A DNA stretch of 63,386 nucleotides, the filler included. It is 8 parts of 8 records of this genome, joined end to end, with 100 filler letters (N's around TTAATTAATTAA, not from the genome) between each part and the next. Parts side by side here need not be neighbours in the genome. Positions count along the whole stretch, not along the records: positions 57,840 to 63,386 come from SRR31156797_43099; 7 more parts are not named here. One strand, written 5' to 3'. The notes under the pieces were generated by a model. It did no database searches, was not told the DNA's origin, and was given only the letters and a program-made list of their open reading frames with translations. Shown piece by piece: positions 1 to 63,386 of this stretch. Position 1 is the first letter of the stretch; each line of letters starts with the position of its first letter. Both the position numbers and the translations under genes were made by a program.

Positions 1-26
1 GGGCAATTCATCGGCTCATTTTAAAC

Positions 27-33
27 GTTATGC
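27..33 (+). mobile_element. Integron core site R' (GTTATGC), left boundary of a gene cassette; end of an upstream attC truncated by the window edge
   Basis: GTTATGC at 27-33 is the exact reverse complement of GCATAAC at 443-449, as expected for the two ends of one integrated cassette. Confidence 0.7.
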
Positions 34-57
34 TCAATGACAAAGGAGAAGTTTAGT

Positions 58-327
58 ATGCATTATGTAGTGGTACATCACTTTATTAAATCCAACATTA
101 CCGAGGAAATGATGGCTCCTCATGTTGAATATCTGAAGAAATTATTCGCCGCAGGAAAACTTGTTATAACAGGTCCTTTTCTCGATGAAAAAAGGGGAGG
201 ATTGTTTATCCTTGACGTAGAAAATGAGAACGAATTGCATGAAATAGTAGACAATGATCCAGCAATAATTAGTGGTATTTCAAAAAGAGAAATTAGACCA
301 TACAAAATTGTATTTCACAGAACATAG
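58..327 (+). CDS. YciI family protein (cassette cargo)
   Basis: HxEYL...G.L.ITGPF.D..GG...NDP pattern typical of YciI; AGGAG upstream of the ATG at 58 (track start 37). Confidence 0.85.
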   Translation: MHYVVVHHFIKSNITEEMMAPHVEYLKKLFAAGKLVITGPFLDEKRGGLFILDVENENELHEIVDNDPAIISGISKREIRPYKIVFHRT

Positions 328-442
328 ACCTTGCTAAAGGAATTTGCTGACCAATTGTATCAGTCATGCGTGTTTTTGATGATGTTCTTGCATATTTTTC
401 ACGTATAATATTCGTACACGCTAACCGCCATGAGAGTCGCGC

Positions 443-503
443 GCATAACAAGTGCTTCAGCGCTATCGCTCGGGCATGGCGCCCGTTAAGCACAGCGTTA
501 TTT
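443..503 (+). mobile_element. attC recombination site (about 60 bp)
   Basis: GCATAAC-AAGTG-CTTCAGCG...CGTTAAG-CACAGC-GTTATTT has the R''/L''/L'/R' layout with an extra-helical base in L''; GC-rich in AT-rich DNA. Confidence 0.75.
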
Positions 504-551
504 TACAACATACTTAAACTTATATATTTTTAAAATATTGAAAAATTATTA

Positions 552-560
552 TGTTATAAT
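552..560 (+). promoter_or_regulatory. Extended -10 promoter element (TGTTATAAT) for the MNT-HEPN operon
   Basis: TGnTATAAT about 25 nt upstream of the ATG at 584, with an AGGAGG RBS between them. Confidence 0.45.
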
Positions 561-583
561 ATTCTAAATAACAAGGAGGGTAA

Positions 584-871
584 ATGACAAAAGAAAATAT
601 TCTAGAATTTCTAAAAACTCATAAAGATGAACTACAAAACAACTTTGCCCTTACAAAAATAGGTCTATTTGGTAGCTATACAAAAGATATTGCTAATGAA
701 GATAGCGATATTGATATTGTTATCCAAACAGAAAAAAAAGACTTTTTTTTAAGAGAAGATTTAAAAGAATATCTGGAGTCAAATCTCAATAAAAGTGTTG
801 ATATTGGATACCTAGATTCTATCCGTACTTTTTACAAAAATAAAATAGAAAAAGATATCATTTATGTCTAA
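584..871 (+). CDS. Minimal nucleotidyltransferase, MntA-type antitoxin
   Basis: GLFGSY-x10-DSDID motif, 95 aa; its stop overlaps the ATG of the downstream HEPN gene. Confidence 0.9.
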   Translation: MTKENILEFLKTHKDELQNNFALTKIGLFGSYTKDIANEDSDIDIVIQTEKKDFFLREDLKEYLESNLNKSVDIGYLDSIRTFYKNKIEKDIIYV

Positions 872-1257
872 GACTTGCAACTTTTTATAGTTGATATCTT
901 AGTAGCTATCCAAATGATTTCCAACATAGTAGTTTACATTGGGATGCGACAATTAGACAACTTGAAATTATAGGAGAAGCACTTAATAAACTTCTTGAAG
1001 ATAAACAATTTAATTCACTATCACCTGATTATTTTAGAAAAGTCGTGAACTTTCGAAACACAATAGTTCATGGGTATTTTGGTATTGATGTAGATGAAGT
1101 ATGGAATATTATCTCTTATAATTTAGATACTTTGGAACAAGATATCCTTTTAATTGTTAAAAATAATATTGATATCACTCAAGCCATAGAGTGTGAAATA
1201 GAAGAATATAAGAAGCTAAATGATACAGTTATTATAAAATACCTTATGACTCTGTAG
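864..1257 (+). pseudogene. HepT/DUF86 HEPN RNase toxin, disrupted
   Basis: The ATG at 864 reaches a TAG after 8 codons; DLQLFIVDILVAIQMI is in a second frame; WDATIRQLEIIGEA...FRNTIVHGYFGID (RX4HXY) follows after another frame change. Confidence 0.8.
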
Positions 1258-1912
1258 CTTTCTTATTCTGCTTCAACCACTTCTTAAAACTAATAAACTC
1301 TTCAAGCTCTTTAGCTTCAACTCCAACAACATCTTTAATACTCTTCACACCCATAGATAAAAGATACTGTAGATTATCATCAAAAGTAGCTTCTTCTATT
1401 ACAAAGATATCATTTTTATGTACTTCAAACATATACCCACCATTTGGGATAGGAGTTTGTGAGAGGGTTACTGTGTAGTGATCTTTGATGATCGATTCAC
1501 TTTGGGAATACATAAGCCCTATATTATAGCCTTGATTTGCAAATCCTCTTATAGCTACTACTAAAACTTTGGTTTCCCCTTTTTTTGAAGAGTTAAATAT
1601 CCCTATGATATCTTTAACCGTAGAATATCCTGGGATCTTTTCAAAAAGCTTTTCTGTAAAGTTTGCAAGTCTTGTTTCCATAATATGACCTACAAAATAT
1701 AAAACTATTATAAGTGCAACTAAAACAAGCAAAAACCATAAAAAGTGATTTTGTTGTGGCTCAAAACCTATAAAAGAGAAGATACCATTTACGATCACAT
1801 CTACTTTATCATAGAGCCAAAATATGATCATTGCAACTACAGCAATTGGTAGGATTCCAAAGAAACCTTGAACTACTAGTTCAAAAAAATGTTTTAGTTT
1901 GTCGTTGTCCAT
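1244..1912 (-). CDS. DUF502 family membrane protein
   Basis: Two N-terminal TM segments, KIPGYSTVK and TPIPNGGY motifs, C-terminal LSMG. Confidence 0.8.
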   Translation of the reverse strand: MDNDKLKHFFELVVQGFFGILPIAVVAMIIFWLYDKVDVIVNGIFSFIGFEPQQNHFLWFLLVLVALIIVLYFVGHIMETRLANFTEKLFEKIPGYSTVKDIIGIFNSSKKGETKVLVVAIRGFANQGYNIGLMYSQSESIIKDHYTVTLSQTPIPNGGYMFEVHKNDIFVIEEATFDDNLQYLLSMGVKSIKDVVGVEAKELEEFISFKKWLKQNKKATES

Positions 1913-1921
1913 ATGGTTCCT

Positions 1922-3742
1922 TTATTTTGACAGGTCGAGTTCAACCTTTGTTGCTAGTTGTTTAGGGAGTAAGCCTAGGTCTTCTTCTAAAAGTTTTGTA
2001 TCTCCGTGTTGTACATAGAGATCAGGATATTCAAAAGATTTGAGTTTTATCTCTAGATCAGCATCATTAATAAACTCTAAAAGAGCACTTCCTACTCCAC
2101 CTTGTTTTTGTGAGTCACTAAAGATATACCATTTTTGGGTATTTTTTGAAAGTTCTTCTAAAAGTTCATGATCTAGCGGTTTTACAAATCGAAGATCTAC
2201 AATTGTAATATCTTCATTTAAACATTCAGCACTCTGTATCGCTTTACTTACTCCTGCGCCATACCCTATAAAGGCAATATCGCTTGTGCCTTTTTTTAAT
2301 ATCTCTGCTTTTCCATATTTAAAAGGTGTTGGTTCATATTCAAGTTCTGCAAATGCTCCTCTTGGATAACGAATGGCACATGGTCCTGTATTAAAATCTT
2401 TGGCAAACTCTAGTCCGTATTCTAAGGTTTTTGCATCTCTTGGAGCAAAAAGGGTCATATTTGGTAAAAATCGTAGATAACTTATATCAAACTGCCCTTG
2501 ATGTGTTTCCCCATCTGCTCCTACAATTCCTGCTCTATCAATTGCAAAAGTAACTGGTAAACTCATCAAACATACATCATGGATGATTTGATCAAAGCCT
2601 CTTTGTAAAAATGTAGAATAGATAGTAATAAAAGGCGTAAACCCCTCTTTTGCCATCGCTGCCATGGAGGTTACTGCGTGTTGCTCTGCAATCGCTACAT
2701 CCCAAAACCTCTCAGGAAAATCTCTCATAAGAAGATCGATCCCCGTTCCACTTGGCATAGCAGCAGTTACTCCTACTATTTTTTCATCTTCAGATGCTAG
2801 TTTATGTAAGGCTTCACTAAAAACTTGGGTTGCACTTTTTGCTCCAGCTTTTTTTACAAATTCACCAGACTCTACACAAAAAGGCCCTACACCATGCCAG
2901 TGTTCATGTTGCCCTTCAGCTACTTTATACCCTTTTCCTTTTACAGTTCTTGCATGAACAATCACAGGTTTTCGCATCTTTTTAGCTACTTCAAGAGTAT
3001 CTATTACCTCTTCAATGTCATGTCCATCTATTGGGCCTATATAATCTATCCCCATCTCTTCAAACATAATGCCTGGAGTGATAAGTTTTAAAGACTCCTC
3101 CATTCTTTTAGCTATATACGTTGCACCATCTGGCATATTTTTTTTAATAAATCGATCAACTTTCTCTTTAATACCTTGATATGTCTTTCCTGCAAGAGCT
3201 TTGCTTAGGTGCTTTGATATTGCACCAATTGGTTTGGCTATAGACATCTCATTGTCATTTAAAATAATTACAACAGGAAGTTTAATATCTCCTAGTTCAT
3301 TTAAAGCTTCATATACCATCCCAGCAGTCATAGAACCATCACCAATCATCACTACAGGGGTTTTATCTTCCCCTTGAAGTTTTGCTGCTTTTCCAGCTCC
3401 TACTGCTAAAGAGATCGAAGTAGATGAGTGACCTGCTACAAAAAAATCTGCATCACTCTCTTTTGGTTTGGTAAATCCGCTGATCCCTTTAAACTGACGA
3501 AGGGTTTCAAACTCATCCCATCGTCCTGTGATAAGTTTGTGAGGATAACACTGGTGAGATACATCAAAGATAAATGGATCATATTCTACATCAAAAACTT
3601 TATGCATCCCAAGAGTAAGTTCCACTGCTCCTAGGGTTGAACTAAAGTGACCACCATTTTTGGAGACCACTTCAATGATTCTTTGTCTTATATCCTCTGC
3701 TGTTTGTTCTAACTCTTTGATGCTTTTATTTTTTATATCCAT
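1922..3742 (-). CDS. dxs: 1-deoxy-D-xylulose-5-phosphate synthase
   Basis: GGHFSSTLG, DVSHQCYPHK, GDG...NDNEMSI, IAEQH and DRAGIVGADGETHQG motifs; start placed at MDIKNK. Confidence 0.97.
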   Translation of the reverse strand: MDIKNKSIKELEQTAEDIRQRIIEVVSKNGGHFSSTLGAVELTLGMHKVFDVEYDPFIFDVSHQCYPHKLITGRWDEFETLRQFKGISGFTKPKESDADFFVAGHSSTSISLAVGAGKAAKLQGEDKTPVVMIGDGSMTAGMVYEALNELGDIKLPVVIILNDNEMSIAKPIGAISKHLSKALAGKTYQGIKEKVDRFIKKNMPDGATYIAKRMEESLKLITPGIMFEEMGIDYIGPIDGHDIEEVIDTLEVAKKMRKPVIVHARTVKGKGYKVAEGQHEHWHGVGPFCVESGEFVKKAGAKSATQVFSEALHKLASEDEKIVGVTAAMPSGTGIDLLMRDFPERFWDVAIAEQHAVTSMAAMAKEGFTPFITIYSTFLQRGFDQIIHDVCLMSLPVTFAIDRAGIVGADGETHQGQFDISYLRFLPNMTLFAPRDAKTLEYGLEFAKDFNTGPCAIRYPRGAFAELEYEPTPFKYGKAEILKKGTSDIAFIGYGAGVSKAIQSAECLNEDITIVDLRFVKPLDHELLEELSKNTQKWYIFSDSQKQGGVGSALLEFINDADLEIKLKSFEYPDLYVQHGDTKLLEEDLGLLPKQLATKVELDLSK

Positions 3743-3753
3743 ATTTTTACCAT

Positions 3754-4203
3754 TTACCTTAATAGATCCACTTCCCAAAAAAACTCGATCCATGCATTTG
3801 CTTCTTTTACACTAAAATCTGGGTGAATGAGTGCAGTTGTTTTATAAAAGATCGTTGCTATTTTAAATTCACAATGGGGAAACTTTTGATGTAAGATTTT
3901 TAATATCTCCACCATACTCTCACCACTATCTACAATATCATCAATTAAAACTACTTTATGGATCCTACTTAGATCAGGAATATTAAAGATATCAAAAGTT
4001 TCAAGCTTTTTTGTTCCATCATAATGAATAGAATTTAAAGTGTATATTTCCCTTGTTTCTAATCCTTCACTTAAAAGATGTCCAAGAGCTAAACCACCTC
4101 TTGCAATTGCTATCAAAGCATCTGGCTGATACTCTTTAATTTGAGGGATTAAAACCTTACAATCTTTTATACAATCCTCATAGCTATAATACAACTTTTC
4201 CAT
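3754..4203 (-). CDS. Type I phosphoribosyltransferase (purine salvage-like)
   Basis: IARGG and VVLIDDIVDSGES PRPP-binding motif; next to an NCS2 permease. Confidence 0.9.
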   Translation of the reverse strand: MEKLYYSYEDCIKDCKVLIPQIKEYQPDALIAIARGGLALGHLLSEGLETREIYTLNSIHYDGTKKLETFDIFNIPDLSRIHKVVLIDDIVDSGESMVEILKILHQKFPHCEFKIATIFYKTTALIHPDFSVKEANAWIEFFWEVDLLR

Positions 4204-4211
4204 CTTTCCCC

Positions 4212-5453
4212 TTAGTGTAAAACAAATACCAATAAAGAGATCAAGGTGATGACGATAAGTCCAAGATTAATATCTTCAAATTCTCTTTTTAATAGTTTTA
4301 ATAATGTATAGACGATAAACCCTGCTGCAAATCCATTGGTAATAGAATATGTTAGTGGCATTAAAATAATAATTAAAAAACTTGCACTAAGTACAGCTAT
4401 ATCATTATTTTTAAAATTGATATTTCCAAGTTCTGTAAACATCAAAATTCCAACTACCACTAAAACTGGATAGATAGCATTTGCAGGGATTGATTTAAAT
4501 AATGGAAGCATAAAAAGTGTAAGAATAAAAAACAGACCTGTAAAGATTGCGCTAAGTCCTGTTCGTCCACCCTCTTCAACTCCACTGGCACTTTCTATAA
4601 ATGAAGTGGTTGTAGAGACTCCAAGTAAACTTCCACCAACAGTAGCAACTGCGTCTGCTTCTAAAGTTTTCTCGAGTGCTTTATCCTCTTTATCATTTGT
4701 TTGGAAAAGATTTGCTCTTGTTCCTACTCCTGTGAGTGTTCCTAAAGTATCAAACATATCTGTTACTAAAAAAGTGATAATCACGGGAAGAAGAGCTAAA
4801 CTTAAGGCACTTACAATATCAAGTTCAAAGAAGATTGGAGCGATAGAATCTGGCATCCCAACTATCCCTTTTGGAAGCTCTCCAATTCCAAAGATCCATC
4901 CAATGATCGCTGTAATTAAAATAGCAATAATAAAAGCTCCTTTTACTCTAAATGTAAATAAAGCTAGAGTAATAAAAAGTCCAGAGATCCCAAGTAAAAC
5001 ATTTGGCTCACTTAAATTTCCAAGAGTCACTAAAGTAGCTTTACTATCACTAATCACTCCCATTTGATTTAATCCAATAAAGGCAATAAAAGCTCCAATA
5101 CCAGCACTAATAGCCCGCCGTAGATCAACGGGAATTGAGGTCATCAGCCACACTCTAAACTGGGTAAAAGAGAGTATCACAAAGATAATACCACTTAAAA
5201 ATACTATCCCTAAAGCTGTCTGCCAAGCAATCCCCATCCCAAGAACTAGTCCGTAGGAGAAATACGCGTTTAATCCCATCCCCACACTCATAGCAATTGG
5301 TGTATTTGACCAAAGACCATTAAAAATAGTCGCTAAGATCGTGATAAGTGCTGTTGCTGTGATCACAGCTCCCATAGGAAGTCCAGCATCGCTTAAGATA
5401 AAGCCATTTACTGGAACAATGTACATCATTGTTAAAAATGTTGTAAATCCAGC
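4212..5453 (-). CDS. NCS2/AzgA family purine permease (5' truncated)
   Basis: GMGLNAYF, DMFDTLGTL and ESASGVEEGGRTGL motifs; many TM helices; ORF runs into the spacer. Confidence 0.92.
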   Translation of the reverse strand, partial: AGFTTFLTMMYIVPVNGFILSDAGLPMGAVITATALITILATIFNGLWSNTPIAMSVGMGLNAYFSYGLVLGMGIAWQTALGIVFLSGIIFVILSFTQFRVWLMTSIPVDLRRAISAGIGAFIAFIGLNQMGVISDSKATLVTLGNLSEPNVLLGISGLFITLALFTFRVKGAFIIAILITAIIGWIFGIGELPKGIVGMPDSIAPIFFELDIVSALSLALLPVIITFLVTDMFDTLGTLTGVGTRANLFQTNDKEDKALEKTLEADAVATVGGSLLGVSTTTSFIESASGVEEGGRTGLSAIFTGLFFILTLFMLPLFKSIPANAIYPVLVVVGILMFTELGNINFKNNDIAVLSASFLIIILMPLTYSITNGFAAGFIVYTLLKLLKREFEDINLGLIVITLISLLVFVLH

Positions 5454-5553
5454 NNNNNNNNNNNNNNNNNNNNNNNNNNNNNNNNNNNNNNNNNNNNTTA
5501 ATTAATTAANNNNNNNNNNNNNNNNNNNNNNNNNNNNNNNNNNNNNNNNNNNN
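5454..5553. other. Artificial contig spacer (N-run with TTAATTAATTAA)
   Basis: 100-nt N block with a central all-frame-stop linker. Confidence 0.98.
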
Positions 5554-6409
5554 AAGCCCTGTGTTTAACCCCATTTATGCCCCTTTTTTACTTGACGTTA
5601 TATACGGCAAGCTGGATAACCCGCATATCGTTGCAGAACGCGCAAAAACAGTAGATGTCCCGTATTACGGAAGCTTCAATGTGTATAGAATTACTTTTGA
5701 AGATAATGCCATCGTATTAATGGGCCGAGTTGCGGGCGAGCTGAGCGATGCTCTTTTAAACAGTAAAATCGTTGCCAGGAATTATGAGCTGACCATTCTT
5801 AATATTTACAGCGATGAAGCTTCAATAGAAGCATTGTCCGAACAGCAACTTAACCGTATTCGGCCCATACTCGAAAAATATGCGGCCTATTGCGGGGTGA
5901 GCGCTGCGTTTTCATCTTTGCGAGATTTAAAAACGGCTACCATACAAGCTACAAGGGCTCAAAGAATAGGGAAAAAGCTCTGGGATGCCGGCGATTACTG
6001 GGATGTAAACCACTTCTTTTCAGAGACCCAAAAATCACGTTATGATGATACGGTGTATTTATACGACAAATATTTCCCGTATTACATGATTCATGTTGCA
6101 AAAGAAAATAGCTTTGACGTTTTCCATAATACACAATACTGTCGTATGTTGGAGCAACTAAAAGAAATAGACAGGGATAACAACTGCAACCTTGTTCAGA
6201 TACTGTATTGCCATTTGATTTGCGAAAGACGTGCCACAAACACTGGAAAACTTATGCACATGCATCGCAACAATGTCTTATATCATATAGCCAGGATAGA
6301 GGAAATGTTGTCAATCGATTTGGATGATTATATGACGCGTTACAGTCTTATTACAGCTTTTCTGTTAGCGGAATTACAGGAAGCAAACCGCGGGGAACTG
6401 GAAAAATAA
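5554..6409 (+). CDS. PucR/CdaR family transcriptional regulator (5' truncated)
   Basis: C-terminal HTH TGKLMHMHRNNVLYHIARIEEML. Confidence 0.88.
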
Positions 6410-6454
6410 GTTGAATGCTTCAGCGTTGTACATTATGATAAGGCCTTATACGTT

Positions 6455-6496
6455 ATAAAAAACTCTTCACAGCCAAGGCTGTGGAGAGTTTTTTAT
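6455..6496. terminator. Bidirectional intrinsic terminator
   Basis: ATAAAAAACTCTTCACAGCC-AA-GGCTGTGGAGAGTTTTTTAT inverted repeat between convergent genes. Confidence 0.85.
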
Positions 6497-6572
6497 TGTA
6501 GATTATTTGGTTTATCTTAAATCCATTTTCGTCTGGTAATTGAACAGCTGAAATAAATGAATCATCGTAGCG

Positions 6573-8108
6573 TCATTCTTCAAAAAGCAGTTTAAGTGAT
6601 ATGTTGAGATATAAAACTTCATCTGCGTTTTTAAAGTCAATGCCGGTCAATTCCTTAATTCTTTCGAGCCTGTAAAGGATTGTCGATCTGTGAATAAAAA
6701 GATCGCCTGCTGTTTTGATAGCATTCATTTGATTGTCTAAATATTTGCGCAGAGTAGGCAGGAGCTCCGCTTGATTTTCACGATCATAGTTATATAAGGT
6801 CAGAATTTCGGGCGCGCACAGATATCGGCCGCCGATATCCTCGGTTAGCTTATATTTCATATAGGACATCGTGATGAAGGAAAACTTATGGTACCAGATC
6901 GACGGCGATTGGGTAAGGCCAATTTTCAAGGCAATTTTTGCCTGAAAATAATAGTGTTTTAAATCCGCCAAATTATTAAACAGGTTGCTATAGCCGATTC
7001 GAAAATAACCGTCTCTGAAGGTTTCAATATTGGTTGCCGTGAATTGCTCCAGTGAATCGTTATAATCCTTTAGATTAATAAGGCTTACAATAGCGTCCTC
7101 ATATTCGAAGAAGCAGCTCCCCTTGATATCACGGTTGTATATCTGACAAAAGTAAGCAATTGTACGATTGTAGTAATCTCGTTCACTGGGTAGGATCTTG
7201 GCACATACGAACGCCCCCGGGTGATCCCAGCCGTGCTGCAAAAAGCTTCTTTCAAGCCGTTCTTCCTCAATGAGCTCGCCGTTTAAAAGGTCAACACATA
7301 TATCAATCAAGTGGTCTCCAGGCAGTATAGTGCTGCCAACTGACGATAAGTCATAAACCAGCTGAATAAAACTTGTGAAAAAATTCAACAACCCGGATTC
7401 GTATCCCCGAAAGGTATTACAGTCTTCAGCTATAATAACACGGCAGACATACTCTCCCTGTCGGAAAACATTCATATCGATAGCCCGGCAAACAAAAATA
7501 CTGGATTCATAAATGAAGGGTTCTTTTAGATCCCGTACCTGTGCGAAAATCGGATCATTTTTAAAAAATGTCATGACTTCAGCCGGAAGAGTCCCGTCAA
7601 CGTCCGGTTGTTTTAAGCCGGATATCTCATTCAAATGTATCGTTTTATTGGAGTGGCCTATCATCCTGAAGTCATCATTGCACACCAGGAGCTCATTGCC
7701 GTTTAAATAGGGCGCCATTTGGTCAACCATATACTGGATGCTGCGGCCTTTGTTGACTGAGTCCTGGAGCTTTTGCTCTAATACATTATATTCAAAGAAA
7801 ATCCGTCCAACGTTATTTACAAGATCCAGTAATTCTGTTGAATCTTTCAAAACGATCAAATGCATTGAAGATTTTTTGTAAATCTCCGCCGGCATCCCTA
7901 TGCAAATTAAAGCTGCGCCATCCTGCGATGAATATGTAGTGGGTAAATCATCAGCTTGCGCTAGATATAGTACACAAGCGTTGAAATTATTCCCGCTGCG
8001 ATATACCTCGTATCGTTCCAACACAAATGGATTATCCTTGTTAATGTAATTTTTAAAAAGGATATCTTGCTCAAGCGCATCTTCTATCATGCCGATGCAC
8101 AGGATCAT
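6573..8108 (-). CDS. PucR/CdaR family transcriptional regulator
   Basis: C-terminal TAGDLFIHRSTILYRLERIKELTG HTH; GGAGG RBS. Confidence 0.9.
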   Translation of the reverse strand: MILCIGMIEDALEQDILFKNYINKDNPFVLERYEVYRSGNNFNACVLYLAQADDLPTTYSSQDGAALICIGMPAEIYKKSSMHLIVLKDSTELLDLVNNVGRIFFEYNVLEQKLQDSVNKGRSIQYMVDQMAPYLNGNELLVCNDDFRMIGHSNKTIHLNEISGLKQPDVDGTLPAEVMTFFKNDPIFAQVRDLKEPFIYESSIFVCRAIDMNVFRQGEYVCRVIIAEDCNTFRGYESGLLNFFTSFIQLVYDLSSVGSTILPGDHLIDICVDLLNGELIEEERLERSFLQHGWDHPGAFVCAKILPSERDYYNRTIAYFCQIYNRDIKGSCFFEYEDAIVSLINLKDYNDSLEQFTATNIETFRDGYFRIGYSNLFNNLADLKHYYFQAKIALKIGLTQSPSIWYHKFSFITMSYMKYKLTEDIGGRYLCAPEILTLYNYDRENQAELLPTLRKYLDNQMNAIKTAGDLFIHRSTILYRLERIKELTGIDFKNADEVLYLNISLKLLFEE

Positions 8109-8242
8109 TTAAACACCTCCATTTTTTGTACCCATACACATTGTACTAAAGAAGACGGAAATTATCAATACGACTGTTCTATTTACTAGTTTGCAAGTAT
8201 CCGTTTATAATTTAAATACTGTTTTAGTTGGGAGGCCCAGTT

Positions 8243-9499
8243 GTGGAAAAAAATGCTGCGATTACAAAAGAAGCTTTGAAGTTTGAAGAACGCCTCAGGC
8301 GCATGGAGGATGCAATTGCTCTCAGGGAGCCTGACAGAATACCCATTGCGCCATTTTTCAGTTCTGTCATTCAGCGCCTTTATAACTCTAGTTATAAAGA
8401 TCGATACTATGATTTTCCAAAAGCCGGCAATGCTTTTTTACAGTTCTATAAAGATTACCCCTTGTGCGACGCACATTATTGTACTGGCTTTACAAGCGGG
8501 CGGTCCAACGAATTGGCCGGCTCGACAATGATTGATTGGCCGGGCAGGCCGGGGACGGTTGTATCGGATTACAGCTCGCATCAGGTGCTCGAGCACGAAT
8601 ACCTGCTTCCTGAGGAATACCCGGAGCTGCTGAATGACTTTACGGGATTCATGATACGCAAATATATACCCAGAGCCTATTCGAATTTTAAGTGTTTTGA
8701 AAATATTAATTTTACGCCGACGGTCGTTCTGAGCACCGGCTTGTTGTCACCGCTATATAACCCCGAAGTGCTTCAGGCGTTTAATGTGTTGTCACAAATC
8801 GGCAAATTGGATGCCGAAGCCACAGCGGCACTGCTGGAGTATTCGGGCAAATTGACGGCTATCGGAATGCCGGCGATGATCTGCGGCGTTTCGGAGGTCC
8901 CTTATGATATATTGGGTGATTTCTTCCGGGGAACCGTCGGTATCATGGAAGATCTGTTGGAATACGAGGACTATATCGAAGCCGCGTGCGAAATGTTTGC
9001 TGACCAACAGATTGCGGCCTTACAGTATTTGCGCACGGCGCCCATACCGGTAAAACGAATCATGTTCCCAATGCATAAGGGTATGGATGGCTTTATGAGT
9101 CCGACCCAATATGAAAAGCTCTACTGGAAGCCATTTAAGAAAGTCATTGAAGCGCTTATCGATATGGGGGTGACGCCTTATTTGTATACCGAAGGCCATT
9201 ATGACAGTCGGCTTGAGCAGCTGGCGGACGTCCCGAAGGGTAAGGTTCTCTATCACTTCGAATCCGTTAACATGAAAGAAGCAAAAAGAATCCTCGGCAA
9301 TACGGCCTGTATAATGGGTAATTTGCCAATTGCTATGTTGGAGTTTGGGAAAAAGGATCAGGTTATTGACACCTGCAAGGAATTAATTGATACCTGTGCG
9401 TCCGGTGGTGGTTATATTTTCGACCTGAGCGGTTCCCTCGAAAACACAAAGCTGGAAAATCTGGAGGCCATGTTCAATACTCTTGAGACCTATAGATAA
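8243..9499 (+). CDS. Uroporphyrinogen decarboxylase (URO-D/MtaA-CmuA) family protein
   Basis: EPDRIPIAP at the N-terminus, FMSPTQYEKLYWK, C-terminal GGGYIF; GTG start after GGAGG. Confidence 0.85.
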   Translation: MEKNAAITKEALKFEERLRRMEDAIALREPDRIPIAPFFSSVIQRLYNSSYKDRYYDFPKAGNAFLQFYKDYPLCDAHYCTGFTSGRSNELAGSTMIDWPGRPGTVVSDYSSHQVLEHEYLLPEEYPELLNDFTGFMIRKYIPRAYSNFKCFENINFTPTVVLSTGLLSPLYNPEVLQAFNVLSQIGKLDAEATAALLEYSGKLTAIGMPAMICGVSEVPYDILGDFFRGTVGIMEDLLEYEDYIEAACEMFADQQIAALQYLRTAPIPVKRIMFPMHKGMDGFMSPTQYEKLYWKPFKKVIEALIDMGVTPYLYTEGHYDSRLEQLADVPKGKVLYHFESVNMKEAKRILGNTACIMGNLPIAMLEFGKKDQVIDTCKELIDTCASGGGYIFDLSGSLENTKLENLEAMFNTLETYR

Positions 9500-9602
9500 T
9501 TTTATGTTGTAGGAAGGAGAAATTTATAAGAGTTGGTTAATCCGTTTATGTTACGGGTTGATAAATAAAGATATAAACCAATAAATTTTAGGAGGTACGA
9601 AA

Positions 9603-10712
9603 ATGAAAAAGATATTATCAGTACTCATCGCGCTTCTCATGGTTTTCTCCCTTTTTGCGTGCAGCAATGGCTCGGAAAACACTACATCTCCCGAAGATAG
9701 CAGCACAGCTCCGAGCGCGTCTCCCAGTACAGCTCCGGAATCGAATCCTCCGGAAGAATCCCAGTCTCCGGAATCAAACGCGCCGGCTGATCCCTCTGAA
9801 AACGCAGACGATATCGGATTTTTCTATGCGCTGGACCCGGCGTCCAGAGATACCTATAACATCGTATTTGCCTATCCCAGACCGATGACGCTTATGCAAA
9901 ACGTCACAAACGTCCTGGAGGAACTGGCGCCTAAACTGAATTACAACATCTCCACAACAACCGGTGACAACGATATCGATGTTTATATTCAGAATCTAGA
10001 GATTCTCGCTACGCAGGGTACAGACGGCTTTATCAATGTCATCGACCCTACGGCCTCTGATCGCATTGTCGAAGTCCTCGATGAGCTTGGCCTTCCGTAC
10101 ATTGCATTCCTCAATACTGTTAAGGATGAAGAAGGGCACGCAATCGTCCCGTGCGTTGCGCTTGACGGCTATGCCTGCGGTCAGATGGAAATCCAGTGGC
10201 TCTACGACAACTATAAGACTTACTGGGGTGACATCGACACTTCAAAAATCGGTCTGATTGATATTACATGGTCAGCCAATACGGAATTTGAAGACCGTTA
10301 CAACGGTGCTTTGAATAAATTTAAGGAACTGTTCCCCGACAATGACAAGATATTTACGGCCGACGGGATCACGGGCGGTATGGACGCCGACACCGGCTTT
10401 AACATAACATCGCCGATTTTCACCGCCAATGCCGACGTGGAGTACTGGTTTGTTGCCTCCTGTCTTGAGATGTATTCACAGGGCGCGGCCCGCGCGGCTG
10501 AAAGCATCGGTATTGAAGACAATGTCCTCGTTACGGATGTAGGCAGCGATGTTCTGAGTGCCGAATGGGATAACGGCTATGAAGGCTGCTGGGTATCGTG
10601 TGTGGCCATATCCGATTATCAATATACGGTCCCGACGATCTGCGGCCTGATCTCGATGCTCGACGGTCAGTCCACGCCGGAAACCCTGTGGGCCAGCAAG
10701 AGAGCGGAAGGC
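9603..10712 (+). CDS. Periplasmic sugar-binding-type lipoprotein (3' truncated)
   Basis: Lipobox LFAC, Ser/Pro/Glu-rich linker, type I periplasmic-binding-like sequence. Confidence 0.7.
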
Positions 10713-10812
10713 NNNNNNNNNNNNNNNNNNNNNNNNNNNNNNNNNNNNNNNNNNNNTTAATTAATTAANNNNNNNNNNNNNNNNNNNNNNNNNNNNNNNN
10801 NNNNNNNNNNNN
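10713..10812. other. Artificial contig spacer
   Basis: N-run with TTAATTAATTAA. Confidence 0.98.
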
Positions 10813-12042
10813 ATGTTCGTTCCCGAACTTGCCCATGTATGTATTGTACGCACGGATATACTCGGCATGCGGCCAGATCAGTGGTATCGTAACATAAGCC
10901 AGACCATCCTCCCACTTAGGATGGGATCTTATGTTTTCGATCATCGTCAGTTTGCTGTCCCTCAGGATCTTTGCATTAGTATAATCCTCCAGCCAGAGTT
11001 CGAACCTGTCTATGGTGGAGATATGCTCGGGAAGCATCTCATTGTGTGCCATGTCCACCACCCATCCCAGATACAACTCGGCCATGTCCTGATTATCGGT
11101 CACAGCATAATGATTTGCAAGCTGGCAGGTGAAATGGCACCACGGTCCATAGCCGCCGTTATTCCTTCCCCAATACTCGGGATAACGGTTAAGGCCGCCT
11201 ATCTCAGGGTCCCAGAGCCTTTCATGTATCCTCTTAACAGTGGACCTTATCTTGACGTCATGGTCACTCAGAAGCCCGAAGTATGCAGGTGAGTATTCCA
11301 CCGCATCAACATCAATAACAGTCGAGGCAAACGCATCATAGCCTATGGGTTCACTGTTGCGGTCCTTGACCCTTATACATTTGATGAATGATCTTCTTCT
11401 GGGACTGTAAAGTCTTGTCAGTATGGATTCCCTGACCTTCTCCGCCTCTACTTTCCACTCAGAGACTTCCTTGTCGATGACCTCACCCATCTTCACAGCT
11501 GCCAGAACACCGGCACAACATGCACAGTTGGCATATATCTCGAAACCATGCTCGTAGGCAGGATACTCATGAATACTGTTTATGGTATGAATGAGATCGA
11601 CCTCTGCGTTCTTGTTCATGAGGATGAACTCAACTGCCTTGGTGATCTGTCCCCAGTACTTTTCCACAAACTCCCGATCTGCCATCTCGTCGAAGAAGGA
11701 GGCTCCTGTGGCCTCGAAGTATTTGCCCATGGCAAAGAGGACAAGACCGTTACCATCTATCTGAAGGTCCTTGTAGCTTGCATCATTGCCATCTACGTCA
11801 TACCTCTGGGAAAATTCACCAATGGGTTTCTGTGAATTCAGGACAAATTCAAGTCCTTTTTTTGCTTCGTCAAGCATTCCTGCTGAAATAGCTCCGAGGA
11901 TATCTACTGAATGATCCCTTGGATAGATGAACGGATAACGGGTTCCAGGAGGACTCGCATAGAAACCTCCTTTTTCGTGCTGGTTTTCTTTTAGTATCCG
12001 TACACTGTTCTCATATAGTTTGGTAGCCTCAGGGATATTCAG
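10813..12042 (-). CDS. Glycoside hydrolase family 15-like (glucoamylase-type) protein; probable CTG/ATA start, 3' end at contig edge
   Basis: The frame stays open 55 codons upstream of the track ATG and encodes GGFYASPPGTRYPFIYPRD; also has GLNRY, LPEH and PLIWPHAEY. Confidence 0.75.
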
Positions 12043-12064
12043 TATATCAACTCCTTTTTAGGTT

Positions 12065-12592
12065 CTACTTCTCAATGTATTCCACTTTACAAACACTGAA
12101 AGCACGATCAAGTAACTTATTGACCTGCTGCCTTGTCATCCGTGCCCTTTCAATGGCATCATCATTGTAGACTTTGACATTGTTCACCACAGACTTGCTG
12201 CCTACATTATATATGTGGGCTTTTGCAAGCTCTGCGCGACGTCTGACATAACTATACTGAAGTATGCCGAGCACGCTTGAAAGAGCCGGGTAGTTCCACG
12301 GGTCTTTTGACTCCTTTTTCTGTTTATTTGCATAATTAAGCAGTTCATTGAACTGCGAAGGAGTTCCGCCATATAGGTTCATGAAATCCACGATTTCGTT
12401 GCCAAATGGACAGATAGGCAGATAGTTGATGTCGTCCTCCCAGGCTCCCTCAAATCCCGGACCTTCGATCTCAGCCAGTTTGGTACCAAGGGTAGTGATC
12501 CATTCATAGGTCTTCTCAACACCTGAGATATCCACCATTTCAACTATCCCCATTAAGAATGCTTTTGGAAGTATATTCTTTAGTCGTATCAT
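12065..12592 (-). CDS. Hypothetical archaeal protein (CPF motif, possibly V4R/output-domain-like)
   Basis: Intact ORF with GGAG RBS before MIRLKN; between GpgP and GH15 on the same strand. Confidence 0.6.
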   Translation of the reverse strand: MIRLKNILPKAFLMGIVEMVDISGVEKTYEWITTLGTKLAEIEGPGFEGAWEDDINYLPICPFGNEIVDFMNLYGGTPSQFNELLNYANKQKKESKDPWNYPALSSVLGILQYSYVRRRAELAKAHIYNVGSKSVVNNVKVYNDDAIERARMTRQQVNKLLDRAFSVCKVEYIEK

Positions 12593-12739
12593 CTCGTTTC
12601 CCACTCCCTGATGATTTTGACGCAACACTTTCTGAACTTAAACAAACGTCCTGATTATCGGATAGTATGAAATTCGATGTTACGTCTACCTTCTATATTT
12701 ATCTGTACTAAGAGTATAAATAATTTAGAGATGGAAATA

Positions 12740-13543
12740 TTATTTCAAAAGTTCAGATATAGCCATGTTCCATCCCACCGGACCAATGCCCTCAACCCTG
12801 TTTACCTTCCAATCGGTGATGTTCTTATCATGCTCAGCGTTGTGTTTCTGTACAAGGAATGGAACATCGACTACTTTCAGCATGGAATAGTCATTGAGGC
12901 TGTCACCAAGCCCGATCGTCGTGACTTCATCAAACTGCTTGCGATAGATCTGCGCGAGGATGTTGACAGCTTTCCCCTTATCGTTGTCACCAATGATGTG
13001 CCAGTACCTGCCACCACGGGTATAGTTAAGTCCGCTTGCCTGTATACTCTTGATTAGCTTTTCAGCATCTTCTTCATCGCCATCCAGTTTGAAGGCCTCA
13101 TCATACTCCCGCTGTTTCGCAAGACGTGCAGACTCAATGTCCAGCCCTGTATCCTCGCTTACCTCTGCATCGGTCATGTCACCAAAACCAACTATCTTAA
13201 GATCCTCTGACGCTGCAATATCCAATAGCACAGTCCTCAGGAGATTATAATCCGTTCCCAGCTCTATGATATCGTACTTATCAGTGGACCGGGAAGATAC
13301 AAAATCAACGTCAAAATAGTCGTGAGGAATAAAAATAGCCCCGCCATTCTCGGATATGAACGGATGCCCCACACCCAGTTCATTCACATAGACCTCGATC
13401 TCAGCCCGGGTCTTGCTGGTGCAGAATATCAGCGGTATTCCCTTCTCTTTAAGCATACCTATTGCCGGTAACGCTGCCTCATACGAGTATGTGTCATGGT
13501 CTACCAGGGTTCCGTCCAGATCTGTAAAAACAATGTATTGCAT
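12740..13543 (-). CDS. Mannosyl/glucosyl-3-phosphoglycerate phosphatase (HAD IIB, MpgP/GpgP)
   Basis: FTDLDGTL, TSKTRAE, ISENGG, REYDE, GGRYWH and GDSLND motifs. Confidence 0.9.
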   Translation of the reverse strand: MQYIVFTDLDGTLVDHDTYSYEAALPAIGMLKEKGIPLIFCTSKTRAEIEVYVNELGVGHPFISENGGAIFIPHDYFDVDFVSSRSTDKYDIIELGTDYNLLRTVLLDIAASEDLKIVGFGDMTDAEVSEDTGLDIESARLAKQREYDEAFKLDGDEEDAEKLIKSIQASGLNYTRGGRYWHIIGDNDKGKAVNILAQIYRKQFDEVTTIGLGDSLNDYSMLKVVDVPFLVQKHNAEHDKNITDWKVNRVEGIGPVGWNMAISELLK

Positions 13544-13739
13544 GTGTACTACTCCCCCTAAATGATGATAGTGGTATTTTGTTGGCGATGTGTTTTATAG
13601 TGATTGGATGTGTCACGCAATAAACTAGAACAAATTTGTCCTTATGTTCACTAAACTGTAACCACATATTATAAAATAATTAAAGGTTAAACCTATAAAT
13701 ATACTCATTAAATAAAGTATATAACTTACATTTCAGAGC

Positions 13740-15728
13740 ATGGATAAACTCATGAGTGAACAAGATAAAGCCCATAAATTGGCCAATAGTAGATTTTCCA
13801 GAAGACGCTCTAAAGCACTTGATATATATGAATGGAACATTCAAGATTTTCATGAAAAAGAAACATTATGGAAAGATCTTCTTTCTCTGTCCAAAGACAC
13901 AAGAATATGGTCTCAAGCTAGCTGGCTATTAACTAAAACTTACAAAGATGTTCCGGATAAAACAAGCGCTTATAAAGACATACAACAGTTGACTTATGAT
14001 AGGAGCTATCAAAATAGATATGTTGCCGCATATATAATTGGTAATGTTTTTAAGGATATACCAGAACCTAATTTAGCTTGGGAAGACTTAAAAAGATTAG
14101 TTAATGACAGTAATGACAAAGTTAAATATTCAGCGATTTTGTCAATTGGCTCAAATTTCAAACATATTTCTGATAAAGAAAATGCGTGGGAAATTCTTTT
14201 TAAAATGGGAAACTCAAACAAGAGCATTCTACGCTTGGGTGCAGCTTTTACTATTGGACTAGTAATTCAGCATGAATCATTCAGAAATCCAGCTTATTCT
14301 CTTTTTCAAAAAATTATACGAGATGAGGAACCTGCTGTTGTAACAAGAGCATTGGTTTCAACATTACGCCATCCTGAATCATTTCCGGATATAAACTTGC
14401 TCTGTAACGATGTCAAAGGTTTGGCTAACAACAAAAATGAATCAATCCGAACACTTTCGATAATTGTACTTGATTCAATTTATCGCTACATTCCAAAAGA
14501 AAAAAGTATACTTGATCTATTGTATCAATGTTCAAGTCATGAGAAAAAGAAAGTAAAATCAGCCGCATTAGATGCTTTAATTTCAAATTTTAATATTATT
14601 GAAGACAAAAAAAAGACTTGGATATATATCCACAAAGCTGTAAAAGATAGAAAGATAAAGGACTCTACAAGGGAAGAAATTGCAATTTTTATAGGAGAAT
14701 CATTCAGCAAAATTCCATGCGAAAACGATGTTCGAGAAGATATATTGCTACTGACTAAAAATAAGCACACCAAAAGTTCAATAGCATATTCCTGTACAAA
14801 AATTGCAGAGTCTTTTTTTGAAGAAAAAAACTACTCAAAATCTGCCGAGTATTTTAATTTTGCATCAAAAGCATATAGTGTCCATACATTACTAGGCAAA
14901 GACTCACGATATTATTATTCGGAGAGCTTATACAATTACTGCAAAGGAAGAGAAAAAATACAGATTCTCCCAGATATACTTGACCCATATGAAAAAACTC
15001 AGCATCTTAAAGAGTGCATTGGACACTTTAAAAAAGCTACAAAATATGCTGGCAAGGACCGTGTACTTTTTTCAAATGAAGAGTTCGATTCAATAAATAT
15101 ATGTAATTCAGTTTATTCTGCATATTACAAATACAATTTGGCATTTTCAAACATGGATGAAAGATACCTGTACGAAGTAAAGCAGGATATTGAGAATGCA
15201 AAATGCTGTTGTTCTTCAATAAATACTAGACATTCCTCCTACAGTTTTTATAGTAGCTCTCTTTTGTCAAAAAAACAAATTAACACTTCGACAAAAGTAA
15301 AAAAAGAAGAAGAGATTGTAAGTCTACTGGAAGGATTAACAAACACTTTAGATGAATGTATCACAGGAAAAAAGCTAGAGAATGATAAAGAAAAAGCTAG
15401 CATTAAAGGCAAAGGACTAGGAATCGACTCTCAATACAAAACGTCAATAAATAAAATAAAACAAAATGTAGAAAATAATTTCTCCGAGATTGACACCCTA
15501 ATTAAAGACTTGGAAGCACCTACGTTCAAAAGAATAGCAGAGCATGAAAAGAATAATCTCAAAAACCTTGTTGATGAGGAAAATATTACGAATATATTGC
15601 CTCTAAATAAATTAGAAATAATAAAAAATCAGTTTTTTAGATTCAAAAATACAATCTGGGGACTTGTCAAGGCATTTTCAATAATAGTAGCACTAGTAGT
15701 TGGCATTCATACAATTCTATCCCTTTGA
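13740..15728 (+). CDS. HEAT/PBS-lyase-like repeat protein with C-terminal TM anchor
   Basis: Repeats of the form AWEDLKRLVND..KVKYSA; C-terminal hydrophobic segment; more AT-rich than its neighbours. Confidence 0.75.
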   Translation: MDKLMSEQDKAHKLANSRFSRRRSKALDIYEWNIQDFHEKETLWKDLLSLSKDTRIWSQASWLLTKTYKDVPDKTSAYKDIQQLTYDRSYQNRYVAAYIIGNVFKDIPEPNLAWEDLKRLVNDSNDKVKYSAILSIGSNFKHISDKENAWEILFKMGNSNKSILRLGAAFTIGLVIQHESFRNPAYSLFQKIIRDEEPAVVTRALVSTLRHPESFPDINLLCNDVKGLANNKNESIRTLSIIVLDSIYRYIPKEKSILDLLYQCSSHEKKKVKSAALDALISNFNIIEDKKKTWIYIHKAVKDRKIKDSTREEIAIFIGESFSKIPCENDVREDILLLTKNKHTKSSIAYSCTKIAESFFEEKNYSKSAEYFNFASKAYSVHTLLGKDSRYYYSESLYNYCKGREKIQILPDILDPYEKTQHLKECIGHFKKATKYAGKDRVLFSNEEFDSINICNSVYSAYYKYNLAFSNMDERYLYEVKQDIENAKCCCSSINTRHSSYSFYSSSLLSKKQINTSTKVKKEEEIVSLLEGLTNTLDECITGKKLENDKEKASIKGKGLGIDSQYKTSINKIKQNVENNFSEIDTLIKDLEAPTFKRIAEHEKNNLKNLVDEENITNILPLNKLEIIKNQFFRFKNTIWGLVKAFSIIVALVVGIHTILSL

Positions 15729-15761
15729 AGAAGGGATAGTTCTGTGTTAAACCATTTGTTC

Positions 15762-17243
15762 TTATTTATTCTCCATCACAAAATCCACAAAACTACCAGC
15801 GAACTCCCGGTAGGAACTCGCAACCAGATGAGCATAGCAGCCAAGTGTATTATCAACAGTCAGTCCGTCCCAGCCATCAATTATGCCGGTTCCACGGGAG
15901 AGTTTGATAGCGAACTTCGCATCTTTCGGGATATCTGTCACTTCAGAATGGTGGAACTCATGGCCGCGGAAGGAATTTCCTGTTTTGCCAATAACCGAAT
16001 CCATTGCAAGTTCGCCAATATTATAACTGACAACACGCTTGTGACCCATGAGACTATGCCCGGGAAGTGCACCGACCATATCATGAGTGGATTCCGGCAT
16101 GTCTGCCATGTTGTGAGCTCCCTTGCCTTTCACCCCTGTGCTGAGTTTTTCGGTCAGGTACATCAAACCGCCGCACTCTGCATAGATAGGCATTCCTGAG
16201 CGCGAGGCATCAAGGACATCCTCACGCATAGATATATTGTTCTCCAGTTCTGCGGCGAAAAGTTCAGGATAGCCGCCGCCAAGGTAGAGTCCGTCCACAT
16301 CGGGCAATTTGCTGTCGTGTATCGGACTGAAGTAATCTATTTTGGCACCTGTCATCTCAAGCAGTTCGAGATTGTCATGATAATAGAAATTAAAAGCCTC
16401 ATCAAGTGCAACACCGATGACCGGACGCTCACCTTCAAGCTCATGCGGGGTGAAAACTGTCTTTGACGGACGCTCAATACCCGGAGCAGCATTAGCCATC
16501 TCCAGTAGTCGGTCTATCTGGATGCCATCCTTGACAGTGTTCTTGATGAAATCGATACGTTCATCGTAATTATCGGCACGGCGGCGTTCCTCTATTGCAG
16601 GAACAAGACCAAGATGCCTCATGGATATCTTCATGGAATTGTTACGGCGTATCACACCGATAACAGGGATATCAGTATAATGTTCTATGGCCTCAGTTGC
16701 TTTTTTTGTGTGCCTCGGACCACCTATGTTGTTAAGGATAACACCAACGATATTAACATCCTTGTCGAAGTCCTTGAACCCATTTACAAGAGCTGCAGCC
16801 GAGCGTGTGATGCTCCTCGCATTGATGATAAGAATAACAGAACAATTCAGGATCTTAGCGATTTGTGCAGTGCTACCTGTATCAGTAAAGCTGTCAAATC
16901 CCTCGTAAAGTCCACGGACACCTTCGATGACAGCGATATCAGCATCCTCGCCAACTTCTGCACCGTGAATAAAAACGTCCCTGACACCCTCCTCGTCCAT
17001 AAGGAAACCATCGATATTGCGTGCTCTGCGTCCGCTTATCTCGGTGTAGTAGCTGGGATCGATGTAATCCAGTCCCACCTTATATGGCTGGACCTTGTAA
17101 CCGGCTTCAGTAAGAGCTGCAAGAAGACCTATGGTGATCGTGGTCTTACCTGAGGATGAACTTCCTGCTGACAGGAGAATCCTTGGTATTTCCTTCTTTC
17201 CCATAGTATCCTTAGTTCCCGGATTTTGAGGGTCTTCAGACAT
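15762..17243 (-). CDS. cfbB: Ni-sirohydrochlorin a,c-diamide synthase (coenzyme F430 synthesis)
   Basis: CobB/CbiA-like SSSGKTT, KVGLDYIDP, AECGG and GHEFH motifs; directly downstream of cfbC and cfbD. Confidence 0.88.
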   Translation of the reverse strand: MSEDPQNPGTKDTMGKKEIPRILLSAGSSSSGKTTITIGLLAALTEAGYKVQPYKVGLDYIDPSYYTEISGRRARNIDGFLMDEEGVRDVFIHGAEVGEDADIAVIEGVRGLYEGFDSFTDTGSTAQIAKILNCSVILIINARSITRSAAALVNGFKDFDKDVNIVGVILNNIGGPRHTKKATEAIEHYTDIPVIGVIRRNNSMKISMRHLGLVPAIEERRRADNYDERIDFIKNTVKDGIQIDRLLEMANAAPGIERPSKTVFTPHELEGERPVIGVALDEAFNFYYHDNLELLEMTGAKIDYFSPIHDSKLPDVDGLYLGGGYPELFAAELENNISMREDVLDASRSGMPIYAECGGLMYLTEKLSTGVKGKGAHNMADMPESTHDMVGALPGHSLMGHKRVVSYNIGELAMDSVIGKTGNSFRGHEFHHSEVTDIPKDAKFAIKLSRGTGIIDGWDGLTVDNTLGCYAHLVASSYREFAGSFVDFVMENK

Positions 17244-17254
17244 AATATCAAACC

Positions 17255-18046
17255 TCAACGTGTGAGTTCACGCAGCCTTTCATCTTCAAGTGATGAAGGC
17301 ATCACGGAACCCTCGTTGGACATAATAGCATGTGCAAGATCACGATATACTCCGGCAACGGTGGAATCAGGAGCTTTTTCAAGTACGGAGAAACCATCCC
17401 TTTCACAATCCTGGACTATCTGCTCCTTTGGTATAAAAGCCATGAGCTTGCTTCCGATTTCCTCGGAAAACTTTCTCACAATATCCTCTTCCCTTGTGAC
17501 ACTTCTAGAATTGCAAATGATGCCGGAAAGAGGTGTATTGATCTTGGCAAGTCCCTTACAGATATTGTTTGCAGCGTAAAGCGGCATGTACTCGCCGGAT
17601 GTAAGGATGTAAGCCTCGTTCACAAGTCCCTTGCGAATTGGTGCGACAAAACCGCCACACACGATGTCTCCCGGAACGTCATAGATTATCAGGTCCATAT
17701 CATCAATGGACTTGCACATTTGCTTAAGTTTCTGGATCGCAACGATAATTCCGCGTCCTGCACAACCGATTCCAGGCTCAGGACCACCTACTTCCACGCA
17801 TTTAACACCCTTGTATCCTTCATGAACGATGTCTTCTTCTTTGACATCGATCTTCTGCCTGAGAAGATCAAGGATGGTTGGAATCCTCTTACCACCAAGG
17901 AGTGTTATGGATGAATCGCTCTTCGGATCACATCCGATTATCATGACACTGTAGCCTTCATCGGCACAAGCTGCTGCAACATTGGAAGCGGTACTGGATT
18001 TTCCTATTCCGCCTTTTCCGTAAATGGCTATTCTCTTCTGTTCCAT
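17255..18046 (-). CDS. cfbC: Ni-sirohydrochlorin a,c-diamide reductive cyclase, NifH-like subunit
   Basis: [22 protein letters not shown] and [11 protein letters not shown] motifs. Confidence 0.92.
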
Positions 18047-18984
18047 CAGGCTGCCTCCTCATTCTGCATGTCCTTTGCCACCTCGCGCATTGTTGCTCCG
18101 AACTCGGATTCAACGATATTGCTCACGCCAAGGGTCTTCGGGTGCAGGTCAATCTCGACAATGACATTGGAATGTCCCATATCTTTCAGCGGGAAGACCT
18201 GTCTCGGACCGTTGGTCACAGAGATCACATCCATGTCCTTGAGATTGTCCATTGGTATCGCATGTGGCACACCTGTGATAACAGCAAAATCGAAGTCACT
18301 GTATTTCTCAGCAATGAGTTCACTGACCTTCTCACCTGCGATAGGGTACTCATCCATACCGCCGATGACCTCATGAATTGGGACTCCTTTCTCATTCAAG
18401 TCGTTCATGATACTGGTTGCGTGATGGCGTACACGTGGAAGACCAAGAGTATCGTCCACATTTGCCATGTTGATGACATTGTCCTCAACACCAAGTTGTG
18501 CAGCCACTTCATTGATAGCAACGGTGATATCAGCAAACATGTAGCCGGTTTCCTTCTTGGCATTCATGATCGTGAGGCATTTCTTGCCTTCCTTCAGGTA
18601 ATTGATAACTTTCTCAGCGACCTTGTATTTCAGGTCACCGCGTGAAGGGACAAGATATTCCTTGCTTGCTGCACCGTGGCGTTTCTCAACATTTGTCGCT
18701 TCCTCAAGCAGTACTTTCTGCCTTTCAAGTTCATCATCGTCAATGACGCCTGCCTCACATGCGGACTCAAGTGCTATCAACACACCTTTTGTGTTGTTAG
18801 GGTATCCTGCATGCACTTCAACCTCTATGACAGGCACATCAAGATTAGCATCCTGAATTGGCTCACGGAGCTCCTCACCGATAATCATACTGGCGCATGT
18901 TCCCACAACACCGATGAGTTTCGGGTTGAACATCTCATTTGCCTTCTCCAGCAGGGAGGAAAGTTCATCACGTCCTCCGAAGAC
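18046..18984 (-). CDS. cfbD: Ni-sirohydrochlorin a,c-diamide reductive cyclase, NifD-like subunit (5' truncated)
   Basis: [23 protein letters not shown] and [10 protein letters not shown] motifs; overlaps the cfbC start. Confidence 0.88.
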
Positions 18985-19084
18985 NNNNNNNNNNNNNNNN
19001 NNNNNNNNNNNNNNNNNNNNNNNNNNNNTTAATTAATTAANNNNNNNNNNNNNNNNNNNNNNNNNNNNNNNNNNNNNNNNNNNN
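18985..19084. other. Artificial contig spacer
   Basis: N-run with TTAATTAATTAA. Confidence 0.98.
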
Positions 19085-19344
19085 CATGGCTCCGACGCCC
19101 CTGAAACCGCGGCTTTTGAAATCGGTTACTTTTTCAATTCCCTTGAAATAATCGGCTGACAATTTAAAATGTATTATTACGGGAAAGGAGACCTTTCTTT
19201 TCCCGTAACTCTCTGGCCGATCGAATGTTTCCGTTGAAATAATTGTTTTTTCGGAAGCCTGGCGGTCGAGGGCGTCTTCTTTGGGAGTTGGAAACTGCTC
19301 TTTAGAAAAGAGAAAAATCATTTATAGAAAACGGGGGAATTTTC

Positions 19345-20541
19345 GTGATCCATAATTACAGGTTTATTTTAAAATCCGTATTAGTTACTGCCCTTTTGAT
19401 GATTACGGTCTTTGTCGGCGGCGTGTCGGCCCAGGATTCCAGCGTATCCACATCCGTGTCTCAAAAAGTAACAACCGCCGCGGCGCCGGCCAAACAGCCG
19501 GAATTTCCCCCGATACCTGATTATTATCTTCCTAAAAAAATTACATTATGCGGCGAAACGATTCCCCTGCACGACCGGGACGCGTATGAGCGCATGGAGT
19601 ATGAATTTTTACTGGTCGTGAACGGCAGGCTGCAGATGGCTCTTTGGCAGAGAAGAGTCGGCAGGTATTTTCCTCATATAGAAAAAGAGTTGGCCAAAGC
19701 CGGGTTGCCCGATGACTTGAAGTATCTCGCCGTCGCCGAAAGCGACCTGAGGACCCACGTGCGTTCGCATGCAAATGCAGTAGGGACGTGGCAGTTTATC
19801 GAGTATACGGGCCGAAGATACGGCCTCAGGAAAGACAAGAAATTCGATGAGCGATTGAATTTTGAACAATCCACGACGGCAGCGATCAAATATTTGAAAA
19901 GGCTGAAGAATATGTTCGGAAAATGGACGCTGGCCATGGCCGCCTATAATTGCGGCGAGGGCTGTGTGGCCAAGGCTATAAAAGAACAGGAAGTAAAGGA
20001 TTATTTCAGGCTGAATCTACCCAGGGAGACCGAAAGGTACGTTTATCGTATCGCTGCTATAAAAATGCTTTTGGAAAATCCCGGCAAGTACGGGTATTCT
20101 ATAGCGCCGGAAAGGGTTTATAAACCCGTGAACGTAGACAGGGTTCGCGTCAACCTGAGTAAGCAAATACATTTTACCAGGGCGGCCAAAGCTATCGGGA
20201 CGGATTACAAGGTTTTGAAGGAAATGAATCCCGAAATCAAGGGCGCATATTTGCCCGAAGGCACGTACAACCTGTCGGTCCCCGCTGGAAAAGGGGCGAA
20301 ATTTACAGCCTATTTAAAATCATCCGGCAGCATGGCCGCTGCTGGGACGACATCGAAGACAAGTAAGGTCAAGACTTCCAAAACTACAAAAAAATCGAGT
20401 AAATATTATACTGTCAGGCGCGGGGACACTCTCGCGCGAATATCCCAAAAAACCGGAGTATCCATGAGCCAGCTTCGCAGACTGAACGGTATAAAGGGCT
20501 CGCATATCTGGGTCGGACAAAAGCTTCGCCTTTCCAACTAA
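19345..20541 (+). CDS. MltD-like lytic transglycosylase with LysM domain
   Basis: Signal peptide; SLT motifs AVAES, AVGTWQF, AAYNCG and ETERYV; C-terminal YTVRRGDTL LysM. Confidence 0.92.
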   Translation: MIHNYRFILKSVLVTALLMITVFVGGVSAQDSSVSTSVSQKVTTAAAPAKQPEFPPIPDYYLPKKITLCGETIPLHDRDAYERMEYEFLLVVNGRLQMALWQRRVGRYFPHIEKELAKAGLPDDLKYLAVAESDLRTHVRSHANAVGTWQFIEYTGRRYGLRKDKKFDERLNFEQSTTAAIKYLKRLKNMFGKWTLAMAAYNCGEGCVAKAIKEQEVKDYFRLNLPRETERYVYRIAAIKMLLENPGKYGYSIAPERVYKPVNVDRVRVNLSKQIHFTRAAKAIGTDYKVLKEMNPEIKGAYLPEGTYNLSVPAGKGAKFTAYLKSSGSMAAAGTTSKTSKVKTSKTTKKSSKYYTVRRGDTLARISQKTGVSMSQLRRLNGIKGSHIWVGQKLRLSN

Positions 20542-20551
20542 CTGTATACGA

Positions 20552-20607
20552 CCGGGTTTTGCAATTTCACCTTGTCCACTGGATAGGGCTTTGATTGCAA
20601 AATCCGG
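20552..20607. terminator. Long stem-loop downstream of the transglycosylase gene
   Basis: CCGGGTTTTGCAAT...ATTGCAAAATCCGG with an inner stem. Confidence 0.55.
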
Positions 20608-20911
20608 ACGTCGCCGCATTTATCCAACCATTCTTTATAATTAACATTCAAATTAATGAATTAATTAGGATAACCTGCGACTTTTTCATTGACATACAAC
20701 ATCAAGTAGCCGTAGAATAAGCCATACAATATATAGACGAGCGGGCCTAAATCAGAGTTCTGTGTGCAAACCTCGGTCGGTTTAACTTGACTACACGCCG
20801 GAATCAGGATATTGGAGATAACGGCTCGAAAGTTTGCACATCTCTTCACAATGAATTGTGATGTAGACGGTCGATTCGGGGTTACAAAGATCGATTATCA
20901 AAATCAGGGCC

Positions 20912-21115
20912 GTGCGAGGATTAAAAATGCCTGTACAACATACAACGGCGGTGGTGGAATTTGATAAGGATTCCATGCCGTCATGCGCTCATGACTGTAT
21001 GTGGTATGAACCCGAGTCTGAAAATGAATCCTGCTTGAACAGGAGTAGTTTTATTTGTCACAAATACAGAGCCGAAGTATTCGGGGCCAATAGAGAGCCG
21101 GGCGGCGTTGGTTAA
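20912..21115 (+). CDS. Small Cys-rich hypothetical protein
   Basis: C-x3-C...C-x7-C; GAGG before the second Met (MPVQ). Confidence 0.45.
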   Translation: MRGLKMPVQHTTAVVEFDKDSMPSCAHDCMWYEPESENESCLNRSSFICHKYRAEVFGANREPGGVG

Positions 21116-21455
21116 ATCCTGCCTGTAAAAGGTTCTTCTTCCCCGATTTTATTCCACTTAGGCGGATAAAGCCTTCTTCGACGGGTTGTCTCCAACAGTG
21201 CAAGTAAAATGCTAATTCTTTAATAATCATTGAATATTATTTTATAATTGCCGCGCCCCCCCGGGTAATGAATCATCTATTAACAGCATGCAAAATGACA
21301 ATATTCTCCTAATCCACCATAAGCGTAATATGACCCGGCCATGGCTTGGATGAAAACTTATTTAATGACGCTCAGGGGGCGCCTCAACATTCGGAGAGCT
21401 GATTTTTTCAATATTTTCATCATTCAAGGCTTAAACAAGGAAGATCGTATTAATC

Positions 21456-22283
21456 ATGGAATCCAATAAAGTGACTGTTTTATCCAAAGCAAAACTGGCT
21501 TCATTACTAACAACCGATTTTATTGGTAGGGAATTAGTTGAAATTTATAAGGAAATAGATTCAACAAACCTTAGAGCCAGGGAACTGGGGCTCAAGGGAG
21601 AAAAAGAAGGGGCTTTAATAGTAACCGAGACTCAGACAGCGGGCCGGGGTCGTCTGGGCAGGGTCTGGCATTCGCCGGCCGGCCTTAATCTGTATTTTTC
21701 AATTCTATTAAAACCCGGGATTCCTAGTGAAGAAATCCCACTCATAACTTTGTTTGCCGGATTAGGGATTGCGGAAGCCGTTGGGAAAGTTACCGGTATT
21801 ACGCCGGATATCAAGTGGCCGAACGACCTTTTGCTTAACGGCCGAAAAATAGCCGGAATGCTTGCTGAAATGGAATTTCAGCCGCCTGACGATCCGGTTG
21901 TTGTGTTAGGCATCGGGTTGAACGTGAATATGCCCCCGGATAAACTTCCGGAGGACTTGTCCAAGACAGCCGGGTCATTGCTGATCGCCACCGGCCGGGA
22001 GTGGGACAGGCATGTTTTACTGGCTGAAATACTAAAAGGAATTGAAGCAAACTATATGGAGTTGACTTCGGACGGCGCTGCCGGTCTTCTGGAGCGATAC
22101 CGGAATGTTTGTTTTACTCTGGGCGCCAAGGTTAAAATGTCAAAAGGCTCGGACATAGTTGTTGGCGTCGCCGTGGACGTGGACCCCATGGGACAATTGG
22201 TTGTAAAAAGGGATACGGACGGAATTTTGGAAAGCTTTAACGCCGGCGAGACAACCATAATCAAGCCCGGGCGAAAAAAATAA
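21456..22283 (+). CDS. birA: Biotin-[acetyl-CoA carboxylase] ligase (no N-terminal HTH)
   Basis: DSTN, QTAGRGRLGRVW, KWPND, KIAGML and GIGLNV motifs. Confidence 0.95.
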   Translation: MESNKVTVLSKAKLASLLTTDFIGRELVEIYKEIDSTNLRARELGLKGEKEGALIVTETQTAGRGRLGRVWHSPAGLNLYFSILLKPGIPSEEIPLITLFAGLGIAEAVGKVTGITPDIKWPNDLLLNGRKIAGMLAEMEFQPPDDPVVVLGIGLNVNMPPDKLPEDLSKTAGSLLIATGREWDRHVLLAEILKGIEANYMELTSDGAAGLLERYRNVCFTLGAKVKMSKGSDIVVGVAVDVDPMGQLVVKRDTDGILESFNAGETTIIKPGRKK

Positions 22284-22407
22284 CAACCCCCGGCGGCGAA
22301 TTGCCGGCCGGGGTATTTTTAATCATCGGGATCGGCTGCTCCGAATAAACGGATAGTAATAAAAAAATCCGGTTTTCGACGCCGTGTTGATATTCAGTAA
22401 GTTTTTA

Positions 22408-22731
22408 TTACTCGGATTCTTCCTCGGCGCCGGATGTTTTCTTCAGCGCTTCCAGTTCCGCCTTGTATTTTTCCGCCTCCGCTTTGTATCTTTCCGCTTC
22501 CGGATCGGGATTATAAGCGCCGGTATCGGCCAGGCTCTGGCTATCCTTCCATTCTTCTATTCCGAGATAAGTTGCCAAAGCGCCGCCCAAAATAAGAATC
22601 AGCGGAATACCGGCCTGCAGAATGATGATAAAAGGCTCCCACCAGTAGACCAGTCCGAGCAGCCCCAGAATCAAGGCTATAATGCCCCCTACCAATGTCA
22701 CCATATGTGCATCCTCCTTCTTTCCAGGCAT
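22408..22731 (-). CDS. Small two-TM membrane protein with coiled-coil tail
   Basis: Hydrophobic helices followed by a YKAEAEKYKAELE repeat; start may be the second Met. Confidence 0.7.
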   Translation of the reverse strand: MPGKKEDAHMVTLVGGIIALILGLLGLVYWWEPFIIILQAGIPLILILGGALATYLGIEEWKDSQSLADTGAYNPDPEAERYKAEAEKYKAELEALKKTSGAEEESE

Positions 22732-23010
22732 CTAGCCTGAATGCTGTTTTCACTGTTGATCTTAATTAACACATATCAGGTCGATAATCAATATGCCTGC
22801 GGGGCGGGATTGTTTTTTATTCGTATATATAGGGTAACAGGGCCAAAGACGCTCTACCCCAATCCATCATACTTTTGCGGACCGGAGTTGACAATACAGG
22901 CCGAGCATGGTTAATAGTAAAAAGAACACTACGTGATTTCATGGTATATTCCGTGGCGCCGCGTAGTGAACCAGTTTGCTTTGCGCGTTTAATTTAAGGA
23001 GAATTACCAA

Positions 23011-23253
23011 ATGCCGATTTATGAATTTCGCTGTATAAATTGCAATGAAATAAATGAGTTATTATTCACGTCCAATGACGAATTAAAGGAAATGAAATGC
23101 AGTCATTGCGGCGGCGAGGATTTGGAACGTGTTTTGAGCACTACCAATTTCAGTGTAAGCTCGGGGTCGCCCGCCCCCCAGACCAATGCCACAACCCATA
23201 ACTGTTCCACAGGCTCGTGCTCGACGCTTGAAATACCGGGTTTAGGTGACTAA
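23011..23253 (+). CDS. FmdB family zinc-ribbon protein
   Basis: MPIYEFRC..C...C..CG pattern; AAGGAG RBS. Confidence 0.9.
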   Translation: MPIYEFRCINCNEINELLFTSNDELKEMKCSHCGGEDLERVLSTTNFSVSSGSPAPQTNATTHNCSTGSCSTLEIPGLGD

Positions 23254-23428
23254 AGACGATGTAAAAGGCCTTGAAGCTGAACTCGAAGCGCTGACGGCCG
23301 AATATGAGGAAGCCAAGGCGGCGGTTCCCCCTCATAGTGTGAAGCCGGATCAGATTTTGCGTCTGGAAGAGCTGGAAGAGGCCATTGAGGAGATTAAAGA
23401 GCGGATCGGCAAGCTGGAGGCGCCTTAA
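23246..23428 (+). CDS. Small coiled-coil hypothetical protein
   Basis: Overlaps the FmdB stop; PPHSV motif between helical segments. Confidence 0.6.
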   Translation: MTKDDVKGLEAELEALTAEYEEAKAAVPPHSVKPDQILRLEELEEAIEEIKERIGKLEAP

Positions 23429-23534
23429 ATTTTCCGCTCGCAATCTATTAGCATTCTTTTAGATTTCAAGATGTCGGGTGACGCCGCGCTAATCCGGGGC
23501 ACGGAAAAAATAACCATTTATGCACAGGCGCGAG

Positions 23535-25526
23535 TTAAGGAGTATCAGGCTGCAACCTGGCTTCTTCATTACCCTGTTGGAAAAACTCGCCAACATCTTC
23601 AAGCTCATGTGTCAAGCGACCCGGAGGCATACTTTTAAGGAATTTTTTACCGTAGCCCTTACGGATGATCCTTACATCAAGCACAGCCATAAGACCCTGA
23701 TCCTCCTCGCTTCTTATCAGACGTCCCAGTCCCTGTTTCAGAGTGATAACCGCTTCCGGAACCATGTAATGAAAAAAAGGATCCCGGCCTTCATCCTTGA
23801 TTTTCTGGGAGCGGGCTTTTATTAAGGGGCTGTCCGGCCGTGGAAACGGCATTTTATCAATGATGACGGCCGATAGACTCTCTCCGGGAACATCGACGCC
23901 TTGCCAGAAACTGTATGTAGCCATGAGCACCGAATGGATGTCTTTTCTGAATTTTTCCAGGAGCACGGTTCTTGGCGCCTGTCCCTGAACAAGGCAAGTC
24001 CAGGGCGCTTTTCCGGCCAGTTTTTCAGCTACATAATTCATGTTCCTATAAGAGGTAAAAAGGACAAAAGCCCTGCCCCGGCTCATCTTTAGCAGCCTGT
24101 CAATCTCACCGGTCAGAGCATCCGCGTATTGCGGACTGGCGGGAAAAGGCAACGAACGTGGTATATAAAGGAGCGTATTTTTTGTAAAATCGTACGGCGA
24201 TTCAAGAGCCAGACCTTCCAATTCCGGAAGCAATCCCATCCTGTCCTTGAAGTATTCAAACGACCCTTCGGTGGTCAGCGTGGCGGAAGTAAAGGTCAGG
24301 CTCAGGCCTCTTTCGTAAAGGCTTTGCTGGAGAAAAGGGGTGATATCGATGGGAGACGCTCTAAGGAACAGTCCCCTGCCCCGCCTTTCCGCCCAGAAGA
24401 CAAATCCCCGATCGCTGCCGTCAAGAATAAAGCCAAAATCCTTGCTGATGGTTGAGGCTCTTACAGCCAAACCTTCCAGGATTTCATCTTCGGATTTCTT
24501 GCCTTCCTTTTCCAGGATGACAGCGATTTCATTCAAACCGGCCGCCAATTTCCCGCCCAGGTCGCGCAGGCCGTCCTTTTCCTGGTCGTCATCGCCCCAA
24601 AGCTCATATTCACCCGGTTTTGTGAGAAAATTTCGAGTAAGGGCGTCGGTGCGGCGGGCCAGGGCGTCCAGGGACTTTCTCAGGTCCGACTTCATCTTTT
24701 TATCGGAATTAAAAGCCTTTTCAATATCGCGTCTTATAAGAGACAATCGCCAGGAGCTGACCGCGGCGCCGAAATACTGGGTGGCTATATCTTCGAGCTG
24801 ATGAGCTTCATCAAAGACCACGGCTTCATAATCGGGAATGACTTCTCCATGGCCCTGTCCTCTCACATCAAGGTCGGCCATGAAAAGATGATGGTTGACT
24901 ACCACCAGGTCGGCGCCGGCGGCGTTCCGCCTGGCCCGATTGAGAAAGCAGTCCTGGTATTCAGGACATTTTCCGCCCAGGCACCGATCGCGCGAGGCGG
25001 AAAAATCGGACCAGGTAATAAATTCATCAGGCAATTCAGACAGTTCAGATCTGTCGCCTGTTTTGGTTTCATAGGCCCATTTCTTAATTCTTTCCCAAAA
25101 GACTGTTTCGTGGGGGGCCATGAAAACGGGATTTTTTTCAAAATCCTTAAAATGATGCAGGCAAAGGTAGTTTTCCCGCCCCTTGAGATAGGCTGCCCTA
25201 AAAGGGGCGTCCAGAGTTTTTCGGATAAAGGGGATATCTTTGAAAAAGATTTGTTCCTGCAGGTTTTTGGTGCCCGTGGATATTATGGTTTTTTTACCGC
25301 TCAGCAAAGCGGGAATGAGATAAGCCAGGGTTTTTCCGGTTCCGGTCCCGGCTTCAACAAGCGCGAAGTCGTCATTGGCAAAGGCCCTGGCGACTTCGAG
25401 GGCCATTTCCAATTGAGAGGGCCTGTTTTCGTAACCTGGCCACTTTGCGGCAAGACTTCCCCGAGGGCCTAGGATATCCTCGACCGCCCCGGACAGGTGA
25501 TCATTGCTGGGATTACGGCCTTCCAC
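23535..25526 (-). CDS. DinG/YoaA family ATP-dependent DNA helicase
   Basis: EAGTGTGKT, Fe-S cysteines, DEAH, SATL, QGVDVPG and QGLGRLIR motifs. Confidence 0.95.
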   Translation of the reverse strand: MEGRNPSNDHLSGAVEDILGPRGSLAAKWPGYENRPSQLEMALEVARAFANDDFALVEAGTGTGKTLAYLIPALLSGKKTIISTGTKNLQEQIFFKDIPFIRKTLDAPFRAAYLKGRENYLCLHHFKDFEKNPVFMAPHETVFWERIKKWAYETKTGDRSELSELPDEFITWSDFSASRDRCLGGKCPEYQDCFLNRARRNAAGADLVVVNHHLFMADLDVRGQGHGEVIPDYEAVVFDEAHQLEDIATQYFGAAVSSWRLSLIRRDIEKAFNSDKKMKSDLRKSLDALARRTDALTRNFLTKPGEYELWGDDDQEKDGLRDLGGKLAAGLNEIAVILEKEGKKSEDEILEGLAVRASTISKDFGFILDGSDRGFVFWAERRGRGLFLRASPIDITPFLQQSLYERGLSLTFTSATLTTEGSFEYFKDRMGLLPELEGLALESPYDFTKNTLLYIPRSLPFPASPQYADALTGEIDRLLKMSRGRAFVLFTSYRNMNYVAEKLAGKAPWTCLVQGQAPRTVLLEKFRKDIHSVLMATYSFWQGVDVPGESLSAVIIDKMPFPRPDSPLIKARSQKIKDEGRDPFFHYMVPEAVITLKQGLGRLIRSEEDQGLMAVLDVRIIRKGYGKKFLKSMPPGRLTHELEDVGEFFQQGNEEARLQPDTP

Positions 25527-25533
25527 TGATCAG

Positions 25534-28011
25534 CTACAGGTCCTTTTCATCATCGCCCAGGTCGCTTTTAAGAAAATCGTCTCCCGGGCTTCCCCCTGTT
25601 TCCGAATATCCGGTGCCGATAGTGCCGGCCTTGTAGCAAATACCCACGGAACCGTTATTCACAATGGTTGCATCGGGAGGCACTGTAAAATCCTTGACCG
25701 GCTTGTCTTTAAGGACATCTTTCATGTAATAGAGAAAGATGGGCGCGGCGGCCTTGCCTCCGCTTTCACCCCAGCCCATGCGTTTCATCGTGTCGAGGCC
25801 AACCCAGACGCCGGTGACATATTCGGGCGTAAACCCGATAAACCAGGCGTCGGCAAGGTCATTGGTGGTGCCTGTTTTACCTCCGCAAGGCCTGCCCAGC
25901 GCTTTCACGCGAGTGCCGGTCCCATGGGCGACCACGCCTTGAAGCATGTGCTGAATAACGCAGGCCGTGCCCGGGCTGATGGCCCTGATGCGGGTGGGCA
26001 GGAATTCTTCAATTACCTGGCCGTTTCGGTCTTCAATTTTAGTTATGTACATTGGTTCCACGCGTTCGCCGAGATTGGGAAACGTGGAAAAGGCGCTGAC
26101 CATTTCGGCCAATGATACGCCGGCCGAGCCAAGGGCCAGGGTCAAATTCTCCGGCAATGGGGCGGTTATGCCCAGCTTTTTTGCTGTTTCAAAAACGGCC
26201 GGATACCCGACTTTGGACAGTAGCTTAATGGCCATGACATTTCGCGAACTGGTGAGCCCGGTGTAAAGGTCGGTGGGGCCATAAAATTTACGGTCGAAGT
26301 TGGTCGGCTTCCAGCGCCGGCCGTGGGCGAAATCGTCATAGACAATGGGCGAATCGATTATAATGGAGCCTGGAGTAAATCCGTTGTCCATGGCCGCGGT
26401 ATAGATTATGGGTTTAAAAGAGGAGCCCGGCTGCCGCTTTGACTGAACAGCCCGGTTGAACTGGGTTTCCATGAAATCCCTGCCGCCCACCATGGCCTTT
26501 ACAGCGCCGTCCTTGAGATCGAGACTCATCATGGCTGAATGAACCTGGGGTTTTTGTTCCAGGGTGAAAAACAGGCCTTTTTCCTTGGGCTTTTCTTTTT
26601 TCTTTTTGTTTTTCTGGTCTTTTTTCTCTTCAGGTACGGCCAGTTGAACGAGGATTAAATCTCCAGGCGCCAGCAGTTTTTTGAGAGACGGACTTTTTCT
26701 CAGGACCCAAAGAAGGTCTTTTCTTTTTATAATGCCTTCCTGGTCGCCGATTTTTATTTTAAGGGTTTTCTTTTTGGCGTCCACCTCGGATACGACCGCT
26801 TCATATTCACGGCCCTTTTCCAATGGTTTCTTTTTGAGTTTTTCAGCCTGTTCAGCCAGAAATTCGGCTGCTTCCTCAGGAGTGAGCTGTTTTATCGGTC
26901 CCCGGTATTTTCTTCTTTTGGTAAATTCGCGCAGTCCCATTCCCACGGATTTTCTGGCCGCGGCCTGGTATTCGATATTAACCGTGGTGTAGACTTTGAA
27001 TCCGTCGTTATACAGCCTTTCTTCACCGTATTTATCTACCAGCATCCTCCGGACGTGTTCGGTGAAATATGGAGTGTGTATCAGGTTCACGTTGGACCTG
27101 TTGTAGAATTCAAGCTTCTCGGCCAGGGCTTCATCGGCCTGTTCCTTGGTTATAAAGCCTTTTTCATTCATTTGCCCAATGGTGTAAACCTGACGTTTTC
27201 GGGCTGCTTCCGGCCTTGAGTATGGAGAAAAGCTGCTTGGGGCTGATGTTAAACCAGCCAGCAGGGCTGCTTCGGCAATGGTTAGTTGGTCGACGTGTTT
27301 GTCAAAATATAATTCAGCCGCGGATTCGATGCCATGGGCGCCGTGTCCCAGGTAGATCTGGTTGAGGTAAAGGAAGAGGACTTCATCCTTGCTCAGGTTT
27401 CTGTCGATGCGGTAGGCGAGTATAGCTTCCTTGATCTTTCGGGTGTATTTTTTTTCAGGCGTGAGCAGTAGGGAACGGGTGATCTGTTGAGTAATAGTGC
27501 TGCCGCCCTGAACGATGCGCCCCGCTTCGAGGTTTTTGACAAATGCGCGGGCGATACTGACCAGGTCGATTCCTTTATGGTGATAAAAATTTGCATCTTC
27601 GGCAGCAATGAAAGCATGCCGGACATGCTTGGGAATTTTGGCCAGAGGAACGACAATACGCCGCTCGTGACTGTATTCTCCTATTATGCGCCCATCGTCC
27701 GAATAAAAGAAGGTCACGGTTTTGGGCCGATAGTTTTTGAGGGCGTCAATGGACGGTAAATCCTGGGAATAATAGCTATAACCCAGCAGGGCGCTCACTG
27801 CCCCCAAAATGACGATCATTCCGACCAATGAAAGGAAAGCAAAAGTAATCTTCCGCCCCCAGTTTCTTTTTGGCGGAGGCGCTGCCTTTTTCTTCTTTGC
27901 AGAAGATTCCTTTTGCTGTTTCGGATCTTTTTTACCGGTCTCTTTTTTTGATATCGGCTTCTTTTTATCAGCCACGTCTATTTCCCTACCTTGATATTCC
28001 GTCAAAATCAT
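25534..28011 (-). CDS. mrcA: Penicillin-binding protein 1A
   Basis: Transglycosylase motifs EDANF and GGSTITQQ; transpeptidase motifs SSFK, SRN and KTG. Confidence 0.93.
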   Translation of the reverse strand: MILTEYQGREIDVADKKKPISKKETGKKDPKQQKESSAKKKKAAPPPKRNWGRKITFAFLSLVGMIVILGAVSALLGYSYYSQDLPSIDALKNYRPKTVTFFYSDDGRIIGEYSHERRIVVPLAKIPKHVRHAFIAAEDANFYHHKGIDLVSIARAFVKNLEAGRIVQGGSTITQQITRSLLLTPEKKYTRKIKEAILAYRIDRNLSKDEVLFLYLNQIYLGHGAHGIESAAELYFDKHVDQLTIAEAALLAGLTSAPSSFSPYSRPEAARKRQVYTIGQMNEKGFITKEQADEALAEKLEFYNRSNVNLIHTPYFTEHVRRMLVDKYGEERLYNDGFKVYTTVNIEYQAAARKSVGMGLREFTKRRKYRGPIKQLTPEEAAEFLAEQAEKLKKKPLEKGREYEAVVSEVDAKKKTLKIKIGDQEGIIKRKDLLWVLRKSPSLKKLLAPGDLILVQLAVPEEKKDQKNKKKKEKPKEKGLFFTLEQKPQVHSAMMSLDLKDGAVKAMVGGRDFMETQFNRAVQSKRQPGSSFKPIIYTAAMDNGFTPGSIIIDSPIVYDDFAHGRRWKPTNFDRKFYGPTDLYTGLTSSRNVMAIKLLSKVGYPAVFETAKKLGITAPLPENLTLALGSAGVSLAEMVSAFSTFPNLGERVEPMYITKIEDRNGQVIEEFLPTRIRAISPGTACVIQHMLQGVVAHGTGTRVKALGRPCGGKTGTTNDLADAWFIGFTPEYVTGVWVGLDTMKRMGWGESGGKAAAPIFLYYMKDVLKDKPVKDFTVPPDATIVNNGSVGICYKAGTIGTGYSETGGSPGDDFLKSDLGDDEKDL

Positions 28012-28223
28012 CTTGACGCTTGAAGCGAACTTTATACTATACTTGACAAGTGTTACGTCAACCCAAAAATTAGCAGATTAACCGGGCCGACGCGGCTCAT
28101 GTTTCATCCGCTTCAAATGATTGCGGAGATATATTGTATAATAGGACGTTTAATTGTGCAAATCGGGTCTAACCCGGCGCGACCGAAAAAACGTTCACGC
28201 ATGGAAATATAAGGAGATTAACA

Positions 28224-28415
28224 ATGAAATGCCCTATTTGCGGTTCGAGTGCGGTAGTAGCCAAGGTATGTACGGACAATATTATAGAAAAGGTGCAGGC
28301 GGGCGGGGACGCTTATGATGTGATTTACGGCGAAGGTAAATCCGAGTGCCGTTCCTGCGGCCATATATTCACCGACGACGAGGCTGAACACAACGAAAAG
28401 GAACAGGGACGTTGA
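28224..28415 (+). CDS. Small zinc-ribbon protein
   Basis: CPICG...CRSCG; AAGGAG RBS. Confidence 0.7.
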   Translation: MKCPICGSSAVVAKVCTDNIIEKVQAGGDAYDVIYGEGKSECRSCGHIFTDDEAEHNEKEQGR

Positions 28416-28448
28416 CATAGTATTTACCTTTGTCTATTCTCTTAAATT

Positions 28449-28970
28449 ATGAAAGCCCAATCCATTTTAATATGCACGGTCATGGTCGCGGCTCTTGCGG
28501 CGTTCACTTCCGGAGCGATTGCTTCGGATACCCTGCAGGAACTTCAAGACGCGTACATGGCCCAGAGGAGCGGCGATCACAAGAAAGCCATTGAATTATA
28601 TACCGTTGTTTTAAAAAAAAGGACGATCAAGGCAAAACAGAGGGCAGTGGCTTATCTACTGCGAGGGGAGTCGTATCTGGATGCGGGCGAGTTGGACAGA
28701 GCGATTTCGGATCTGTCCCGTTCGATCCGAATATATCGGAATTACGCCCATGCCTACTACTTCAGGAGCCAAGCTTATGAAAAAAAGGGCGAAGTTGATA
28801 AAGCATTAAAAGATATGGAAAAAGCATCGTCCCTGAAACCTGAAAGCGATCTTTATAAATATAAGCTGGATATTCTCAAGGCCAAGGCGGGAGTGGTCGA
28901 GCCTGTTGAAAAGAAAGTAAAACCCAAAAAAAAGGCCAAAAAAGAAGTGGAAAAAACACCAGAAAAATAG
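28449..28970 (+). CDS. Secreted TPR protein
   Basis: Signal peptide, TPR repeats (AYLLRG, AYYFRS), Lys-rich tail. Confidence 0.85.
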   Translation: MKAQSILICTVMVAALAAFTSGAIASDTLQELQDAYMAQRSGDHKKAIELYTVVLKKRTIKAKQRAVAYLLRGESYLDAGELDRAISDLSRSIRIYRNYAHAYYFRSQAYEKKGEVDKALKDMEKASSLKPESDLYKYKLDILKAKAGVVEPVEKKVKPKKKAKKEVEKTPEK

Positions 28971-29078
28971 GTTTTTCCTATGAACATGAAAAATAAGACA
29001 AAATGAATTCAAGGTAACGGTATTGAAAATAGCCCGATATACCTATAGAATTATAATCCGCCACAAGGAGTACAGACT

Positions 29079-29486
29079 ATGAAAATCAAAAGAATTGCAC
29101 ACATCGGCATTGGTGTGGCCGACACCGATCAGGCCCATAAGTTTTACACGGAAATGTTGGGATTGAACCTGGACCGACAGGAAGACCTGGGGGAGCTCAA
29201 GGTTTCGTTTATTCCGGTCGGGGAAACGAACGTGGAATTGGTTCAATCTACTACGCCTGAAGGCGTTATGGCCAAGTTCATTGAAAAAAAGGGAGAAGGA
29301 ATCCATCATATAGCTTATGAGGTGGAAGATATCGATGCGGCCTTGGAAGAATTGAAGGCCAAGGGAGTTAAACTGGTCGATACGGAAGCCAGGCCGGGCG
29401 CTCATGGAGCGCGTATCGCCTTTTTGCATCCGAAAGCGACAAACGGAGTATTAACCGAGCTAGTGGAGTACCCGGAGGACCACTAA
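29079..29486 (+). CDS. mce: Methylmalonyl-CoA epimerase
   Basis: HIGIGV, GEGIHHIAYEV and FLHPK..NGVLTEL motifs. Confidence 0.92.
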   Translation: MKIKRIAHIGIGVADTDQAHKFYTEMLGLNLDRQEDLGELKVSFIPVGETNVELVQSTTPEGVMAKFIEKKGEGIHHIAYEVEDIDAALEELKAKGVKLVDTEARPGAHGARIAFLHPKATNGVLTELVEYPEDH

Positions 29487-29505
29487 AGACCTGGAGGTCG
29501 TTTAA

Positions 29506-29816
29506 ATGTGGGATTATACCGACAAGGTAAAAGATCATTTTGAGAACCCGCGGAACGTGGGTGAAGTGGGTAAAATAGACGGGCTCGGTGAAGTTGGTTC
29601 CCTGGCCTGCGGCGACGCATTACGCCTGACGATTGAAGTCGGAGACGACGGCAAAATAGTTGACGCGCAGTTTCAGACTTTCGGCTGCGCCAGCGCCATA
29701 GCCAGTTCTTCCGCGTTGACTGAAATGGTCAAAGGCATGACCCTTGATGAGGCGTCCAAGATCACGAATCAAGATATTGCCGAATACCTTGGCGGACTGC
29801 CCAAGGAAAAGATGCA
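29506..29816 (+). CDS. nifU: NifU/IscU Fe-S scaffold (3' truncated)
   Basis: [32 protein letters not shown] and LGGLPKEKM motifs. Confidence 0.88.
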
Positions 29817-29916
29817 NNNNNNNNNNNNNNNNNNNNNNNNNNNNNNNNNNNNNNNNNNNNTTAATTAATTAANNNNNNNNNNNNNNNNNNNNNNNNNNNN
29901 NNNNNNNNNNNNNNNN
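29817..29916. other. Artificial contig spacer
   Basis: N-run with TTAATTAATTAA. Confidence 0.98.
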
Positions 29917-31474
29917 GTCCGATACTGGGTTCATCTAAAATATACATCACACCCATTAACTGAGATCCGATCTGAGTTGCAAGGCGAATGCGCTGTGCCT
30001 CCCCTCCCGAAAGCGTACCGGCCGATCGATTGAGCGTTAGATAATCCAATCCAACATTCTCAAGGAATCCCAACCTCTGGTTCATTTCTTTCAATATTTG
30101 CTCGGCAATGATCTTTTCATTATTGGTCAGTTTCAGGCCGCAAATAAACTTAAGTGCCTGTTTTATGGACATACGTTCAAGATCATCAATGTTCTTGCCA
30201 CTGATATAAACAGAGGTCGATATCCGTTTTAAACGCGAACCGCCGCATACCCGACACGTTTGCTGTGAGATATACTTATCAATTTGTTCACGAATATAGG
30301 CCGAGTTTGTCTGATGATAACGGCGTTTTAAATTTGGAATAACACCTTCCCAACCACCCGTATACTGGCCGCTCCAGTTCTTGCCTTGATAATCGATCAC
30401 AAGTTTTCGGCCTTTTGTACCAAATAACAAGATATCCTGGACTTCTTTATTCAATTGATACCATGGAGTTGAGAATTTGAAATCGTATTTTTCAGCCAAT
30501 CCCTTTAAAACATTTCCGTAATAAGTTCCTTTGGGCTGTTCACCTATGGGTGTTAATGCTCCTTGAAGCAAACTTTTTGATTTATCCGGCACAACAAGAT
30601 CCGGAGAGAATTCCATTTGGAATCCAAGTCCGTTACAAGCCGGACATGCACCTATAGGGCTATTAAAAGAGAACATTCTAGGCGTCAATTCTTCCAAATT
30701 GACCTCAGGATGATCCGTACAAATGAAATTCTCTGAAAAACGGTGTTCTAAACTGGCTGATTCATGTACAATAACGTTGCCATTACCGTACTTCAGTGCC
30801 AATTCAATACTTTCCGTCAATCTTTGTTGAACATCATGATTGATGACCAATCTATCGATAACAACATCTACATCATGTTTATTATTGCGCTCAGGGTACT
30901 TAATATCGCTCAATTGTTGGATCTTTCCATCTACTCTGACCCTAAGAAACCCTTCTTTTTTCAATTGATTAAAGAACTCTTTGAATTCACCCTTGCGCTG
31001 ACGATAGGCAGGTGCCAGGATCTGGATCTTTGAGCCTTCAGGAATGCTCAGGACTCTATCCACGATCTCCTGAACAGTCATTTTAGAGATGGGTTTACCG
31101 CAAATAAAACAATGAGGTTTACCGATCCGGGCAAATAATAATCGCATGTAATCATGGATCTCCGTGATGGTTGCCACGGTCGATCTCGGATTACGATGAG
31201 TTGTCTTTTGCTCAATGGAAATGGCGGGAGATAAACCTTCGATCTTATCGATATCGGGTTTCTCCATAATACCCAGGAATTGACGTGCGTAGGAAGATAG
31301 GGACTCAACATAGCGGCGTTGGCCTTCTGCATAGAGTGTGTCAAAAGCTAAAGAGGATTTACCACTACCACTTAATCCCGTGATAATCACCAACTTATCT
31401 CTTGGTATCTCAACATGGATATCCTTAAGGTTATGCTCTCTTGCACCGCTGATGATGATCTTATTTTGTGTCAT
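29917..31474 (-). CDS. uvrA: Excinuclease ABC subunit A (3' truncated)
   Basis: GAREHNLK, GLSGSGKSS, zinc fingers, LSGGEAQRIRLATQIG. Confidence 0.97.
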
Positions 31475-31576
31475 TTTTATCCTAATATTTATCCTGTAAA
31501 CATACGGATTTTCATGATTAATCGGAAGAATTATTTGGTGGATATCTAATATGTTTTTTTAATGATATGTATATAG

Positions 31577-31598
31577 GGGCGGACCCAAGTGTCCGCCC
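31577..31598. repeat. REP-like hairpin GGGCGGAC-CCAAGT-GTCCGCCC
   Basis: Perfect 8-bp stem preceded by ATAG (GTAG-REP-like). Confidence 0.6.
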
Positions 31599-31616
31599 AA
31601 TAAAAAAGGCATATAA

Positions 31617-31878
31617 AACCCCGAGCTTCTCGAGGGGTAAATATTTATAAAAAGCCATGGGTGTAACCCATGGATAATAAATCTACATATAATCCAACCC
31701 TGACTTTATGGAAGGGTTGACCATATTGGATAATAATTTCAAAACATTCTCTCCATTTTTAAGGTCAACCTTTCGATCCCGAAGCATCGGGACTCAAGGT
31801 TGAAATGTTTATTGAATAAATAAACCCGACATTTCATGTCGGGCTATGTTTAATTTACCCCTCGACAAGCTCGGGGTT
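31617..31878. repeat. Nested inverted-repeat (REPIN/MITE-like) element
   Basis: 26-bp terminal inverted repeats (25/26 match) at 31617-31642 and 31853-31878 enclosing symmetric hairpins. Confidence 0.75.
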
Positions 31879-31898
31879 ATGAATCATTCCCTACCTCT

Positions 31899-33029
31899 TT
31901 ATTTCTTCGAATTCTCTTTTATCAGTGCTTCATACTCTTCGTATGTCTTCTCCAGTTTTTCTTCCAGTTTCTTGATCTCTTCATTTTGCTCGTCAAGCTG
32001 TGCATTTTGTTCATCGAGATCTAAGAATTTTAAAAGCAATTGTGTCTTTTCATGTTCAGGATCAATTTTTAAAATACGATCGATCGCCTCTCTGGAAGAA
32101 ATATACATTTTCTGTTCTTTGTATGATAAGGCCAGATAGTAAAGCGCTTTTATATTAGTTGAATCTTTTGTAACGGCATTGCGATAAGCATCAATTTCTT
32201 TAACATAATACCCTTGATTATGGTATGCATGGCCCAATGCGATATATATCTCAGGATCCGGATTGAGAATAAGCGCTTGTTTATACAGCATAAGCGCTTT
32301 TTCAACTTCTTTACTGTCAATATAAAATGCAGCCAAATTCAGAACACCTTTGCTATGCCCTGGACATCTATTAACAAGCTTTTCATATTCCTCTATTGCT
32401 TGTTTTTCCAGTTTTAGTTTCCAATATGTAATGGCAAGATTGTATCTGGCATTACAGAATTCAGGATCAAACTTGATCGCTTTTTTGTAATGGGTAACCG
32501 CGATATTGAGTTTTTTCTCTCTTAAATAGATATTGGCAAGATTATAGTTTATCCGCGCACTGTTTGGGTCTTCTTTTAAAGCCTGTTGAAGCAGATTTTT
32601 GGCTTTTACATATTTACCTTGAGACACATATAAATTAGCTAAATTATTGTAGGGAAAAGCATAATTCGGGCCAAACTCAATCGCTTTTTTGAAATAATTT
32701 TCAGCTTCTTTATAATTATTGATTTTCAAGTAAGTGTTTGCAAGTCCATTTAAGGCAAAAACATATTCAGGATCTGATTCAAGCGCAATCTTGAATTTTT
32801 CAATAGCCCGAAGAACCTTGCCCTGCTCCGCCAGCATATTCGCTTCCTGAGTATATTGAATAACGTTTTCAAAATACTCTTGAGTATAATATTTACCTTG
32901 AGATGATGCCGATTCTTTCTGTAAAATATCATGTACACCATATTCAATGGTCACATTTTCCATAGGAATTTCATCAGCAAACAATAAAGCAGTAAATATC
33001 AGTAATATCAGTGCTTTATAGAATTTCAT
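31899..33029 (-). CDS. Secreted TPR repeat protein
   Basis: Signal peptide and many TPR repeats (YNNLAN, YNLAN). Confidence 0.9.
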   Translation of the reverse strand: MKFYKALILLIFTALLFADEIPMENVTIEYGVHDILQKESASSQGKYYTQEYFENVIQYTQEANMLAEQGKVLRAIEKFKIALESDPEYVFALNGLANTYLKINNYKEAENYFKKAIEFGPNYAFPYNNLANLYVSQGKYVKAKNLLQQALKEDPNSARINYNLANIYLREKKLNIAVTHYKKAIKFDPEFCNARYNLAITYWKLKLEKQAIEEYEKLVNRCPGHSKGVLNLAAFYIDSKEVEKALMLYKQALILNPDPEIYIALGHAYHNQGYYVKEIDAYRNAVTKDSTNIKALYYLALSYKEQKMYISSREAIDRILKIDPEHEKTQLLLKFLDLDEQNAQLDEQNEEIKKLEEKLEKTYEEYEALIKENSKK

Positions 33030-34320
33030 ACAGATCTCCCTTCATGGTGAATCCATTTTCACTAACATGAAAGCGATCTTTGATCTCTTTGCCAAGTTTT
33101 TCGGCGGCTGTTTTCTTATCGGTATGCAAAGTGACCAAAAGGTCGCCTTTATTTACTTTATCTCCAAGATGCTTATGAACGATCAATCCGGCTTTGGGAT
33201 CTATAACATCCGTGATCGCCCTGCGTCCTGCTCCAAGCTCAATCGCATCCAAACCCAATTGGTAGGTGTCTATGTAGGATATCGTGCCTTCACGGGCAGA
33301 TTTAACCTCAATTATATACTCTGGCTTCGAGTATAGCTCCGGTTTTTCAAGATATTTTACATCGGCACCTTGAATTTCCGATATTTTCAAGAATGCTTCG
33401 AATGCAGCACCATTATCTAAAAGGGTTTCAAGCTCTTTTCTGATCTCGGCTTCCGGTCTTTTAGGATCTGCCATTGACAGCATTTGGCCTGTCAGAACCA
33501 GGGACAATTCTCTGACCTCCTTCGGACCTCCCCCTTTTAAAACATCCAGCGATTCTTCCACTTCCAACCAGTTTCCGATCTTATCACCGAGAGGTTGGTT
33601 CATATCCGTAATAACGGGACGTACCGATAAGCCATAAGCTTCACCGAAATACTTCAATTGTTCGGCAAGATTCTTCGTTTCTTCATATTTTGATATAAAT
33701 GCACCGTTTCCGGTCTTCACATCCAGTACGAGACCTTTAATACCTTCCGCTATCTTTTTACTGAGAATAGAACCACAGATCAATGGAATAGAGCGTACAG
33801 TTGCCGTTACGTCACGCAAGGCATATAACATTTTATCGGCAGGACAAAGATCTGCAGTCTGACCGATCAAGGCACAACCGATCTTATCTGTTTGTTTTTT
33901 AAAATCTTCCAATGACATTTGTGTAGAAAAACCGGGAATACTTTCAAGTTTATCCAAGGTTCCACCGGAATGCCCCAATCCACGTCCGGAGATCATAGGT
34001 ACTTTAACTTTTCCGCTAGCCATTGCAAGTGGAGCCAATATTAAGGATATCTTATCCCCTACACCACCCGTACTGTGTTTATCGGCATAATAGGTGCTTT
34101 TATCTTCAAATTGAACTCTCTTACCGCTATTGAGGATCACATCGATATAGGCATTGATCTCTTCAGCTTCCATGCCTTTGAAAAAGACGGTCATCAAAAA
34201 AGCGGCCATTTGATAGTCGGGGATATTCTTGTTCACATAACCATCTACAAGAAATCTGATCTCATCCTTATTAAGAGCCTGTCCACTTTGTTTTTTTTCA
34301 ATTAATGTATAGGGCAGCAT
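33016..34320 (-). CDS. pdp: Pyrimidine-nucleoside/thymidine phosphorylase
   Basis: DKHSTGGVGDK, SGRGLGHSGGTLDKLESIPG and LRDVTATV motifs. Confidence 0.93.
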   Translation of the reverse strand: MLPYTLIEKKQSGQALNKDEIRFLVDGYVNKNIPDYQMAAFLMTVFFKGMEAEEINAYIDVILNSGKRVQFEDKSTYYADKHSTGGVGDKISLILAPLAMASGKVKVPMISGRGLGHSGGTLDKLESIPGFSTQMSLEDFKKQTDKIGCALIGQTADLCPADKMLYALRDVTATVRSIPLICGSILSKKIAEGIKGLVLDVKTGNGAFISKYEETKNLAEQLKYFGEAYGLSVRPVITDMNQPLGDKIGNWLEVEESLDVLKGGGPKEVRELSLVLTGQMLSMADPKRPEAEIRKELETLLDNGAAFEAFLKISEIQGADVKYLEKPELYSKPEYIIEVKSAREGTISYIDTYQLGLDAIELGAGRRAITDVIDPKAGLIVHKHLGDKVNKGDLLVTLHTDKKTAAEKLGKEIKDRFHVSENGFTMKGDLYEIL

Positions 34321-34321
34321 A

Positions 34322-35728
34322 TTATTCCTTATTTGTTTTCTTAAATCTGTTAAATAGTTTTTCCAGCCATCGGGGAACTCGTACGGTTAAATGCTCTCTA
34401 ATGGCATATCGAACCAGGATCATCCCAAGGATGGCAAAAATGATGTTCGCCGACCACATGGCAAGCCAGGGCGACATAAGCAACCTGTCCGCCAACCTTT
34501 CTCCTGTCATCAATATCCCCCAGTAAATGAGGAAAAATGCCAAGCTGATACCACCCGATGTTCCCAAACCACCTCTTTGAACGATCATACCCAAAGGCGC
34601 ACCGATCAGCACAAATATAATAGCCGAAACCGGCATGGCGATCTTCTTATGCATTTCAACCAGATATTTACTTTCGGTCTGTTTGTATCTTCTGGCCATA
34701 TCTTTAAAGGATTTGATCCGCATTTTTGTATTTTCCAGTGCACGGATTCTTTCTCTGAGTGCTTTTTTCTCGTCTTTTTTCAATCCTACTGAGGCTGATG
34801 AGTCCTTTACTGTATTTATCGCCTCATTAATGACCTTCATCCCATGCTCCGGTTTTACGCCTGATGTATCCAGTCCGGATTGAGCCAGGTTCTTTAATAC
34901 ATTCATTTCAGTTTTAAGTGAAAGATCGCGATATTCGTCCAGTTTTTTGTACATATCCATAATGGACATCTCGCGATCGCTTCGATATTTTGAATCCCGG
35001 CGTTTCAATTCCAGATTTTGTACCGCAACGATCATCCGGTATTTATCAAAACTTGATCGCCTGTATTCGGAGGTATTTCCCTGCAAATACTCGTGATACT
35101 CCCCTTCTTCTAGATTTAACACGACCTTGTCGCCAATTACCTCAAGCTTACCACTCTTTGCCCAAATGGTCTCTTGAACATTATTGGCATCATGGTATAC
35201 GAGAATATCATAGAGTTTATCATCATGCTTTTCTCTTATCAATATCCGATAATTCGGTATATCATCAAGAAAATAACCCGCATCAAAGTTGATATCAGGA
35301 TGCTTGTAGGCAATATCTTGCCTTAAAAGTTTGTATTTGTGGTTCGCGTCCGGCAGCACATTATTGTTGTAAAATAGCATTCCGACGCAAACAACAGTTG
35401 CGAACAACAGTGACGAGATAAGTATTCTTGAAAAATTAATACCTGAAGCGCGCCAGGCAGTGATCTCGTTATCCTCTCCAAATCGTCCAAAAGCCATCAA
35501 TACAGCAATAAATACAGCTACAGGCACAACTTCAGCAAAGATCGGTGCCAAACTCAGGACCATAAACTCAGAAATGACCATGAATCCAAGATCTTTACCA
35601 ACAAGTTTATCTATCTGAGAGATCAGATACTGTACCAAAAATATGAAAGAAAATACAAACAGTGCTCCCAGAAAAGGAAATAAATGCTCTTTAAAAACAT
35701 AACGGTGTATTTTCTTTATACCGAACAT
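34322..35728 (-). CDS. LptF/LptG family LPS export permease
   Basis: 3+3 TM layout; EITAWRASG and HKKIAMP motifs. Confidence 0.88.
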   Translation of the reverse strand: MFGIKKIHRYVFKEHLFPFLGALFVFSFIFLVQYLISQIDKLVGKDLGFMVISEFMVLSLAPIFAEVVPVAVFIAVLMAFGRFGEDNEITAWRASGINFSRILISSLLFATVVCVGMLFYNNNVLPDANHKYKLLRQDIAYKHPDINFDAGYFLDDIPNYRILIREKHDDKLYDILVYHDANNVQETIWAKSGKLEVIGDKVVLNLEEGEYHEYLQGNTSEYRRSSFDKYRMIVAVQNLELKRRDSKYRSDREMSIMDMYKKLDEYRDLSLKTEMNVLKNLAQSGLDTSGVKPEHGMKVINEAINTVKDSSASVGLKKDEKKALRERIRALENTKMRIKSFKDMARRYKQTESKYLVEMHKKIAMPVSAIIFVLIGAPLGMIVQRGGLGTSGGISLAFFLIYWGILMTGERLADRLLMSPWLAMWSANIIFAILGMILVRYAIREHLTVRVPRWLEKLFNRFKKTNKE

Positions 35729-35784
35729 GGATTAAAATACATAAATAGAATATTAGTTAAAAGAAAAGAATTTGTCGTAATTTC

Positions 35785-36525
35785 TTAGGAATACGAATGC
35801 AATCCACTCAACAACCAGGTCACGCCAAAATAGGTAAACAATACGGTCAAAGCAGTTACAATTACGATCAAGGCCTGTCGTTTGCGATCATTTGTATGAA
35901 AATAAAGCGACAATACGATCAAATTGATCAGAGCCCAGGTTTCTTTGGGATCCCAGGACCAATAGCTTCCCCAACTTATTTGTCCCCAAATAGCGCCGGT
36001 CACCATTCCTACAGACATAAAGATCATCGCCAGAGAAACATCCATATCCATCTGTTCATCGTAGGGCAAAATAGTTTTGCGACTGAATGAACGGATAAGA
36101 GCCATGATCAAGGCCGAAAACAAGGCTACGTATCCAAATAAGTACGATGGTACGTGTATGTACATCCAGGGATTGTTCAAGGCCGGCATAACGGGACTGA
36201 TCACCCGGGTTTCCGCTGGCAGCAGTATTAATACGCTAATAAAGGCAAGCACCAATGCTTTTTGAAGTATTTTTACAACAGCAGACGTACTTTTTTGAAA
36301 AAACAGGAATTTTACCTGCATCAGCCAGGAAAGTAATAATAGTGACTCAAAAACATTCGTAAAGGGCGGATGCTTAGCCATAACTGATCTTAAAATCAGT
36401 ATTGCCAGATGTAAAACCAAAGCAAGATATGATAAGATCACTGATATCGATCTTTTTTTAATAGCTTCTAATACGATCAACAATACATAGATCGAAGCAA
36501 GGATGATCAGCAGGATCATTTCCAT
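35785..36525 (-). CDS. ccsA: Cytochrome c biogenesis protein CcsA/ResC (system II)
   Basis: WWD motif WGSYWSWDPKETW, conserved His residues, C-terminal GLHSY. Confidence 0.9.
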   Translation of the reverse strand: MEMILLIILASIYVLLIVLEAIKKRSISVILSYLALVLHLAILILRSVMAKHPPFTNVFESLLLLSWLMQVKFLFFQKSTSAVVKILQKALVLAFISVLILLPAETRVISPVMPALNNPWMYIHVPSYLFGYVALFSALIMALIRSFSRKTILPYDEQMDMDVSLAMIFMSVGMVTGAIWGQISWGSYWSWDPKETWALINLIVLSLYFHTNDRKRQALIVIVTALTVLFTYFGVTWLLSGLHSYS

Positions 36526-37313
36526 AACAGCCTCCTCACCCTATCAGCGATCAAGGTTACAAGAAAAGCCAATGCAATGATAAGCAAAGGTGTATGACCT
36601 TTTACCTCGACATATTCAAGTACAGTTGCCATTTCCGGTTCCCCTGGCTTGACCTTCATGCTTTCTTCAAAAAAATTCGATGCCCTGCCAACCGGCAGAT
36701 AAAAAAGTATATCATTATACCGAACAGCAGCACGATTCAATATGGGATCATACTCAAGAAATGAGAACTTTATTCCCTTAAGTTCGCCATGCTGTCCTTC
36801 AAATAATCTCAATGTATCCGAATACTGAAATTGAAAAGGAATGATCTTCCTGTATGAGGATTGATACAACCTTATCCTGTCTTTTTTATATGGATGGTTG
36901 ACTGTGATGGAGCTTTGCTCACCATCTACCAATAATGTGCTTTCATAATGGACTGCTTTGGATGATCCGGCTTCATGACGGATAGAAAAATCCATTAACT
37001 CCAGTTCAAGGGTTCCTGAAACTGTCTCTACTTCATATTTTCCACCTGTACCCAGAGTAATGGGGAAACGATCATTGCTCATTTTTACATAGATGGATGT
37101 TCCGATCAATAAAGCAAGAAGTAAATGAAGGGCTTTTGAGATCATACCCTGTACAAACACAACACTTGCCAGAGTCAATATTGCATAAACAGCATAGCAA
37201 ATTCTAAAAAATAATGAGCTTAATATTGGTGGCGATAGAATGCTTGCCAAGATAAGCATAAGGATCAAGATCAAAGATGATATGAGGTATAGATTTTTAA
37301 GGATTTTTACCAT
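36516..37313 (-). CDS. Short ResB/CcsB-like protein
   Basis: Three N-terminal TMs with a His, VNHPY...LYQSSY motif, C-terminal TM; overlaps ccsA. Confidence 0.65.
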   Translation of the reverse strand: MVKILKNLYLISSLILILMLILASILSPPILSSLFFRICYAVYAILTLASVVFVQGMISKALHLLLALLIGTSIYVKMSNDRFPITLGTGGKYEVETVSGTLELELMDFSIRHEAGSSKAVHYESTLLVDGEQSSITVNHPYKKDRIRLYQSSYRKIIPFQFQYSDTLRLFEGQHGELKGIKFSFLEYDPILNRAAVRYNDILFYLPVGRASNFFEESMKVKPGEPEMATVLEYVEVKGHTPLLIIALAFLVTLIADRVRRLLWK

Positions 37314-37828
37314 TGAGATGTCAATTCAGTAAGGACTTTATCCGCCATTTTATCCATTAACAACTCCAGAGCTGTTTCACGATCGATCTGATCATCCGGT
37401 GACAAAGAATTATTGTATGAGTCACTATTATATACCTGATAATCATTCAATACATTCTTCATCATTTCAGCATCATTCACTTTATCATACCAGCTGAAAT
37501 CAATATTGATACTTAACCTGTATTCCTTAACTACATCGCTTTCATCGTAGGAGTACACTTTATCGGAAATAGATGTGATCGTAGTATAAATGATCGAATG
37601 TGCTACAGATTCATCACTTAAAGGTAAGATATTTTCCAACTGCATTTTTTCGATCAGCATCTCGGTCATATCCTGTCCAAGATTGAATTCAGCTGTATTG
37701 TTTTTTGTTTGGTTAATAGCAGCACTCTTAATATGAGGTGGAATGGTACCGGGTCGCGTTGAATACATCCAGATACAACCTGAAAGCAGAAAAGCAGCTA
37801 ATATGAGCAATATTACTATCTTTTTCAT
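37307..37828 (-). CDS. LptE family lipoprotein
   Basis: Lipobox LSGC; PPHIKS and NNTAEFNLG motifs; C-terminal W. Confidence 0.75.
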   Translation of the reverse strand: MKKIVILLILAAFLLSGCIWMYSTRPGTIPPHIKSAAINQTKNNTAEFNLGQDMTEMLIEKMQLENILPLSDESVAHSIIYTTITSISDKVYSYDESDVVKEYRLSINIDFSWYDKVNDAEMMKNVLNDYQVYNSDSYNNSLSPDDQIDRETALELLMDKMADKVLTELTSQW

Positions 37829-37830
37829 AT

Positions 37831-38601
37831 CTATATCTCCATTTCGATGCCAACAGGGCAATGGTCAGAACCCAGGACTTTATCAAGAATGAAAGCATCT
37901 TTGATATTGTCTTTTAATTCAGGGCTGACATAAAAGTAATCGATCCTCCATCCCACGTTATTAACACGTGCGTTCGCTCTGTAAGACCACCAGGAATATC
38001 TGTCTTTTTCATTCGGATGCATCAATCGAAAAGTATCAATATAACCCGCTTCTTCAAAACGGTCCATCCAAGCACGCTCAATGGGGAGAAATCCCGAAGT
38101 TTTCTCATTTTGTTTGGGTCTTGCAAGATCGATAGGATGATGAGCCGTATTATAATCACCGCAAATTACCAGACCCTTGCCTTTTTCTTTTCTGATCTTT
38201 TCAAAATAATCCAGACATTGGTCATAAAAGTCCAGTTTGAACTGTAAACGGATCTCATCTTTTTGCCCATTTGGAAAGTAAATATTAAAAAAGATGAATT
38301 TCTCATATTCCAGCATGATCACACGGCCTTCCGTGTCATTCCAGCCGAATTTAAACCCGGTTTCTATTACCTTGGGAGTATTTTTTGTATAGACCCCTAC
38401 TCCGCTATAGCCTTTTTTTTCTGCAGAATAAAAGTGACTTTCATAACCGGCATGATCCGTTAATTCGGGTGTCAATTGATCTATTTGGATCTTTGTTTCC
38501 TGTATTCCTAAAACATCTGGCTGGAAATCCTTAATAAAATCAGCAAAACCTTTTTTAGTAACTGCACGTAAACCGTTGACGTTCCATGATAATAATTTCA
38601 T
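37831..38601 (-). CDS. xth: Exodeoxyribonuclease III
   Basis: SWNVNGLR, QETK, GDYNTAH, GWRIDY and SDHCP motifs. Confidence 0.95.
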   Translation of the reverse strand: MKLLSWNVNGLRAVTKKGFADFIKDFQPDVLGIQETKIQIDQLTPELTDHAGYESHFYSAEKKGYSGVGVYTKNTPKVIETGFKFGWNDTEGRVIMLEYEKFIFFNIYFPNGQKDEIRLQFKLDFYDQCLDYFEKIRKEKGKGLVICGDYNTAHHPIDLARPKQNEKTSGFLPIERAWMDRFEEAGYIDTFRLMHPNEKDRYSWWSYRANARVNNVGWRIDYFYVSPELKDNIKDAFILDKVLGSDHCPVGIEMEI

Positions 38602-38651
38602 TATTCCTCCAAAGATTGAGCTAATTTAAAGATATTATTGTTTGAATAAAA

Positions 38652-38678
38652 TAAAAAACCTTCCATAAAGGAAGGTTT
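38652..38678 (-). terminator. Intrinsic terminator after rpmB
   Basis: AAACCTTCC/GGAAGGTTT stem followed by a T-run on the minus strand. Confidence 0.7.
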
Positions 38679-38702
38679 AAAATCTAATTTGCCAAAAATT
38701 AT

Positions 38703-38891
38703 TTATGCTTTTTCAACACGACCGGACTTAATACATTGTGTGCAAACTTTAATACGTTTGACCGAACCATCTACTTTAGCACGAACTCTCTGTAAATTGG
38801 GTTCCCAACGACGACGAGTTCTATTATTAGCATGACTTACATTGTTGCCATATTGTGGCTTCTTTCCGCATATGTCACATACTTTTGCCAT
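38703..38891 (-). CDS. rpmB: 50S ribosomal protein L28
   Basis: [10 protein letters not shown]...[20 protein letters not shown]. Confidence 0.97.
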
Positions 38892-39294
38892 TTTATCTCC
38901 TTCACATTATCAAAAGCCTGCTAATATCTAACATTAATGGCAACAAATCAAGTATTTTTTATGATTTTATGTCTTTGACGCGATGACTTGACTATTTTGA
39001 CAGAATAACAGGATATTTTTAATAATTTCTAACAAGATTACAGGATGTACTGGATTAATTTTGCCTGCTCGCCGAAATAGTTCGGCTACGAAGACTCTAC
39101 TTTAGTGAGGGTGTTGCCCAGTCCTTCTAATAACCGAGTTTAAACCTGTGAATTTTGGGGTTAAAACCCCTATTATTGTTTAAAAAGCAAACCCCGAGCT
39201 AAAGCTCGGGGCTCCTAAATAGAATAATTTTATCACATATAGAAATTAAATTACAATTTTATTCATCTTCCACTCATCACTTATAACTCATCAC

Positions 39295-40086
39295 TCATAA
39301 CTTCTTCCCCAAACAATGCCCTTTGGGCTCACCTTCGTCGATCTCAAAACCAAGAAATGTTACATCTTTGCCTCCAGAGGATATAACTTTACCCAATCCA
39401 AGAGCCTGTTCATAACTATCAATTAACCTGAATGCATTTTTATGATAATTTACCTTATTACTTACCATGACGGCATCACGCAAATTGGATTCAAATTCGC
39501 CATTCCATGCATATTGAAAGAAATTCGGTTCATCCTTTTGATTAAAATAGATGCTTTTGCCAAAATACAGAGGTCCCAAAACACCAAACATAAGATCTGC
39601 AACAGATGAAATGCCTTCTGGACAGTAGACCGCACCCTCTCTGAATAACTTGAAAGTATTCCCTATTGCTTGAGCTGCTACGAGAATATTGTACTGGGAA
39701 AATTCAAATGTATCGTTCAATATAAAAGCTTTATCATCCAAACGAACATAGGGAGGCTCAAAGAAATCGATATTCTGAAGTTCATGAATGGATATTTCTT
39801 TCATAATACTCCAGGGAATCACAAATTTCAATTCAAAAGGAATCCCTTTATACAATTTAGCCAATAGATTCAATATATCGTATTGATCATCTTTTAATTG
39901 AGCTGAAATGCAATACTGAAGCAATTGTGAATAACTAATATCCAATTCTGCAGTTTTAAGAGCTATTTTATCAGGCATTTCCCGGGCATGTTGCATCAAC
40001 ATAGACCCAAAATTAGGGAATGGAACGATCTTTTCAGTGTAAGGTATGCCTACATATTCATTATTTCTTTTCATAGTTCTATTCAT
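39295..40086 (-). CDS. Hypothetical protein with a degenerate AMP-binding (ANL)-like N-terminus
   Basis: HAREMPDKIAL...ISYSQL resembles ANL enzymes, but the TSGTTG loop is missing. Confidence 0.5.
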   Translation of the reverse strand: MNRTMKRNNEYVGIPYTEKIVPFPNFGSMLMQHAREMPDKIALKTAELDISYSQLLQYCISAQLKDDQYDILNLLAKLYKGIPFELKFVIPWSIMKEISIHELQNIDFFEPPYVRLDDKAFILNDTFEFSQYNILVAAQAIGNTFKLFREGAVYCPEGISSVADLMFGVLGPLYFGKSIYFNQKDEPNFFQYAWNGEFESNLRDAVMVSNKVNYHKNAFRLIDSYEQALGLGKVISSGGKDVTFLGFEIDEGEPKGHCLGKKL

Positions 40087-40122
40087 GCCTGCTGGTAAAG
40101 ACGCAGCAATGCTGCGTCTCTA

Positions 40123-40222
40123 NNNNNNNNNNNNNNNNNNNNNNNNNNNNNNNNNNNNNNNNNNNNTTAATTAATTAANNNNNNNNNNNNNNNNNNNNNN
40201 NNNNNNNNNNNNNNNNNNNNNN
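40123..40222. other. Artificial contig spacer
   Basis: N-run with TTAATTAATTAA. Confidence 0.98.
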
Positions 40223-41838
40223 ATGGTGTGCCGGATGAGTGTTCCCTGGAGACTCTTGTGCTGGATCTCGGCAGTGGAGTTATCCTTGAGATGGTGCAGA
40301 TTCCGGGTGGTTCGTTCCTGATGGGTACAGAGAGTGCGGATCATACCTGGTTCGAGAAGAGCAGACCCGTACACAACGTGATGATCGAGAATGGTCTTTA
40401 TGTGGGGATGTTCGAGGTGACGCAGGAACAGTGGCAGATAGTGATGGGGACGAGTCCTTCCGGTTTTCCGGGGAATGATCGTCCCGTCGAGCAGGTGAGC
40501 TGGTTTGAAGCGCAGGATTTCTGTTCCGCCGTATCGGATTTGACAGGGCACGAGATCCGGCTGCCGAGTGAGGCGGAATGGGAGTACGCATGCCGGGCGG
40601 GTACGACAACGAAGTATTTCTTCGGGGATGAGGATTCGCTTCGCGGGGATTACATCTGGTACCTGGATACGATCGGGGACCAGACTCAGCCGGTTGGGAC
40701 AAAACTGCCGAACGCGTGGGGATTGTATGACATGCTGGGGAACGTCTTCGAATGGTGTGAAGATAACTGGCATGATGATTACACCAATGCCCCTGTAGAT
40801 GGCAGCGCGTGGACAACTGACGGGGATCAGTCGCAGCATGTCTTCCGTGGCGGGAACTGGAACTGTACCGGACATAAGCTGTACTGTGCGTACCGGGACC
40901 GTGGGCCGACCGATGTGCACAGTGCCGGACACGGGTTTCGGGTGGTTGCGTCGATTCCGGACTGCAATCAGAATGGTGTTTCCGATGCACATGACATTTC
41001 GGACGGTACCAGCCTGGATTGCAATACAAACGGGATTCCCGACGAATGCGATATCGCTGATGGAACCAGTGATGACATCAACTCCAATGGCCTTCCGGAC
41101 GAGTGCGATCCCGAACTGACGGAAGTGGCGTTTGACCTGGGCGGAGGCGTGATGCTGGAGGCAGTCCGGATCGAGGCCGGGTCATTCATGATGGGTACTG
41201 ACAGTACCGATCATTCGTGGTTCTCGTCAAGCCGGCCCGTGCACAGCGTGACATTCGAAAACAGCTTCTTCATGGGGCGGTTCGAGGTGACACAGGAACA
41301 GTGGCTGGCGGTGATGGGAACATCTCCATCCTACTTTTCCGGATGTGATGATTGTCCAGTGGAGCAGGTGAACTGGTATGAAGCGAGAGATTTCTGTGCC
41401 TCCGTGTCGAACCTGATCGGGTATACGGTCCGGCTTCCGAGTGAGGCGGAGTGGGAATATGCGTGCCGGGCGGGTACAACGACGAAGTATTTCTTCGGGG
41501 ATGATGATTCGCTTCGCGGAGATTACATCTGGTACCTGGATACCATCGGCGACCAGACCCAGCCGGTCGGGACGAAGCTTCCGAATGATTGGGGATTGTA
41601 TGATATGCTGGGGAATGTCTTCGAATGGTGTGAGGACAACTGGCATGGAGACTACAATGGGGCTCCTGCAGACGGCAGTGCCTGGACAGCAGAAGGGGAT
41701 CAGTCACAGCATGTCTTCCGTGGTGCTAACTGGAACTGTACCGGGCATAAGCTGTACTGCGCCTACCGGGACCGGGGTTCGACGGGAGTGCACAGCGCCG
41801 GACATGGATTCCGGGTGGTGATTGAATTTCCGGAGTAG
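40223..41838 (+). CDS. Tandem FGE-sulfatase (SUMF1/CLec-fold) domain protein with DCNxNG repeats (5' truncated)
   Basis: Two copies of FxMG...EVTQ...PVEQV...RLPSEAEWEYACRAG...GLYDMLGNVFEW...GFRV. Confidence 0.92.
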
Positions 41839-41899
41839 AAACGAACAGACAAGACAACTACTACTCGTTATTCGTCCTACGCTTTTGATGAGAAACAGG

Positions 41900-41929
41900 T
41901 CCGGGGAACCACTTGCGTGGTTCCCCGGA
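41900..41929. terminator. Perfect 13-bp hairpin between convergent genes
   Basis: TCCGGGGAACCAC-TTGC-GTGGTTCCCCGGA. Confidence 0.7.
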
Positions 41930-41998
41930 ATCGTACTACTCAGTTGAACTGGTGATGTTTTTAGAATCCAAGGACGTTCAGGTTAACTATTCTCTCCC

Positions 41999-42841
41999 CT
42001 ACTGCTTTTCCGATTGACTTTCTTTTTCTTTTGCCAGCCACTTTGCGAGTTGTTTGCGGTATTTTTCGGGGAAGGTGTGGCCGGTGTCTTTCATGGTGAT
42101 GACGGTGAGGTCGATGTTGAGTTCATCGGCGATCCGGCTGAGCAGTTCGGACTGCATGAGTTTGAGCTCGCGGCCCCGATCTTTTTTGTCGCCCTGGAGG
42201 ATCATGAAGCGGCAGGTCCGGGTGGGGATCTTGTGGAAGTCGGTCAGGTGGAACATGCCGTGGTCGATGATGCAGAAGTTGTGGAAGTTGCTGAGGATGA
42301 ACTGATCGTTACTGGTGATCAGGACGCTGAGGGTGATCGCGCCGTTGGAGAAGCCGGTGATGAGGCTTTTGTCGGGGTCGTGGTTGGGGACGATTTCGAA
42401 GACCTTCGACAGCATGGTTTTGTATGCGGCGGAGATGGTCGGGTAGTCGCTCATGGAGACGAGGAGGCCCTTGTAGACTTCGTTGGTGTCGACCTCGGTC
42501 TTGAAGAGGGGCAGGCCTACGGCTACCCAGTCGCGGTCGCCGACGATGGAGCGGGCAGGCTCGATGTCGCCGTTGGGGCCGCCGTGGTTGCCGCGAATGT
42601 AGACGACGATGGGATACGTCTTTTCGGGATCGAAATTCGCGGGCAGTGCGACGCTCATGGTGGTTCGGCGGGACTTGCCGGTCAACATGGTGTAGAGGGT
42701 CGGGGGCAGGTCGGATGGGGTGAAGGGGACCTCTACGATGCGGGGTTCGGTGGGTTTTTCGGCCGGCTGGGCCTGATCGGCATAGCAGAGCGAACCTGCG
42801 ATGCAGCAGATGGCCAGGGTGATTATGAGGGATGATTTCAT
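41999..42841 (-). CDS. Secreted alpha/beta hydrolase-fold protein
   Basis: Signal peptide, GFSNG nucleophile elbow, GHTFP His motif. Confidence 0.7.
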   Translation of the reverse strand: MKSSLIITLAICCIAGSLCYADQAQPAEKPTEPRIVEVPFTPSDLPPTLYTMLTGKSRRTTMSVALPANFDPEKTYPIVVYIRGNHGGPNGDIEPARSIVGDRDWVAVGLPLFKTEVDTNEVYKGLLVSMSDYPTISAAYKTMLSKVFEIVPNHDPDKSLITGFSNGAITLSVLITSNDQFILSNFHNFCIIDHGMFHLTDFHKIPTRTCRFMILQGDKKDRGRELKLMQSELLSRIADELNIDLTVITMKDTGHTFPEKYRKQLAKWLAKEKESQSEKQ

Positions 42842-43028
42842 TTCGGGTCTCCTGTGAGAATTTGAGCGGCACACGTATCTATCGGGATACCTTTTTGAGG
42901 TGGGGAAATCCAGAGGGTTTCAGCAGGTTTTCTGTATGAAAGTGTAACGTCGCTTCGCGACGTGGATTAAGGGGTATGGATTAAGGATTATGGAAAAAGG
43001 GGTCGCTTTGCGACGCGGATTTTTTGTT

Positions 43029-43180
43029 CATCGGCTGGAAGCCGATGCTACGGAGGGCGACCACCGGTCGCCCCTACAGGATTGCTGGTGAAAGGAAAGG
43101 CACGAAGGTCCACCACAACAATCCAGGTGTATCGGGTAATCGCAGATGCGTATGAGGGCAGACACACAGGTCTGCCCCTA
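43029..43180 (-). repeat. Cluster of GTAG-type REP palindromes
   Basis: Minus strand reads GTAGCATCGGCTTCCAGCCGATG, GTAGGGGCGACCGGTGGTCGCCC and GTAGGGGCAGACCTGTGTGTCTGCCC. Confidence 0.7.
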
Positions 43181-43327
43181 CGAAAACCAGGCAATTGGAA
43201 AGCGAGGAGCCGATAATCGGGTATATCGCTGTGCGAGGTATATTTCTGTGGGTGATATTCAAGTGAGGGGTATATTCGGCCGACAAGGTCATCGGGGGAG
43301 GATTGTTCTGCATGAAAGGAAATCGTC

Positions 43328-43675
43328 ATGAGTCAGTCGAAAGGGTTTCGGAAAGAGCTTGTCGGATCGGCCACCAGTATGCTCGTGCTGTCGGTGCTGA
43401 AGGAGTCGCCGGGGCATGGGTACCAGATTGCGCAGACGGTGAATGAGCGGTCGGATGGATTGCTGAAGTGGCGCGAGGGGGCGATCTACCCGATGCTGCA
43501 TCGGCTGGAGAAGCAGGGACTGATTCATGGGAAGTGGGAAGTCGAGGAGAGTGCGAAGCCTCGCCGGGTGTATCGGTTGACGGACTCGGGGGTTCGGGCG
43601 CTGGATGAGCAGCGGGATGAGTGGGCTTCGTTTTCCGGTGTGGTGAACCGGTTGCTGGAGGTGCGGTATGCGTGA
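43328..43675 (+). CDS. PadR family transcriptional regulator
   Basis: HGYQI, EGAIYPMLHRLE and RRVYRLTDSG motifs. Confidence 0.93.
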   Translation: MSQSKGFRKELVGSATSMLVLSVLKESPGHGYQIAQTVNERSDGLLKWREGAIYPMLHRLEKQGLIHGKWEVEESAKPRRVYRLTDSGVRALDEQRDEWASFSGVVNRLLEVRYA

Positions 43676-44582
43676 GCGTGAACGGTATGATGTGGGGGTG
43701 TACCTGGATGGATTGCTGGGACGATGGACGAGGCTGCTCCCCTGGCGGGAAGAGCTGGGGGATCATCTGGAAGAATTATACGATGTGAAGCGTGGTGAGG
43801 GGCGATCTTCGGATGAGGCGTGGGATGAGACGCTGCAGGAGTTCGGGGATGTAAAGCAGGTCGGGGAAGAGCTGTGGCAGGAGCATAAGCCGCGCGGGCT
43901 CGTGGTTCGCGGGGTTGTTGTGGCGGCGGCGATAGGATGCGTGTTGTGGATGGTGGGTAGTGCCGGGGTTTTCGCTGATGCGTATGTGATGGCACTTGTA
44001 ATGATTCCGCTTGTCGGGGGGATTGCCGGGGTGCTGCTGTCGAAGGAGATGCGGCTTCGGGATGTGGACCGGTTGATGCGATTGTCGCTGGCGGGAGGTT
44101 GTGTTACGGGTTTGACGATGATGGTACTGGTGTATCCTGATCCATCGAGGCTGGGTGCCGGTATGGCGATCTGCGTGTTGAGTGCGTTGTTTGCGATCGT
44201 GCTGCTTCGGCTCGGTTTCTGGCTGATGCTGCTTTTCGGTATCGCGAATATTCTCGCCTTATCGATCGTTTCCTGGCTTATGACCGGATCGGTTATTCTT
44301 GATTTCTTCCGTTATGAGACAGCAATCGTTGAGGAGTACTTCGTATTGACTCTTGCGGGAATCGGACTTGGCTGGGTTCGATGGGGCGAGGGGGGTATCA
44401 TCCGACATCTGCCACAGATTCTATTGGGGGCAATGTTTGTTCATATTATTGTCGTGATGTGGAATATTACATCGCCGAATGCGTTGTGGTCGGAGATGAC
44501 GCTGGTTGTGATTGTTGTAGTTGTGTGCCTGATGATGCAGCTGTATACATCCAGCAGGCAGGAAAAAAGAATACCTCAATAG
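43668..44582 (+). CDS. Membrane protein with N-terminal permease-prefix-like domain
   Basis: EELGDHLEE...EA...EFGD N-terminus followed by several TMs; overlaps the PadR stop. Confidence 0.7.
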   Translation: MRERERYDVGVYLDGLLGRWTRLLPWREELGDHLEELYDVKRGEGRSSDEAWDETLQEFGDVKQVGEELWQEHKPRGLVVRGVVVAAAIGCVLWMVGSAGVFADAYVMALVMIPLVGGIAGVLLSKEMRLRDVDRLMRLSLAGGCVTGLTMMVLVYPDPSRLGAGMAICVLSALFAIVLLRLGFWLMLLFGIANILALSIVSWLMTGSVILDFFRYETAIVEEYFVLTLAGIGLGWVRWGEGGIIRHLPQILLGAMFVHIIVVMWNITSPNALWSEMTLVVIVVVVCLMMQLYTSSRQEKRIPQ

Positions 44583-44639
44583 TGAACTGGCAGTGCGCTG
44601 TTGCTTTGTTACATCAATGCAAACCTGCGTTTTTTGAAG

Positions 44640-45707
44640 TCAAGGCGTATTTGCTCTTACTGGGAATTGTTCCAGGTAAGCAGGCCCAACATCTTTTACA
44701 AAAACGTATGGTGATTCGATCCGGGTGAAGCTTCTGAAGAGTCCACCATAAATCAGGACAAAGGGAGATAGAACGACCAGGGATATCCCAGCCCACAACA
44801 GGACCGGTACGACGGCATCCATCTCCGCAATTCCTGCCAGGACGGCAAACGCGAACGTCGCAAAGCCAGCGAAGAAAAAATACAAGGGCAATCGTTTTCT
44901 TCTACGCAGCATTCGAGCATGATCGCAACAGAACCAGAGCTGAACTCCGGCTGTCATCTCCAGTGCCACACCCACCTGAGCCGCAAGCGGGCAGATCAGG
45001 AGGAAACAGAAAAACCAGCGAGGAACATTGAAATAGTTGATGGTTTTCTGGTTGAGGTCTACATCCGTGTTGCAGATAGCGCATCGTTTTGGAAGGACCG
45101 CGTCCTCCCGCATCACCAGGAATCGTCCGCTTCGCGTCGTATCCTCGGAAATTTCGAGATGCTCATCGAACAGGTCTTTCGCCCCGGCAAGCGAAGCTCT
45201 TCTTTCACGGACCAGTCGCACACGTTGCTTTAATCCCTGGAAGAAGAGTGCGAAAAACAACCAGGGTGTAATGGGAATTATAAATGCGGCTATCGTATAT
45301 CCCTCATCCAGATAGGATTCGGTTGGATCGTCCGGATTGTAGTACACCCGGGGGTGACTGCTGGCCGGGTACTGATTGACAACATCCCGGTATTCATCCT
45401 GCCCAGGCTGGCTGAACAGGCCCGGCGAAATCTTGTTACTCCTGTATGTATTGCCATCCACGGAATAGCTGTATTGAATTGTATAGCCCGTGACCTGGTT
45501 GTTTGGTTTATATATCTTCAATTCCGAATGCAGGACCACACCCTCGGTCTGTGGCCATGCGGACACCTGCCAGGATTTATACAACCACCAGCAACCTGCC
45601 AGGGACAGTACGGGTGCGCCGATCAGAACGACAATTGACATGCAGATCAAAACCAGCTCAATGAACCAGTGATGAACGGCTTCTTTTCCGGAGATTGTAG
45701 TATTCAT
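44640..45707 (-). CDS. DUF3592 domain membrane protein
   Basis: WPQTEGVV, YSYSVDG and VYYNPDDPTESYL motifs; C-terminal CxxC-containing domain. Confidence 0.75.
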   Translation of the reverse strand: MNTTISGKEAVHHWFIELVLICMSIVVLIGAPVLSLAGCWWLYKSWQVSAWPQTEGVVLHSELKIYKPNNQVTGYTIQYSYSVDGNTYRSNKISPGLFSQPGQDEYRDVVNQYPASSHPRVYYNPDDPTESYLDEGYTIAAFIIPITPWLFFALFFQGLKQRVRLVRERRASLAGAKDLFDEHLEISEDTTRSGRFLVMREDAVLPKRCAICNTDVDLNQKTINYFNVPRWFFCFLLICPLAAQVGVALEMTAGVQLWFCCDHARMLRRRKRLPLYFFFAGFATFAFAVLAGIAEMDAVVPVLLWAGISLVVLSPFVLIYGGLFRSFTRIESPYVFVKDVGPAYLEQFPVRANTP

Positions 45708-45832
45708 TTTTAAAATCCAGCCGCGTCGGATTCAATAACGGGCTTAACTGTTTACCTTTTCGATTGCAGAGATATTTTCATTGTGTCTCCCAAACACGAT
45801 TTTTTCAATTACCAGTGCAGAACAGGAAAGCT

Positions 45833-46729
45833 CTACCGTTCGCACCAGCCAATTACCCATCTGCAGGACTGAGGGAATCTGACCGGGGCGCGTCGTCCGG
45901 ATTTCAAATGGTGCAGGTAAACGGTTCTCTCAACGAACAATCTCGGTGGAACTTCATACATCACATATTCTCCACAGGGCGACATTCGCAGAAACCGGGA
46001 GTAGTCGTAGCCCATATTTGCATAGCCGATGATTTCGCCCGTTCGAGTATTCCAGATCTTGAGCGAAATACCCGGGCGAGAATGGGCTATTATATCGTCA
46101 TTTACCAAGACACCACTAAGTAAGCCTTTCTTTGATACTACACGAAATTCACCTTCGGGCTTCATTTGTGCGAGAATTTCTTTCTTTTGCAGAACGAACC
46201 CTTTCGATGTCCAGTGCCAATGGATCCGGTACAGAATAGTTCCTCCTTTCTCCACACGTGGCTGGTCGTATTTCGTAATTGCGAATTCTCCTGGTGATTC
46301 ACACGCTTGTGCCGTGCAGATCTGATTCCCGGCAATGAACGCGAAACGCCTGCCCCCCTTCTGGAGAACGGGTTCGAAATATCGCAACCCTTTTTGACCG
46401 ACATATTCGGTTACTATATCTCCACAAGCATCATAAAGCCTGAGAAAGCTTGCCCTTTCATCCTTTTCAACCGAGAGCAGACAGCCGGATTGAAAGTCAA
46501 ACGAAGCATCCAGACATTCGTTTTTTGTTGGAATTGTTCTATTTGATTTCAAAGCAGATCTACCGGCAAACAGATCTTCTGTTGAAACCATTCCTTCCAT
46601 GATTTCTCCATCGGGGGTGTAATAAGCGATACTCCATGTTTTCTGAGAAGGTGGCTGGCATCCAAAACACAACAGGAGAACACTACCCAAGAGGATTGCA
46701 AAGCCATAACATTTCATTTTTTTGTTCAC
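45833..46729 (-). CDS. Hypothetical lipoprotein (possible beta-propeller)
   Basis: Lipobox-like CFGC; beta-strand-rich sequence. Confidence 0.5.
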   Translation of the reverse strand: MNKKMKCYGFAILLGSVLLLCFGCQPPSQKTWSIAYYTPDGEIMEGMVSTEDLFAGRSALKSNRTIPTKNECLDASFDFQSGCLLSVEKDERASFLRLYDACGDIVTEYVGQKGLRYFEPVLQKGGRRFAFIAGNQICTAQACESPGEFAITKYDQPRVEKGGTILYRIHWHWTSKGFVLQKKEILAQMKPEGEFRVVSKKGLLSGVLVNDDIIAHSRPGISLKIWNTRTGEIIGYANMGYDYSRFLRMSPCGEYVMYEVPPRLFVERTVYLHHLKSGRRAPVRFPQSCRWVIGWCER

Positions 46730-47297
46730 TCCCTTTGGAGAATCGAGTTTTCATCATGAAATCAACACCACACTCAGGACAGATTCCTGATTCATTTCCC
46801 GTCAAATTGTAGCTGCACTGACTACATAACCCTTTTCTTCTTCTGAAGAAAGCCCGAATGGACTTCCAGAAACACAACCCAAAAAGCAGTACCGCAACAA
46901 GAGCAGAAACAAGGATTATGGGGATCCTCAAATTGAAATACTCAAACAAGTCGTCAGTATTTGAAAAGGGAGAATTGTATTCACTTTTCAAAACTGAATG
47001 CTTGAGATATCGCTCTTCCATATTCTGATCATCTGGAAACCAGTATCGTATTGATGTTCGAGGAACTTGCCCCATTCCAGAAAATTCACTGAAAATGAAT
47101 AACATCCAACCTCGATAACACTGGATATAGAGTGCCTGTTCGAATCGAATACCCGGTTCGATCGGCCTTACCACCCACTCGATATGCGGTAATGGCCGAT
47201 AGCTGGCAATACACAAAACCAGCAATAGAACCAACAGAACGGATACGATTCGTATTACAAATGTCCGAAACCATTTGCGCATTATTCTAGCCTGCAA
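46683..47297 (-). CDS. Membrane protein with C-terminal CxxC-xYNL-CPECG zinc ribbon
   Basis: RRRKGLCSQCSYNLTGNESGICPECG. Confidence 0.7.
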   Translation of the reverse strand: MQARIMRKWFRTFVIRIVSVLLVLLLVLCIASYRPLPHIEWVVRPIEPGIRFEQALYIQCYRGWMLFIFSEFSGMGQVPRTSIRYWFPDDQNMEERYLKHSVLKSEYNSPFSNTDDLFEYFNLRIPIILVSALVAVLLFGLCFWKSIRAFFRRRKGLCSQCSYNLTGNESGICPECGVDFMMKTRFSKGSEQKNEMLWLCNPLG

Positions 47298-47478
47298 TCC
47301 TACCGGGTCAGCCAGAGTTTAAAGAACGGGTTTACAAATTTGTATTCATTGCCCGGCTTGTATAGTACACGAAAGGCTACGAGTTTTTCCAGTGCCCTGG
47401 AAACGGATGACGGAGTGCGGATGCCGGAGGTTTCGAGGAACGGAATGCATCATGGAAAGAATTGATTTAGAGACAACC

Positions 47479-48471
47479 CTATGATGCAAATGCGTAGATA
47501 ACCCAGATTAACATACCGAGATAAGCGAAGGCTCCTGAGCGGACAGTGGGGTTTCGCATGTGAAGGCAAACGAGGATTGTCGGAATGAGTGCAACGGTTA
47601 TGACTGCTATGTCTCCCGGGGGAAACACCTGAAATTGCAGCATGAATCTATCGACGGATTTAATCCATTTCAGGGGTAAGCTTCCATACGAAAACAGGAG
47701 CAGTTTTTCTCTTATATACATCAGGAAGACAACGAGAAGATATACTACAAGCATCGAGATGGCGACGATTTTTCTGCTTTCAAGAAGCCTGTGTGGTTTA
47801 TCTTCGACGTCGGGGGTGTAGGAGTTACCGCATTCGGGGCATCGAGGCTCCGGTAGATCGCGGAGCAGGTAACCACACCTTCGACAGGTGCCGGTTCTCC
47901 ATCGATGGCAATACAGAGCGGCACGTCGTGAATAATGGAATGCGGGAAACAAAGCGCAAAGAATGAGCGGGAACCAGATGGGGAACCTTACCCTGTAGGC
48001 CAAATCGCCGTGCGTATGCCATGCGTCGAGTTCTTCCTTCGTGAAGCACTCGCACTCATCAGTACCCGGTTCGGGCTTTTCTCCAGGATTATATGCGCGT
48101 TTTGAAAAGTGGAGGAACAGCAAACTTTTGTCAGTCCATATCTGCTGGCCAGGAGGTAGTTCATGTGGTTTAACAAGAATCAGTACAAATGATGAACCGG
48201 TTGTCTGAGCAAACAGTCTCCTGCCCTTTATCAAAGGAACACGAATGTAATTCCCCCGGATATAGCAGTCGCGATCCAAATACCAGTCAGCAAAATCAAC
48301 TGTGTAATTTCCCCGATCCAGGGGGCGTTCAGCAGTGTAGCCTTTATAGGAAAAGAAGAAGCAGAGAAGAGCCAGGCAGACCAGGACGAAGCGGAGGATT
48401 CGTCCTGGAAAAAAGAGTTTGACTATCCGAGATATGGTATTCAACTGCCTGCTTTCTTCCTGTTGGGTCAT
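47479..48471 (-). CDS. Membrane protein with CxxCGYxL-CPECG zinc ribbon
   Basis: FPIWFPLIL TM followed by CRRCGYLLRDLPEPRCPECG. Confidence 0.7.
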   Translation of the reverse strand: MTQQEESRQLNTISRIVKLFFPGRILRFVLVCLALLCFFFSYKGYTAERPLDRGNYTVDFADWYLDRDCYIRGNYIRVPLIKGRRLFAQTTGSSFVLILVKPHELPPGQQIWTDKSLLFLHFSKRAYNPGEKPEPGTDECECFTKEELDAWHTHGDLAYRVRFPIWFPLILCALFPAFHYSRRAALYCHRWRTGTCRRCGYLLRDLPEPRCPECGNSYTPDVEDKPHRLLESRKIVAISMLVVYLLVVFLMYIREKLLLFSYGSLPLKWIKSVDRFMLQFQVFPPGDIAVITVALIPTILVCLHMRNPTVRSGAFAYLGMLIWVIYAFAS

Positions 48472-48581
48472 GAATTAAAAACACTTAGTTGTCTTACGCA
48501 GATCTGCGTAATTGCTTATCGCAACATCGAAATAGGATATTCGCTGGCCAAAGTGTCGCTCCGCGACGTAATCTATCTGGA

Positions 48582-48604
48582 CATGGGCTGGAAGCCCATG
48601 CTAC
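48582..48604 (-). repeat. GTAG-type REP palindrome
   Basis: CATGGGCTGGAAGCCCATGCTAC, a sibling of the repeat at 43029. Confidence 0.65.
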
Positions 48605-48608
48605 GGGG

Positions 48609-48708
48609 NNNNNNNNNNNNNNNNNNNNNNNNNNNNNNNNNNNNNNNNNNNNTTAATTAATTAANNNNNNNNNNNNNNNNNNNNNNNNNNNNNNNNNNNN
48701 NNNNNNNN
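48609..48708. other. Artificial contig spacer
   Basis: N-run with TTAATTAATTAA. Confidence 0.98.
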
Positions 48709-48812
48709 GGATATAAACCAAACATGACAAATTCACGCGAATCCGCGATGACCCAATGAGAAAAAATGAAAGAAGACCCCGGAAAATGCCGAGACGCGTA
48801 TTTTAAAGCTGC

Positions 48813-48905
48813 CCCATCACGGCGCCTTATTCATTACGGCATATGGCAGCTGATGTTGATGGGTTGCTTGAATCGCTAGAAATCGAAAAAGCCGATGTTT
48901 ACGGG
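48813..48905 (+). pseudogene. Alpha/beta hydrolase gene remnant
   Basis: PITAPYSLRHMAADVDGLLESLEIEKADVYG stops resembling a hydrolase just before the expected GxSxG. Confidence 0.55.
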
Positions 48906-48945
48906 AAAACGAAACCGTTTATCCGAACCCACAAGGTGAAAGAAT

Positions 48946-49794
48946 ATGGAAACAACCATAGAGGAACTGGTGACCGAAGCGTTGCGTGGATCCGGAAAGG
49001 ACCTGGAAGAGGTGGTTCGTCGCATTCAGGGAAGGGTGCACGCCCTTGCCCTGCGTATGCTGTTCCATCCCGCGGACGCCGAGGATGCTGTTCAGGAGAT
49101 CCTAATCAAGGTAATCACCCATCTCAAGAGCTTTCGATTCGAAGGACCTTTCAGAGCTTGGGTGATGAAAATTGCAGCCAATCATCTCCGGACCGTTCGC
49201 AAGGGACGCGTGGAAAAACGGGAATTGACCATGGAAAAGGCCCAAAATACCGTCGATCATGCGGAGGCCATGGGGTGGTTCTCGAGTCTCCCCGAGGCGC
49301 CCCTGCCCGTTATGGAAGTGGAAATTCGCTCGGCCTGCACCCAGGCCCTGCTTCTGGCCCTGGATCGGTCCCACCGGTTGGCTTTTGTTCTGGGGGTGGT
49401 CATGGATGTTTCGGGTCGTGAAGGGGCCTACATACTGGACATCACCCCTGCCGCATTTCGAAAACGCCTCTCCAGGGCCCGCCGGCGGGTCATGGATTTC
49501 CTGAGGACCAATTGCGGTTTGTTCAATGAAGCCAATCCATGCCGCTGCAGGGGCGTTTCGGCCGGCCATGTGAAAAAAGGCTGGATTGACCCGCAACGGC
49601 CCCTTTTCACTGCCGGATCCCCCCATGGTCAGGATGGAAACGTGCCCCTGGGGGCCTATATGAAAGAATTGGATGAACTTGGACGGGTTTCGGCCCTGTA
49701 CAAGTCCTTTCCGGAAAACAAAAGTGAAGCCGATTTCACTGACCTGGTCAAAGACCTGGTGGAAAAGGGGGATTACCGCGTTTTATCCGAATAA
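48946..49794 (+). CDS. ECF sigma-70 factor with Cys-rich C-terminal extension
   Basis: DAEDAVQE and FRAWVMKIAAN (region 2), RKRLSRAR (region 4), then CGLFNEANPCRC. Confidence 0.9.
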   Translation: METTIEELVTEALRGSGKDLEEVVRRIQGRVHALALRMLFHPADAEDAVQEILIKVITHLKSFRFEGPFRAWVMKIAANHLRTVRKGRVEKRELTMEKAQNTVDHAEAMGWFSSLPEAPLPVMEVEIRSACTQALLLALDRSHRLAFVLGVVMDVSGREGAYILDITPAAFRKRLSRARRRVMDFLRTNCGLFNEANPCRCRGVSAGHVKKGWIDPQRPLFTAGSPHGQDGNVPLGAYMKELDELGRVSALYKSFPENKSEADFTDLVKDLVEKGDYRVLSE

Positions 49795-49870
49795 GGCCTC
49801 GGCCCTAAGGCGAAATCAATTTTTCGGGCTTGGTTCTAACTTCGCCCACGTCCCTCTAAGCAGCTTTTGC

Positions 49871-49913
49871 ATATTTATAAACTAAATTTATAAATATTAA
49901 TTTATTCTTGACA
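49871..49913 (+). promoter_or_regulatory. AT-rich palindrome (candidate operator) next to a TTGACA -35 box
   Basis: ATATTTATAAA-CTAAA-TTTATAAATAT at 49871-49897; TTGACA at 49908-49913. Confidence 0.45.
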
Positions 49914-50027
49914 GCGAATCCCGCCTCTGTTACAGGAGATTGCATAGAAGTAGAATCAGGCTGTAAAGTCGCGAGATCTGTGTATCGCTTTTGTCCCTTT
50001 ATTTTTTGCCATTGGAAAAGAGCGCCG

Positions 50028-50675
50028 ATGAAAAATAAAAGTGACTTAGCCAAGGAAATCGGCCGCAGAGTGAAAGAGGTCCGAAACCGGGCCGGCCTGA
50101 CCCAAAAAAAACTGGCCCAAGCCACAAGCCTTTCCCCGGGGCTCCTTTCCAGAATAGAAAACGGCCTTGCCATGCCATCCATACCCACCCTGCAGATCAT
50201 CTCTGATATTTTGAAAACGGAAATGGAATATTTCTTTAAAGATCAAGAGGAAAAGGGGTTCGTGGTCACCCGTCCGGGTGAGCGCCGGGTTGTGGTCTCA
50301 AAATCCGGACCGGACGGAAAGAGTGCCTATGAGCTGGAACTCCTTGCCGAGGGGATGAACAACCCCTTTATGGAGCCGGCTCTCGTCACACCGGTGGGCA
50401 AGGAGGAGGACGTCCTGCCGAGGACCCATGACGGTCAGGAGTTCATGTATGTGCTTGAGGGCAACATCAAGCTGACGGCGGGATCCAAAGAGTTCACGTT
50501 GAAGAAAGGGAATGCGGCCTATTGGAACGGCAATGTCCCCCACAAAACCGTCAGGATAGGACGAAACAGGGCAAGGGCACTACATGTGCACTTGATCCCC
50601 GGACGTTGGACGGGAACCTTCCGGTATGAGGAACTTCCGGGGCGAATGGGGAAAGGTGGGAGCGGGAAGAAATAG
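50028..50675 (+). CDS. XRE family HTH regulator with cupin domain
   Basis: LTQKKLA...LSRIENG HTH; HDGQEFMYVLEG cupin. Confidence 0.92.
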   Translation: MKNKSDLAKEIGRRVKEVRNRAGLTQKKLAQATSLSPGLLSRIENGLAMPSIPTLQIISDILKTEMEYFFKDQEEKGFVVTRPGERRVVVSKSGPDGKSAYELELLAEGMNNPFMEPALVTPVGKEEDVLPRTHDGQEFMYVLEGNIKLTAGSKEFTLKKGNAAYWNGNVPHKTVRIGRNRARALHVHLIPGRWTGTFRYEELPGRMGKGGSGKK

Positions 50676-50786
50676 GGTAAAGAACATGAATTACTTATGC
50701 GGGGATCTGCAATAGGGAAAGGAGGTGAACACCGAAAACCTCACCCACAAACATGGAACCAACCCAAAAGAGAAAGGATTGAGATC

Positions 50787-51872
50787 ATGATGATAAATAA
50801 AAACAGTTTTCTCAAGATGTTATTGGTTGCCGTCCTTTGTATATCCGTATCCGTACTCTTTTTGCCCGAGAGCGAGGCAGGCAAATACAAGAAGGAGTAC
50901 AAAATGACGCTTAACGTTGGGCCTCAATTCTACTGGGGGATGGGGGCTGTTAAGTTTGTGGAATTGGTGAAGCAGAAAACAAAGGGACAGATCAATATCA
51001 AACCCTATTTCGGCAGCGCGCTTCTCAAGGGGGCGCAATTGAAATCGCCGCAAATGGTCGCCAAAGGGGTGATTGACTGCGCCTATGAATCCACCATTAA
51101 TTCCGCTTCGGTCATACCTGAAATGAATATTTTCTCCCTCCCGTTTTTTATCAATAACTTTGAAAACCTCGATAAAATGGAATATGGCGAAACCGGAAAA
51201 GCCATATTCAAGGCCATGGATAAAAAGGGGCTGGTGGGGCTTGCATGGGCGGAGAACGGATTCAGGCAGGTTACAAACAGCAAGAGGGCCATTAAGAGAC
51301 CCGAGGACCTCAAGGGATTGAGACTCCGGGTTGTGGGGAGCCCCATCTTTATCGACACCTTCAGGAAATTGGGCGCCGACCCGGTCAATATGAACTGGGG
51401 AGACGCGGTAACCGCTTTCCAGCAGGGTGTTGTGGACGGCCAGGAGAACCCCGTGGGTGTTCTTGTCCCGGTGCAGATCTGGCAATACCACAAATATGCC
51501 ACCCTATGGAACTACCTTGTGGATCCTGTGATCGTTTACTGGAATAAAAAGGAATGGAATGCCTTCCCCAAGGATATTCAAAAGGCGATCCGCGAGGCCG
51601 CCGTGGAATCGGCCAGATTTGAAAAGGCCCTGTGTCGCGCGGGACTCGATGGGGATATATCCTTAAACATCCTGAAGAATGAATTCAACTATACCATGAA
51701 GGTCCCCGAACCCATCAAATTCATGGAGAGTAAAGGGATGACGGTGACCTCCCTTACGGATGATGAGCGAAACGCCTTTATGGATGCCACACGGCCTCTC
51801 TATGAAAAATGGGTCCCAAAGATAGGAAAGGGCCTGTATGAAAAGGCCAAGGCCGATATGGGAAAAAGGTAG
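50787..51872 (+). CDS. dctP: TRAP transporter substrate-binding protein
   Basis: ENGFRQ, DLKGLRLRV and VDGQENP motifs; signal peptide. Confidence 0.93.
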   Translation: MMINKNSFLKMLLVAVLCISVSVLFLPESEAGKYKKEYKMTLNVGPQFYWGMGAVKFVELVKQKTKGQINIKPYFGSALLKGAQLKSPQMVAKGVIDCAYESTINSASVIPEMNIFSLPFFINNFENLDKMEYGETGKAIFKAMDKKGLVGLAWAENGFRQVTNSKRAIKRPEDLKGLRLRVVGSPIFIDTFRKLGADPVNMNWGDAVTAFQQGVVDGQENPVGVLVPVQIWQYHKYATLWNYLVDPVIVYWNKKEWNAFPKDIQKAIREAAVESARFEKALCRAGLDGDISLNILKNEFNYTMKVPEPIKFMESKGMTVTSLTDDERNAFMDATRPLYEKWVPKIGKGLYEKAKADMGKR

Positions 51873-51888
51873 GTTTCCGGCTTGAATT

Positions 51889-51927
51889 TTGGTACGTCCG
51901 GGAAATAACCTTTTACGGGCGTACCAA
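51889..51927 (+). other. Intercistronic stem-loop after dctP
   Basis: TTGGTACGTCCG...CGGGCGTACCAA. Confidence 0.5.
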
Positions 51928-51968
51928 GGCTATTTTGGTTTTACGTTTTGAACCCATGAGGATAATCC

Positions 51969-52460
51969 ATGGCCCGGACAAAACAGCACATCAGAATCGA
52001 CCATTGGATAGCCGCAATTCTGCTTTTTACCATGGCATCCATCGCCTTTATTAATGTGCTCAGTCGCTACCTGTTTCATTTTTCATTTGCCGCGACCGAA
52101 GAGATTACCATCAATCTCTTTGTCTGGCTGACCGTTGTGGGTTCCGGAATCGCCTTTGAACGGGGCGCCCAGCTTGGAATGGTAACCCTTTATAATATTT
52201 TCCCCGGGAAATTCAAAAAGGTCGTCATCTTCCTTGCATCCGGACTGAGCGCCGTCCTCTTCCTCCTGGTTGATATTTATATGATACAGGCCATATATGA
52301 TGAATTAACCCTTTTCCAAGCAACATCGGCGGCTTTGGCCATCCCCGTATGGATCTATTACATCGGCGTTCCCATATTCTCTGTTTTTGTGTTCAGGGGC
52401 ATCTACAGGGATGCCTTCTCCAAATTAAGGGGACTTGAGAGCGAGGGGACAAACGAATAA
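51969..52460 (+). CDS. dctQ: TRAP transporter small permease
   Basis: Four TMs, NVLSRY...EEI motif; between dctP and dctM. Confidence 0.9.
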   Translation: MARTKQHIRIDHWIAAILLFTMASIAFINVLSRYLFHFSFAATEEITINLFVWLTVVGSGIAFERGAQLGMVTLYNIFPGKFKKVVIFLASGLSAVLFLLVDIYMIQAIYDELTLFQATSAALAIPVWIYYIGVPIFSVFVFRGIYRDAFSKLRGLESEGTNE

Positions 52461-53749
52461 TGGAGATCTTGCTTATTTCCATGGTGTTTCTACTCCTGAT
52501 GGCCCTGGGTGTCCCCATCGGAACGTGCCTCGGGATTGCCGCCGTGGTCACCATCATCCAGTTTGATCTGGGCATAGGGATGCTGGGGGTGAATTTCAGC
52601 ACGGGGATTGCGTCGTTTCCCCTCCTTGCGATCCCCTTTTTCGTTTTAGCCGGGGTTATTCTTGAAAAGGCGGGCTTGGCCGCCACCATCGCCCGTTTCT
52701 TTGAGCTGCTGGTGGGTAAGATGGTGGGCGGCCTGGCAATGGTGGCCGTATTTACATGCATGTTCTGGGGGGCGCTTTCAGGGTCGGGTCCCGCCACTAC
52801 CGCGGCGGTTGGGTTAATCCTTCTTGCCCCCATGGTGAAGCATGGATACGACAAGAGCTTTGCCGGCGCCACAATCGCCAATTCATCCGATCTCTCCATC
52901 ATCATACCACCGAGCATTGCGTTCATTATTTATGGAAACATCACCAGCGTCTCGGTGAGCGCCCTTTTTGTGGCGGGGATTATCCCCGGTCTGATCACGG
53001 GAGTGGGAACGGTTCTTGTTGCATACCTCATTTCAAGGAAGCGGGGGTATAAAGGCCTCAAAAAGAGAGGGACCCCGAAAGAGATCCTCACCGCCCTCAA
53101 AGAATCCATCTGGGCCATCCTCACGCCGATTATTATCCTGGGGGGTATTTACGCCGGAATATTTACACCCACCGAGGCAGCGGTTGTGGCCGTTTTTTAC
53201 TCCCTTTTTGTGGCGGTTTTTGTTTACCGCTCCATATCGTGGCGTGATCTTATCAGGATACTGGTGGATGCCAGCGTCACCAGTTCCGTGATTATGTTTC
53301 TTGTGGTATTTGCGGGGATCTTTACCTGGGCCGCATCGGTGATAGGGATTATCGATTTGACGGCCAACGCCATTATCAAGATATCACCCAATGCCGCGGT
53401 CATGATCATCCTGGTGAATTTGCTCCTGTTGGCCCTCGGCATGATATTGGATGCCATCTCCATCTCTTATCTGATCATGCCGATCCTCATGCCGGTTTTG
53501 GCCGCATTCGGCATAGACCCCCTGTGGTACGGCGTTATTTTTATTTCAGCACTCGCCATCGGCCAGGCAACCCCCCCGGTGGGGGTCAATCTTTTTACCG
53601 CGGCCAACCTCATAAAAGGAGACGTGGACGCCGTGGCCAAACAGGCGATCCCCTTCGTCATTATGGATGCCGTTGTTTTGATTATTCTCTCCCTGTTTCC
53701 CATACTCTCTTTGTATCTGCCGATCAAATCGGGACTGTATACACCCTAA
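52460..53749 (+). CDS. dctM: TRAP transporter large permease
   Basis: AIPFFVLAG, IIPPSI, GIFTPTEAA and TPPVGVNLF motifs. Confidence 0.95.
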   Translation: MEILLISMVFLLLMALGVPIGTCLGIAAVVTIIQFDLGIGMLGVNFSTGIASFPLLAIPFFVLAGVILEKAGLAATIARFFELLVGKMVGGLAMVAVFTCMFWGALSGSGPATTAAVGLILLAPMVKHGYDKSFAGATIANSSDLSIIIPPSIAFIIYGNITSVSVSALFVAGIIPGLITGVGTVLVAYLISRKRGYKGLKKRGTPKEILTALKESIWAILTPIIILGGIYAGIFTPTEAAVVAVFYSLFVAVFVYRSISWRDLIRILVDASVTSSVIMFLVVFAGIFTWAASVIGIIDLTANAIIKISPNAAVMIILVNLLLLALGMILDAISISYLIMPILMPVLAAFGIDPLWYGVIFISALAIGQATPPVGVNLFTAANLIKGDVDAVAKQAIPFVIMDAVVLIILSLFPILSLYLPIKSGLYTP

Positions 53750-53755
53750 AATAAG

Positions 53756-54565
53756 ATGGCGGCGTCATTGTTTATCATAAAAATGGTGGTTACGGTGATG
53801 GTGGTATTGCTGCTTTCCCTTGTGGCGGAGCGTGTGAGCCCCAGGGTCGCCGGTATCCTGGCCGGTTATCCTTTGGGGGCCGCCATTGCCTTATTCTTTA
53901 TCGGTCTTGAGATCAGTCCTGAATTTGCCTCAAACAGTGCCGTATATACCATGATGGGGTTGGTTGCCACCCAGTCTTTTGTCTATTTTTATTTCAAATC
54001 CACCCTTTTTTTTAAGCGCTTTGCTGTTTTTAATTCTACATTTTTTGCCACTTCCGGATATTTTATGGTGATCTGGCTTTTGCACTTTATCAGGCCCAAT
54101 CGATTTCTGGCCCTGTTGATACCGATCGCTTCCATATTTTTATTTGTCTATTTATTCAAGGAAATAAAGAATGCAACCATACAAAACAAGATAAAACTGA
54201 CGCCGGGAATTTTATTCTTTCGGGCCGTTCTGGCGGCCTTCATCATTCTGCTCATTACAGGGTCGGCAAAATTCGTCGGGGCCCGCTGGGCCGGGCTTTT
54301 CTCCGCCTTTCCCATCGCCCTGCTGCCCCTGATATTAATTGTACACCTGACCTATGACCAAGAGCACGTTCACACCATCATAAAAAATTTTCCCCTGGGC
54401 CTGGGCTCTTTAATCGTATATTCCTTATGCGTATCCATTGTTTATCCCATCAACGGCATTTATATGGGGACGTTCATATCCCTGGCGGCGGCGACCCTCT
54501 ACCTGCTTGTTTTTCGTTTGGCTGCCGAACGGGTGGATCGATACCGTAAACGGAGGCATCATTGA
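53756..54565 (+). CDS. Polytopic membrane protein of unknown function (two internally similar halves)
   Basis: GILAGYP and GLFSAFP repeated motif; about 8 TMs. Confidence 0.7.
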   Translation: MAASLFIIKMVVTVMVVLLLSLVAERVSPRVAGILAGYPLGAAIALFFIGLEISPEFASNSAVYTMMGLVATQSFVYFYFKSTLFFKRFAVFNSTFFATSGYFMVIWLLHFIRPNRFLALLIPIASIFLFVYLFKEIKNATIQNKIKLTPGILFFRAVLAAFIILLITGSAKFVGARWAGLFSAFPIALLPLILIVHLTYDQEHVHTIIKNFPLGLGSLIVYSLCVSIVYPINGIYMGTFISLAAATLYLLVFRLAAERVDRYRKRRHH

Positions 54566-55533
54566 TGACCCAACAGAATCAGACATATTTATCCTACTAC
54601 CAAAAAATGGTGACCATTCGCGAATTTGAGACGATGGCCGGCCGACTGTTTGCCGCATCGAAAATTCCGGGGTTTATCCATCTCTCCATCGGCCAGGAGG
54701 CCTCGGCCGTGGGGGTCTGCTCGTGTTTGCGGGCTGACGACTACCTGACCACCACCCATCGCGGGCATGGGCACATGATCGGCAAAGGGGCCGATTTAAA
54801 AAAAATGACGGCTGAATTGTTCGGTAAGAAGACGGGCTATTGTAAAGGTAAAGGCGGCTCCATGCACATCGCCGATTTTTCGTTGGGTATTCTGGGCGCC
54901 AACGGGGTGGTGGGTGGCGGATTGCCCATTATCACCGGGGCCGGGTTTTCCATTAAAATGAGAAAAACCGATCAGGTGGCGGTTTGCTTTTTCGGCGACG
55001 GGGCCGCCAATCGCGGCACGGTACATGAGGCCATGAATATGGCCTCCATCTGGAAGTTACCGGTGCTCTTTGTGGTGGAAAACAATCAATACGCTTCGAC
55101 GACGCCCCAGCGCTACGCCTGTTCCGTGAGAGATATCAGCAGCCGTGCCGCCGCTTACGGTATGCCCGGGGTGACGGTGGACGGCAATGATGTGCTTAAA
55201 GTCCGGGACGTCGCTTCAGCAGCGGTGGACCGGGCTCGCAGGGGGGAGGGGCCCAGTCTCATGGAAAACAAAACCTACCGGTTCCGTGGACATTATGAGG
55301 GGGATCCCCAGGAATATCGCAACGAAACGGAAACTGCGGACTGGGAAAATAATAACGATCCCATCAAGCGGTTTGCCGATTATCTGACCCGAAATCATAT
55401 TTTAACCCCCCAATTGAACCGACGGATCCGTGACCGGGTGGCGGCGGAACTGGAAGATGCCGTAGCATTTTCTGAAGAGAGCCCTTTCCCGGATCCGCCG
55501 GAAGCGTTGCAAGACCTGTTCGTGAATCACTAA
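54565..55533 (+). CDS. TPP-dependent dehydrogenase E1 alpha (AcoA/PdhA-like)
   Basis: GFIHLSIGQEA, GKGGSMH, GDG...ENN and TYRFRGH motifs. Confidence 0.92.
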   Translation: MTQQNQTYLSYYQKMVTIREFETMAGRLFAASKIPGFIHLSIGQEASAVGVCSCLRADDYLTTTHRGHGHMIGKGADLKKMTAELFGKKTGYCKGKGGSMHIADFSLGILGANGVVGGGLPIITGAGFSIKMRKTDQVAVCFFGDGAANRGTVHEAMNMASIWKLPVLFVVENNQYASTTPQRYACSVRDISSRAAAYGMPGVTVDGNDVLKVRDVASAAVDRARRGEGPSLMENKTYRFRGHYEGDPQEYRNETETADWENNNDPIKRFADYLTRNHILTPQLNRRIRDRVAAELEDAVAFSEESPFPDPPEALQDLFVNH

Positions 55534-55552
55534 CGCCAAGAGGAATTCTATC

Positions 55553-56533
55553 ATGACTGATCGCATAATGACCTGTTCGGCCGCGCTGGCCGAAGCCCTG
55601 CACGAAGAGATGACCCGGGACGAGACCCTATTTATCCTGGGGGAGGACCTGACGGCCCATGCCGGCGTATTCGGTCAGTTTAAGGGAATCCCTGAAAATT
55701 TCCCGGGTCGCATCATTGACACGCCCATCAGCGAAACGGGGATTGTCGGTGTCGGACTGGGCGCGGCCCTGACCGGCATGCGGCCCTTTGTTGATCTGCA
55801 TTTTGCTGATTTTACCACCTGCTGCATGGATGAACTGACCAACCAAACAGCCAAAATCCGTTACATGTTCGGCGGTCAGGTGAGGGTTCCCATGGTGGTC
55901 TGGTGCCCGGACGGCGCCGGCCTGAGAGCGGCGGCCCAGCACTCTCAATCCCTGGAAGCCTGGTTCGTTCACACCCCCGGGCTCAAGGTGGTTGTGCCCG
56001 GTGAGCCGGCGGACGTTAAAGGCCTCATAAAATCGGCCATCCGCGATGATGATCCGGTCATGGTTTTCCAGCACAAGAAGTTTTTTGCAACAGAGGGGCC
56101 GGTACCGGATAGGGATTTCACCATCCCTCTGGGGAAGGCCGCTATCAAACGGTCGGGCAGGGACGTCACCTTATTGAGTTACGGTTCCGGTTTTTTCCTC
56201 TGCAAAGATACCCTTGGCGAACTCGGAAAGCTGAATATCGACGCCGAACTGGTCGATTTGAGGACCCTCAAGCCTCTGGATATGGCGCTGGTGGCCGAAT
56301 CCATCCAAAAAACTCATCGGGCCGTGATTGTTCACGAAGCCTGTTTGACCGGTGGATTCGGAGCGGAACTGGCTGCCGGGATCCAGGAGGAGTTGTTTGA
56401 TTACCTGGATGCCCCCATCAAACGCGTGGCGGCCAAAGATTGTCCCATACCGTTTTCGCCACCCCTTGAAGATTATGTGTTGCCCAAGGTGTCCGAAGTG
56501 GTCGAGGCGGTGCGGGCAGTCACGTACCGGTAG
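55553..56533 (+). CDS. TPP-dependent dehydrogenase E1 beta (AcoB/PdhB-like)
   Basis: GEDL, DTPISE, AAQHSQSLEAWF and DLRTLKPLD motifs. Confidence 0.92.
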   Translation: MTDRIMTCSAALAEALHEEMTRDETLFILGEDLTAHAGVFGQFKGIPENFPGRIIDTPISETGIVGVGLGAALTGMRPFVDLHFADFTTCCMDELTNQTAKIRYMFGGQVRVPMVVWCPDGAGLRAAAQHSQSLEAWFVHTPGLKVVVPGEPADVKGLIKSAIRDDDPVMVFQHKKFFATEGPVPDRDFTIPLGKAAIKRSGRDVTLLSYGSGFFLCKDTLGELGKLNIDAELVDLRTLKPLDMALVAESIQKTHRAVIVHEACLTGGFGAELAAGIQEELFDYLDAPIKRVAAKDCPIPFSPPLEDYVLPKVSEVVEAVRAVTYR

Positions 56534-56579
56534 AATGAGCTCCATCAAATGCCGACGGGATGGATCCATTCCGTTCATG

Positions 56580-57407
56580 TCATAGGAAAAGCTCAGGCTC
56601 CTTTCTTTCCCGGCAGATCTCATACAAATGGTGAATCGCCTTGGTAAAATTCGGTTCCGTCATTTGCCGGGCCCCCGAAGGGCAGTTTCGGATGCAGGCA
56701 AAACAGATGGAACACCCCCATCGGTCCGTCAAGACCTCGCCGTTCAGGGAAACGGCCCCCGACGGACAGACCTCGACGCATCGGCCGCATTGGATGCACA
56801 ATTCCCCATCCGTCTCAGGCGTCAAGGGAACGGATTTTCGCGCCTCCTTGAGCATGATCAGGTTTTGGGGCGTCACATAGGGCACATTTCCGGGAACCTT
56901 GAGGGCTTCCGCCGAATGGGGCGACTCAAGGAGTTCGAATTTTTCCCGAACCCTTGCGCCGAACCTCAGGGCCTTTGCCAGATCCTCCGAATCGGGCCGG
57001 TCTTTGGCGATGGGGCGTTGGGCTGTGGAATAGGAGTGTTCGGCGATAAAGGCCCCTGCCGCCACCGGAACGAATCCGTCCGCAACCGCAATATCGTTCA
57101 ATTCCCTGAGGGCGTCATCATATTCCCTGTTTCCATAGACCGCCACCAGCACAACCGGCGTCTTTTGAGCGGAAAGTTTTGCAAAATAGGGGGTAATTTC
57201 CTCCGGAACCCGTCCATAATAGACCGGTGTGGCGAGGATAACCGGATCATCCTGAAACGCCATTTTTAATTTTTCCCTCTCTGAGCGTTTTGTGCAGTCC
57301 ATCATCTCAATTCTTTCGGTACCCATGCCTTTTGCAATGTGCTCGACAATGGTTTTCGTTGTTCCGGTGGGTGAAAAAAAGATACAGGAAATGGTTTGGA
57401 ATTTCAT
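56580..57407 (-). CDS. EFR1-type flavodoxin-like/4Fe-4S ferredoxin protein
   Basis: FSPTGTT, YGNREYDDAL and two CxxCxxCxxxCP motifs. Confidence 0.88.
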   Translation of the reverse strand: MKFQTISCIFFSPTGTTKTIVEHIAKGMGTERIEMMDCTKRSEREKLKMAFQDDPVILATPVYYGRVPEEITPYFAKLSAQKTPVVLVAVYGNREYDDALRELNDIAVADGFVPVAAGAFIAEHSYSTAQRPIAKDRPDSEDLAKALRFGARVREKFELLESPHSAEALKVPGNVPYVTPQNLIMLKEARKSVPLTPETDGELCIQCGRCVEVCPSGAVSLNGEVLTDRWGCSICFACIRNCPSGARQMTEPNFTKAIHHLYEICRERKEPELFL

Positions 57408-57624
57408 ATGGGGTCTCCTTTATTGCTGGCATTTCTACGAATATCATGCATGCGTCATCCTCTAAAATGCATATGGCATTGAAGTTTGTTTTTTGATCTA
57501 CCCGCCGACGATACACCATGGCGTGTGATTTCAGGTAAGAATAATTGAAATGAAAAAAGAAAACATCCCCCTATCGGGGGATGGGGATCATCTTTTTTGG
57601 GTCATCGCGGATTAGCGTGAGTAC

Positions 57625-57736
57625 TTCCCCGAAGGGGAAACGTCATATGGCCGGTGGTTTCAACCACCGGGAAAGGAGCCAAGATCTTCAAGTCCTGAAA
57701 GGACGGCGGATTCTTCGACGTCGTCCCTTCAGGACT
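57625..57736. repeat. REP-like hairpin cluster
   Basis: TTCCCCGAAGGGGAA; CCGGTGGTTTCAACCACCGG; AGTCCTGAAAGGACG...CGTCCCTTCAGGACT. Confidence 0.6.
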
Positions 57737-57739
57737 CAT

Positions 57740-57839
57740 NNNNNNNNNNNNNNNNNNNNNNNNNNNNNNNNNNNNNNNNNNNNTTAATTAATTAANNNNN
57801 NNNNNNNNNNNNNNNNNNNNNNNNNNNNNNNNNNNNNNN
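57740..57839. other. Artificial contig spacer
   Basis: N-run with TTAATTAATTAA. Confidence 0.98.
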
Positions 57840-57974
57840 CCGGCCAATCCCCAGTTCGGTTTCAAGTTCAGACAGAACCAGACGGGTTCCGGGAAGCTTA
57901 ACGCCGCTGAGAATCATGTCCCTTATCTTCTCGTAGGCCCTCAGGGATTTCATGAATGATTTGTTTTCAGCCAA
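57840..57974 (-). CDS. GntR family regulator (N-terminus only, truncated)
   Basis: AYEKIRDMILSG.KLPGTRLV...LGIGR winged-HTH start. Confidence 0.8.
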
Positions 57975-58101
57975 TTGTCGCGTCCCTTTGATTCAAGCGT
58001 CTATTCTTCATTTACCCTGAATCCATCTAAATTTCAGAATATATTACATAAAAAAGTGACCGTTAGTAGTATGAATGATACCTTTTTGTCAAATGGTCGC
58101 C

Positions 58102-58854
58102 TCAAGGCATCGCGGCGTTTTCATTTTCTGCACATGGATCGGAAAAACCCTTTCGGTTGGTTGCCACCTGGACAATCTCAGTCGCGAGTATTTCGGCCGC
58201 ATCGATACAATCGATGGGCAGATCTCCGCCAAGGGCGCTGAGTTCGGTGCAGGCGACAATCGCCAGGGACGCCCCCCGCTGCTTCAGGTTTTCACAGACA
58301 TCTGCATAACCCGCATGCACGCGACTGCCGGTGTCTCCCTGTTTGACGGCTTTGATAACGTCCAGAAGGCGCTTCTGATGATCCGGATCCGGCCAGACAT
58401 CACTGATGCCCATCGGTTTAAACCGCTTGGCATATAGCCCCGTCATGGCCACCGCCGGTGAAGCCAGTAGGCCCACGTTGCCCTGATCCGGAAAATAGGT
58501 TTTCACATGTCGGGACACCAGGTCAATTAAATTGACGACCGGAATGTCGACGGCATGTGCTACTGCGTCATAGTAGTAATGGGCCGTGTTGCAGGCAATC
58601 ACCAGAAAATCCGCCCCCCAGGATTCCAGCCGCCGGCCCATGTCTGCCATGCATGGCCCCGGGTCTTCTCCATCCCCTTCGATAATCGCCTTTATTCTGG
58701 ATGGCACCTTGGGATTGTTGTCCACGATACAACGGATGTGATCGACGTCATCCAGGGCCGGCGTCAACCGGATGATGCGCTGCATCAGATCAACCGTAGC
58801 CTCCGGGCCCATGCCGCCCAAAATACCGACGATCTTTTCTTTCGGTTCGGTCAT
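58102..58854 (-). CDS. Aspartate/glutamate racemase family protein (candidate cysteate racemase)
   Basis: GILGGMGPEAT; two catalytic Cys motifs, ACNTAH and ACTELS. Confidence 0.9.
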   Translation of the reverse strand: MTEPKEKIVGILGGMGPEATVDLMQRIIRLTPALDDVDHIRCIVDNNPKVPSRIKAIIEGDGEDPGPCMADMGRRLESWGADFLVIACNTAHYYYDAVAHAVDIPVVNLIDLVSRHVKTYFPDQGNVGLLASPAVAMTGLYAKRFKPMGISDVWPDPDHQKRLLDVIKAVKQGDTGSRVHAGYADVCENLKQRGASLAIVACTELSALGGDLPIDCIDAAEILATEIVQVATNRKGFSDPCAENENAAMP

Positions 58855-58916
58855 TCTGTCTTCCATTTGTGTAGAAAATTTGATCAAGAGCCCCCGGCAT
58901 CAGGGGCCCTTTTCAA

Positions 58917-59921
58917 TCAGCCCTGTCTGAAGGTATCCATGTAAGCATACAATGCCGGGGACCCGCCGGTGTGAAGAAAAAGCACATTCGCCCCCTTTGG
59001 GAAATGTCCATTGCGAACGAGGTCGACCAGCCCTGCGGCAGCCTTTCCGGAATAAACCGGGTCCAGAAGAATGGCTTCGGTTTTAGCAAACAACTTGACG
59101 GCCTCAACCATGGCGTCAGTCGGCAGAGAGTATCCAGGTCCCACATACTGGTCAAAACAGACAATCTCCTCACGGGAGACACCCGCCTTTACACCGAGCC
59201 GCTCGGCAAGTTCTACCGACAGGTTGTAAACGATCTCTTCCTGTACCTCCTTCGGCCGAGAGACATTGACCCCGCTGATGGGGATTCCGCCGTTGACACC
59301 AGCCATGCCGACGACCATGCCGGCGTGGGTTCCGGCAGAACCCGACGGAAGGACAATATGATCGACATCAAGTCGCATATCGTTGAGCTGAACCATGGTC
59401 TCTTCCGCACAAACCGCGTACCCCGTGGCACCGATGGGATTGGAAGCGCCACCAGGAACAATATACGGTTTTTTGCCGGCCACCGCCAGTTCATCGGCCT
59501 TTTTACCCATCTCGGCCGCCATGTCGGAACCGCCGGGGACAACGCCAATGCTCTTGACATCAAGCAGTTCAAAAAGAAAATTGTTCCCACTTGCACTCTC
59601 CTTGTAGGAGCCTGCCACGCGCTCTTCGAGAACCAGGTGACAATCCAGGCCTTCCTTGGCGGACCAGGCGGCGGTCAGGCGGCAATGGTTGGATTGGACG
59701 GCACCGCAGGTGATGATTGAATCCTTTCCTTGATCAAGTGCATCGGCAATGCAGAACTCCAGCTTTCTGGTTTTATTGCCGCCGCCGGATCCCGGAAGAA
59801 GGTCATCCCGTTTGACGTACAGATTCACCCCACCGCCCAATGCTTTGCTCAAAGAGGGCATACTCTCGATGGGGGTTGGTCCTTGAAGGTATTTTCTTCT
59901 GGGAAACTTGGTATAATTCAT
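58917..59921 (-). CDS. D-cysteine desulfhydrase/ACC deaminase family PLP lyase (candidate D-cysteate sulfo-lyase)
   Basis: KRDD...GGNKTRKLEF, QSNH, SGSAGTHAG, DPVYSGK and HTGG motifs. Confidence 0.9.
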   Translation of the reverse strand: MNYTKFPRRKYLQGPTPIESMPSLSKALGGGVNLYVKRDDLLPGSGGGNKTRKLEFCIADALDQGKDSIITCGAVQSNHCRLTAAWSAKEGLDCHLVLEERVAGSYKESASGNNFLFELLDVKSIGVVPGGSDMAAEMGKKADELAVAGKKPYIVPGGASNPIGATGYAVCAEETMVQLNDMRLDVDHIVLPSGSAGTHAGMVVGMAGVNGGIPISGVNVSRPKEVQEEIVYNLSVELAERLGVKAGVSREEIVCFDQYVGPGYSLPTDAMVEAVKLFAKTEAILLDPVYSGKAAAGLVDLVRNGHFPKGANVLFLHTGGSPALYAYMDTFRQG

Positions 59922-59991
59922 TGATCTTCCTCTCCTTGCGTATTTTCTACAGCGTTAAAAACGTTTAAAATTCACATTCCCGGCGAATCCG

Positions 59992-60372
59992 TCATAGTTG
60001 AAAAATAGCTTCCACCTCAACATCCGCACCCAATGGCAGTGCCGCCACCTGGAAGGCGCTGCGCGCGGGATAGGGCTCCTTGAAGTATTGGGCGTAAACC
60101 TGGTTGACGGCCTGAAAATCGGCAATATCGGCCAGATAAACGGTGGTCTTGACAGCATTGTCCAAAGTGGTCCCGGCCGCGGTGGCAATGGCTTCGAGAT
60201 TTTTAAACACGATATGGGCCTTCTCTTCGATACTGCCATCGGGGATTTTTCCGGTGGCAGGGTCAATGGGAAGCTGTCCGGAAGTGAACAGCAGACTGCC
60301 GGAAACAACCCCTTGGGAATAGGGGCCGATGGCAGCCGGTGCGTGATCGGTTTGAATCGATTGTTTAGACAT
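59992..60372 (-). CDS. RidA family enamine/imine deaminase
   Basis: APAAIGPYSQG, SGQLP, YPARS and LPLGADVEVE motifs. Confidence 0.93.
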   Translation of the reverse strand: MSKQSIQTDHAPAAIGPYSQGVVSGSLLFTSGQLPIDPATGKIPDGSIEEKAHIVFKNLEAIATAAGTTLDNAVKTTVYLADIADFQAVNQVYAQYFKEPYPARSAFQVAALPLGADVEVEAIFQL

Positions 60373-60382
60373 GATAGGGCTC

Positions 60383-61597
60383 CTACGTAAATAGTTTTGA
60401 TGAAACCGCTTTAATGATCTCAAGAATATCCCGGCAGTCATCCTCGCTGAATGTCAGGGGGATTCGCATGTCACACATGACAGCCAGGATGCGTTTGGTA
60501 TTGGCCAGATAAGGTAAATGATCGAAATATCGCCAGCTTTCATAGGCGCTGGTGAAGCCCACCGGCTCCTTGTTTCCGAACCATTTGAGTTCGACCCCCC
60601 AGTTCAGGCACTCTTCAAGAAACGCTCTGATGGTCGGTTCCTCCTGACCGTTCAGGGAAAACTGGATGGAACTGCCCACGTACTGTTCACGCGGATCCCG
60701 CTGGGGACATGTAATTCCATCGATGCTCGCCAACCCCTGCTCCAGGATCCGATAGCGGCTGTTCCAGCGCTCGCACTGAGCATCCAGAACCCTGAGCTGA
60801 GGTCTCAAAATGGCGGCCCGCAGATTGTCCATGCGGCTCGAATAATTGGGAACCATGGTCTTGATGCCCTCGAACACCGCCATTTCGGGCCGCGAGGTGT
60901 GTCGCTCATAGAGCATGTAAGATCCCGAATAGATGATGGCACGGGCGATCAGTTCGGGATCGTCGGTCACCAGCAGGCCCCCTTCCCCTGAATTCATATG
61001 CTTGTAGGTTTGGGTGCTGAAGCAGGCGACTTCGCCAAAGGCACCGGATTTTGTCCCGTCCCATGTGGCGCCCATGGTGTGGGCGCAATCTTCAATCAGG
61101 AAAAGGTCCTGGGCCGCGCAAATCTGCAGGAGCCGATCCATATTGGTGATGTGCCCGCGCATGTGGGAAAGCATCAACCAGCGGGCATCCGATGCCTTGG
61201 CTTTTTCTTCGAGGTCATCGAGATCGATGGTATAATCATCTACGATGTCCACCAACTCGATCGTTGCGCCTGCGTTTTCGATTGCGCCGGGAACCGGTGC
61301 CAGCGTGTAGGCATTGCACAGAACCTTGTCGCCCGGCTGGACCCCGGCACTCTTGAGCGCCAGATACATGGCACTCCCGCAGGAAGCGCAAGCCAGGCAA
61401 TATTTCTTGCCCATGTAGGCGGCAAACTCTTCTTCCAAAAGGGCGGCCTCGCCCTTCTCATCCGGGTCGACATTGTAACGGTGAAGTTTTCCGGACCTTA
61501 AAATGGCGAGGGCTTTTTCGATTCCCTCTTCGCCAACGGGTTCCTGCAAGGTAAAATCCTTGGTGAACCGTTTCGTCTCCGTTTCGGACATGGTCAT
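60383..61597 (-). CDS. DegT/DnrJ/EryC1/StrS family PLP enzyme
   Basis: EDCAH and FSTQTYKHMNSGEGG motifs. Confidence 0.9.
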   Translation of the reverse strand: MTMSETETKRFTKDFTLQEPVGEEGIEKALAILRSGKLHRYNVDPDEKGEAALLEEEFAAYMGKKYCLACASCGSAMYLALKSAGVQPGDKVLCNAYTLAPVPGAIENAGATIELVDIVDDYTIDLDDLEEKAKASDARWLMLSHMRGHITNMDRLLQICAAQDLFLIEDCAHTMGATWDGTKSGAFGEVACFSTQTYKHMNSGEGGLLVTDDPELIARAIIYSGSYMLYERHTSRPEMAVFEGIKTMVPNYSSRMDNLRAAILRPQLRVLDAQCERWNSRYRILEQGLASIDGITCPQRDPREQYVGSSIQFSLNGQEEPTIRAFLEECLNWGVELKWFGNKEPVGFTSAYESWRYFDHLPYLANTKRILAVMCDMRIPLTFSEDDCRDILEIIKAVSSKLFT

Positions 61598-61631
61598 ACT
61601 CCTGCGGCTTCACGGATTTTAAACCCGATCC

Positions 61632-62942
61632 TTAGTATTGGGTCTGTGAATAAACATCGAAATCCCACTCTTTGTCAGGGAAGTATTTTCTCAGACGCCA
61701 ATCGCATGCACGGGCATGGCCTTCCATGCCCTCAACCCTGGACAGACGCGATGCCGCCCCACTGATTACCAGGTTGGCCTCCCGGCTGATCTCCTGGTAG
61801 GTATAGATTTTCAGAAATTTAAGGACATTGAGACCGCCGGTGTAGTAGCCGGCCTTTTTGGTTGGCAGGATGTGATTGGTCCCCGAGCACTTGTCGCCAT
61901 GGGATACCGTGCTGCCTTCACCAAGAAACAGGGAACCATAGGATTTGAGATGTTTGACCCACCAGTCCAGATCCTTAGCCATCACCTGAACATGCTCGGC
62001 CGCGTATTCGTCATTGACCCGACAGAGCTCTTCCCTGTTCTTGCACAATACGATTTCACCATAGTCCCGCCAGGAGGCTTCCGGTACTTCGGGGTTGGGC
62101 ATATCGGCGATGATCTTGGGCATCGAATCGAGCACTTTTTCACCCAATTCCCTGGAGTCGGTGAACAACCACACCGGAGAATCGGTTCCGTGTTCGGCCT
62201 GGGAGACCAGATCGACGGCGACCGTCATATAATCGGCCGATTCGTCGGCAATGATGGCCGACTCCGTGGGGCCGGCAAATACGTCGATGGTGCACTTTCC
62301 GGCAGAGGAAAGAATACTTTTTGCTTCGGCAACGTAGGCGTTGCCGGGGCCGGCAAGGATATTGGCCGGTTTGCCGGTAAACAGACCGAAAGCCATGGTG
62401 GCAATGGCCTGAACGCCCCCCATTTCTAGGATGATGTCGGCCCCGGCCACCTCCAGGGCATAAACGACCGCCGGGGCGATGCTCTCCCCGCGGGGCGGCG
62501 AGCAGGCAATGACAGTTTCGACACCCGCCGCTTTGGCCGTGGCTACGCTCATTAGGGCCGAACAGGCATGGGCGAACCGCCCACCGGGAATATAACAGCC
62601 GGCCACCGCCATGGGAACAATGCGCTGGCCCAAACGAACACCGGGACGCGTCTCGGTTTCAAATTCCTGGAGACTGTCCCGCTGTGCCCTGGCAAACCCG
62701 GACACCTGTTCATGGGCGAAACGGATATCCTGTTTGATGGCTTCGGGCACAGAATCGATAAGGCGCTGTTTCTTTCCCTGACTGAGGATGAAGTCCCCTT
62801 CCCAACCGTCGAATTTTTTGGCCAGCTCGGCAACAGCCTTTTCACCGTTTTTTTCGATCTCTGCAAGAATGTCCTGCACGATGCCGCGGATTTTATCCGT
62901 ATCAGATTCCGCCGTTTTGGCGGCCTTCTTGATGTACTCCAT
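61632..62942 (-). CDS. Histidinol dehydrogenase family, HpsN (sulfopropanediol dehydrogenase)-like clade
   Basis: EYIKKA start, GCYIPGGRF, GPGN, SQAEHG, WRDYGEI, DLDWW, GDK.SGTNH and EGMEGHARA motifs; no his-operon context. Confidence 0.85.
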   Translation of the reverse strand: MEYIKKAAKTAESDTDKIRGIVQDILAEIEKNGEKAVAELAKKFDGWEGDFILSQGKKQRLIDSVPEAIKQDIRFAHEQVSGFARAQRDSLQEFETETRPGVRLGQRIVPMAVAGCYIPGGRFAHACSALMSVATAKAAGVETVIACSPPRGESIAPAVVYALEVAGADIILEMGGVQAIATMAFGLFTGKPANILAGPGNAYVAEAKSILSSAGKCTIDVFAGPTESAIIADESADYMTVAVDLVSQAEHGTDSPVWLFTDSRELGEKVLDSMPKIIADMPNPEVPEASWRDYGEIVLCKNREELCRVNDEYAAEHVQVMAKDLDWWVKHLKSYGSLFLGEGSTVSHGDKCSGTNHILPTKKAGYYTGGLNVLKFLKIYTYQEISREANLVISGAASRLSRVEGMEGHARACDWRLRKYFPDKEWDFDVYSQTQY

Positions 62943-63068
62943 TACCGTCTCCAAATTTCAATAAATATTTTATAATACTTTTTCCTGCAAAGGATGATAG
63001 GCCATCGCTATCAACGAATAAAAATCAATCTTGCCGGGCGCTACTCACGCCCGGCATATAGAGAAGAC

Positions 63069-63386
63069 CTATTGAAAAAGCGTTCCCAGAAAATCAGGCA
63101 GCCACAATGTCAACGCAGGGAAATAGGCGATCAGGAAAACGACCAACACACTGACGAATACAAACGGCAACGCATTGACGGATATATCCTCCAAGGTGGT
63201 GCGGGCCACACCGGAAGCAATGAACATGTTCTCTCCCAGCGGAGGGGTCGCAAAGCCGATTTCGCAGCAGCACACTAGAACGACCCCGAAATGGATCGGA
63301 TCCACACCCAGAGAAACCATCACTGGTAGAAGCACAGGGGTCACCAGCATGATGGTGGCCAGGGTCTCCATGAACATCCCCATGAA
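63069..63386 (-). CDS. dctM: TRAP transporter large permease (C-terminal part)
   Basis: GVDPIHFGV and TPPLGENMF motifs. Confidence 0.9.
   Translation of the reverse strand, partial: FMGMFMETLATIMLVTPVLLPVMVSLGVDPIHFGVVLVCCCEIGFATPPLGENMFIASGVARTTLEDISVNALPFVFVSVLVVFLIAYFPALTLWLPDFLGTLFQ

Follow-up and report, generated by a model that had tools for sequence, protein, structure and literature searches.

The degradation of the algal sulfonate D-cysteinolate to pyruvate, ammonia and sulfite has been demonstrated with biochemical methods (Liu et al., J Biol Chem 2025, December 2025; PMC12814064). According to the main text of that paper, the racemase CuyC turns D-cysteinolate into the L form, which HpsN oxidises to L-cysteate; CuyB then racemises the cysteate, and CuyA releases sulfite. 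The four activities were shown there with enzymes of Bilophila sp. 4_1_30 and B. wadsworthia, along with growth of D. litoralis; NAD-dependent oxidation of L-cysteinolate to L-cysteate is reported only for the HpsN of Bilophila sp. 4_1_30.

The gene set of the locus described here is already explained by this published pathway. The present analysis established which genes the locus contains, to which families and equivalogs their products belong, which signature residues these carry and that the synteny is conserved. On these grounds, the locus is very probably another copy, of Desulfobacterales type, of the cluster for D-cysteinolate breakdown described by Liu et al. The initial annotation of this DNA had proposed racemisation by a DegT-family enzyme, oxidation by a HisD-family dehydrogenase, epimerisation of cysteate and C-S cleavage by a DcyD-family lyase. 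Each of these steps matches one in the main text of Liu et al., and its caution that similar pathways may have been described was well founded, the pathway being in print.

Gene content, synteny and host

The window, i.e. the whole stretch of 63,386 nucleotides that was analysed, is composed of eight assembly pieces with N44-ttaattaattaa-N44 spacers between them. The last spacer ends directly before base 57840, and the locus therefore has no physical link with the other pieces of the window; it is a separate 5.5-kb assembly piece, cut at both ends. ORF, Pfam and NCBIfam scans of the window revealed at 57840-63386 the seven co-oriented minus-strand genes listed in the initial annotation, in the order given there. 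Pfam assignments were obtained for all seven (gntR just under the cut-off):

63069-63386, minus strand: dctM, TRAP large permease, C-terminal end only (last 105 codons), running off the window end; PF06808 88.2 bits (profile positions 322-413 of 413), TIGR00786 97.3 bits
63032-63056, minus strand: terminator-like hairpin in the dctM/hpsN intergenic region (consensus scan)
61632-62942, minus strand: hpsN, HisD-family NAD-dependent four-electron dehydrogenase, 436 aa; PF00815 418.8 bits
60383-61597, minus strand: cuyC, DegT/DnrJ/EryC1/StrS-family PLP enzyme, 404 aa; PF01041 195.7 bits
59992-60372, minus strand: ridA, Rid-family enamine/imine deaminase, 126 aa; PF01042 132.9 bits, TIGR00004 169.9 bits
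58917-59921, minus strand: cuyA, predicted PLP-dependent D-cysteate sulfo-lyase, 334 aa; PF00291 177 bits, NF052482 513.7 bits
58102-58854 (or 58887), minus strand: cuyB, predicted PLP-independent cysteate racemase, 250 aa; PF01177 130 bits, NF052483 274.9 bits
57840-57974, minus strand: gntR, GntR/FCD-type regulator, N-terminal 45 codons, cut by the piece end; PF00392 26.5 bits (E 5e-6)

The predicted route would begin with the import of D-cysteinolate (2-amino-3-hydroxypropane-1-sulfonate) by the TRAP transporter. CuyC, a DegT-fold PLP enzyme, would convert it to L-cysteinolate, whose C3 alcohol would be oxidised in two steps to L-cysteate by HpsN, a Zn/NAD+ enzyme of the HisD family. The two-cysteine racemase CuyB would then provide D-cysteate, from which CuyA, a PLP-dependent beta-eliminating lyase, would release sulfite and 2-aminoacrylate. 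The latter would be hydrolysed by RidA to pyruvate and ammonia, while sulfite would be the electron acceptor used by a dissimilatory sulfite reductase. Local regulation probably falls to the GntR/FCD protein. We infer the same activities for the window orthologues, and likewise the functions given here to RidA, GntR and the TRAP transporter.

The order dctM-hpsN-cuyC-ridA-cuyA-cuyB-gntR is identical in three loci of relatives (L001, L002 and L008; protein identity 72-95%), and is met again in genomes of Desulfosarcina and further Desulfobacterales; in the four closest of these, the proteins are 76-95% identical. Among the best 80 loci of CuyC relatives, hpsN is adjacent to cuyC in 34 and hpsN, cuyA and cuyB all lie within 6 kb of cuyC in 13; the order hpsN-cuyC-ridA-cuyA-cuyB occurs in six, and ridA holds the same position in ten, all of Desulfobacterales type. 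If the count is restricted to the 55 loci with 6 kb or more of sequence on each side, all four genes are found within 6 kb in only nine. The gene arrangement is not due to chance.

As for the host, sequence relationships suggest a Desulfosarcina-like relative of marine sulfate-reducing bacteria. The dsrA gene was found above cut-off in all five related cluster-bearing genomes searched and in none of 14 control genomes, and the host may accordingly be regarded, from its relatives only, as a presumptive sulfite reducer.

The transporter and the regulator

Within the window, the TRAP system is represented by the DctM C-terminus only, with no binding protein or small permease. This end is 93-97% identical to the DctM C-termini encoded just upstream of hpsN in five related loci (L001, L002, L004, L008 and L017), and in the syntenic L001 dctP-dctQ-dctM stand upstream. 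TRAP import was an addition of the initial annotation; the main text of PMC12814064 has no mention of TRAP, RidA, GntR or a transporter.

The hairpin between dctM and hpsN is G+C-rich, with 10 pairs, eight of them G-C, followed by a T-rich tail, so that dctM and the enzyme genes may belong to separate transcripts. The intergenic regions of the relatives do not conserve it, and the consensus scan found 11 terminator-like sites in the region vs 5.9 +/- 2.6 in shuffles. At the other end of the piece, gntR narrowly misses the PF00392 cut-off of 27, owing to its truncation. Its product shares 75-92% identity with the N-terminal ends of the regulators encoded at the corresponding position in L001-L004, L006 and L008; the L008 regulator, which is full length, contains GntR and FCD domains. 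A TTGACA box lies upstream of gntR and is shared with L002-L004.

The best solved match of the L001 DctP is BwHpsK (PDB 24gh, 252 bits). Of the BwHpsK residues, the protein retains Arg152, Arg173 and Asn95, which anchor the sulfonate, Trp196 of the cap, Glu74 and Asn213, and has Gln for His42 and Ser for Trp238. This pattern extends to the cuyC-linked binding proteins, with Ser at 238 in 13 out of 13 and Gln at 42 in 11 out of 13. In BwHpsK, Trp238 holds the 2-hydroxyl of DHPS (PMC13335735). The cuyC-linked TRAP binding protein of the relatives is related to, yet distinct from, the S-DHPS-binding BwHpsK, and is a candidate cysteinolate receptor, a point that may not be in print.

The enzymes and alternative substrates

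The hpsN gene starts at ATG 62942, preceded by GGAG (an alternative TTG is at 62954). Its product scored 512 bits against the PDB structure of C. pinatubonensis HpsN (8v35), compared with 187-217 bits for the solved structures of HisD; identity is 53% to C. pinatubonensis HpsN and 29-31% to HisD paralogues. The HpsN-specific motif G-R-Y-A/S-H, ending at the sulfonate-binding His126, has G-S-A-P-L as its HisD counterpart (PMC11382572). The window protein has GRFAH, with the His126 equivalent retained and Phe replacing Tyr124, as in 20 of 20 rows from Thermodesulfobacteriota-labelled loci. Alignment equivalents of the sulfonate-binding Lys353 and of the catalytic/metal residues Glu318, His319, Asp352 and His359 are also present, while Ser226 is replaced by Thr, as in 39 of 41 HpsN-type rows. 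Five true HisD paralogues of related genomes have no His126, carry Tyr at position 353 and show a GKGGA-type sequence at the motif. On PF00815, the five genomes combine a separate HisD (546-553 bits) with a cluster copy (416-423 bits), in the range of which the window protein falls.

In a 46-row tree, whose HpsN rows were sampled via CuyC and are thus biased toward cuyC-adjacent ones, the window HpsN lies within a 34-row clade (support 100/99) of which the other 33 members are cuyC-adjacent; the five HisD paralogues separate at 100/100. Three hpsO-linked HpsN are placed apart from the window protein, and with them group the HpsN of two cysteinolate-type clusters (L075 and L099). The view of the initial annotation that the dehydrogenase is of HpsN type rather than a his-operon enzyme is thus upheld by the motif, the 8v35 score and the phylogeny, in which the protein groups with HpsN and not with HisD. 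We propose, from sequence, that it is an L-cysteinolate dehydrogenase yielding L-cysteate. Its substrate range may be wider, as Bilophila HpsN also oxidises R-DHPS, at a lower rate (main text of PMC12814064).

The stretch S-x-x-x-x-K of CuyC contains a Lys that aligns with the Lys of 7b0d and is presumably the PLP-carrying residue. The best solved structures score only 110 bits against the window protein. No sugar-aminotransferase equivalog of NCBIfam came near its cut-off (best 117.7 vs 423.5). The window CuyC is 83-84% identical to homologues in Desulfosarcina MAGs, 59-62% to those in two Desulfovibrio genomes and 58-59% to those in three Ruegeria genomes; 29 of 401 Desulfovibrionaceae genomes have a homologue at 59-72% identity, the next best being at 40%. 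In the main text of Liu et al. (PMC12814064), CuyC is sought within 5 ORFs of HpsN (PF00815), CuyB (PF01177) or CuyA (PF00291), and its SSN cluster (E <= 1e-110, about 45% identity) contains Bilophila G1V6E7 and R. pomeroyi Q5LPQ3. Here, hpsN adjoins cuyC on one side, and ridA, cuyA and cuyB lie on the other. The product is proposed to be a cysteinolate racemase; its probable orthology is based on family, context and the identity to the Desulfovibrionaceae homologues.

Alternatively, the cluster could mainly serve DHPS, with HpsN oxidising R-DHPS to R-sulfolactate, which would proceed through sulfopyruvate and cysteate to sulfite, and CuyC filling the place of a sulfopyruvate/cysteate aminotransferase instead of acting as a racemase. 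The activity first described for HpsN was that of an R-DHPS dehydrogenase, which the Bilophila enzyme partly retains, CuyC has an aminotransferase fold, the DHPS-CuyA route of R. pomeroyi has an aminotransferase step that is still vacant, and the TRAP binding protein of the relatives is closest to an S-DHPS binder. Nevertheless, this is very unlikely: no SlcD (sulfolactate dehydrogenase), HpsO/HpsP or SuyAB is encoded on the piece or in the scanned flanking ORFs of L001, L006 and L008, the window HpsN is separate from the hpsO-linked ones, and the cuyC-linked binding proteins lack the Trp that holds the DHPS hydroxyl. Moreover, Bilophila CuyC exchanged deuterium on D-cysteinolate and was coupled to HpsN without an amino acceptor (main text of PMC12814064).

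Returning to the D-cysteinolate pathway, its last steps have specific NCBIfam models. CuyA scored 513.7 bits against the D-cysteate sulfo-lyase equivalog NF052482 (cut-off 450), and CuyB 274.9 bits against the cysteate racemase equivalog NF052483 (cut-off 190), so that the CuyA-type lyase and CuyB-type racemase of the initial annotation stand. Its expectation that automated labels would hide the pathway holds for the dehydrogenase, which is above the cut-off of the hisD model TIGR00069 (401 bits) and whose homologues carry the hisD label in 27 of 30 plasmid rows among the matches listed, and for CuyC, for which no model of its own was hit in NCBIfam release 20; it does not hold for the lyase and the racemase, which that release names.

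The equivalogs for other identities fell below their cut-offs: D-cysteine desulfhydrase (295, 274 and 270 bits against cut-offs of 429, 469 and 610) and ACC deaminase (241 and 214 against 392 and 550) for CuyA, aspartate/glutamate racemase (38 against 417) for CuyB. CuyA retains equivalents of Asn50, Lys51, Ser78, Asn79, Tyr287 and Thr315 of Salmonella DcyD, with Lys51 in Asn-Lys, the Ser-Asn pair, Tyr287 in LDPVYSGK and Thr in HTGG; in StDcyD numbering, Lys51 is the PLP Lys and Tyr287 the alpha-deprotonating residue (PMC11193023). Being common to DcyD, these residues do not discriminate between CuyA and DcyD. Two Cys of CuyB align with Cys82 and Cys194 of the aspartate racemase 1jfl, and CuyB uses a two-Cys mechanism (PMC11193023). 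The cuyB start at ATG 58854 agrees with that of L001, the ORF being open up to TTG 58887. RidA scored 169.9 bits (TIGR00004, cut-off 106.25), and its ATG, at 60372, is 10 nt past the cuyC stop.

CuyB, CuyA and RidA with a transporter make up the complete published route for L-cysteate (PMC11193023), which also supports growth of D. litoralis (main text of PMC12814064). The cluster might thus serve essentially to dissimilate L-cysteate, as that of B. wadsworthia 3_1_6 does, while HpsN and CuyC act on another amino alcohol. We consider this very unlikely, because hpsN and cuyC, adjacent in 34 of the 80 loci, are here placed between transporter and lyase genes with gaps of 10-70 nt, and the retained His126 and Lys353 of HpsN point to a sulfonate substrate; besides, cysteate use belongs to the D-cysteinolate pathway and is no alternative to it. 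A non-sulfonate substrate (e.g. D-cysteine, D-serine or serinol), with a D-cysteine desulfhydrase and a histidinol-like dehydrogenase, is permitted by the generic labels (TIGR00069, and the subfamily model ACC_deam_rel at 293.4 vs a cut-off of 289.4) and by the partial D-cysteine activity of CuyA enzymes (PMC11193023), but is highly improbable, as the desulfhydrase equivalogs fail where that of CuyA passes, the dehydrogenase lacks the features specific to HisD, and a true HisD is encoded separately in the related genomes.

Comparison with known systems

The HpsN-HpsO-HpsP pathway for DHPS (C. pinatubonensis and roseobacters, with the HpsKLM TRAP system; PMC11382572, PMC13335735) has, like the locus described here, a sulfonate alcohol dehydrogenase of the HisD family whose motif is of the His126 type, and TRAP uptake genes adjoin hpsN in Leisingera. 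However, the present piece has no hpsO or hpsP, and its HpsN belongs to a separate, cuyC-adjacent clade with Phe for Tyr124. RpHpsK clearly prefers DHPS, cysteinolate being among the compounds that give only slight stabilisation (PMC13335735). BwHpsK of B. wadsworthia (PDB 24gh, PMC13335735) has its sulfonate anchors and cap Trp196 in common with the L001 DctP, but differs from it and from the other cuyC-linked binding proteins, whose genes are outside the window, in the Gln42/Ser238 pattern.

The cuyA-cuyB-ridA cluster of B. wadsworthia 3_1_6 (PMC11193023) likewise encodes a CuyB racemase, CuyA and an adjacent RidA homologue, but is without hpsN and cuyC, and its transporter is of the dicarboxylate:cation symporter family (SDF), not TRAP. 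Finally, the hpsN-cuyC-cuyA-cuyB cluster of Bilophila sp. differs from the window in that the host type of the latter is Desulfosarcina-like and not Desulfovibrionaceae, and in the window's ridA between cuyC and cuyA and its flanking TRAP and GntR/FCD genes. The two have in common the same four co-located enzyme families, a sulfate/sulfite-reducer lineage (Thermodesulfobacteriota) and the same predicted chemistry.

The cluster on its own assembly piece

The eight pieces of the window are joined by seven spacers (44 N, ttaattaattaa and 44 N), all within 5454-57839, and because the joining is artificial, genes on opposite sides of a spacer are without physical linkage. Position 57840 is the first base past the last spacer, and the piece that starts there reaches the window end at 63386. 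The cluster is, therefore, a separate 5.5-kb piece with both ends cut, and the rest of the window is unusable as its physical context. Genes were called on the piece from ORFs, Pfam and NCBIfam, and all the seven co-oriented minus-strand genes claimed in the initial annotation are present.

Genes of the cluster (window coordinates, strand, description)
63069-63386, minus, dctM, final 105 codons only
61632-62942, minus, hpsN (HisD family), from ORF, Pfam and NCBIfam
60383-61597, minus, cuyC (DegT family), from ORF, Pfam and NCBIfam
59992-60372, minus, ridA, from ORF, Pfam and NCBIfam
58917-59921, minus, cuyA (DcyD/ACC-deaminase family), from ORF, Pfam and NCBIfam
58102-58854, minus, cuyB (Asp/Glu-racemase family), ORF open up to 58887
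57840-57974, minus, gntR regulator, initial 45 codons only

The five enzyme genes are spaced by 10 to about 70 nt; the gap before gntR is 127 nt, and that between dctM and hpsN, which contains a terminator-like hairpin (63056-63032), is about 126 nt. An operator for the regulator was sought in both available intergenic regions by alignment with the relatives, but conservation was poor and none is claimed. There are two exceptions: gntR is preceded by a TTGACA box, and hpsN by an A/T-rich stretch that includes GGAG. The TTGACA box (in window 57975-58101, minus strand) is common to the related loci L002, L003 and L004, and reads TTGCCA in L008, from a Desulfamplus MAG; the shared box suggests that gntR has its own promoter. 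A promoter scan of the region was uninformative (5 sites vs 4.0 +/- 1.8 in shuffles).

The neighbouring piece (48709-57739) was considered as part of the cluster and rejected, as it lies behind a spacer, carries another TRAP system and E1 alpha/beta genes, and shows a partial match to the relatives. This second, unrelated TRAP system (plus strand; DctP 50697-51872, DctQ 51969-52460, DctM 52460-53749) has an HTH-cupin regulator upstream; after it, within 50697-56533, come the gene of a weak DUF3147-like membrane protein and those for 2-oxoacid dehydrogenase E1 alpha and beta. The same piece, unlinked to the cluster, encodes at 56580-57407 (minus strand) a flavodoxin-like domain fused with a 2x[4Fe-4S] ferredoxin domain (Pfam).

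Identity of the enzymes

CuyA scored 513.7 bits on the NCBIfam equivalog NF052482 'D-cysteate sulfo-lyase' (cut-off 450), and fell below the cut-off of every D-cysteine desulfhydrase and ACC deaminase equivalog. In the alignment it keeps the equivalents of Asn50, Lys51, Ser78, Asn79, Tyr287 and Thr315 of Salmonella DcyD, all of them listed as common to CuyA and DcyD by Liu et al. (2024, PMC11193023). Likewise, CuyB scored 274.9 bits on NF052483 'cysteate racemase' (cut-off 190), but no more than 38 bits on the equivalog for aspartate/glutamate racemase, whose cut-off is 417, and its two cysteines match Cys82 and Cys194 in the alignment with a solved aspartate racemase (1jfl). RidA is over the cut-off of TIGR00004. 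CuyC matches PF01041 (Pfam), is far under all the sugar-aminotransferase equivalogs of NCBIfam (117.7 at best vs 423.5), and reaches 110 bits at most against solved structures.

Compared with solved structures, the dehydrogenase of the window scored 512 bits to the HpsN of C. pinatubonensis (8v35) vs 187-217 bits to histidinol dehydrogenases. The HpsN motif is G-R-Y-A/S-H, whose final His (His126) binds the sulfonate, while the corresponding sequence in HisD is G-S-A-P-L (Burchill et al. 2024, PMC11382572). The window protein shows G-R-F-A-H and retains Lys353, Glu318, His319, Asp352 and His359; Ser226 is replaced by Thr, as it is in 39 of the 41 HpsN-type rows, including two of the three hpsO-linked ones. 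Each of five related cluster-bearing genomes contains two classes of PF00815 gene. Members of the first class (546-553 bits, 29-31% identity to the window protein) are without His126 and Lys353, and are the true HisD; members of the second (416-423 bits) lie inside the cluster, and the window protein, at 418.8 bits, scores like them.

A midpoint-rooted maximum-likelihood tree was built from 46 rows, most of them gathered through CuyC similarity, leaving out eight duplicate or fragmentary loci (L087-L094). The five HisD paralogues split from all the HpsN-type rows at 100/100, and the window HpsN fell in a 34-row clade (100/99), the other 33 members of which are all cuyC-adjacent. Outside this clade are the three hpsO-linked, DHPS-type HpsN of C. 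pinatubonensis (L096), Paracoccus (L097) and Leisingera (L098). However, two Hyphomicrobiales loci with cysteinolate-type clusters (L075 and L099) have HpsN that grouped with the alphaproteobacterial hpsO-linked rows, and the split therefore tracks taxonomy as well as gene context. One related genome has extra HpsN-type paralogues (L086, G003:C18; L092-L094, G003:C21): one, at 58% identity to the window HpsN, is intact, has GRFAH and Ser226, and is placed just outside the cuyC-adjacent clade, and another is broken over three frames. As to annotation, 'hisD' and 'DegT aminotransferase' labels found in such a context should become hpsN and cuyC.

Relatives, variants and hosts

A search of the DegT protein against one genome per prokaryotic species returned 569 confirmed relatives, the best 80 of which were kept. 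Among these 80, the closest (83-84% identity) are from Desulfosarcina and other Desulfobacterales MAGs, and lower matches (55-62%) are from Desulfovibrionaceae, Oceanospirillaceae, Vibrionaceae and many roseobacters, a taxonomic spread which is that given by Liu et al. (2025, PMC12814064). Bilophila sp. 4_1_30 and D. litoralis are absent among the best 80 of the 569. A CuyC match was present in 30 of 401 Desulfovibrionaceae genomes; its identity was 59-72% in 29 of them and 40% in the remaining one, and this gap is consistent with a separate group of CuyC orthologues.

Within 6 kb of cuyC, the best 80 of the 569 loci contained hpsN in 34 cases, cuyA in 23, cuyB in 18, the end of dctM in 14, and ridA and the N-terminus of gntR in 10 each. 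All of hpsN, cuyA and cuyB were within this distance in 13 of the 80 (9 of the 55 loci with at least 6 kb on both sides), and the exact order hpsN-cuyC-ridA-cuyA-cuyB was found in six of the 80. The full order dctM-hpsN-cuyC-ridA-cuyA-cuyB-gntR occurs in L001, L002 and L008 (72-95% protein identity), and two related genomes align collinearly with the DNA of the piece (77-78% identity). L004 has the same gene order (80-93% identity) with ridA shrunk to a 32-aa piece. Only such RidA-like pieces lie between cuyC and cuyA in L004 (32 aa, about 11211) and L007 (22 aa, about 11313), which suggests decay of ridA in some Desulfobacterales copies.

The part absent from the window is supplied by L001, where dctP-dctQ-dctM are upstream of hpsN and the regulator has an FCD domain; gntR is frameshifted in that assembly, and the regulator of L008 is full length, with GntR and FCD domains. 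The genes flanking the cluster vary among L001, L006 and L008, and no HpsO/HpsP-, SuyAB- or SlcD-type gene was found among the flanking ORFs scanned in these three loci. In L008, a URO-D-family gene (uroporphyrinogen decarboxylase/methyltransferase-like fold; 7240-8412) is interposed between dctM and hpsN. Just downstream of gntR in L001 (14395-17643) are a TPP enzyme (N-terminal and middle domains, in two frames) and a class-III aminotransferase, a pair which we take to resemble sulfoacetaldehyde acetyltransferase and taurine aminotransferase, and which would make the locus a sulfonate island.

Two further variants are carried by plasmids.

Plasmid variants (locus, accession and coordinates, description)
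L095, NZ_CP034782.1 246734-266041, on the conjugative 328-kb plasmid pMPC6-328K of Pseudomonas sp. MPC6
L099, NZ_CP044217.1 265457-278731, on a Mesorhizobium terrae plasmid, variant order cuyA-cuyC-cuyB-tauABC-hpsN

The Pseudomonas locus comprises cuyA, a sulfate-exporter-family gene, hpsN (labelled hisD, 68.7% identity to the window HpsN), cuyC, TRAP dctPQM and cuyB, and genes for a TauE/SafE sulfite exporter, a sulfite oxidase and a cytochrome c are nearby. The pathway is therefore mobile, and occurs here in an aerobic, sulfite-oxidising form. In the Mesorhizobium locus, a taurine-type ABC transporter (tauABC) replaces the TRAP system.

D-Cysteinolate is an abundant osmolyte of algae and invertebrates. 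A dsrA gene was over the cut-off in all five related genomes searched vs none of 14 control genomes, so that the bacteria in which the cluster takes this form are dissimilatory sulfite reducers; by analogy, we infer that the organism of the window is probably one as well. Anaerobic breakdown of D-cysteinolate supplies sulfite reducers with sulfite directly, and spares them the ATP needed to activate sulfate.

A candidate receptor and the published pathway

The main text of Liu et al. (2025, PMC12814064) does not mention a transporter, and the literature searches made here found no published cysteinolate-binding protein. Among solved structures, the best match (252 bits) for the DctP that L001 encodes upstream of its cluster is BwHpsK, a receptor from B. 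wadsworthia that binds S-DHPS. In BwHpsK, His42 contacts the 3-hydroxyl and Trp238, the stereo-selector, contacts the 2-hydroxyl (Barber et al. 2026, PMC13335735). Mapping the binding residues of that study onto the DctP alignment showed that the L001 protein retains Arg152, Arg173 and Asn95, which anchor the sulfonate, as well as the cap residue Trp196, Glu74 and Asn213, but has Gln for His42 and Ser for Trp238. The same replacements recur in the 13 binding proteins whose genes lie no more than 5 kb from cuyC (Ser in 13/13, Gln in 11/13), which come from Desulfobacterales, Desulfovibrionaceae, Vibrionaceae, Aeromonadaceae, a Pseudomonas plasmid and one alphaproteobacterium; three more distant DctP in the same loci are without this pattern. 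Judging from these residues, the cuyC-linked proteins appear to form a conserved subfamily related to BwHpsK, and the Ser/Gln replacements may adapt the pocket to the 2-ammonium group that cysteinolate carries. In the reported binding test of RpHpsK, a DHPS-preferring homologue, cysteinolate was among the compounds giving minor stabilisation only. Because of the kept anchors, the changed hydroxyl contacts and the linkage to cuyC, the subfamily is a reasonable candidate cysteinolate receptor, although the dctP of this system is outside the window. On sequence grounds, we lean slightly towards the TRAP system attached to the cluster being the missing cysteinolate importer, and, with the same reserve, the cuyC-adjacent HpsN may be a dedicated L-cysteinolate dehydrogenase subfamily. 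These two are the only leads that we consider worth a bench test.

Liu et al. (J Biol Chem 2025, PMC12814064) started from cuyA-cuyB neighbourhoods that also encode a homologue of HpsN and an enzyme of the PF01041 family, the latter named CuyC by them. They report that, in Bilophila sp. 4_1_30, HpsN acts best on L-cysteinolate, less on R-DHPS and not on D-cysteinolate; that D-cysteinolate undergoes alpha-proton exchange with CuyC, which also couples it to HpsN; and that CuyA converts D-cysteate to sulfite and pyruvate, and L-cysteate likewise in the presence of B. wadsworthia CuyB. On pyruvate plus D-cysteinolate, the cluster-bearing D. litoralis grew and produced H2S, while D. desulfuricans, with cuyA only, did neither. 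The conversion of cysteinolate through cysteate to sulfite proposed in the initial annotation matches this pathway step for step; the interpretation is thus supported, but the finding is not new. Readings of the cluster in terms of DHPS or of a non-sulfonate substrate were considered as rival explanations and rejected. From its sequence, the cluster appears to be one more example of this pathway, which was published in December 2025, and its host to be Desulfosarcina-like.

Little is added beyond the 2025 paper, apart from the placing of the pathway in Desulfosarcina-type marine sediment bacteria and a testable candidate for the protein that takes up cysteinolate. That paper lists 911 CuyC sequences and draws gene clusters, and TRAP genes or members from Desulfobacterales may already appear in its figures or supplements; a RidA neighbour beside cuyA-cuyB had already been noted in B. 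wadsworthia (PMC11193023). Compared with the pathway as described by Liu et al. (2025), the window-type cluster adds a fixed accessory set, made up of TRAP uptake, RidA and a GntR/FCD regulator.
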